Shown here one piece after another: positions 1-64,000 of a stretch of DNA of 64,000 nucleotides. The DNA is from Owenia fusiformis (taxonomy: Eukaryota): the NCBI GenBank assembly GCA_903813345.2, contig CAIIXF020000001.1, forward strand, positions 7,254,001-7,318,000, written 5' to 3'. Positions within the stretch are counted from its first letter, which is position 1. Each line of letters begins with the position of its first letter. The notes beneath the pieces are model-generated. The model made no database searches. It was given only the letters and a program-made list of their open reading frames with translations, and was not told the DNA's origin. Both the position numbers and the translations under genes were made by a program.

Positions 1-145
1 ATTTCAATGTTCATGTAATACACACATGCATTTATTTTAATGTTCATGTAATACACATATGCGTTTATTTCAATGTCCATGTAATAAACACATGCATTTA
101 TTGCAATGTTCATGTTATACACACATGCATTTATTTCAATGTTCA
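1..145. repeat. 33-bp tandem repeat derived from the last ATP13A intron
   Basis: ATTTCAATGTTCATGTAATACACACATGCATTT x4 or more; single copy at ~10991-11025 in the intact gene. Confidence 0.9.
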
Positions 146-847
146 TTTACCATGGGTGTCATTTCAAACTTTGTAAATATGGCACCATTCGGTGAGCTCA
201 CATGATGAAAGACCTAGTAATCTCTCCAAAATGACTCAAAACTGTAATTGAAACCGCCATAAAAAGCAATGTGTTCTTGATCAGGTGATTGGCAGTTTTC
301 ATCTGAACAACTGGAATTGTTGCCAAGTGGATGGAGGACAGACATACAGAAAGATGAGCTAAAAAGTGTCAGTCACATATTAAACACTTAGTTACTCATT
401 CTCTAAAAACAAATTACTTTACTCACCTCAAGGAGGAAGCATATGAAGAAGTTTGCGACTGCAATTCCAGGATCAATCTGAAGGGTATAGAGGGTGGCGG
501 TTGCAGCTCCATGAAGTCTATTATGAATTGCAGGGGGTACACTGTCAACCAGACAGTCACAGCTGTTAGAACTATCAGATTTGCCAGGAACCAGTCTATG
601 TGGAAAAATAAATAAAAAAAGTCAATGCCTTAATTAATATACCTGTAAGCATATATACTATAGGGTGTTCAATAAGTATTGCTTAATTGTTCAAACTTTT
701 GTCCTGTTGGTTGGTTGGTTAACTTTTACATTGTTCTGTCAAAATTTTCAACATTATATTATTTTAGACAAAAGTTTGAGTCCAGCACCAAAGTATACAT
801 ATATGTTTATCTTATGAAATACTAGGGCATATGGTAGGTGATACATT

Positions 848-1036
848 CAGGCCCGTAGCCAGAGGGGGAGCTGGGGAAGCTTCCGCTCCCTCCCCCCCCC
901 TGGCCAGAAATTCTTTCAAAATCATACAGTTTTTCACCATTCTGGGAATTTTTCGCATGATTTTTAGCCAAAATTGTGAAAAAGCCCCCCCCCTGGGAAA
1001 AAGCTCCCCCTGCTGGTAAAAGCTGGCTACGGGCAA
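848..1036. mobile_element. Short GC-rich MITE near the large deletion junction of the duplicate
   Basis: CAGGCCCGTAGCCAG ... CTGGCTACGGGC termini; a related fragment lies at ~51160-51265. Confidence 0.65.
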
Positions 1037-2429
1037 GCATTGCTAGCTACAATGAAATGTGTGAAGTAATTTATCATTATCGATATAATAAATCTCTTGG
1101 TTAAATTGGAACACATCAATCTTGAATCTCATTGTAATTATAAACAAGGCATTAGTCTCTTGCTTCAGTCTGTTCTCCATGACCAGCAGGCCCAGAAATA
1201 TAAGATCATTTTCCATCTGCTCTCTACAAGGAAAACAAAAATATGTTTGCATGTCCATTATTTATCTCAAAAATATAATAAAACTTGATTGCATTATAGT
1301 ATCTCAATTAAAGTTCATTGTTGGTTAATGAGATCAGGAAAACGGAAAAGAGAATGGGTGTCCAAAAGGATGAATTTGGTTTTGAAAGGAATTGACAGAA
1401 CAGGAATAAGAAACTGTAACATTTTCAGTAGAACAGTCCATCGCATGCCTTACCTCTGAGCTCTTTGTACCTTGACCAGGGACATCTTGGGCAATGGTTT
1501 ATAAGCAACAGCTATCACCCTGTAGCCTTGCTGGGTGTATTGCATTAATACATCATGGAAGTCAACAGGAACTGAAAATACAAAATGTATGAACATTGAT
1601 ATTGGTAAAAAATTCTGCAGGTTTATAGATCTATCCTCATGCCTCCAAAGCTGCGTTATTCAAAGAAAATATACCAAGCGATGAATTCAAGAAGTTTTTG
1701 TTACGGAAGAACATGAATTTGCAATAAATCATCTCACCCTGTAATGCCGTCATCGAAGAACAGTTATCAACAAATTTTACATATACAATTTTGTAAGTAC
1801 ATTTTATTTGATTGGCAAACCTTTGTGTTATACTGTACTATATCTTTTGGGGCTAAAATGAGTCAACGAACAATGTTTTCTCAAAAATGTCACATACCTG
1901 TTTCCTGCCTGCATAATGAGGCCACCATCTCTGGGGCACCTTTTGTATAGAGATCAAAGTGTGTGGAGTCCAGTGTACGTGTGATCACTGACATGCGTTG
2001 TAGGCTAGATGAGAAAGTGAAGTGAAGCACTATGCCTATCTCATAAGGTATATTCTGAAATACAATTACATTGATTGGCAGAGATCTTTGAGGTATTTAA
2101 ACTTTATTTACTCTTTGTGTTTCATGTCATTTCAGTTGGTTACCTCTTAATTACAAAAAACTGTGTAGAACTGGATGTAAGCATGGTTAACAGCAACAGG
2201 AGTTTGTGTTACTTTTTCCAAAAGTCCCTTTGTTTAATAAATTCACCCATGTAAGAAATGAAAATTATTCCACATCATTAATTCTAGTAGAATGCAATAT
2301 AAGTGTTAGACTATTGTTCTAATAATGTTTAGAACATAAATAATTTAGAACATTTAACAGTTATAATGAAAAATGTTTTACGTACAATAGTGTGCTATAT
2401 AAACACAAAGCATCTGGGGTTTTACGATC

Positions 2430-3285
2430 ATGTATTTATGCTCATTATTATATCTTTTATTGACATTTTATATCAGTTACATGATACATTAGTCACTAAT
2501 CACTACAAACTACTTCTACAACTATTCTAACTATTCAAAAAATTATTATACAGTGTGATGCACACTACTAAACATATTAAATTTAATTCTGAAACCATGA
2601 TATATAAATTTTCCGATGTGTAATTGAACAGTCAAGTGTTCATTTGCCATTAAACTTTTAAAAATATATGGGTCATCACAATCAAAACTAGGAATAATTT
2701 CTTTTAATTTTGAGTACAAACATTCTCTTAGTATTTCATATTTGTTACATCTTACGAGAAAATATTCTTCATCTTCAATACAATTACATGTTGAACATTT
2801 TCTCTCATTAAGGGGTTTAGGGAAAGGTTTACAATGTCTACCCGTCTCAATATGTAACTGGTGTGAACTTAATCTAAATCTTGCAATACATTGCCTATAC
2901 TTTCTATTATCTAACCTTAAGTATGATTCACATTCAAATTTGGTTTTATATTTACAATACGTTCTGAGTATAGGTGCACACATAATAGCATTTTGCCAGT
3001 CGGCACGATACTGTCTCATCAAAGTGTTATTTACATTTTTTTTAAATATTTGTCCCAGAATTCTAACATGCCACATTTTTCAATTATTTTGAAAACTCTG
3101 GATGCCCATGAGGGAAACCCAAGATTGTGTAACTCAAGCTCATACTTATATGTTTCATATAATATGTTAGTTGGGCATAGTCTCAGGATTCTAATCCAAT
3201 ATTTTATCAATTGTGCTTCAAATTTTATATACAATGGATATAAAATACCTGATGTAAATATTGCTTCAAATAAAATATTCTTATC
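2430..3285 (-). mobile_element. 3' fragment of a CR1/L2-group non-LTR retrotransposon
   Basis: ORF 2546-3076 contains ARFRLSSHQLHIETGRH...ERKCSTCNCIEDEEYFLVRC, the C-terminal Cys/His region of L2/Crack/Daphne-type ORF2, continued by frameshifted ORF 3031-3234. It occupies the place of ATP13A exons 15-16 in the duplicate. Ends approximate. Confidence 0.8.
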
Positions 3286-3980
3286 TTAAGAAGTCTCTAC
3301 ATGAATAATTTAATGGGACAAAATTGATTACTTATGTTTAATCAAAAGTCAAAACAAGGCTTAAGATGCAAAATGTCACCACCTGCCATTTGTTACTGAT
3401 GCCAGTTGCCAAAACCGTCCTCAAAAAAGTTGAAAACCATAATGATATGTTAGCACTTGTGGTGGTGACATAAAAACATTGCAAAATGAGCATCTTGAAT
3501 GGTGAATGTCAAACTTACGTATTGTTGCTTTCTTGACCGTAAGTAGGTACAATTCCCCACATATCAAGGCCATCTTCAGTTAAAGTACCAGACTGAATAC
3601 AGAGACACACAGAAAAATTGTTTCAAACAGTTTTCTCCAAAGCTTAACAGAAATATTGTATTAAAACATCTATAACAAGATGACAGTAATACATTTTACA
3701 GTTTGAATATTACTTAATAAAATATTAATGCAATATTTATTTAATCGTTTGTAATTTCCTCTTTCAATAAATAATAAAGTAATGAAATGATTTTATCTTG
3801 TACAAATTATTGTTTTTCATATGTTTCAGCTGCAAAATGCAGCAAAAAAGTTAAAAAATAAAAGCTAGTAATTATTAAACAGGTACGTGTACTGTATGAT
3901 CTTTTTCAAAACATTTTGGGCAATATTACTATACAACAAAAGAATATTTTAAATTTCAAATTTCATCTCTTTAGTCTAAG

Positions 3981-4964
3981 ATGAAGAGCTGCACAATTTC
4001 ATCAATAATTTTAATGGTTGGACTGATGTTGGTGCCAATGGTATCGATTATGACATACCCAGTGGGTCGTAAGTAACACTAAAAGAATACACAAGTATCT
4101 GTATGATTTATGTGTGATATGTACATAGTACAATTACTATTGTTTATGTTAAAAAATAGGCTTGAAATCTGCTGGATGTGTATATAATAATAATACTGTT
4201 AAGTCATTTGCTGAATCTGGAAACTATTTAAATTCAAAATGTACATTTTTATTGCACATTACTTGTATATACAAACTTGCAAATGGTTACAAAAGTGTGA
4301 CAATTTGTTACGAAAGCAAATCACCACTGCTAAATGCTGGTCTCAAAAAACAAAGGGCAATAAGATACTAATGTTTCCTCTTCTTGGTTGTGGAAAAATT
4401 GGAAAGGCATTTCAATGAACAATATATATACTTCATAAAATTACAAAATACTTTTGAAAGGGGGCCTCAATCAATTTTTTCATTTTGATATTACATGCTA
4501 CTTACAATTACAGTACGTGTATAATGTCATGGGAGGCCATTTTCTTCCATTCATTAAGCTTCACAAACCCATGATTATAGATTAAAAAATTATAAAGTAC
4601 CTTAGAAATAAACTAATAACAAATATATTTGGAGGAGTGCAAAATAATGGCTGGCAGTGAGTAGTTAGAAAACCTAACTACATGTACATTCTAATTTATA
4701 AGAAATATTTTTAACACTGATACGGTTTTATTTAGACCGTGATAACACAACCTTATTTTAAAAGTAAACCTTTGATATAATAAATATTTGACTTCAAAAA
4801 CCCAAAATGGGTATACTATATATATTTTAGCTTGTGAGTCTAATCCCTGCCAGAATGGAGGTTCCTGTGTGCCTTATGATGATGGTACATTCTCATGTGT
4901 GTGCCTATCATCATACAAAGAAAAGCTGTGCCAGACTAAAACATCATTTGTAAACTGTTGCTAA
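3981..4964 (+). CDS. Nested secreted single-EGF-domain peptide, copy B (73 aa), inside the ATP13A duplicate
   Basis: Exon 3981-4068 encodes [29 protein letters not shown] with a phase-1 GTAAGT donor. Exon 4831-4964 encodes (P)[43 protein letters not shown]. Frame open, splice sites intact, all 8 exon-2 cysteines kept. The only indel versus copy A is 9 nt and in frame. Confidence 0.85.
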
Positions 4965-7900
4965 TAAATGGTGAACCAACAACAAATGACTTTCAGAAAC
5001 TTGCACATTTTCTATAAAAAATTTTAAATTGACAATAAATTTCTGAAAGAAGAGTAAACTTCATTTATGTTTTGTCAGACTAAATGCAAACATACCTTTA
5101 TCAAAATGAGAGAGAAATGGTAAAATGCTAAATCTCACCAGAAAGTCAAGATCAGGGAGGCTATTTCAAGAAAATATAAGGATTGCTAAACAGGTGTTTA
5201 TTTTGTAGGTAACTAAATAAAATTAATTGACTTACTTTATCAAAACATACAACATTTATTGAGCCAGTGACATTAATACTACTAGGACTGATACAGTAGA
5301 CCAAGCGGTCCTTTAGTCTGGACTGAGCAAATACGATGCCTATGGTCATGGCAGCTGGCAATGCAGGAGGAACGACAATTGTCACCAAGTCTAGGACACG
5401 CAGTACCACATGACCTGCACTATCTCCACGTTGAACCTGAAGATTAACAAATTAATACAAATATCAATTTTCACGCTCTTTTCATGTTTTCTTACATGAA
5501 ATAGTTACTATTACGGTAATTATTTCGAACTTGATGAGCATGTGTGAAATAAAAATAAGAAACAAATCATATATTTTGTAAACAAGTTCCTAGCAAAGAA
5601 TAATTTTACTTAAAAGTGGTATTCAGTGTAAACTCTCTTATTCTACTATTTTGCAGTTTTGGTTTAGCGTGATTTGTATGATTTATAGCTCTATGTGCTG
5701 TGGTGCTTTCTTTTCAAATGTTGGTGTACTGAAAAGTAAACCAGCTGCCAGAGCTAAATATTTATATCGATAGGGGCCTTAGTTAATGTAAACAACCCTT
5801 GACACAATTACCTGTTCTTATGACAACTGCCTTAACCTTCTCGCTGCCATAGTAACGTGTTTGAATGACCTTAGTGCCACAGAATAGAACATGTCTTGAA
5901 TGTTGCTTTATGTTAAACATCACTTCCTTAATGGTAGATAGCTGAGGGTTTGGCAATGGAGTCTTAGTGACTGGAACACTTTCCCCTATAAACAAATATT
6001 TTACATGAAAAGGAAACTAGAATGACAAATTAATAACTAATTAATAAATAAATATAAACTAGTGGGTAATAATGAAAAGTTTCCCCCATTTCTAAAGCGG
6101 CGATCTTGAAAAAAATTACTCACCAATATACAACTTTGCAAAAATATGAAGCAAATCCATCCACTAGTATTCAATTTATCTTATATTATATCTTATGGAC
6201 AGACAGACTGACTGACTGATGGACAATGGGCTTCACTATATCCCTACCAAACTTTGTTAGTATAATCAAGTGTAAGAGTTATCTTCCGTCAACTGAAAAT
6301 ACATTACCTGTCAACATGCTTTCATTGACAATACAGTTTCCTGTGATGAGAACGGCATCAACCTGCATGACACAGCCCTGGCATGGAATCTCGATGATAT
6401 CACCGGGGACCAATAAATCTGATGGAACATCTGCAAAGTCTGGAATAAGGAAAATATTGACACTATTATTTGGCCATAAACATACAGTGCCATGCAGGAA
6501 AAAGAAGGTCTGAGGTTAAATGAATTTAGTTTTGTGTGGAAAGTGGTGCAACAATACTATGCAACAACTATAGTAGTAAATCCAACAACAAGACAGTGTT
6601 ACAAAGATATTCACAAAATTGTTAAATGCAAACCATAAAATGTTTTTTTCAAGTACAAGTTATAATATCATAGATTTGGGCCTCTTTCAGAAATAAATAT
6701 TAATTCTCCAAATTGATTTACCATTCTTTCCCTGGCATACACCGACAATTTCTTCACTGTGGATGGTCTCCTTCAAAGCTCTCTGCATCTACAAATAATA
6801 ATAATAGCGTAGCTACTACTTTCACAGGTATCTTCACGACAAATGCATTTTTTTAATAACGTCTATATCTCTATCAACATACTTAACACAATAACGCATG
6901 AACTAATGCAACTTATATGTATGGAATAATACCCTCATATAAATATTATCAATACTGGTTACTATACGAATAAAATTGGCATATTTATTGGATAAATAGA
7001 GATTATTTACTGGGAGGAACAGAATATACAATGGTCAACAAAAGGTCAGGCTATGGAAGAAAAACATCATGGATATTGATATCTGCACGAGCCAGCAAGC
7101 CAAGTGCAGGTATCATACCAATTTATAGATAAAAATCATATCACTCAAAATTCATAGGATATACAGCACTCAATGTATCAATTTTGTAAATACAGTGTAC
7201 TGAACATTATAATGAAACATGTGTCCTTACCTCTGTTATTAGAAGTACAAGTTAAGTATAGGTTTAACATGTACACGGATAGAATTAAAACCATAGCTAA
7301 CTCTCCTGAAATATAAACAAACTGTAATAATGACTCCTTTACCTAAAATCATTTGTATAATATGATGTACATAGAGTGTCAAAAACAAGTAAACCAATTT
7401 TTCTATCCCTAAAAGGCTAAATGCTTATTTTTAAGCTATTTATTATAACTAGTAAGTAGTACGATGCTTTCTGACACCAACTTATTGAGACATAGACAAA
7501 TTCCATGTGTTATATAAAATTTAATAATATTCCACTATGACAATTAATTATAAAAGGATGCAACATTATTATATATTAGGGGTAGCAGTATTTACTTATT
7601 AGATCAATACTTTCAAAATGAGAAAGTACAATAGTCAACTTATTAAAGACTTGTACCTCCTGTCTTTATCTTTCTGTGATAAACCCTTTGCCTCATGGAA
7701 GTATGAACATGCATGGTTGCTCTCAAGGCCCCTAAAATGTAAACAACAAAAACGATGAAAGTGAGCGTACATTGAAAAATGTTCAAGAACTCAACAATTT
7801 CTTATTAGGAAAATATGGGAAACAACCTCTCAAAAATTAAAAATGCACTTTAGTCCCTGATCTGGACCCTCTGAAAAAAAGTTTTGTTGTCCAGTACTTT

Positions 7901-10444
7901 CCCACATAAAATGATTGTACCGTTTGAAAGAACAGACTTCCCTCTTAAAGAAAACACCTCTTCTATTGATGTAAACAGGGGCAAAAGGCACCAAAACGGT
8001 CTAAAGTGCAATTAACATAATATATGTGTAATATTTTATTATAAATAAAAACCACATAACAGATGTACTTCAAATGTTCACACATGTTACATGGTAAAAA
8101 GTCCTAGACCTCATTATTTTTTCGGTGACCATCTTGCATTCTGGCAGCCATCTTGGAAGTTTTAAGATAAATCTTGTCATCACGATTTAAATGTTGTCTA
8201 GCCTATCAGATATTTTTAAATGAATGATCGAGTGCCTGAGTACATTTTCTCAGATTTTATTCTGCTCTAATTTTTGAATTTCAAAACAGCTGATTTGTTA
8301 TTCGCTGACTTTTTGTCCTATATTTTTTATGAAACATAGTGTATAAACTGATGTTGTTTTAAACCTTGTTTTATTTTATAACCATTTCTAAAGTACAGTT
8401 AACATAATATATGTGTAATATTTTATTATAAATAATTGTTTTATATTTCTTTCTATTGCATATAATTCCAATTGTAATTTATAGAAATGAATTGAATAAC
8501 ATGTATTTCTTTTATGGACAAAACATATTAACACTGCTACAGTGTACATTACTTCTCATATTAATTATATATAATACTCATAGAATTTTTTTTTAAAAAT
8601 CTGAAATCTGAATAAACAAAAGGAAAAGGAAATATGTGTGGTGCAATTATTATTGTTAAGTGACGGTCACAGTGCTATATTTCAGTATAACAGGCTACTT
8701 CACTGAAGGCTAAATCAGATTCATGGCAGTCATATTTGAGGTAACATAAATGTAAAGTAAGTTATGAAAAGTAATGTTGCCAAAAGTAGTTTCACTGAAA
8801 TAGCATCATGCTATAACCAGCAGACCTCTACACAAAATTCTATAGAATGGGTAAATAATACTTCCCATTCTTAGTGAACACTAATGGAGTAAAGGTAATC
8901 TTTTTTGGCACACCCTGTATGATATTTGCAAAATACTGTATTTTAGCCTGAATAAAACATTACCAGCTAATAATTGTAATTATTTTCACTGTACTATTGT
9001 TTTAGAATACTGTCTAATATGATTTAAGGATTTAAGTACAACAATCTATCAGATGGACATATGCATGAGATTAATTGTAAACATAGTTTTAAACACTCAA
9101 TAGGTCATTAACATTTTTCGAGGGCACAATTACAATTGCAATATATCTACTGAGTATTATACACATACACAAAACAAAACATTGGACTAAAATTCATAAA
9201 TTAATCCACAGCTGGTTTTAATGATTTGAACTACACAAATTCACATACATAAATTAATACAACTGGACAAAATATAGTCAAAATAAGCGTGGCATGGTTT
9301 TTGCTGAAAAAATCTTTTAGCTAAGCTTGAAACTATCTTGGCTGGTGCTAATACCTCCCACTCCAGCTATTATTATATCTTCCATGATTGGCAAGAATAT
9401 GTGGAACAATGTTTCAACATTGTAAGAAATAAAAATCTAACAACAGCAGCCCTACAGCTACTGCTCATTTATTAATATCATCCAAAATGTACAAAAGCAT
9501 GAATAAAATACAAGGCAAAATGGAAGCACAATATATAAATAATGATTCTAATATTTACAATTATTGAGCTAATTGTCTTGGGGACACTGCACATTCAAAT
9601 GTTAAACACTGTGCTGATGTCTCTCAAATATTGAGGACGTGGACACTGGTCTCTCTGTTGGAAAACTAGAGTATAGTATTATAAGAATGAATTCTTTCCT
9701 TTTGTCAAAAGAACATGGATTGGGAACATTAGGGATAAAATGGGAAGCAAATGAATGCATGAGCAGTATCTCAAAGAAAATCAATTTTAAACTTCCACAT
9801 TGTATCCACAGATTAAGAGATACAAGTATGGCTATTAAATACATAGTAATTTAATTTGCATATGCACTATGTAGAACCAACAAAAAGGTCACATGTCTCA
9901 TTTAAAAAAAGCAAAAACATGGAAACTTACTAAACCAAATCTTATCGAACTACATTAGATAAATCTTGATATGACTTTTGTAATGTCAACATTCAAAGAA
10001 AATAACCTAATATGGACTTGTACTGTGATTCTCAGTACATAGCTGGTGAGAAGACAGTGGTCCTTACTTCAAGACCAAGAATGTTATATACTTCCTTTAA
10101 TAAGGTAACAATTTTAAAAAAAAACAGAAAAAATGAGTATCGAAGACTACACAAAATATCAATCCTACAAATTGCACTTTACAAAAACTGTTGTAAAAAG
10201 AAGTCTTCGTACATAAAGATACTCAGCTTATAGACTATAAATATAATATCATAATAAAAAAAAAGTAACCCATGCAACTGACAAATATGAACTCATGTGT
10301 GTGACTCTTAAGAGGCAGCCAATTAAGGGAGATTAACCCTTCATTAACACACAATTGTAAACACTGTAAGAATTCAGGAATTAAGCCTTGTTTATAAGCA
10401 AATATGAAAAAGCCATAAGTTCTTAAGCACCAGTCTCCCTTATG

Positions 10445-13400
10445 TCATAGTTGGGTAGCACTATGCCCTAGCTGTAAAAGTGGTACATTGTTATGTGTTG
10501 TTAAGTTGCTCATTTGATGTAATTGTTCATTTCTTATGGTTCTGTCAATAGGGACTGGGTATGTATCCACTAAATCTGTGGGTTCCTGACTGCTAAGCAA
10601 TGGTACCACATTCCCCTCAACAGGATGATCGGGAAGTATTGCATTGGGGTTTGATGAGCCACTATTGGGCGAGACAAGACTAGCTGTCCCACTGTAACCA
10701 CTATCTGGTTCTGGAGATTTAGGACTTATCAGCTGTGTGCTATCACTGAGAGGTGTCAATACAGTAGTGGGGCTAATGTCATCTACATCCACTACTCCAG
10801 GGGAACTTTCAATACGGAGGAGGTCCACAATTGACTGAGAGGATTTAACAGGTGGCCACTGTGGAAGCTCTGCAATTTCTTCCTCTACTGCCTCATAATG
10901 GTAGCGATCATCACGGTTCATGCAACGTTGTAATGCATTCTGGCATTTCTGCCTGATGAGATTAGTGTCTATGAGGAAAGTCTGCAAGTACATGTAATAC
11001 ACACATGCATTTATTTCAATGTTCATTTACCATGGGTGTCACTTCAAACTTTATAAATATGGCAACATTCAGTGAGCTCACATGATGATAGACCTAATCT
11101 CTCCAAAATGACTTAAAACTGTGACAAACAATGGTGTAAATTACTTGCACAAGGCCCCATAATGTGTTCTTGATCAGGTGATTGGCAGTTTCCATCTGAA
11201 CAACTGGAATTGTTGCCAAGTGGATGGGAGGACAGACATACAGAAAGATGAGCTAAAAAGTGTCAGTCACATATTAAACACTTAGTTACTCATTCTGTAA
11301 AAACAAATTACTTTACTCACCTCAAGAAGGAAGCATATGAAGAAGTTTGCAACTGCAATTCCTAGCAGGATCAATCTGAAGGGTATAGAGGGTGGCGGTT
11401 GCAGCTCCATGAAGTCTATTATGAATTGCAGGGGGTACACTGTCAACCAGACAGTCACAGCTGTTAGAACTATCAGATTTGCCAGGAACCAGTCTTTGAG
11501 GAAAAATAAATAAAAAAAAAGTCAATGGCATAATTAATATACCCATAAGCATATATACTATAGGGTGTTCAATAAGTATTGCTTAATTGTTAAAACTTTT
11601 GTCCTGTTGGTTGGTTAACATTTACATTGTTCTGTCCAAATTTTCAACATTATATTATTTAGATAAAGTTTGAGTACAGCACCAAAGTCAACATGTATTT
11701 ATATCTTATGAAATACTATTTGTTGGACGTTTAACTCTGAGCGCTGAACACTATCCTCATATATAAATATATCGAAGTAGGAATGTTAACATCCCAATTA
11801 CTGGCTCAACAAAATGAGGCACGGGAAAATACTACTGAAATTTACTTACAATTTGAGAAAATGCTTTTCCTATAAGGAGAACCCTTGGAGTATATGATAG
11901 CTAGAGTAATGTACTGGAAGGCAGAGACAATAAAGACAGCATTCTCCTCATCACTGGCGTATTCGTCGTCTTCATTGGGAACAAATGGCTCAAACCTGTA
12001 GGAAAATTGCCAAGTGTCATTATTAAGGTTTTTATATTGGAATGGAATAAAGAATCAGTTACATGTTTTTAATATTATTCTATACATACAGAGGAAACAG
12101 TAGAAACCTCACTAAATAGAAACAAGGTATATACAGCCAGATGTGAACCAGTAGAGGTTGACTGTCAAGGGTCTACAGGATAATCCCTCTGGAGAACATT
12201 AGGATTATTAGGAATAAATGGCAATACAAGGAAGCAGGCGATTGGAAGCATTACAAGAACAGCAAGGAAAGCATCAAAATAGCTCTGGATCAAAAGAGCA
12301 GAGAACTGGAACACAAAATACATGTAGACACCAACTAGAAGTATTTAGCTTGAGAAGCACACACTTGTCCCACACCACTTTGTAGGGGTCACCTGGTAGA
12401 GATATACAATGTTGAAAGACCCGAAATAACAATGAAACCTGAGGCACATTGCTGATGATGGGACAAGCACATAGAGTAACACCAAAGTATGTTTATCAAA
12501 GTACATGATTAAATTGTCACCTTCTCCATAGTCTCTGGACATTGCCAAATGACCACTGCTTATGGAAATTCTTAAAAAATCCTCTACATTTCATTGATAA
12601 AACGTCCCTCCAAATATTCCCAGAACTTAAAGAGGATTTTCATCATTTGAAGAAAGGTTCTCCCCTGCCAATGTAATCTTACATAAAATATTGTGCTGCA
12701 TAATTACTAATTTTAAAGTTTTTTAATATTGCGTAAATTAAAAGGGCATCAAATTAATATTTTGAATTTCCTTTTACTTCTCACAACATTTCAAAAAAAT
12801 TGGAGGAATAATTGTATGTTATAGCAGTTTGCACCTACCATGGTTGTTCCTTAACATAGAACCATGTCCCAACTTGCACAGCAAGCATAGCAGACATCTG
12901 TATGAAGAGAGACATAATAGGAGCAGTACTGATCAGACTCACAGGAGGACGCTCTCGTACAAGTTTAGGGTATGCTCCTGTTCGACCATCTATAAAATGC
13001 AAAATTAGTTAATAGAAAACACAGTGAAATCATGTGCTTTATTTAAGGGCTGTTACTAGAATCCATGCTAAATATTTTAAAATTGAGCTATGAAAGTGAC
13101 TGACTCCTCCACATATAGTCATACAATTATCACTGAACATGGAAACCTTTTGAAGATAAGGGTCAAATCAACCTACCAGATATTTTAACTATATAATATG
13201 GATGGATATGAGTACAACGAGGTTAATTTACATGAAAATGAAATGTAAAGGAAAAATTATGCTCACATGTAATACTGAGTGTCGTCAACAAGGCTAGGTC
13301 AATGTAGAGGAACTGGAAGTCTGTCAGGTTAGCACCAATCCAGTAGAGTAGAAGAACTGATATGAACTGACACAGAGAATATGTGGCCATGTATTTAAAG

Positions 13401-16400
13401 ATGCCAAAAGATGTCACTAGCGCAGCTCGCCCTTCCCTGAAACACAATGAGCCAAACTTTGCTATTTGCTTGAACTGGTTTCAAATTAAAAGAGTAATTC
13501 AGTATAGTACAATATCTCCGTTCAACAAAAGGAGACATCAAAAGGAGATATCAAAATCCTAAAATAATGAATACATGCATTGGAAGAATTAATTGTATTT
13601 ACAAGATGTATGAAGGTGATCTTACTTGATGACAGCAGGTATACATGTTATGTTAGGTTCCTTAGAGGTGAATGGGGAAGCAACAGAAGCCTCTGCTTCA
13701 GACAGTGACACGCCTGCATGTGCTGTCTTCAAGGCCCCACAATCATTGGCCCCATCCCCACACATCCCTACATAGTACCTGCAATACAATAAAATGTGTA
13801 TGTCAGTGACACGCCTGCATGTGCTGTCTTCAAGGCCCCACAATCATTGGCTCCATCCGCACACATCCCTATTCCCTACATAGTACCTGCAATACAATAC
13901 AATGTGTATATCAGTGACACGCCTGCATGTGCTGTCTTCATCCCCATTTCTCAACCAATCAGAATGTAGCATAGATGATTCTCCATACATGAACGACAGT
14001 GCATTATGCACATCCGGGAATCTGAATTATATTGTGACGTCACATCTGGGGGAAACGGCCACTGTCAAAATTTATATGAGAGAATGACAAGTTAACCAAT
14101 GTTTTCTTTATTTTTTATGTTTGAATCCTTAAATAAAATGACTTACCCAACCTCCTGCAGGGCTTCTACAAGTTGTGATTTCTGTTCTGGTGACATCCTC
14201 GCAAAAACAGTGCCCCGCACAACCAACTTCGGGATTATGTCAGGGTAGTACTGCCGGATCAAGCCCCAGGACTTGCCGGTGATAGCAAAATGGAAGTGTT
14301 CATTCCCCTCTTCTATCTCAAGAGAGTAGGTCTCCTGCAAATTGAAGCATTCATCAAAATCAATGCGATAATTCAAGTTTTGACATTCATGCCCATTTTT
14401 AAAATCAGGTTTTTAGCCAACCATTCTTCTGAATTTCCAATGTTTGTTAAAATGCTTGGTGAAATAATGTACTTTAGGTCATCTCAATTATGAAAGAGCC
14501 TAAAATGATTAAAATACATGTAGTTTTAATACATTAATGCTTCTACAAATAAAATATTCAGGAAGTGCAAATCAACAAATCTGTTCAACATGCAAGTGCA
14601 CGAGCAGGTTGTTCATAAACAAATGTTATCTGGCTTACCATTTGCTTTGTGTGGATCTCTTCCACTTTGGACTTGGTATCCTCAGCATACGTCCATTCTA
14701 TCTGAGCATTTTGTTTCCCAATAGGTGGCACGACAGTTACAAGGATCACTTTATCGTTGGGATCGATCATTTCACAATCTCTTGCTACACTCAGGGCAGT
14801 TAGCATATTGTCACCTGTGAATGGAAATAGATTGTATGCATTAAATAACATGTAAAGTTTAATTAAATATAACTTTTTGATTGGTATTTCATAGTCTACT
14901 TTTCTTAGGTCTAGTAACCTATTTTCTCGAAGTGCATTACGCCGTGTGACCAAATAACACCACAGAAATCACAGATTATATTTAGATACCATAATATGAC
15001 ATAAGAGGTGTGGAATACCTGTAACCATAATAGTTCTGAGATCAGCATCTCGTAGTTGTCTAATGACAGGGCTTGTCTCTTGCTTCAGTCTGTTCTCCAT
15101 GACCAGCAGGCCCAGAAATATAAGATCATTTTCCATCTGCTCTCTACAAGGAGAACAAAAATATGTTTGCATGTCCATTATCTATCTCAACCAGAACAAC
15201 GGCAACTCCAAAGCGTAGCGAATCCCATCGAACAGAAATGGCTGGCATTTTACAAACAAAATATATAGCAAATATCGTAAAATAACACACATAAGAAAGG
15301 CCACCATTTTCAAAATGGTTGCTCACTAGCCAAGTTGTCATCAGAAGAAGAAATATGCTTTTAAGTAGCGACATATAAATTTTTTTAAAAATCACCCACG
15401 TATACATGTAAATGCTGACGATTTTTTAAAATGGCCGCCTACTACCCAAAATGTCATAAGACAGTATGCAATCCTTACGAGTATTCACATATCAAATATA
15501 AACAAAATCGCTCTATTACTTTTTGAATTATAATAAAAAATGTAAAACAAGAACACAAATGTGTACAATATGTCCCCACCAAGTGGTGATCCCGTGAAAT
15601 GGTTATCCTGAAAATGAGTAGACAAGACTTTACCAACACAATTTGAGGACGGAAAATCCAAAGTGGCCACCTTAAAATTTACCCAGAATGCCAAAAATTT
15701 AGTCAGTTCTAGATTTTCATACTAAGAACCACCCCTGAAAATTTGAAATTGATCCGTCACACAGTTAACCAGAAAACATGTAAACAAGACTTTACAGACA
15801 AGATTTCAGGATGGAAAATCCAAAATGGCTGCCTTGACATTTACCCAGAATGTCAAAAAACTAATCTGTTTGTAGATTTTCATACTAAGAATCATCCCTG
15901 AAAATATGAAATTGATCTACCAAACGGTTCACCCGAAAACGGGTAGACAAGACTTTACAGACAAGATTTTAGGACAGAAAATCCAAAATGGCTGCCTTAA
16001 CATTTACACAGAATGCAAAAAAACTAATCAGATGTAGATTTTCATATGAAGAATCATCCCTGAAAATTTGAAATTGATCTATCAAACCGTTCACCTAAGA
16101 ACGCGTAGACAAGACTTTACAGGCAAGATTTTAAGACGGAAAATCCAAAATGGCTGCCTTGACATTTACCCAGAATGCAAAAAAACTAATCAGTTCTAGA
16201 TTTTCATACTAAGAATCATTCCTGAAAATTTGAAATTGATCTACCATACAGTTCACCTGAAAACGAGTAGACAAGACTTTACAGACAAGATTTTAGGACG
16301 GAAAATCCAAAATGGCTGCCTTGACATTTACCCAGAATGCCAAAAAACTAATGAGATCTAGATTTTTATACTAAGAATCATCCCTGAAAATTTGAAATTG

Positions 16401-19400
16401 ATCCACCAAATGGTTCACCTGAAAACGCGCAGACAAGACTTCACAGACAAGATTTTAGGACGGAAAATCCAAAATGGCTGCCTTGGCATTTACCCAGAAT
16501 GCCAAAAAACTAATGAGATCTAGATTTTTATACTAAGAATCATCCCTGAAAATTTGAAATTGATCCACCAAACGGTTCACCTGAAAACGCGCAGACAAGA
16601 CTTCACAGACAAGATTTTAGGACCGAAAAATCCAAAATGGCCGACAATAAAAAAGTCCTTATGAGTTTTTGCTGATTTCTTTTTACAAAATTATCACATA
16701 TAACTACTGTTAACAATAAAGTAGGCTTTTACAACAAAGTGCATCTGAAATTATTTATAAAGCTACTAAATAGTTAAAGTATGAAAACTCAAAAACACCA
16801 TTCAATATGATACAAAGTATTATCGCGCGCTAACTTTTCTTAGGACATTCAAAATGGCTGACACGACTGAGCTAGCAGGTCCAAAACCTAATCAGATCTA
16901 GAATGAAGTGAGCTGAACAAGATGTTAAAGTTTTAAAAGCAACTGTGAAGCAGTTTTTCTTAAAGTTTGCAGACAAGGATTTTAGCATTTGACTTCAAAA
17001 TGGCCGACAGGAAGTAGGTTTCGAGTTAAATTTTTTTCATCCACATCTATAGGCACTCATAAGTTATCCCTGAAAATTTGAAGGTGATATCTGTAGCGGT
17101 TTTGGAGAAAACTCCCGGACGTACGGACGGACAGACAGACGGACGGACAGACGGACGCGCCTAGGCCGACAATATGGCCCCACACTATGTGGTGGGGACA
17201 TAATAACACACATAAAAATGGTGGCCATTTTTCAAAATGGCCCACTACTCCCCAAAGTTTTATTAGTCAATGTGCCATGCTAAAAGTATTCACATATCAA
17301 ATATGAACAAAATCACTCCAATACTTTTGGAGTTATAGCAAAAAATGTAAAAATGATGGCCATTTTTTAAAATCGCCACCTTCTACGCGAAGTGTCATGA
17401 GACAGTGTGCAAGGTTCATAAGTATTCACATATCAAGTCTGAACAAAATCGCTCCACTACTTTTCAAGTTATAGTAAAAAACGTAAAAAATGATGGCCAT
17501 TTTTCAAAATGGACGCCTACTACCCAAAGTGTCATTAGACAGTGTGCCATGCTTATAGTATTCACATATAAAATATGAACAAAATCGCTCTACTACTTTT
17601 TGAGTTATAGTCACGCCCGGTGATCATGAAAATGGGACGGAGGGGGGGAGCAGGCAATTTCCGCTAGAAAATTCAACAAATCTGGTAAAATTATTTTTTC
17701 AAGACAGAGTTTACGATTGAATTGCAAATTGAATAAGCGCACGGTATGATAAAATATGTTAGGTATTCTAGGATTATTTTTCAACCGATACTCTTTTAAG
17801 ATATAAGATCTATTAAAAAAGGCGCAACGCAACCAACGTGCAAAAGTCAAAGTTTTTGCTATAAATCAAGCAACAATGGACTACACGACCTGTAATAAAT
17901 ACTTGTAAGTGATGTTATCATAACTAAATTAATGTCATTGCTGAATTTATAAAATAAGTTTCCATACGTAAAATAAAAAATAATCGAAAATAATTAAAAT
18001 GGGACGGAGGGGGGAGGGGACGGAGGGGGGAGTAATAATTCTATAAAGTGAAACATCTTCACACGAATTCTTGTATTTGAAAAATGAACTCATTAACTTA
18101 GTAAGAAACTGGATGATATACCCCTGGAGACTGAAAAATGGGGACATTTGGAGTAAAAGGACTTAAAGTCGCAAAACATCTCTAATCATGTCTTATATAC
18201 ATATTGCTCCCCCCCTCCCCCCCTCCGTCCCAAATTCATTATTTTCGATTATTTTTTATTTCACATATGGAAACTTATTTTATAAATTCAGCAATGACAT
18301 TAATTTAGTTATGATAACATCACTTACAAGTATTTATTACAGGTCTTCCAGACCATTGTTGCTTGATTTATAGCAAAAACGTTGATTTGTGCCTGTTGAT
18401 GGCCTTGCGCCTTTTTTAATAGATCTCATACCTTAGATGCGTATCGTTTCAGAAAAAATCCCAGAAAACCTAACATATTCTACCATACCGTGCGCCTGTC
18501 CATTTAGCAATTCAATAGTAAACTTTTTCTTGAAAAAATAAATCTCCCAGATTTGTTGAATTTCCTAGCAGAAATTGCCTGCTCCCCCCTCCGTCCCATA
18601 TTCACGATCACCAGGCGTGATAGTAAAGAATGTAAAATAACACACGTAAAAATGATGGCCATTTTGAAAAATGGCCGCCTACTACCCAAAATGTCATTAG
18701 ACATTCGCCCATGCTTAAAGTATTCACATACCAAATATGAACAAAATCGCTCAACTACTTTTTGACTTACAGTAAAAATGTTAAATAACACACGTAAAAA
18801 TGGCGGCCATTTTGAAAAATGGCCGCCTACTCCCAAAAATGTCATTAGACATTGTGTCATGCTTAAAGTATTCACATACCAAATATGAACAAAATCGCTC
18901 CACTATTTTTCAAGTTACAGCAAAAATCGTAAAAAGACGTGCAAAGGCAGCCATTTTTCAAGATGGCTGCCATATATTTCTTCTGTATTTACATTTCTAG
19001 CTTAATCAATGTTCTACTTTTTTACATTTAAAACATAATGCTATTACAGTTTTATATGCAGTACCTAAATAACTGTAAAATCGGCACTAAAATGGCCACC
19101 ATTTTTAAATGAGCGGCCATTTTGAAAATCCGTTTTCGAGCAGAACTTCTACCCCCATTGGGTATATGTGTAAAAAATATGAACAAAATCAAGCCAACGG
19201 TATTTGAGTTATTGCCCGGACGGACGGACGGACGTACGTACGGACGGACAGAGGCGTTCCCTATATCCCTTCCGAACTTCGTTCGATGGGATAAAAATAG
19301 AGTGTAATAAAACTTGATTGCATTATAGATCTCAATTAAAGTTCATTGTTGGCTAATGAGATTAGGAAAACTGATAAGAGAATGGGTGTCCAAAAGGATG

Positions 19401-22400
19401 AATTTGTTTTTAAAAGCCCACTGCATGCTTTACCTCTGAGCTCTTTGTACCTTGACCAGGGACATCTTGGGCAATGGTTTATAAGCAACAGCTATCACCC
19501 TGTAGCCTTGCTGGGTGTATTGCATTAATACATCATGGAAGTCAACAGGAACTGAAAATATAAAATGTATGAACATTGATATTTGTAAAAAATTCTGCAG
19601 GTTTACAGGTCTACTACCCTCATGCTTCCAAAGCTGCGTTATTCAAAGAAAATATACCATGTGATGAATTCAATAAGTCTTTGTTGCAGAAAAAAATGAA
19701 TTTGCTATAAATCATCCCACCCTGTAATGCATTCATCCAAGAACAGAAATCAACAAATTTTACATATACAATTTTGTAAGTACATTAAATTTCATTGGCA
19801 AACCTTTGTAGTATAATACTGTTACATATCTTTTGGGGCTAAAATGAGTCCATGAACAAAGCGTTTTCTCAAAAATGTCACATACCTGTTTCCTGCCTGC
19901 ATAATGAGGCCACCATCTCTGGGGCACCTTTTGTATAGAGATCAAAGTGTGTGGAGCCCAACGTACGCGTGATCACTGACATGCGTTGTAGGCTAGATGA
20001 GAAAGTGAACTGACGCACTATGCCAATCTCATAAGGTATATTCTGAAATACAATTACATTGATTGGCAAAGATCTTTGAGGTACTTCAACTTTATTTCTT
20101 CTTTGTGTTTCATGTCATTTCAGTTGGTTACCTTTTAATTACAAAAAAACTGTTTAGAACTGGATGTAAGCATGGTTAACATGATTTATAGGAGTTTGTG
20201 TTATTATTTCCAAAAGTTTCCCTTTATGCTTTCTCATTGCCAATGGTATTTCTAACATGGATCAAAAAGGATAATGCCTTTTTTTCAATAATTTTACTCA
20301 TGTAGGAAATGAAAATTATTCCAGGTCATTAATTCTAGTAGAATTCAATTCAAGTGTTAGACTAATGTTCTAATAATGTTTTAGAAAATGTTTTATGTAC
20401 AATAGTGTACTGGTGCTATGTTAAGTCCACCCGCTATGGCTCAGTGGCAGAGTCAAGGTTACCAATATCGCTTGGCCCGGGTTCGATTCCCGGTTAAGAC
20501 AAGTTTATTTGTGTGTTATGTAATTCTGGGTGTTTGACTGAGTGGTTCACAACTCGTATAGAAGGCTGTGGTGTGTACCTGTATGTCTGTGTACCTGTGC
20601 ACACAAAAGAACACAGGGCTCCTCCAAGGAGGGGTTTCTGGCTCTATCTTCGAGTGTAAAATACGTAAAATACGGAATATACCAATGAGGTATTGCTCGC
20701 CAAATATGGCGGTAACCAAGATATAATAATAATAATAACCACTGGTATATTCACTTCCTATGTAATGAACCACCACAACTACTTACATCTGGTGAGTCAA
20801 AGCTGGCAGATATTCTCTTGTTGTCAGATGTTTTAGGACGTACGACAGTGGGACTGAAAACATCAAACTTTGAAGCATCCTCACCAGGCTCCTCTAAATC
20901 CTAAAATATATTATTTAAGGGAAATCATAAGACACAGCCAAATTAACTACCCATATAAAAATAATATTTTTGAAATCATATTTTCAGTCAATTTTATGCC
21001 TTTTTATATATCCTACTTAAAATGTTTTTGATTGCATTTTTGATGTGACCTTTTTCATATAATCTAGTGAGCCATGCTTTTTTGAGAACATCATATTCCT
21101 GAACTTATCCTTACCCACTTTGTTGATTCGAACATTTTCAAATCCAAGGGGTCTCCACTTATAACACCCTCTATTATAGTGAGAGAATGGCACGTTGCCA
21201 TAGCAGCAGATAAAGGCCCCTTAGGCAAAAGAGAGGGATCATGCTCTGGAGCTTGGAATCTGAAATACAATATATTCATTTCATCATAAGAAAACAGGTG
21301 GTATTTCATAGCAATCATTGATTAATGAAAACCTCACATTCTATAAACATATTAATCTGAGTAGATGAATTCGAAAACATTGATTATATGCACTGTCTTT
21401 AAGAAGTCTCTACATGAATAATTTAATGGGATTACGTATGTTTAATCCAAGGTCAAAACAAGACATTAACATGCAAAATGTCACCACCTGCCATTTGTTA
21501 CAGATGCCAGTTGCCAACACCGTCCACAAAGACGTTGGAGACCATAACGATATGTTACCACTTGTGGTGGTGACATACCACTTGTGGTGGTGACATACCA
21601 CTTGTGGTGGCGACATAAAAACATTGCAAAATGAGCATCTTGAATGGTGAGTGTTCACATCAGCATGTAGAGTTTGATAATACTCTTCAACATACTCCAT
21701 TGTAATATGTGCATGGTCAAACTTACGTATTGTTGCTTTCTTGACCATAAGTAGGTACAACTCCCCACATATCAAGGCCATCCTCAGTTAAAGTACCAGT
21801 CTGAATACAGAAAAATACAGAATAATTGTTTACCTAAACAGGGATATCATATAAACAAGTACTGTATATGTCTTTAATTACATGGTGTGTTTAATTATGC
21901 GTATTTCGCGCTAGACAATTATCACTGAAATATAAATATGAATATTAAAACCTCTCCATAAAAATCGAGGAATGACCAAGTTTAACAAAACAAAAGTAAT
22001 ACATTTTACAGTTTGAATAAACCTAATAAATCATTAATACAGTATTTTATTGTTTGCAATTTCCTTTTTCAATAAATGATGAAGTAATGAAACGATTTTA
22101 TCTTAAATAATCATTGTTTTTCATGTTTCAACTACTGAAAAAGACAGCAAAAAAAATTCAAATATAAATCTGGTAATAATTGAACAGGTACGTCTGCTAC
22201 ATGATCATTTTAAACCATTTTAGGAACTTTTATTCTATAACAGAACATCATACAAATTCTAATTTTAAACTTCATCTTTTAAGTCTAAGATGAACAGCTG
22301 CACAATTTCATCAATAATTTTAATGGTTGGACTGATGTTTGTGTTTGAAATGCCAATGGTAACAATGATTCCATGCCCAGTGGACCGTAAGTAACATTAT

Positions 22401-25400
22401 AAAAGGACATCTATATGATTTTTGTGTGATATATACATAGTACTATTGTTCATGTTCCAAAAATTAGCCTTGGAATCTGCTGGATTTGTATATAATATTA
22501 CTGTTAATTCATTTGCTGGATACTATTTAAATTCCAAATGTACAGTTTTATTGCACATTACACACCACTTGCAAATTGTTACAAAAACTGTAACAATTTG
22601 TTAGAAAAGCCAACCACCACTGCTGAATGCTGGTCTCAAAAAATGAAGGGCAATAAGATATCAACATCTCCTCTTGGAATTGGAAAGGCATTTCAATGAA
22701 CAACAAGGCATTAACATGACAAAATGTCACCACCTAAAACAATTTGGTCAATTTAAAGCAAGTTGGAAAATACCTTTTGACCTTAAGAAGAACTTCTGAG
22801 AACATGTAGATGATTTTGAAAAAAAATTAGTCAATTTGAAGCAAGTTGAAAAAAGACCTTTTTGACCTTGAGAAGGTCATTGAAGGTCAAAGGTCAAATC
22901 TAAAGTCAGATTTGAACTTCTGAGAACTTGTAAAGTCAAATTTGAACTTCTGAAAAGATGTAGATGATTTTGAAAAAAAAATTTGGTCAATTTGAAGCAA
23001 GTTGAAAACAGACCTTTTTGACCTTTTTTGACCTTGAGAAGGTCATTAAAGGTCAAACGTCAAATTAAAAGTCAGATTTGAATTTCTGAGAACATGTAGA
23101 TGATTTTGAAAAAAAAAATTAGTCAATTTGAAGCAAGTTGAAAAAAGACCTTTTTGACCTTTTTTGACCTTGAGAAGGTCAAATGTCAAATCTAAAGTCA
23201 AATCTAAATTTGAATTTCTGAGAACATGTAGATGATTTTGAAAAAAAATTTAGTCAATTTGAAGCAAGATGAAAAAATACCTTTTTGACATTTTTTGACA
23301 TTGAGAAGGTCATTGAAGGTCAAATGTCAAATCTAAAGTCAGATTTGAATTTCTGAGAACATGTAGATGATTTTGAAAAAAAAATTTAGTCAATTTGAAG
23401 CAAGTTGAAAAAAGACCTTTTTGACCTTTTTTGACTTTTGAGAAGGTCAAATGTCAAATCTTAAGTCAAATCTAAAGTCAGATTTGAATTTCTGAGAACA
23501 TGTAGATGATTTTGAAAAAAAATTTAGTCAATTTGAAGCAAGTTGAAAAAAGACCTTTTTGACCTTTTTTGACTTTGAGAAGGTCATTGAAGGTCAAATG
23601 TCAAATCTTAAGTCAAATCTAAAGTCAGATTTGAATTTCTGAGAACACGTAGATGATTTTGAAAATTTTTTTTAGTCAATTTGAAGCAAGTAGAAAACAG
23701 ACCTTTTTGACCTTTTTTGACCTTGAGAAGGTCAGATTTGAAGGTCAAATGTCAAATCTTAAGTCAGATTTGAATTTCTGAGAACACGTAGATGATTTTG
23801 AAAAAAAATTTAGTCAATTTGAAGCAAGTTGAAAACAGACCTTTTTGACCTTTTTTGACCTTGAGAAGGTCATTGAAGGTCAAATGTCAAATCTAAAGTC
23901 AGATTTGAAGGTCAAATGTCAAATCTAAAGTCAGATTTGAATTTCTGAGAACATGTAGATGATTTTGAAAAAAAATTTAGTCAATGTGAAGCAAGTTGAA
24001 AAAAGACCTTTTTGACCTTGAGAAGGTCAGATTTGAAGGTCAAATGTCAAATCTAAAGTCAGATTTGAATTTCTGAGAACATGTAGATGATTTTGAAAAA
24101 AATTTAGTCAATGTGAAGCAAGTTGAAAAAAGACCTTTTTGACCTTGAGAAGGTCATTGAAGGTCAAATGTCAAATCTAAAGTCAGATTTGAACTTCTGA
24201 GAAGATCTAGATGATTTAGAAAAAAATTGAAGTCAGTCTAAACAGTATTTGTTAAGTTATAGGAAGTTGTAAGAAATTGTTACAGACGCCGGACGCCGGA
24301 CGCCAACCACCAACCGCCGTCGCAAAAAAACGGAGACCATAACAATATGTCACCACTTTTTGGTGGTGACATAATATATACTTCACAAAATTACGAAATA
24401 CTTTTGAAAGTTGGCTTCTATCGTTTTTTTTATTTGGTATTGCATACTACATACAATTACATGTACATGTATAGTGTGAGGTTAGATGAGTTTATTCCAT
24501 TCATAAGCTTCACAAACCCATGATTATAAATTACAATTTGATTTGAGGTTAGATGAGTTTATAAAGATGAGTTTGTAAATAACAATATAATTTGAGGTAA
24601 GATGAGTTTATAAATGACAATATGATTTGAGGTTAGATGAGTTTATAAATGACAATATGATTTGAGGTTAGATGAATTTTATAAATAACAATATGATATG
24701 AGGTTAGATGAGTTTATAAATGACAAAAAAAAACATGATTATAAATTGCAATTTAATTTGGTTTTAGATGAGTTTATAAAGATAAGTTTGTAAATAACAA
24801 TATGATTTGAGGTTAGATGAGTTTATAAATAACAATATGATTTGAGGTTAGAAGAGTTTATAAATGACAATATGATTAGAGGTTAGATGAGTTTATAAAT
24901 GACAATATGATTTGAGGTTAGATAAGTTTATAAATAACAATATGATTTGAGGTTAGATGAGATTATAAATGACAATATGATTTGAGGTTAGATGAATTTA
25001 TAAATGATAATATGATTTGAGGTTAGATGAGTTTATAAATGACAATATGACTTGAAGTTTATAAATGACAATATGATTTGAGGTTAGATGGATTTATAAA
25101 TGACAATATGATTTGAGGTTAGATGAGTTTATAAGTGACAATATGATTTGAGGTTAGATGAGTTTATAAATGACAATATGATTTGAGGTTAGATGAGATT
25201 ATAAATGACAATATGATTTGAGGTTAGATGAGTTTATAAATGACACTATGATTTGAGGTTAGATGAGTTTATAAATGACAATATGATTTGAGGTTAGATG
25301 AGTTTATAAATGACAAATACCGAAGAAATATCAAGGGCAAGTGTTTATAGAAGATATATAACATAAAACATACAAGAACACAAATGTGTACAAAATGTCC

Positions 25401-40400: not shown

Positions 40401-41179
40401 GAAATGGGCACAACATTTCGTCAATATTTTTGTCAGTTCTCCGCACCCAATAAAGTCACATGATGTGATGTAACACAAATGTGACGCGATAATTTTTAAC
40501 TTTCATGGAACGAAAATACATTTCCCGGGAATCAATACATTCCAAATATTACGATTTCTTCAGCAGATTTGTTATCAAAATGTAGATAACTTTATAAAAC
40601 AGACGTATCTGTGTTGTATTGAGACTTGAAAGAAATATGGTGGACATTAAATACAATTTTTCAATTTGTTGAACTGACCGAATGTAGTACTGAACGAAAT
40701 ATTCAGCCGAGATTTCTCAATATTCTACGAGATCACGAACAGATTGCAGAAGAATTTTTCCTTTTGCTGCGTTTAATCGTTTCGTTCTTATTTATTAGCC
40801 ATCATCCAGCAATGGAAACATAATATAAATACAAAGTTTGATACAAGGAACAAACTCGTAAGTGTTTTTTATGATGTTTATTCATTTATTAGCATGTATT
40901 ATACATTGAAAAGACAGTGTGTTTTTTCCGGAGTAAATACCCCTTTTTTAGCATTGGAGCTCGTCTGGCCCAGATCTACGATGTCAGGAGTAGATAACTG
41001 GGCCAGACGGGTTTGGTTACAAATCCACCTGTCATTTAGATCTAGAGTCTATTTATGTTCCAAACTGAACATTGAGAATGAAATGGACTGTCACTGTTTA
41101 CAGGTATCTAAAACTATCTTAGATGTAGCCTTTATCAGGCCTAAAACATAAACAAATACTTACCATTCGATTTGACCAT
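10445..41179 (-). CDS. ATP13A3: P5B-type P-type ATPase (ATP13A2/ATP13A3-like, putative polyamine transporter), 27 coding exons, ~1307 aa
   Basis: Exons 5'->3', all GT-AG and phase-consistent: 41179-41164, 37500-37415, 36570-36403, 35826-35683, 33581-33499, 33341-33267, 32915-32846, 31678-31544, 31380-31314, 31041-30910, 28668-28495, 28173-28028, 27826-27626, 21800-21727, 21259-21115, 20900-20787, 20042-19886, 19551-19434, 15143-15019, 14814-14639, 14334-14147, 13778-13626, 13436-13267, 12989-12839, 11995-11850, 11493-11321, 10981-10445 (3924 nt). Motifs: [24 protein letters not shown] (P5B signature; P5A has PPELP), [30 protein letters not shown]. The symbol means ATP13A3-like; orthology within P5B is not resolved. 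Confidence 0.95.
12085..12475 (+). mobile_element. Degraded 3' end of an RLE-type (HERO-like) non-LTR retrotransposon
   Basis: Translation [49 protein letters not shown] resembles the PVEVGCRG...ASRWLWIKR C-terminus of HERO elements; in-frame stops present. Confidence 0.65.
13803..13940 (-). repeat. Intronic partial tandem copies of ATP13A exon 22 (GDGAND exon), including its splice acceptor
   Basis: 13803-13911 repeats ~13703-13802 with a 7-nt insertion; 13912-13940 is a third partial copy. Confidence 0.9.
15546..17203 (-). mobile_element. Helentron/DINE-1-like element, family B, nested in the family A element
   Basis: subTIR ATGTCCCCACC, terminal hairpin, GTCY microsatellite at ~17120-17155, ~6.5 tandem units of ~162 bp. 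The flanks rejoin into an intact family A unit (TGTAAAA|TAACACAC). Confidence 0.82.
17612..18619. mobile_element. Foldback-type MITE with ~420-bp inverted arms, nested in the family A element
   Basis: CACGCCCGGTGATC...GATCACCAGGCGTG termini; arms ~17612-18035 and ~18205-18619; flanked by the direct repeat ATAGT (17607-17611, 18620-18624). Confidence 0.85.
20428..20737 (+). mobile_element. tRNA-derived SINE
   Basis: Pol III A box TGGCTCAGTGG (~20437) and B box GGTTCGATTCC (~20480), ~240-nt body, (ATA)n tail at ~20722-20737. Confidence 0.7.
21457..21618 (-). mobile_element. Miniature family C-like element with a triplicated terminal hairpin
   Basis: AACAAGACATTAACATGCAAAATGTCACCACC head and CCACTTGTGGTGGTGACATA x3. 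The homologous element at ~3352-3471 has one copy. Confidence 0.7.
22290..27392 (+). CDS. Nested secreted single-EGF-domain peptide, copy A (76 aa), inside ATP13A intron 13
   Basis: Exon 22290-22386 encodes [32 protein letters not shown] and ends at a phase-1 GTAAGT donor. Exon 27259-27392 follows a TTTTAG acceptor and encodes (P)[43 protein letters not shown]. Six-Cys EGF spacing with NPCQNGGSC; hydrophobic N-terminus; AATAAA overlaps the stop. A probable 5' UTR exon donor (AACAG|GTACGT) lies near 22187. Confidence 0.85.
22702..24374 (-). mobile_element. Helentron/DINE-1-like element, family C, with ~11 internal tandem units of ~125-155 bp
   Basis: subTIR ATGTCACCACC at both ends; terminal hairpin TGTCACCAC-TTTTTG-GTGGTGACA. 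Precise empty site in the duplicate at ~4422. Confidence 0.82.
24535..25315. repeat. 35-bp minisatellite, ~20 copies
   Basis: Unit ATGATTTGAGGTTAGATGAGTTTATAAATGACAAT (e.g. starts at 25143 and 25178); absent at the homologous position (~4580) of the duplicate. Confidence 0.95.
25372..27050 (-). mobile_element. Helentron/DINE-1-like element, family B, second copy
   Basis: Highly similar to 15546-17203 end to end, including subTIR, ~162-bp tandem units and GTCY microsatellite. Confidence 0.82.
28730..30648 (-). mobile_element. Helentron/DINE-1-like element, family A, second copy
   Basis: Same termini as 15189-19294; (GACG/GTAC)n microsatellite at ~30533-30600; precise empty site in the duplicate at ~6048. 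Confidence 0.82.
29154..29725. mobile_element. hAT-like MITE nested in family A copy 2
   Basis: Imperfect TIR TAGTGCTT(GCA)ACGGTAATG / CATTACCGTAAGGCACTA; perfect 8-bp TSD ATAGACGG at 29146-29153 and 29726-29733. Confidence 0.8.
31846..32359 (+). mobile_element. 5'-truncated CR1-group LINE with target-site duplication
   Basis: Frame [22 protein letters not shown]...[25 protein letters not shown], then poly-C, AATAAA and an A-rich tail; 12-bp direct repeat AATGAAATCCAA at 31834-31845 and 32360-32371. Confidence 0.8.
36728..36808. repeat. (CAGTG/CAGTA)n pentanucleotide microsatellite
   Basis: Direct reading. Confidence 0.95.
38804..39891. mobile_element. MITE with 21-bp TIR and subterminal ATCGCA/TGCGAT arrays
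   Basis: CACCAGAGGCCTTATTCACAA ... TTGTGAATAAGGCCTCTGGTG; possible 2-bp TSD GT. Superfamily (CMC or Harbinger) is unclear. Confidence 0.8.
40148..41019. mobile_element. Non-autonomous DNA transposon with long TIRs and 9-bp TSD (AcademH- or MULE-like)
   Basis: TAACCAAACTCGTCTGGCCCAGTTATCTACTCC ... GGAGTAGATAACTGGGCCAGACGGGTTTGGTTA; TSD CAAATCCAC at 40139-40147 and 41020-41028. Confidence 0.88.
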
Positions 41180-41863
41180 TATAGCTTACTAATTTCACTC
41201 CTATTTAGCAAATATCACCGAACACGAGTTTTCTGCAAATAAAAAATCTTCGCCATATTTATTACTACACATCCCATCATGCATCTCGCGAAGATATATC
41301 ACATGGTTTTTACAAAAGAGCATAGATCCCGGCCAGATTCTTTTGTAGTAGGATCAAAGAATAATTCCGGCGACTGCGACGTCATTAACTCTGATTTTGC
41401 ACTTGAAAGTAATCGAAATGACCTCCCATGGGCCTCAATAAAGAGGGAAAAATTGTTTTTCCAAGGAGGATGGGCGCATATAAGAGAAGTGGGCGTTTAT
41501 TTCGTTAGGCTACTGTGCGCCCCATAGATCCCGGCCAGATTCTTTTGTAGTAGGTTCAGTGACTAGGCTATTGAGCCTATGAGATCATACTGAAAAACGA
41601 TTTGGCCAACATCTATGGTGCGCCCATGGGCGTTTATTTAGAAGCCCTCGAAAAGAACGCACATGGGCCTTTAAAAAGAGGGAAGAGAAAACACTTTTTT
41701 ACACAACTCTCTTTCAAATAAACGCCCGTGGGCCTATTCGCGAGAAACTCTGGTCATTACAACTGAACAGGAAACAACAAAACACAAGTTGTTTGAGCTC
41801 CCATGAATGAGGGCATATAGTCCAATTACTAAACATCGCACATCCATAAAATAGCCAGTGAAA

Positions 41864-42823
41864 CGGTAGGCCGGGAACATGGGGCAAAACGGCCCTCTGG
41901 GGCAAAGTGGCCCATCGAAATATCTTTTGAACTATAAAAAGATGGTTCTTCAAAAGTCACAAAATCCACGGACATCTAATACGCAGTTCTTCGAACTACT
42001 CTGGAACTATATTTATTTGAACGTCCCAGAATTTCGCCAGAAACATTCTCTCTGACTGTGACAAAATCGAATGTTGAAATATCTGCCACCTTCTCGACCG
42101 TCCATTTTTAACCAAGCAGCGTCTCGCTTTACGTAAGAGGTAATTCTACTTTTCACCCTCTTTTTTGGAAATTACCCCTCTCACGAGAATCTCTAAAAAA
42201 TCCGGCAACAATAGAATATCGTTTTGATTTAACATTTTACATAGAGTGTGCACATTTATTCTTTATTTGTAAAAATTTCGAGCTTCAAATATTAGGCAAA
42301 TTAAAATGACGTCTATTTGAAAATTCACATGTCTTTGGGGCAAAACGGCCCACACATGTTATAACATACAAAAATCTTATTGTGCAAGAACAATTGGTTT
42401 TCAAATGTAACAATTTTAACATCTGGCTTGTGCCTTATTTCCTTCCGACACATATCGAATGACTAGAATTATGGTAGGGGTTAAGAATACTTTATCTGTC
42501 AAAGGTTTGAACGTCTGAGATAAGATGTTTGTGGACGAGTCTTGTAATTGATTAATTTTGGTTTCAAAACCCATGTAACAGAGGGTGGGCCGTTTTGCCC
42601 CACCCATGGGCCGTTTTGCCCCACTTTCGACAATATTTTTGACCATTGAAAAATCACAGAAGATAGTCCTAGGAAAGTATAAAACACTCGAAAAATGTAA
42701 ACCACAAACCATTAATAAAGTGGAACATCAAAGTGCGCGATGATTGACAGATACGAAAATACCCCGTACAGAACAACTTAAAATTAAATTTTTTGGGCCG
42801 CTTTGCCCCATGTTCCCTACAGG
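41864..42823. mobile_element. MITE in the ATP13A / mutarotase divergent intergenic region
   Basis: Inverted ends GGGAACATGGGGCAAAACGGCCC ... GGGCCGCTTTGCCCCATGTTCCC; the GGGGCAAAACGGCCC motif recurs internally in both orientations; no clear TSD. Confidence 0.75.
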
Positions 42824-43114
42824 CAATCCACCAAAAATATTCTGTTAACAAAAAACAATGACTGTATGAGGACGAAAGTGTGCATGTGTAAGCTTAGGCC
42901 TAAATGCTAAACAATGTTTACAACCCACTGAACATCCAAACGTGTGATCAGTGACACTATATTTAATTTGTATGGTTTTACTGTATTTGTTGACAGGCAC
43001 AACTTGATATTATGATTACACATTCAGGTCGCACACTGTTATCTATACATTCTCACGAGGTGAGGTTGCTATAAAACATTTTTAACGTTTACATCGTCTC
43101 CAGAGTTGAAAACC

Positions 43115-46100
43115 ATGGGTTCAAAGAGAATTGGTCAAGTGTGCCGACTAAAACCAGAACATTATGCTGTGTACAAGGAGATGCATGCAAATGTTTGGCC
43201 AGAGGTAAAACTGTAGCCTTTCTAAATTAAACGCAAGATTCATTTCTGATCTAGAAAACTAGTCATAAATCTGGGCCCGAGAAATCTATGCTTTTTCCAA
43301 AAGTTGAAGAAGTGGCATTTTGGGAAAATGAGCCAAAAACAATTTTTTGTTAAAATGCTGAAGAGCCACTGACTTGAACCTTACAGGGTGGTGAACATTT
43401 TTTATTCTTGTGAGTATGGACCTAGAATCTTCATCGTAGGGGTCGACCAAATTTCTTTGGACTCACTACAGGGTGAGAAAAAATATTTTTCAATCTCATG
43501 CTACAGAATGAGTGCATCCAACATGGTGTTAAAAACGCAACCCAAAGAAATCACTATATCTTGAAAAATACTGGTTCAATTATGTTCATTTTTTCAGGAA
43601 AGAAAGAAGAGACTGTGTTTGTATGGCTCCTGTATATGGTTAGTTGTAAAACATGATCCCTTGGACACCTCCTCAAAAGACAATTGTTCTAGGAAAATAC
43701 AAAAAATGCAGCCATGGGTGACTGCAACCGCAAAAAACTAAATAACTTCCTAACCATAGTGTTTTGGCTCTTCAAAGGCACAAATCATCTTCATTCAATG
43801 TAATTGTAAACCTGTAGAGTGAAATCAAAATCACTTCAGGAACTTTACAGTCATGGTCGAAATGCTTTCAAATCGCAGTCAAATGCCCTTGTTCATGCAG
43901 ACTTACACTCCCCTCCATAAGTTTGGCAACCCTTTTTCTCCATTGAACTACGTGTTAAAGCCTCTTTACGTTTGAATTTTTATTTACTTAACCGGCGTTG
44001 AAATAACTTATAATATTGATGGAAACGTAACTTGACTTTATTTCCAATACCTCCAAATTTTCTCAATTTTTTTCCTTAATTACAATAGGTCGAAAATTGA
44101 TGATAAATTTGATGAATTTTTGAAAATCGTCATTCCCATGTAATCCAATGGGAAATGGAGGGTTCCTGGCAAATCAGAAATCAGGATATCTTTTCAGTAA
44201 AAGATTCAGCAAAAAATATTTTCATATAGAAAATTGAATTATCTAACTTTTTTGAACACTAAGTGTTTAGTTTATTTGATGAATATTAAAGTTACAGCGC
44301 TTCAAAGTCATTTTTGAAAATAGTTTTTCGCCTCCTGTGTTATTTCAATGGGAGAGGTTTTTTGAAAAACAATTTTGACTTTAAAGCCCTATAACTTTGT
44401 TGAACCTGAAGAAACATATCAATTTTTTGTTAAATAAAGTTAGCAAATTCAATTACCTGCCTAACTCGTATTTTTTGCAAGGACTCGGATGGATGGATAT
44501 TCTGTCATATGACTTGCGGCAAACCTACCATTTCCCATTGGTTAACATGGGAATGTCGATTTTCAAAAATTCATCAAATTCATCATCAATTTTCGACCTA
44601 CTGTAATTGAGGAAAAAAATTGAGAAAATTTGGAGGTATTGGAATTGAAGTGAAATTACGTTTCCTACACATTGAATGAGGATAATTTGTGCCAAATCTG
44701 AAGTGCTAAAACACTCTGGTTAGAAAGTTATTGTACAAATAGTGACTGCCATTGAGGGAAATAGTGCAAAATATTTTCCTCAAGGGAATATCCTGTCCAC
44801 TGACATGTTCCCGAGGCTGCAGGCCGAGGGAACAAGTCAGTGGACAGGATATTCCCGAGAGGAAAATTTTTACACTATTTCCCGAAAACGTGGCAGTCAC
44901 TATTTGTTTTATTATATACCTGATAAGTACTCTGTAAACAAAAACAAAATGAGAAGTCTTTTCATTTCAATATCAAATGTTCACAGGTTCTTATTGGCAT
45001 TTAAAGGCATTTTACCTTTCAACTCCTATAATCTCAGATTTGGGGGAAGATAAAATGTACTATTGACTGGTCACATGACCTAACTGGTGATTAGTACAAT
45101 TCATCTTCCCTGAAAGCAGGGATTTAGGACTTTCCAGGGAATTAGTTCATCTATTCCATGTTATGTGACCATGAATAAGCCAATGAGAATCTAGAATAGA
45201 TTTGAGGTATATTGAATTGGTTTTATTGCTGTGGTAGTCACCTCTGACTGCGTTTTTCGTATTTTCCTCTAACAACTGTCTTTTGAGCAGGTGTCCAAGG
45301 CATCATGTTTTACAACTAACTAACAACAGGAGCTATACATAAACAGTCTCTTCTTTCTTTCCTGAAAAAATGAACATAATTGAATTAGTATTTTCCAAGA
45401 TATAGCGATTTTCCATTCGCGTTTTTCGTATTTTTCTAATACTAATGTCTTTTGAGCAGATGTCCAAGACATCATGTTTTACAAATAACTAACAAAGGAG
45501 TTATACATACACAGTCTCTTCTTGTCTTCTTTCTTTCCTGAAAAAATTAAAACAATTGGATTGGTATTTTCCAAGATATAGCGATTTCTCTGGGTTGCGT
45601 ATTTATATTCATTTTGATTGCATGGATCATCTGCAAACTCGGAATGCTTTTTTGCCAGCAATGAATTGTACTTTTGCCAATGAATCAACAGAAAAAACAT
45701 CTCTCAGCTTTCATTTGAAATAAAGTTTAAACAAGTGCGAATACAAGGCATTAACATCCAAAATGTTACCACCTGTCATTTGTTACAGACGCCAACCTCC
45801 GAACGCTGAACACCAACCGCCAAACACCGTCCACGAAAAGTGTGAGAATAACCCTCTCCATATATTTTTTTTTGTATTTTAGATACTAAACTTACTGACA
45901 AAAGTTAATATAAGGAATTACTCGATCTACTACTGCAACAAGACACATCTTTTGTTTTTTACTATGGAATACATTGGTAATTATATAAGTTGTTACAATG
46001 CATTATACTAATTCTATTCCATTTAAAGAAGAATCCATTATAAAAAAAATTATGCTGTGATATTTTTGTCTTAAAAAGTATAAATAGCAGTTACTAATAA

Positions 46101-46760
46101 CATTCCTCGTAATCATTTAATTTATCAAGTGGTGTTCATTGCAACAGTATTAAGATGACAAGGCATTAACATGACAAAATGTCACCACCTTGTTGCTCAC
46201 AGTATTATGAGTTCAATCAAAAATAAATTGGTCAATTTGAAGCAAGATGAAAAATACCTATTTTGACCCTGAGAAGGTCATTGAAGGTGAAATCTCAAAT
46301 CTAAAGTCAGATTTGAACTTCTGATAACTTGTTGTAATGATTTTGAAAAAAATTGAAGTCAGTCTAAACAGTATTTGTGTTAAAGTTATTGGAAGTTGTG
46401 AGAATTTGTTACAGACGCCGATCGCCAACCGCCAACCGGGCCGTCAAACAAAACGGAGACCATAACAATATGTCACCACTTTTTGGTGATGATATTATGA
46501 AATTATACTAATAATTTGTTCATGTTTATGGTTCATATTGTTTTTTCATTCTTGTTCCTCCAGGAGATGATTTTGATAATGATATGGCCATAATGAGCAA
46601 AGATCCTAAGTTTAAAGAATGGTGGGTCGCATGTGGTGCCACCTGCCTTGCGCCATTGGAACCAACTGGAGGCCCCCCACCTTGGGAAGGTGGTCCGTCA
46701 TGGATATCTCCAATGGAAGAACTGTTTCATGATGGACATAGCGCTACAAAATATTTATAA
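43115..46760 (+). CDS. L-rhamnose mutarotase (RhaM/DUF718 family)-like protein, copy 1, 126 aa
   Basis: Exons 43115-43204, 45883-45976, 46564-46760 (GT-AG, phases 0 and 1): MGSKRIGQVCRLKPEHYAVYKEMHANVWPE/ILNLLTKVNIRNYSIYYCNKTHLLFFTMEYIG/DDFDNDMAIMSKDPKFKEWW...PMEELFHDGHSATKYL. Family motifs YxxxHxxVWPE, IRNYSI, EYxGxDFxxDMA, WW, MEExFH. Confidence 0.88.
43540..45600. mobile_element. Composite foldback / inverted-repeat region in mutarotase copy 1 intron 1
   Basis: ~44022-44160 is inverted at ~44527-44665; ~43540-43720 is inverted twice in tandem at ~45250-45600. Confidence 0.65.
44735..44907. repeat. ~173-bp imperfect palindrome (hairpin element)
   Basis: ACAAATAGTGACTGCC...GGCAGTCACTATTTGT arms centred on CCGAGGCTGCAGGCCGAGG. 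Confidence 0.85.
46158..46495 (-). mobile_element. Short family C Helentron/DINE-like element in mutarotase copy 1 intron 2
   Basis: Same head (ACAAGGCATTAACATGACAAAATGTCACCACC), one internal unit and the same terminal hairpin as 22702-24374. Confidence 0.75.
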
Positions 46761-48932
46761 AGTGTATAGGATATTACTAAATTAACGTTTCAAATAAGTA
46801 AGACGTGAACGTTGAACACAAACGTTAAAATTCACGGTCAAATTCAATGTCTAGGATCGGTTGTTTTAGACATTTACAAATAAAAATATCTAGAAACTAG
46901 ATCAGATCTTTCTCAAACTATGAAAACATCAGATTGCTCAAAGGAGTGGTATCGATATGGTGAACTTTTTGAAAAAATGTTTCTCTTAAACCAGTCATCA
47001 AAATTTTCTGAAAATTTTACACATCGTCAATTTCATGGTCGTCTTTTGGATGGTATCATTATAATTTGAAATATATATATATACTTTTCTCTATATTGTT
47101 TTAGAAAACACATCAGACACTTCTTTTCTTCTTGGTATCATATATTCGGAACGAAATAAAACATCTATCCGAACCTCACTGGAACAAAACGAAAAAGGAA
47201 AGTTTGGTGGATTTTTAAAAAATAGCTTGTTAATGAAATAAAAGGTTTATCTTAATTTTTATCTATTTTGGGTTCTTTTGTTTTAATTTTTTGCATACCT
47301 TTTTTAAATCAACCAAAATTCCTTTGTATTACTATGATATTAAGAGGTCTAAGAAAATGTTGTTTAATGTGTATATGCTATTTTGTTCCAACAAGGTTCG
47401 GAAAGTTATATAAAATATATATAAATAATTTTCGCATTAAATTGTTGTCAATCAGTCAACATTACATAAAGGATTTTGTTTTTTACAGAATGTTTTCAAT
47501 AATTGGTTTAAGAGAAAAACATTGTTGAATTCAATTCACCATAACCTATCCCTTCATCACCCTCGTGTTGTACCTTACACACGGTGTTACCCAGCGCGTA
47601 AACTAATTTGGTACACACCCTGTGTTGAATAAGCATGTGGACGAGGGGCAATCAGAGAGCTTCAAGTTGCAACTTCAGTTTAAAATAGAACTGATTAAAT
47701 CATACTTTCATATGATAGAGACTGAAAGATGTCCCGTACGGATTGAAATGATTGCAACACACTAATTACCTTGAGTTGTGTTGGGAAGATGAAATTCAGG
47801 AAACGTGTCACAATCACACCGGAATAGCCTGACAACGGTAAAGTCAGATGTCACAAATGCCGGCGGACATAACCGTCGCTTCAATTAGATTTTCATGAAC
47901 TGAATATTTAATAGAGCAAGTTTGCAAGCGAAATTGACGTAATTCATGACTGAAGTTGGGAAGACAAAAAATATGTGATATTCTTTCAGAATCAGTAGTG
48001 TTCATAAAAAGTATTTACAAAAATGTTCCCAAGACACAAATCCATTAAGGTAAGGTTCGTTTCAAAGTTGGAAAGAAGGATGGGTCGCCCAAACGTGTCA
48101 GGAACACATAGATACTTGAATGATCCAGATTGGACATCAGGTTGCAGAGAAATCGTAATTTTACTGAGTCTACGCCTCGTTAAGTACACAAACACGTAAA
48201 CTGGATAAAGAAGAAAATTATGATTTTACAAAACTAATGTGAATTATCGTTGTTGCAGACTATTCCTGTTTCGTTTAAGAGGAGGAAATATCCCAGGATT
48301 CATAGATAAACCTATCTATATGTAAAGAATAACTTCTAGATACTCTATCAATTCTGGGTTATTCCCCTCTTGTTTCGTGTTATGAATCAAAATGAAATAC
48401 AATAACCTGAATATTACAATTCACATTAGACAAACTAAAACAGAATGAACAGATAGATGTCATCATGCTCAGTGGAATTTGCAACAGGTGTAAGTGAGCT
48501 CACTTGGATCATGCACTATATCTTGATATCAATCAATTCATAGTCAGTGGCACATTCAATACAAAACTCACTGGCCTATAATTTAACAGCAGTGAGGGTA
48601 GAAGTTTTGCTTTCTGATCAATACATAGTACATGTAGGCCAACCTCAGCTATTGTTTAGTCAAGTAACGGAATATCAGAATTACCACTTTAATAGCTGTT
48701 GATGTCAACAGTAACGAGTGTATACAATTGAAGTCATCAGAAGATAAGGGCTGTAAACGAATAAAGAAAATCTGGTATAACACATTGAACATAGATATAG
48801 ATTAGAGTACATCAATTCAACTGTACTTAGCCTTATACACATATACACACATTGCAAAGTGATTCCTGTAAAGGTGAGTATAGTAGATGTGTGGTTATCT
48901 AGTCACAATCCCATTCTGACCGGAATGAGATT

Positions 48933-49106
48933 CAGGGGCGGATCTGGGAACCAACAAGGGGGGGACCAAATTTGGCCTGAAATTAAAAAATAAGGCCTTC
49001 AAAGGCCCAGTTATGACCAAAAAGGCCCACTTTTTGGGGCTTCAAGGCATTTTTGGCCCAAAATTTATTTTTTCCCCAGGCCCCCCCCCCCCCCTTATCC
49101 GCCAGT
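48933..49106. mobile_element. Short MITE (CAGGGGCGGAT...ATCCGCCA)
   Basis: Imperfect TIR; TGAGATT repeated on both flanks. Confidence 0.55.
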
Positions 49107-49581
49107 GAGATTGGAACTATAATTTTATGGTACATATTAGAGACTCCTGTAAGAGCTTTGGAATAATCGGGGCATTGGTCAAGATGGGAACAATGGGCAA
49201 CAATTGATTACATTGGTGGCAGCGGTGGGATTTATGTTATGTTATCAAATGTAGATGTCACACAATGCCTAAGATGTTGTAAAAAATAGATGAAACAGAT
49301 ACTGTATTACATCTCACTAACATGTTGAATTCGGTAAAATTTGGTAATTGGTTTTCACAAATTAGTTTTAGTTTAGTTTAGTTTATTTCAAACAAATAAA
49401 AGGCCTCAGGCCCATAGTTTTACAAATATAACAATACATGTTTACATCAATTTAGTAGCTCCTGCCTTAAATTAAATGCTTTCTAGCAGAAAGTAGCTAA
49501 GTTACATAAATCATTTACACCTTTTGTAGACATTAAATTAATATACTTTATTTATTCTATTTATCATGGTTATAGGTAAAC

Positions 49582-51085
49582 ATGTCTAGGGAAGGAACAA
49601 CACCTTCAAAGAGGCTGGGAGCCATTATAAAGCTGAGACCAGAACAGTATGACAAATACAAGGAACTCCATGCAGCAGTATGGCCTGAGGTATGATAGGC
49701 TATGGAATACTGGTAAAATATTCTTATTTACCATTACTAAATCTGGATGCCTAGTTTTCCATATATGGAGGTGTTTCACTCTTCAGGTTTTACTGTAATG
49801 GGTTTATATGTGTTTTTATGTGTTATACTTCTAAAGGTGTTACTGGCATTACTGTGTCAGAATTATATAAATTTCAATGTAGTAAAACTTGTAGACGTGG
49901 AACACCTCTCTAAGTGGAACACCTCCATAAGTTGAACACTATTTAAGTATCAGGGTCCTACTTACACAGGCTGTTCTGTACTTCATTATTTTATACATAT
50001 TGATTGCAGGGATTAAGGTCACTCATATGCTCATTTTTTCCTTTTTTTATCGGCCTTTGATAATTATCAAATAGTGTATTTCATATTTCCCTCCCCTCTA
50101 TTTGTTACAGGGAAGATATAAAGAGGGTGTGATTTAAAACCTGTACTATGGGCACATAACACATGAGGATTCATTCTTAAAAAAAATGTATTTGAATATT
50201 TTTTTACCTTTTTGTAGGTGCAGGATAGGTTAACAAAGAGCAATGTTAGGAACTTCACAATTTACTATGACAAAACTACAGGGTTCATGTTTCACCATAT
50301 GGAATATATAGGTAAATTAACAAGAGGAAAGTTAAACTTAATAGAATCTGTATTGATGCATTTATTTATCATTTTTTGTGAATAGCATGTTGATTGTTCT
50401 TTTGTGTGACCCTTTTCAACCTTGAAGTGCTCTTTTAGTGATCCAATATTCTAATTAGGTACTGGTATTGGTATATTTTGATTGTTTCTTATGAGTTAAT
50501 ACTGCCCATTGAATTGTTTTAATTCACATTGTGTATTTAACTAGACAACAGCAGCATCAAATGGCCTTGGCTGTCCTATTTACAAAATTGCTTCACTAAG
50601 ATTTTAGTAACAGCAAACTTCATAAAACAACATTTTTTCAAAATGGCCACTTTCTCGCAAAGTTGTCAATAAACAGTGAACCATGCTTATAAGTAGTCAC
50701 ATATCGAAATATACAAAATGGTTCTATTTCTTTATTGTGGAAAATGTAAAATAACACACATAAATTTCGTTTCGTACAAATGTAAAATGGTGTGTATGTA
50801 GGGGTATGTTTGGGTCACTGACCCTTTTAATGTTCTTTGTATGTTGCCCCTTGTGATTTCTAAGTGTACATATCTCCAGGTGCTGACTTTGATGCAGACA
50901 TGGCAGCCATTGGAGATGACCCTATCACCAGGAAATGGTGGAAGGAGTGTGAACCGTGTCAAGAGCCCCTTCAGTGGACAGGACCACCACCCTCAGAAGG
51001 TGGTAGTGGTGGTGAGGGCGGTGCATGGTGGAAGCCAATGGAAGAGTTGTTTCATGATGGACACTCAGCTGTCAAGTTTCTTTAA
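49582..51085 (+). CDS. L-rhamnose mutarotase (RhaM/DUF718 family)-like protein, copy 2, 135 aa
   Basis: Exons 49582-49689, 50218-50311, 50880-51085: MSREGTTPSKRLGAIIKLRPEQYDKYKELHAAVWPE/VQDRLTKSNVRNFTIYYDKTTGFMFHHMEYIG/ADFDADMAAIGDDPITRKWWKECEPCQEPL...WWKPMEELFHDGHSAVKFL. Same intron positions and phases as copy 1. Confidence 0.92.

Positions 51086-64000: not shown

Follow-up and report, generated by a model that had tools for sequence, protein, structure and literature searches.

The locus described here, in a window of 64,000 nucleotides of the Owenia fusiformis genome, raises the question of why a small antisense gene should remain intact inside a copy of its host gene that is itself unable to encode a transporter. 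The window contains two versions of a P5B-type ATPase gene (Table 1). Copy A presents a single open frame across 26 exons on the minus strand, from 37500 to 10445, and with coding exon 1, which begins at 41179, it comprises 27 exons in total, matching the exon numbering of an earlier note on this DNA. Its last exon matches an O. fusiformis protein of 1307 aa at 100% identity, and it has the P5 domain and the DKTGT motif and is closest to ATP13A2-type structures (E about 1e-276 against human ATP13A2, PDB 7n70 and 7m5v); the label ATP13A2/3-like is used for the class only and is not an orthology call to either vertebrate paralog. Copy A is thus like the ATP13A2/3 polyamine transporters of the P5B-ATPases (PF12409, PF00122), whereas copy B could not encode one. 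Self-BLAST shows 102-7851 to be colinear with 10983-33457, and exon mapping against copy A finds in copy B 11 of the 21 exons from 6 to 26 (6, 7, 9, 10, 11, 13, 14, 17, 18, the first 69 nt of 19, and 26), with exons 1-5, 8, 12, 15-16, the remainder of 19, and 20-25 absent. The earlier note had already listed the whole exons that are missing, along with two frameshifts and a change of DKTGT to DKSGT, all of which the mapping bears out (5 nt inserted in exon 7, 4 nt deleted from exon 26, and T494S). The splice acceptors (11/11) and donors (10/10) of the host exons of copy B are intact; with its disabling lesions in a genomic copy that has introns, the host part corresponds to an unprocessed pseudogene. 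Since the 33-bp repeat at the left end matches the last intron of A, copy B continues past the left edge, as the note had also held; no further unit beyond A and B was found within the 64-kb window.

Table 1. Coordinates of the features of the two ATPase gene copies and their nested genes (positions in the window).
Feature	Position	Strand	Remarks
33-bp tandem repeat	1..149	.	Expansion of sequence in A's last intron (10985-11026)
Copy B	102..7851	-	Tandem, partial and pseudogenised; P5B-ATPase (ATP13A-type) gene, aligned to A 10983-33457
B exon 26	427..595	-	4-nt deletion, frameshift
High-copy element with inverted ends	851..1034	.	Within junction removing exons 19b-25; from contig depth and inverted ends
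B exon 19, first 69 nt only	1155..1223	-	
B exons 18 and 17	1454..2054	-	18: 1454-1571; 17: 1898-2054
B-only 821 bp	2397..3217	.	Occupies place of A exons 15-16
B exon 14	3519..3592	-	First codon T494S, DKTGT to DKSGT
Nested gene B, putative non-coding exon 1	3830..3882	+	Donor GT conserved with A; start approximate; predicted from sequence
Nested gene B exon 2	3975..4068	+	ATG 3981, hydrophobic leader, phase-1 donor
Nested gene B exon 3	4831..4964	+	Single EGF domain and tail ending Cys-Cys; AATAAA at 4963, 5034
B exon 13	5236..5436	-	
B exons 11, 10 and 9	5812..6788	-	11: 5812-5985; 10: 6308-6439; 9: 6722-6788; exon 12 lost at 5520/5560, exon 8 at 6804/6806
B exons 7 and 6	7231..7731	-	7: 7231-7305, 5-nt insertion, frameshift; 6: 7657-7731
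Junction, high-copy repeat between B intron 5 and A 3′ UTR	7852..8185	.	RNA-type contigs exit window at 8185
Copy A long 3′ UTR	8185..10444	-	Exons joined to 9302-10980 in X3 record 17; 8185 reached by records 20 and 25
Copy A	10445..41179	-	Intact 27-exon P5B-type ATPase (ATP13A2/3-like), 1307 aa
A-only repeat insertion	15191..19299	.	Ends same as insertion at 28730-30646
Nested gene A	22131..27392	+	Exon 1 about 22131-22187; coding 22290-22386 and 27259-27392; AATAAA at 27391, 27427
A-only repeat insertion	28730..30646	.	Missing from A-type contig of X2

Intron 13 of both A and B holds an antisense gene coding for a leader (judged by hydropathy), a single EGF domain and a Cys-Cys tail. Its open frame is intact in both copies (76 aa in A, 73 aa in B), as the earlier note had proposed for B, and the EGF exon exceeds the Pfam PF00008 cut-off of 21.5 bits in each (34.6 and 35.5 bits), with a six-cysteine pattern spaced 4-5-9-1-8. 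B has a Glu three residues before the sixth cysteine, where A has the usual Gly, and a short upstream ATG-stop frame in exon 1 that occurs in B only. The note had further claimed that every lesion spares the block at 3500-5450; the nested gene within it is indeed whole, but the block itself contains large differences between A and B, both directly upstream of nested exon 1 (141 versus 42 bp) and in nested intron 2, where segments of 1682 and 2513 bp are A-only and probably represent insertions in A, because a contig of sequencing run X2 crosses both sites without them. Nor does this sparing, which is at chance level, entail that selection keeps the copy for its peptide: four deletions would miss the nested coding exons with P about 0.36 and the whole nested gene with P = 0.30, the frame, the eight cysteines and the splice sites would survive the neutral period with a chance of about 0.54, and the combined chance of a nested gene both spared and intact is about 0.2 (0.36 × 0.54). 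The nested splice joint 4068-4831 is absent from the 15 joints listed (186 more are unlisted), a result uninformative on expression. A contig of run X4 covering 4617-5007 has a depth of 61, versus 7-13 in two adjacent intronic contigs, figures that cannot rank the parts of a gene.

Homologue searches with the EGF exon of A returned no candidate of 23-76 aa, and the longer matches to that of B were multi-EGF proteins in 8/8 cases. The best 150 of 3571 representative EGF matches were all multi-repeat proteins of at least 238 aa, the ESM Atlas gave generic EGF clusters only, and the best PDB matches were Notch1, EDIL3, PVFP-5 and DLK1. The O-fucose consensus is found in both copies, and that for O-glucose in B only. 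The peptide shares its EGF type with the repeats of Notch, Crumbs and the coagulation factors (PF00008), but it is a stand-alone single domain. One feature of EGFR ligands is seen, namely one EGF domain after a leader (the latter by hydropathy), in common with Owenia EGF-1, EGF-2 and NRG, in which, according to PMC4914847, Cys1 and Cys2 are separated by 7-8 residues and Cys6 is preceded by Gly-x-Arg. We considered and rejected an identification as an EGFR ligand: the peptide has a spacing of 4 residues from Cys1 to Cys2, lacks an Arg ahead of Cys6, and is none of these three proteins. Gigantoxin-I-like peptides of sea anemones and Glycera, presented in passages of PMC4202326 as EGF-receptor-binding, 88-89 aa long and equipped with a propeptide, have in common with it a short precursor, a leader, one EGF domain and an occurrence in annelids; compared by description rather than by direct alignment, the nested peptide differs in its length of 73-76 aa, Notch-type spacing, Cys-Cys tail, and want of a dibasic site before the domain and of an Arg before Cys6. 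Tentatively, and with some doubt, we take it to be a small, presumably secreted, disulfide-bonded binding protein of the Notch-repeat type that may serve in recognition or defence and not as an EGFR ligand.

The divergence between the two copies bears on the order of events. Across the host exons, excluding codons 720-740 beyond the breakpoint, A and B show 21 synonymous differences in 296 sites and 9 non-synonymous ones in 1003 (dN/dS 0.12), whereas neutrality of B from the split onwards would predict 35.6 non-synonymous ones (p = 1e-7). As an explanation of the low dN/dS, exon-specific gene conversion was discarded because pS in the host exons (0.071) equals the divergence of the other introns (0.072; 227/3170); the two longest runs of identity measure 131 and 129 nt. 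The low dN/dS and the intact splice sites thus imply a short neutral period for B, of about 0.9% substitutions per site. Where the earlier note had the host gene dying around a surviving nested gene, the order is probably wrong: the copy likely never had a promoter or exons 1-5, and its exons (dN/dS 0.12) bear the purifying signature of a functional allele. The non-coding part of the nested intron differs at 181/1185 positions (15.3%) versus 7.2% in the other introns (p = 5e-15), a twofold excess confined to this intron that persists after gap masking (16.2% versus 7.4%); its GC content is 27% versus 32%, and A carries insertions in it. The nested coding sequence has 27 non-synonymous and 5 synonymous differences with 8/8 shared cysteines retained, and these 32 changes include no stop, frameshift or shared-Cys loss (P = 0.0035 for random changes). 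Its first 16 codons differ at one site, and past the leader the non-synonymous rate is 19% versus 8% in host introns (p = 8e-5); dN/dS comes to 1.5, and to 1.8 in the EGF exon, neither value significantly exceeding 1 (p 0.49 and 0.56). The non-coding parts of the nested locus have diverged as much as the coding part (p 0.10-0.17), which deep ancestry fits better than recent protein change, and the whole fits a hypervariable peptide locus whose alleles were joined on one chromosome.

Contigs were compared for 4 of the 14 listed runs, none recorded as RNA; X3 and X4 behave like RNA in showing the host splice joints 1223-1454, 10980-427 and 3591-5236. RNA-type contigs also bear a tail of 415-448 nt. 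Depth is one approximate figure per contig, and summed depth gives no copy number. In X1, contigs identical to B have depths of 43.7, 39.1 and 43.8, the contig identical to the 3′ UTR of the window's copy A has 42.5, those of the last exon and exon 26 have about 127, and window-A-type letters occur at single depth (46-48) at 801, 807 and 1233. X1 also has a third, frame-intact exon 26 unlike both A and B. Half depth, which the earlier note took as a sign of an uncollapsed haplotype or misassembly, is therefore found to the letter (39-44 for B versus 42.5 for one A allele), but the third exon 26 points instead to a single-dose polymorphic duplicate. In the exon 26 region A differs from the other X1 contig at 13/380 positions (9/10 of that contig's differences listed) and from B at 10/380, so that B lies within the allelic spread there; ten contigs that cover the last exon and the 3′ UTR of A lie 0.4-5.4% from the window (pooled 3.0%). 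Outside exon 26, B is about 7% from mutually agreeing A-type alleles, versus that pooled 3%, and of the 16 listed sites between 1325 and 1748 that align to A, X2 agrees with A at 15. The words of B are present at 0.11 in X2 and 0.06 in X10, A alone sharing 0.068, and no B-identical contig is among those listed for X2, a DNA run. X3, from another study, has a 249-nt contig one letter from B where A differs at 39; being unspliced and at depth 3.1, it indicates presence only. The only long contig of mRNA type among those listed carries A-type letters in exons 11, 13 and 17. B-like nested structures occur in X2 and X4, as do third nested haplotypes, which differ from B by 7-8% in places where A does so by 13-17% and could be other paralogs and not alleles. 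The window is ungapped (no N) in the assembly, on which the tandem placement rests, since no contig among those listed bridges 7851-8185. Single-allele depth, the third version of exon 26 and the lack of a B-identical contig among those of X2 together make B look like a real, segregating duplicate. The passages and two supplements searched of PMC9977687 gave no heterozygosity figure for O. fusiformis.

We lean, if only modestly, toward a reading in which copy B is a young internal tandem duplicate, probably drawn from a divergent allele, whose host part would have been dead at birth, and which joined two nested alleles and is still segregating. The duplicated stretch of the ATP13A locus would extend from intron 5 as far as the 3′ UTR, and an unequal exchange in which two divergent homologous chromosomes took part, a repeat lying at the junction, would most likely have produced it. 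Copy B would never have had the host promoter or exons 1-5, so that its ATPase part would have been dead from the start, and it would since have been reduced by half its length. The antisense EGF mini-gene would have been copied whole, with its own upstream region within intron 13; given a nested locus that is apparently hypervariable in the species, the event would have brought together, on a single chromosome, two strongly divergent alleles of the peptide, and copy B, presumably in single dose, would still be segregating. Certain observations stand against this: four exon-removing lesions are many for about 1% of neutral time, the distance of B from A-type alleles away from exon 26 is above the pooled figure, and the nested intron is AT-richer, with its A insertions, while nested dN/dS is not significantly above 1. 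It is also possible, if unlikely, that the nested gene is an old balanced polymorphism, with lineages 7-15% apart inside an essential housekeeping gene, and that the duplication joined two of them and was favoured for the permanent heterozygous pair while the host fragment was trimmed; if true, this would be a Haldane-type duplication in progress, on a nested gene duplicable without a second working host.

We regard as improbable that B is an older complete paralog, functional for most of its history, and that a later deletion took away its promoter and exons 1-5 together with the terminal part of A's 3′ UTR, with selection keeping the remnant for a peptide with a new role. The host dN/dS is just as compatible with a long functional period, B falls outside the A-type alleles at 1325-1748, and the non-synonymous rate past the leader and the B-like nested structures in X2 and X4 speak for it too, but the sparing and intactness at chance level, the single dose with no B-identical contig listed for X2, the A-type mRNA-type contig, and nested non-coding sequence as diverged as the coding part all argue the other way. 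We likewise doubt that B is a neutral or slightly harmful copy-number variant, its nested gene a passenger yet unhit and its divergence due to local mutation rate or relaxed constraint: the lack of disabling changes among the 32, the near-identical first 16 codons and a twofold excess restricted to the nested intron tell against an account that the combined chance of sparing, a dN/dS indistinguishable from 1, and the Glu and upstream frame of B would otherwise suit. That account shares the origin given in our preferred reading and is compatible with it, differing only on selection; were it true, B would be a copy-number variant of the ordinary sort, in a marine invertebrate that is polymorphic. 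An assembly artefact, with B a second haplotype (a null allele) placed beside A, would agree with the one-allele depth and the unbridged junction but is very improbable, as X1 has three versions and not two (B-identical, window-A-type and the third exon 26) and B-type sequence recurs in X3.

Dead-on-arrival partial tandem duplicates and unprocessed pseudogenes lack a promoter or first exons and show frameshifts, exon deletions and a junction repeat. Copy B shares such lesions but differs by its complete passenger gene and by the constraint recorded in its host exons. A literature search, at the level of titles and listings, found no published report of an ATP13A/nested-EGF locus or of a nested gene that persists within a duplicate whose host part is dead. 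The locus offers a testable natural case of a nested gene multiplying without an extra working host dose, and it brings to light a hypervariable single-EGF mini-protein for which the protein set searched yielded no match of comparable length. A parallel is provided by the heterogeneous duplications of ace-1 in Culex and Anopheles, which in PMC6121789 concern a complete stand-alone gene with proven overdominance (PMC5137868 is listed on the same subject); common to both would be two divergent versions of one locus in tandem, still segregating. Bearing on whether A and B form such a pair are an ungapped tandem in the assembly (with no bridging contig listed), three versions in X1 and two open nested frames, and an origin from a divergent allele is suggested by the host dN/dS and the allele-range distance at exon 26, the distance elsewhere exceeding the pooled figure. 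Unlike in ace-1, the working unit would here be an antisense gene nested in a dead host fragment, and the pair possibly represents a duplication joining divergent alleles outside insecticide resistance.

Self-comparison of the window showed that copy B (102-7851), a broken partial duplicate of the intact ATP13A-type P5B-ATPase gene that we call copy A, is colinear with 10983-33457 of the latter. The earlier note had described this structure accurately: B keeps host exons 6, 7, 9, 10, 11, 13, 14, 17, 18, part of 19 and 26, is missing exons 1-5, 8, 12, 15-16 and 19b-25, and carries frameshifts in exons 7 and 26 as well as a DKSGT motif. Some of the length differences between the copies are not deletions in B: two A-only segments, at 15191 and 28730, have common repeat ends, and contigs of the sequencing run X2 lack the extra DNA of A where they cross the second of these sites and the two in intron 2 of the nested gene. 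Taking out four A-only segments left a trimmed unit of 12,249 bp, with 6,211 aligned in B. Beyond a short stretch of exon 22 repeated locally within A, no further host-exon copies were found within the window.

For copy A itself, we placed 26 exons on the minus strand from 37500 to 10445 in a single open frame; together with an exon at 41179, which supplies the first residues of a 1307-aa Owenia fusiformis protein 100% identical to the last exon of A, this makes a gene of 27 exons. By its Pfam and PDB matches, the predicted product groups with ATP13A2-type polyamine transporters as a P5B-type ATPase. Splicing of A is visible in contigs of RNA-like runs (hereinafter RNA-type contigs), and its 3′ UTR extends to at least 8185. 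Within A, a piece of exon 22 together with flanking sequence is repeated in tandem (13703-13940), the additional unit being out of frame, and the introns of A hold inserted satellite or repeat arrays (22790-24230, 24519-25316, 25372-27050 and 15547-17203), of which the 1.7-kb element at 25372-27050 is matched at 93% identity by the one at 15547-17203. At two places the allele in the window seems to be an uncommon one: 3 nt at 10496 in the last exon are absent from all four runs, and 4 nt at 10253 from three of four. Elsewhere in the window, two similar exons form a tandem pair encoding a mostly microbial-type enzyme domain, here in an animal.

Neighboring features in the window
Feature	Position	Strand	Evidence
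L-rhamnose mutarotase-like exon	46515-46757	+	Pfam rhaM PF05336, 17.9 bits, below cut-off 23.4
L-rhamnose mutarotase-like exon	50864-51082	+	Pfam rhaM PF05336, 31.1 bits, above cut-off 23.4
460-codon open frame, low complexity; last exon of adjoining gene	52475-53854	-	no Pfam match
Exon presumably resembling a ribosome-biogenesis factor	58013-58249	-	no Pfam match at exon length
Exon presumably resembling the end of a myosin regulatory light chain	63799-63942	-	no Pfam match at exon length

We compared contigs of 4 of the 14 listed runs with window positions 160-10980. In X1, which may be the source run of the window, three contigs are identical to B (depth 39-44) and one to the window's 3′ UTR (42.5), while contigs covering exon 26 or the last exon reach about 127, all depths being approximate. 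The X1 exon-26 contig keeps the frame and is distinct from both A and B; the resulting three versions in one run, read with these approximate depths, argue for B being an extra copy in single dose rather than a simple second haplotype. No contig bridging the B/A junction was among those listed. The share of B's words was 0.11 in X2 and 0.06 in X10, close to the 0.068 for A alone. None of the eight listed X2 pieces is identical to B, and X3, from a different study, includes a piece of 249 nt with a single difference from it; together with the identical contigs of X1, this indicates that B segregates. The published assembly, from which the window presumably derives, was made from one male with haplotigs purged (PMC9977687).

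Intron 13 of both copies holds, on the plus strand, a nested gene of three exons: the first is putatively non-coding, the second carries the ATG and encodes a hydrophobic leader, and the third, the EGF exon, is followed by AATAAA. The third exon encodes one EGF domain, exceeding the Pfam cut-off in A and in B, and a tail with two terminal cysteines; the predicted peptide has 76 aa in A and 73 aa in B. Hydropathy alone points to putative secretion. Across 72 codons the copies show 27 non-synonymous and 5 synonymous differences and one 9-nt in-frame indel, with no stop and with all eight shared cysteines retained. As 32 random changes would leave no stop and the shared cysteines with P=0.0035, the nested locus is a gene under constraint; its dN/dS is 1.5, without significant excess over 1. 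In the protein set searched, three words of the EGF exon of A were shared by no protein of 23-76 aa, suggesting that no product of this length has been annotated for either copy. The closest matches of the domain are Notch-type repeats, and it is distinct from all three Owenia EGFR ligands in the literature (PMC4914847), whose spacing and Arg it lacks.

The earlier note had read the sparing of the nested block as a sign of selection retaining a dead host. This sparing is not meaningful: when four deletions as large as those seen are placed at random along the trimmed unit, the chance that they leave the nested coding exons untouched is P=0.36, and that they leave all of the nested gene untouched is P=0.30. 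The host exons of A and B differ at 21 of 296 synonymous and 9 of 1003 non-synonymous sites, the latter against 35.6 expected for a B evolving neutrally ever since the split; given also that all 21 retained splice sites of B are intact, its neutral period was short, at about 0.9% (95% range 0.4-1.7%) substitutions per site. The nested frame would survive such a period by luck with P=0.54 (0.70-0.32); retention of the duplicate as a carrier of the peptide is no more than a possibility.

A purifying signal in the promoterless B could mean a former complete paralog or a recent copy of a divergent working allele, and we favor the second. B would then have been copied recently from a working allele already different from A, by an internal tandem duplication spanning intron 5 to the 3′ UTR. 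RNA-type contigs of X3 and X4 cease to follow the window at 8185, beyond which they continue for another 415 and 448 letters, respectively, and 7852-8185 is a high-copy repeat, which places the junction inside the 3′ UTR of A, as expected for such a duplication. However, deletion of the front of a once complete paralog would give the same junction. Speaking against the favored reading are also the divergence of about 7% between B and A in most introns, an X2 allele that carries the letter of A at 15 of the 16 aligned sites listed between 1325 and 1748, and the four large lesions, which are fast for so short a neutral time. In its favor, contigs over the last exon and 3′ UTR of A lie 0.4-5.4% from the window (pooled 3.0%), and around exon 26 A is nearer to B (10/380 differences) than to the other X1 contig (13/380). 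Of the earlier proposal that the host died while its guest survived, the structure is real; as to the order of events, it is more likely that the host copy was born dead, with the nested guest copied whole.

Non-coding differences at the nested locus amount to 181/1185 (15.3%) versus 227/3170 (7.2%) in other introns, an excess unchanged by gap masking, and its coding and non-coding divergence is about equal. Third types in X2 and X4 lie 7-8% from B where A and B differ by 13-17%, and two of them share a B-like structure. Old allele lineages held at a selected locus within a conserved gene leave such a pattern; extra paralogs or a locally raised mutation rate could also produce it. Our literature search, at the level of listings, found no published account of this locus or of a nested gene in a dead host duplicate. 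With its hypervariable nested gene and a probably allelic origin of B, the locus merits population study. If the third types are alleles, B put two nested allele lineages onto one chromosome, and would in this resemble the heterogeneous duplications of ace-1, which likewise place two divergent versions of one locus on one chromosome (PMC6121789).

Follow-up and report, generated by a model that had tools for sequence, protein, structure and literature searches.

The window, a 64,000-nucleotide stretch of the Owenia fusiformis genome, contains two small genes, hereafter copy A and copy B, each of which encodes a peptide with one EGF domain. Each sits in antisense orientation within an intron of a gene for a P5-type (ATP13A-like) ATPase and is built of three exons, one non-coding, one for the leader and one for the EGF domain; the 5' non-coding exon was absent from the earlier note on this DNA. 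In copy B, which is on the forward strand, the non-coding 5' exon spans 3820-3882, with a firm 3' end and an approximate 5' end, and its donor (AACAG/GTACGT) is conserved with copy A. The leader exon (3975-4068) has its ATG at 3981, nine codons downstream of an in-frame stop. Its 88 coding nucleotides (3981-4068) specify a hydrophobic, signal-like leader, residues 5-19 of which have a mean Kyte-Doolittle hydropathy of 2.19. An intron of 762 nt (4069-4830) separates it from the EGF exon (4831-4964; 134 nt, phase 1), which encodes 43 residues followed by a stop and gives a Pfam EGF match. The 3' UTR (4965-5039) ends at a conserved AATAAA at 5034-5039, and an RNA contig reaches 5033.

Copy A, also on the forward strand, has its non-coding 5' exon at 22124-22187 (5' end approximate) and its leader exon at 22284-22386, with the ATG at 22290 and 97 coding nucleotides (22290-22386). 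Its intron (22387-27258) has been enlarged to 4872 nt by satellite arrays at 22790-24228, 24565-25316 and 25421-26449. The EGF exon (27259-27392) is again 134 nt long and encodes 43 residues and a stop. The introns of both copies have GTAAGT...TTTTAG ends, and the precursors comprise 73-76 residues. Copy A corresponds to the annotated 100-residue "unnamed protein product, partial" of Owenia fusiformis (CAH1772706.1), the sole member of its cluster. This protein, P0117, is letter for letter the spliced product of copy A: its C-terminus is identical to the product of the EGF exon, and its N-terminal "partial" part is the translation of the non-coding 5' exon. For copy B, a word-based protein search with the EGF part as the query gave no candidate of 34-109 residues among the annotated proteins. 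No third copy was found within the 64-kb window.

The EGF gene and its host ATPase were copied together in a tandem segmental duplication, in which the B segment (102-7851) and the A segment (10983-33457) form a colinear BLAST chain. The host was identified as a P5-ATPase by a PF12409 match of 60.6 bits on 36295-36570. The E1-E2 ATPase profile exceeded its cut-off of 28.1 bits on one open reading frame (39 bits, 30884-31159), and two more reading frames matched below the cut-off. In the B segment, the host intron is bordered by ATPase exons on the reverse strand at 3519-3591 (A counterpart 21727-21799) and 5236-5437 (A counterpart 27626-27827), which are connected by an RNA joint from 3591 to 5236 in runs X2, X4 and X6. 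The latter exon, called exon 13 in the earlier note, is defined by the RNA joint and by contig pieces, and its translation matches E1-E2 ATPase below the Pfam cut-off (20.5 versus 28.1 bits, E 0.00036). The ATPase copy beside copy B is a degenerate fragment, in which matches to 7 of the 19 coding chunks of the A copy remain and at least 11 of the 18 internal coding chunks have been lost.

The Pfam EGF profile (PF00008, cut-off 21.5 bits) scores 34.6 bits on copy A and 35.5 bits on copy B. Both copies have the spacing C-x4-C-x5-C-x9-C-x-C-x8-C, with six cysteines in the order of an EGF module. Before the sixth cysteine (C6), copy A has an aromatic residue at -5 and a glycine at -3 (F..G..C). 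In copy B a tyrosine is kept at the aromatic position and a glutamate replaces the glycine, which was present in 9 of the 9 Notch1 domains compared. The nearest solved relatives are the EGF repeats of Notch1 (E 3e-20 for a five-repeat chain), and the 45 PDB matches at E <= 0.001 included no chain named as a growth factor of the EGF/TGF-alpha type. An AlphaFold2 model of copy A from a two-row alignment had a mean pLDDT of 54.9 and three short strands only, too low a confidence for the model to be used. Lysine plus arginine versus aspartate plus glutamate amount to 4/3 in copy A and 3/4 in copy B, and neither copy has the strong positive charge of the antimicrobial type.

A profile search of 1.84 billion representatives gave 3366 matches at E <= 0.001. 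The best 150 of these 3366 were all multi-EGF proteins except P0117, which is copy A itself; single-domain relatives may rank below them. A word-based search with P0117 among proteins of 55-175 residues matched P0117 only, and a search among longer proteins gave one fish crumbs-like protein (38% identity). Neither the word-based nor the profile protein searches yielded a family member usable for codon analysis. The ESM Atlas returned only generic EGF clusters, whose best score, 0.88, was too low to count as more than a lead. Among the literature matches listed for Owenia fusiformis and EGF, none treated the gene by title or abstract, and a literature search for secreted peptides with one EGF domain that evolve under selection turned up nothing specific.

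The following comparison rests on two sequences, copy A and copy B. Recounting bore out the figures of the earlier note for the peptide genes. The EGF exons, for which about 22 differences had been reported, differ at 22 of 134 nt; 17 of 44 codons differ, 15 by replacement and two (codons 10 and 27) purely synonymously, as had been stated. The cysteines of the EGF exon (8/8), the TAA stop and the GT..AG splice sites are kept in both copies, and no nucleotide of the cysteine codons differs (0/24). The first 16 leader codons differ at the one site described (1/48 nt), and the strings PFGGKQ/SYKEKL in the last loop and KLVAT/TSFVN in the tail read as claimed. The replacements are concentrated in codons 22-44 (12 of 15), and the 3' half of the EGF exon contains 18 differences in 69 nt. 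Two further features were not mentioned in the earlier note. Beyond its first 48 nt, the leader exon has diverged to the same degree as the mature part: of the 10 mismatches over 88 aligned nt, one is in the first 48, and the copies also differ by a 9-nt in-frame indel. Just before the EGF domain, copy A has an extra cysteine (IPCPVDPCE), where copy B has a tyrosine.

The earlier note had named an untranscribed copy B as an outcome that would speak against its proposal, which was positive selection on the mature peptides. This outcome did not occur. The sequencing runs were taken as RNA by guess, which is consistent with the spliced ATPase contigs in X2, X4 and X6; X3 lacks such a joint but has depth in only 11 of 30 bins. 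One X3 contig (record 15, 245 letters) has its first aligned letter precisely at 4831, the start of the EGF exon, and extends to 5033 with 0 differences from copy B, and its remaining 42 letters fall in the bin 3993-4069. The depth of X3 is nil across the copy B intron. The contig thus shows that copy B is transcribed, and the depth arithmetic implies that it is spliced at 4068/4831, a joint that was not among the 15 of 47 RNA joints listed. RNA depth on copy B is low (3.1-3.3; 3.3 for the one contig). Parts of copy B that lacked cover in single runs were left out as evidence. A-like contigs of X4 and X6 match neither copy A nor copy B of the window. They have about half of the differences of A from B over 3576-4089 and 3819-4034, and over 5007-5159 they are without the 24-nt gap; an in-frame 3-nt deletion is present at 4876. 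These variants hint at further copies or mosaics.

The pairwise dN/dS check proposed in the earlier note was carried out. By the NG86 method, pN was 0.183 (dN 0.21) and pS was 0.106, giving an omega of 1.84 (Fisher p 0.41). Pairwise codon likelihood gave omega values of 2.2-2.5 (p 0.18-0.26 against omega = 1), and the C-terminal half, chosen after looking, gave 4.3 (p 0.12). The divergence of the gene's own intron was 0.122 by BLAST pieces and 0.15-0.24 over three blocks by global alignment, and that of the non-coding DNA in the host intron ranged from 0.141 by BLAST pieces (168/1192) to 0.200 by global alignment (258/1289). The earlier note had also regarded a dN not above intronic divergence as evidence against positive selection, and essentially this was found: pN (0.183) lies within the non-coding range of 0.12-0.20 and is indistinguishable from the global-alignment rate (Fisher p 0.80). 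It is three times the flank rate (p 1.6e-5). In a scan test, 18 differences clustered within 69 nt had a probability of 0.01 at a neutral rate of 0.122 and 0.04 at 0.143, rising to 0.18 at 0.173 and 0.42 at 0.200. The proposal of the earlier note is thus borne out in part: the two genes are real, intact paralogs that have kept their leader and their framework of cysteines and diverged strongly in the mature part, whereas the replacement excess is not significant.

The contrast with the adjacent ATPase exon, on which the earlier note relied, needs another explanation. The exon at 5236-5437 indeed differs from its A counterpart at three positions, although its length is 202 nt and not 201 nt. 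At these three positions run X2 has the letters of A, and X4 and X6 have those of B. The exon codes for protein under constraint, and the RNA runs are polymorphic for its differences; it is not a neutral yardstick. It has probably also been converted between the copies. The near-identity of this exon beside a diverged peptide exon therefore arises from constraint and probable conversion of the former, rather than from unusually fast change of the latter.

A block of about 1.9 kb around the EGF gene (3592-5513) shows raised divergence between A and B. Its non-exonic divergence of 0.143 (185/1296) is 2.2 times that of the flanks (0.064; 205/3202), with a Fisher p of 6e-45 from a closely related comparison. 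The maxima are in the promoter and 5' UTR (0.195, 3748-3952) and at 5110-5625 (0.175), and the DNA beside the EGF exon is less diverged (0.10 at 4718-5109).

We lean, with some reserve, towards the explanation that copies A and B, each nested in an ATPase intron, are tandem paralogs, both intact and expressed. The gene would be lineage-restricted and would encode a small secreted peptide with one Notch-type EGF domain and a Cys-Cys tail, whose non-cysteine residues change near-neutrally. It is improbable that copy B is instead a functionless duplicate drifting neutrally beside its degenerate host gene. The low RNA depth, the failure to find an annotated protein of its size, the loss of a near-invariant glycine, a dN near the local neutral rate and the decay of the surrounding ATPase copy would all agree with such a fate. 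Against it, however, copy B retains its frame, start, stop, both intron boundaries and all eight cysteines, and in simulations at the local rate the start, stop, open frame and cysteines survive together with a probability of 0.004. There is no frameshift, whereas about 4.5 were expected from the local indel density (P 0.011), and the first 51 nt have two differences (p 0.001 against the local rate). The Pfam EGF score of B is not below that of A, and the B-specific RNA contig has depths that imply splicing. Selection is thus keeping the leader, cysteines, reading frame and splice sites, and both EGF genes appear functional. Still less probable is a divergence that predates the duplication, in which the two exons would be much older paralogs or diverged alleles brought in by ectopic conversion from a third copy or by haplotype mis-assembly. 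The raised block and the X4 and X6 contigs would be in line with this idea. The two segments are, however, colinear over the block, where exons and introns are arranged alike and the same ATPase exons lie on either side. The window has no third copy. Copy B lacks many ATPase exons and has different insertions, so that it is no allele of A; haplotype mis-assembly as the source of the two copies was rejected on the missing host exons.

Diversifying selection after the duplication has a more substantial, though clearly less than even, chance of being correct. The C5-C6 loop and the tail would then be a candidate binding surface driven apart, and the same selection would resist gene conversion and leave a divergent island within a duplication that is homogenised elsewhere. 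The omega estimates exceed 1, the replacements gather in the C-terminal part, the cluster exceeds the local rate if that rate is 0.122-0.143, and both the excess of pN over the flanks and the raised block point in this direction; variants in the RNA contigs of other samples, including the in-frame deletion at 4876, add further diversity. A "peak of divergence" is moreover described as a signature of such selection in PMC3924837: where gene conversion is active, a block of this kind can indicate that selection favours a difference between the copies. On the other hand, omega is significantly above 1 in no test, and pN does not exceed the divergence of the gene's own non-coding DNA. The maxima of the island lie off the EGF exon. 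Protein-level selection leaves the neutral divergence of the intron unraised, and the island therefore needs an additional cause under this explanation as well. The net charges (+1 in A, -1 in B) are unlike those of a cationic antimicrobial peptide. With two sequences, diversifying selection is inseparable from relaxed constraint on the non-cysteine residues; adaptive evolution of the EGF peptides is no more than a possibility on the sequence comparison. A bolder version, which we consider rather unlikely, holds that the island of about 1.9 kb is kept by selection against gene conversion, the two peptides having different binding targets. They would belong to a polymorphic, fast-evolving annelid family with further alleles or copies, including the codon-deletion variant, and the nested gene would have outlived the host copy as the only one under selection. 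As part of this version, one Notch-type EGF repeat that carries a Cys-Cys tail would be a previously undescribed hypervariable effector scaffold.

According to the near-neutral explanation, the tandem segmental duplication copied the host ATPase and the nested EGF gene together, after which the downstream ATPase copy decayed and the peptide gene survived. The hydrophobic leader would direct the precursor into the secretory path, and the six EGF cysteines would pair into the customary three disulfides. No partner within the EGF fold is available to the two terminal cysteines, which would for this reason probably join each other in an unusual vicinal bond or link two chains. The folded knot may act extracellularly as a binding module, in which the residues that separate the cysteines, most of all those of the C5-C6 loop and the tail, would evolve roughly as fast as neutral DNA nearby (omega of about 1 to 2). 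We infer secretion, the disulfide pattern, glycosylation and any binding partner from the sequence. The points counted against this explanation are the omega point estimates above 1, the cluster in the 3' half of the EGF exon, the divergence block, the glycine loss in copy B, the unusable fold prediction and the RNA support for B from one low-depth contig.

At present the value of the locus is mostly methodological: the contrast between exons arises from a constrained, probably converted exon used as the comparator, and measured against its own intron the peptide changes at roughly the neutral rate. On a small scale it also illustrates clearly how a nested gene can remain intact and expressed although the duplicated host gene around it decays. 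If diversifying selection is true, the Notch-type EGF knot would join the scaffolds used for fast-evolving secreted effectors in animals, with an example from Owenia, an annelid lineage serving as a developmental model.

The peptides most closely resemble the EGF repeats of Notch/Delta-type proteins (hEGF, PF00008), with which they share the cysteine spacing and the NPCQNGGSC core; copy A also keeps an aromatic residue and a glycine at positions -5 and -3 relative to C6. The CQNGGSC stretch fits the O-fucose consensus, and the CESNPC of copy B fits that for O-glucose. EGF repeats of Notch/Delta-type proteins are commonly encoded by one phase-1 exon each, as is the domain here. There, however, the repeat is part of a large membrane or matrix protein, whereas here a single domain follows a leader in a precursor of 73-76 residues. 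The Owenia peptides also have an extra tail of eight residues followed by Cys-Cys, and copy B departs from the repeats by its glutamate in place of the conserved glycine.

The adhesive chemistry of PVFP-5, a mussel foot protein, depends on many tyrosines converted to DOPA. This small secreted EGF-motif protein of a marine invertebrate (PDB 7qab) matched the profile at E 1.6e-9 and is regarded as a lead only. It has two EGF motifs in comparison with the one EGF domain here, and the Owenia peptides have two tyrosines each.

L-EGF is a small secreted single-EGF peptide without a membrane anchor. Ligands of the EGF-receptor type (EGF, TGF-alpha, L-EGF, gigantoxin I) have the spacing C-x7-C-x4-5-C-x10-13-C-x-C-x8-C and a G-x-R motif before C6. 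In the Owenia peptides the first gaps are 4, 5 and 9, and C6 is preceded by GKQ in A (GKQC) and EKL in B (EKLC), so that neither the spacing nor the motif is present in them. The likeness to L-EGF of Lymnaea and to sea-anemone gigantoxin I is in general design, these being also small secreted single-EGF peptides without a membrane anchor (PMC10985097).

In conotoxins and in the mussel peptides MgCRP-I (PMC4558851), tandem paralogs keep the leader and all cysteines and differ strongly in the mature part. The same pattern is found here (leader 1/48 nt, EGF exon 22/134 nt, cysteines 8/8). The A/B pair differs from these systems in its EGF scaffold, in its two copies within the 64-kb window and in a later part of the leader exon that is also diverged; its omega is not significantly above 1, and its dN does not exceed the neutral rate, whereas an excess would be expected of a positively selected hypervariable family. 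In Owenia, conversion within the duplication is suggested by the mosaic divergence and by the variants common to RNA contigs. The human red/green opsin genes (PMC3924837) are likewise tandem duplicates with low divergence over most of the unit and high divergence in a limited block that contains the candidate target. In comparison with the opsins, the Owenia block extends over the entire nested gene, promoter and intron included, and has its maxima off the variable exon.

The two paralogous small EGF-peptide genes, copies A and B, are an orphan pair of secreted-peptide genes nested in an intron of a P5-ATPase gene, with constraint on the peptide scaffold and free change in its loops. The DNA of the window is AT-rich and of animal type. 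In copy B (plus strand), the ATG at 3981 opens a coding leader exon at 3981-4068, which is followed by an intron at 4069-4830 (GTAAGT..TTTTAG) and by an EGF exon of 134 nt at 4831-4964 ending in TAA. Copy A, also on the plus strand, has the same layout, with a leader exon at 22290-22386 and an EGF exon at 27259-27392. The precursors are 73 (B) and 76 (A) residues long. In each copy the EGF exon gives 43 residues counted from the first cysteine, and both exceed the cut-off of the Pfam EGF profile (34.6 bits for A and 35.5 bits for B against 21.5 bits). No third copy of the gene was found within the 64-kb window. Both copies have a non-coding 5' exon with an identical donor, ending at 22187 in A and at 3882 in B, where it is followed by a 92-nt intron. 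Since copy B has an in-frame stop nine codons upstream of the ATG, and reading upstream from 22290 in copy A reaches a stop before any in-frame ATG, the gene consists of three exons and starts at the ATG placed in the earlier note. Just ahead of the EGF domain, copy A has a ninth cysteine (22374-22376, IPCPVDPCE) where copy B has Tyr; depending on the signal cleavage site, it may be part of the mature peptide.

The P5-type ATPase gene lies on the minus strand (PF12409, 60.6 bits at 36295-36570). An E1-E2 ATPase match is above the cut-off at 30884-31159 (39 bits), and two more ORFs match below it. RNA contigs of three sequencing runs connect 3591 to 5236, and the peptide gene is therefore antisense within the intron between the ATPase exons at 3519-3591 and 5236-5437 (minus strand). 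Positions 102-7851 are colinear with 10983-33457 and are the units of a tandem segmental duplication. Only 7 of the 19 coding ORF chunks of the ATPase gene of A were matched in 1-10440, so that the ATPase copy around B, which is the downstream one, is a degenerate fragment; its surviving exons are 97-99% identical to those of the A copy at 10445-36570. Satellite arrays have expanded the A unit, and three of them (22790-24228, 24565-25316 and 25421-26449) lengthened the intron between the leader and EGF exons of A from 762 to 4872 nt. The periods of these arrays and of one at 15607-16641 are 128-286 nt, 35 nt (21.6 copies) and 162 nt, and the 162-nt array with its surroundings is seen again at 15547-17206 (92% identity). 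An open frame of 177 residues at 2546-3079 (minus strand, no Pfam match) is present in the B segment and absent from A, and this stretch is probably an inserted mobile element. The short interspersed repeat at about 3330-3480 is a very abundant transcribed element. In RNA contigs its word depth rises as high as 423,670, and its junctions are numerous and varied; the loose ends adjoining it are ACACC-rich simple sequence. At 52475-53854 (minus strand), a frame of 460 residues, rich in serine and aspartate/asparagine and without a Pfam match, could represent one large exon belonging to an unrelated gene.

A recount of the A/B comparison agreed with the earlier note, which had described a conserved leader and conserved cysteines next to a hypervariable mature part. 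The EGF exons differ at 22 of 134 nt, by which 15 residues are altered and 2 codons differ only synonymously; all eight cysteines are unchanged, as are the stop and the splice sites, and the first 48 nt of the leader differ at one site. Both copies are clearly under constraint. The first 51 nt of the leader show 2 differences (p 0.001 against the local rate), none of the 24 letters of the cysteine codons is changed, and no frameshift was observed where about 4.5 were predicted from the local indel density (P 0.011). In a simulation of local neutral change, the start, stop, frame and cysteines were all kept with a probability of 0.004. Copy B is also transcribed. A contig of 245 letters from run X3 covers 4831-5033 without differences and starts exactly at the predicted acceptor. 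By the depth table its remaining 42 letters fall in the bin 3993-4069, with zero X3 depth between, and from this depth we infer a spliced B message. Run X2 gave an unspliced B-type contig at 3894-4142 (1 difference).

Positive selection on the mature part, which the earlier note had proposed, is undemonstrated, though still possible. By the Nei-Gojobori method, the EGF exon has 19 replacement changes in 103.7 sites and 3 silent changes in 28.3 sites (dN 0.210, dS 0.114, omega 1.84, Fisher p 0.41). Pairwise codon likelihood gave an omega of 2.2-2.5 (likelihood-ratio test against omega = 1, p 0.18-0.26); omega is 4.3 in the C-terminal half (p 0.12), a half picked after looking. As the neutral yardstick we used non-coding DNA. 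The fraction differing is 0.122 in the gene's own intron (BLAST pieces), 0.185 in the upstream region and 0.139 in the 3' region; for all host-intron non-coding DNA it is 0.141 (168/1192) in BLAST pieces and 0.200 (258/1289) in a global alignment. The replacement rate (pN) of 0.183 is within this range of 0.122-0.200 (Fisher p 0.80 against the global-alignment figure), and replacement change thus essentially does not exceed intronic divergence, an outcome that the earlier note had named as speaking against its own proposal. The 18 differences that fall together within 69 nt are above the local rate only under the lower neutral estimates, the scan test giving P = 0.01, 0.04, 0.18 and 0.42 for neutral rates of 0.122, 0.143, 0.173 and 0.200, respectively. 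The near-identity of the adjacent ATPase exon (5236-5437), with which the diverged EGF exon had been contrasted, was reproduced (3 of 202 nt, previously 3 of 201), but because it codes for part of a conserved pump it is no neutral comparison. At its three differences (5272, 5359 and 5374), X2 carries the A letters and X4 and X6 the B letters, while in the X4 and X6 contigs position 3553 of the adjoining ATPase exon is still A-type. Either polymorphism shared by the copies or gene conversion would thus account for these differences.

With exons masked, the block at 3592-5513 around the EGF gene of B differs from A at 0.143 (185/1296) and the flanks (102-3591 and 5514-7851) at 0.064 (205/3202); over stretches of 200 nt, divergence ranges from 0.015 to 0.195. 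Selection on a protein cannot raise the neutral divergence of its gene's own introns, and two explanations remain: either gene conversion homogenised the flanks and the block reveals the true age, or the block is of other origin. Where conversion is active, a high-divergence block can mark a site at which selection keeps the copies different, as described in PMC3924837. It is the strongest argument left for the positive selection proposed in the earlier note. Speaking against it, the maxima lie in the promoter and 5' UTR (0.195) and at 5110-5625 (0.175), and the DNA adjoining the EGF exon reaches only 0.10.

Further variants were found in X4 and X6, whose A-like contigs match A at each of the six exon positions compared but depart from A of the window at other points. 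At 4876, inside a GATGAT repeat, they have an in-frame 3-nt deletion. Over 3576-4089 and 3819-4034 they carry roughly half of the differences that separate A from B, and the 24-nt gap that A shows over 5007-5159 is absent from them. They may stem from a further allele, from a third copy or from a mosaic.

A profile built from the two EGF parts was searched against 1.84 billion representatives. The best 150 of 3366 matches were multi-EGF proteins and one protein of 100 residues from Owenia fusiformis, P0117 (CAH1772706.1 at NCBI, an unnamed partial product), the sole member of its cluster. The C-terminal 76 residues of P0117 are the spliced precursor of copy A, letter for letter; its N-terminal 24 residues are a read-through of the non-coding 5' exon ending at 22187. 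In two multi-EGF proteins, P0027 and P0053, the match spans all 43 profile positions including the tail, which suggests that the tail is a former linker with the first cysteine of the next repeat. The gene may therefore stem from a truncated multi-EGF gene. The net charge near zero argues against a cationic antimicrobial role, and the product would be a secreted, disulfide-knotted binding module, possibly dimerising through its Cys-Cys tail.

The best matches among solved structures were EGF repeats of Notch1, and none of the 45 matches in all is an EGF-receptor ligand by name. Both peptides share with Notch-type repeats the spacing C-x4-C-x5-C-x9-C-x-C-x8-C and the core NPCQNGGSC. Both also fit the O-fucose consensus, and B alone fits the O-glucose consensus. 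Copy A has retained the aromatic residue and the glycine ahead of C6, whereas copy B has Glu at the position where nine of nine Notch1 domains compared have glycine.
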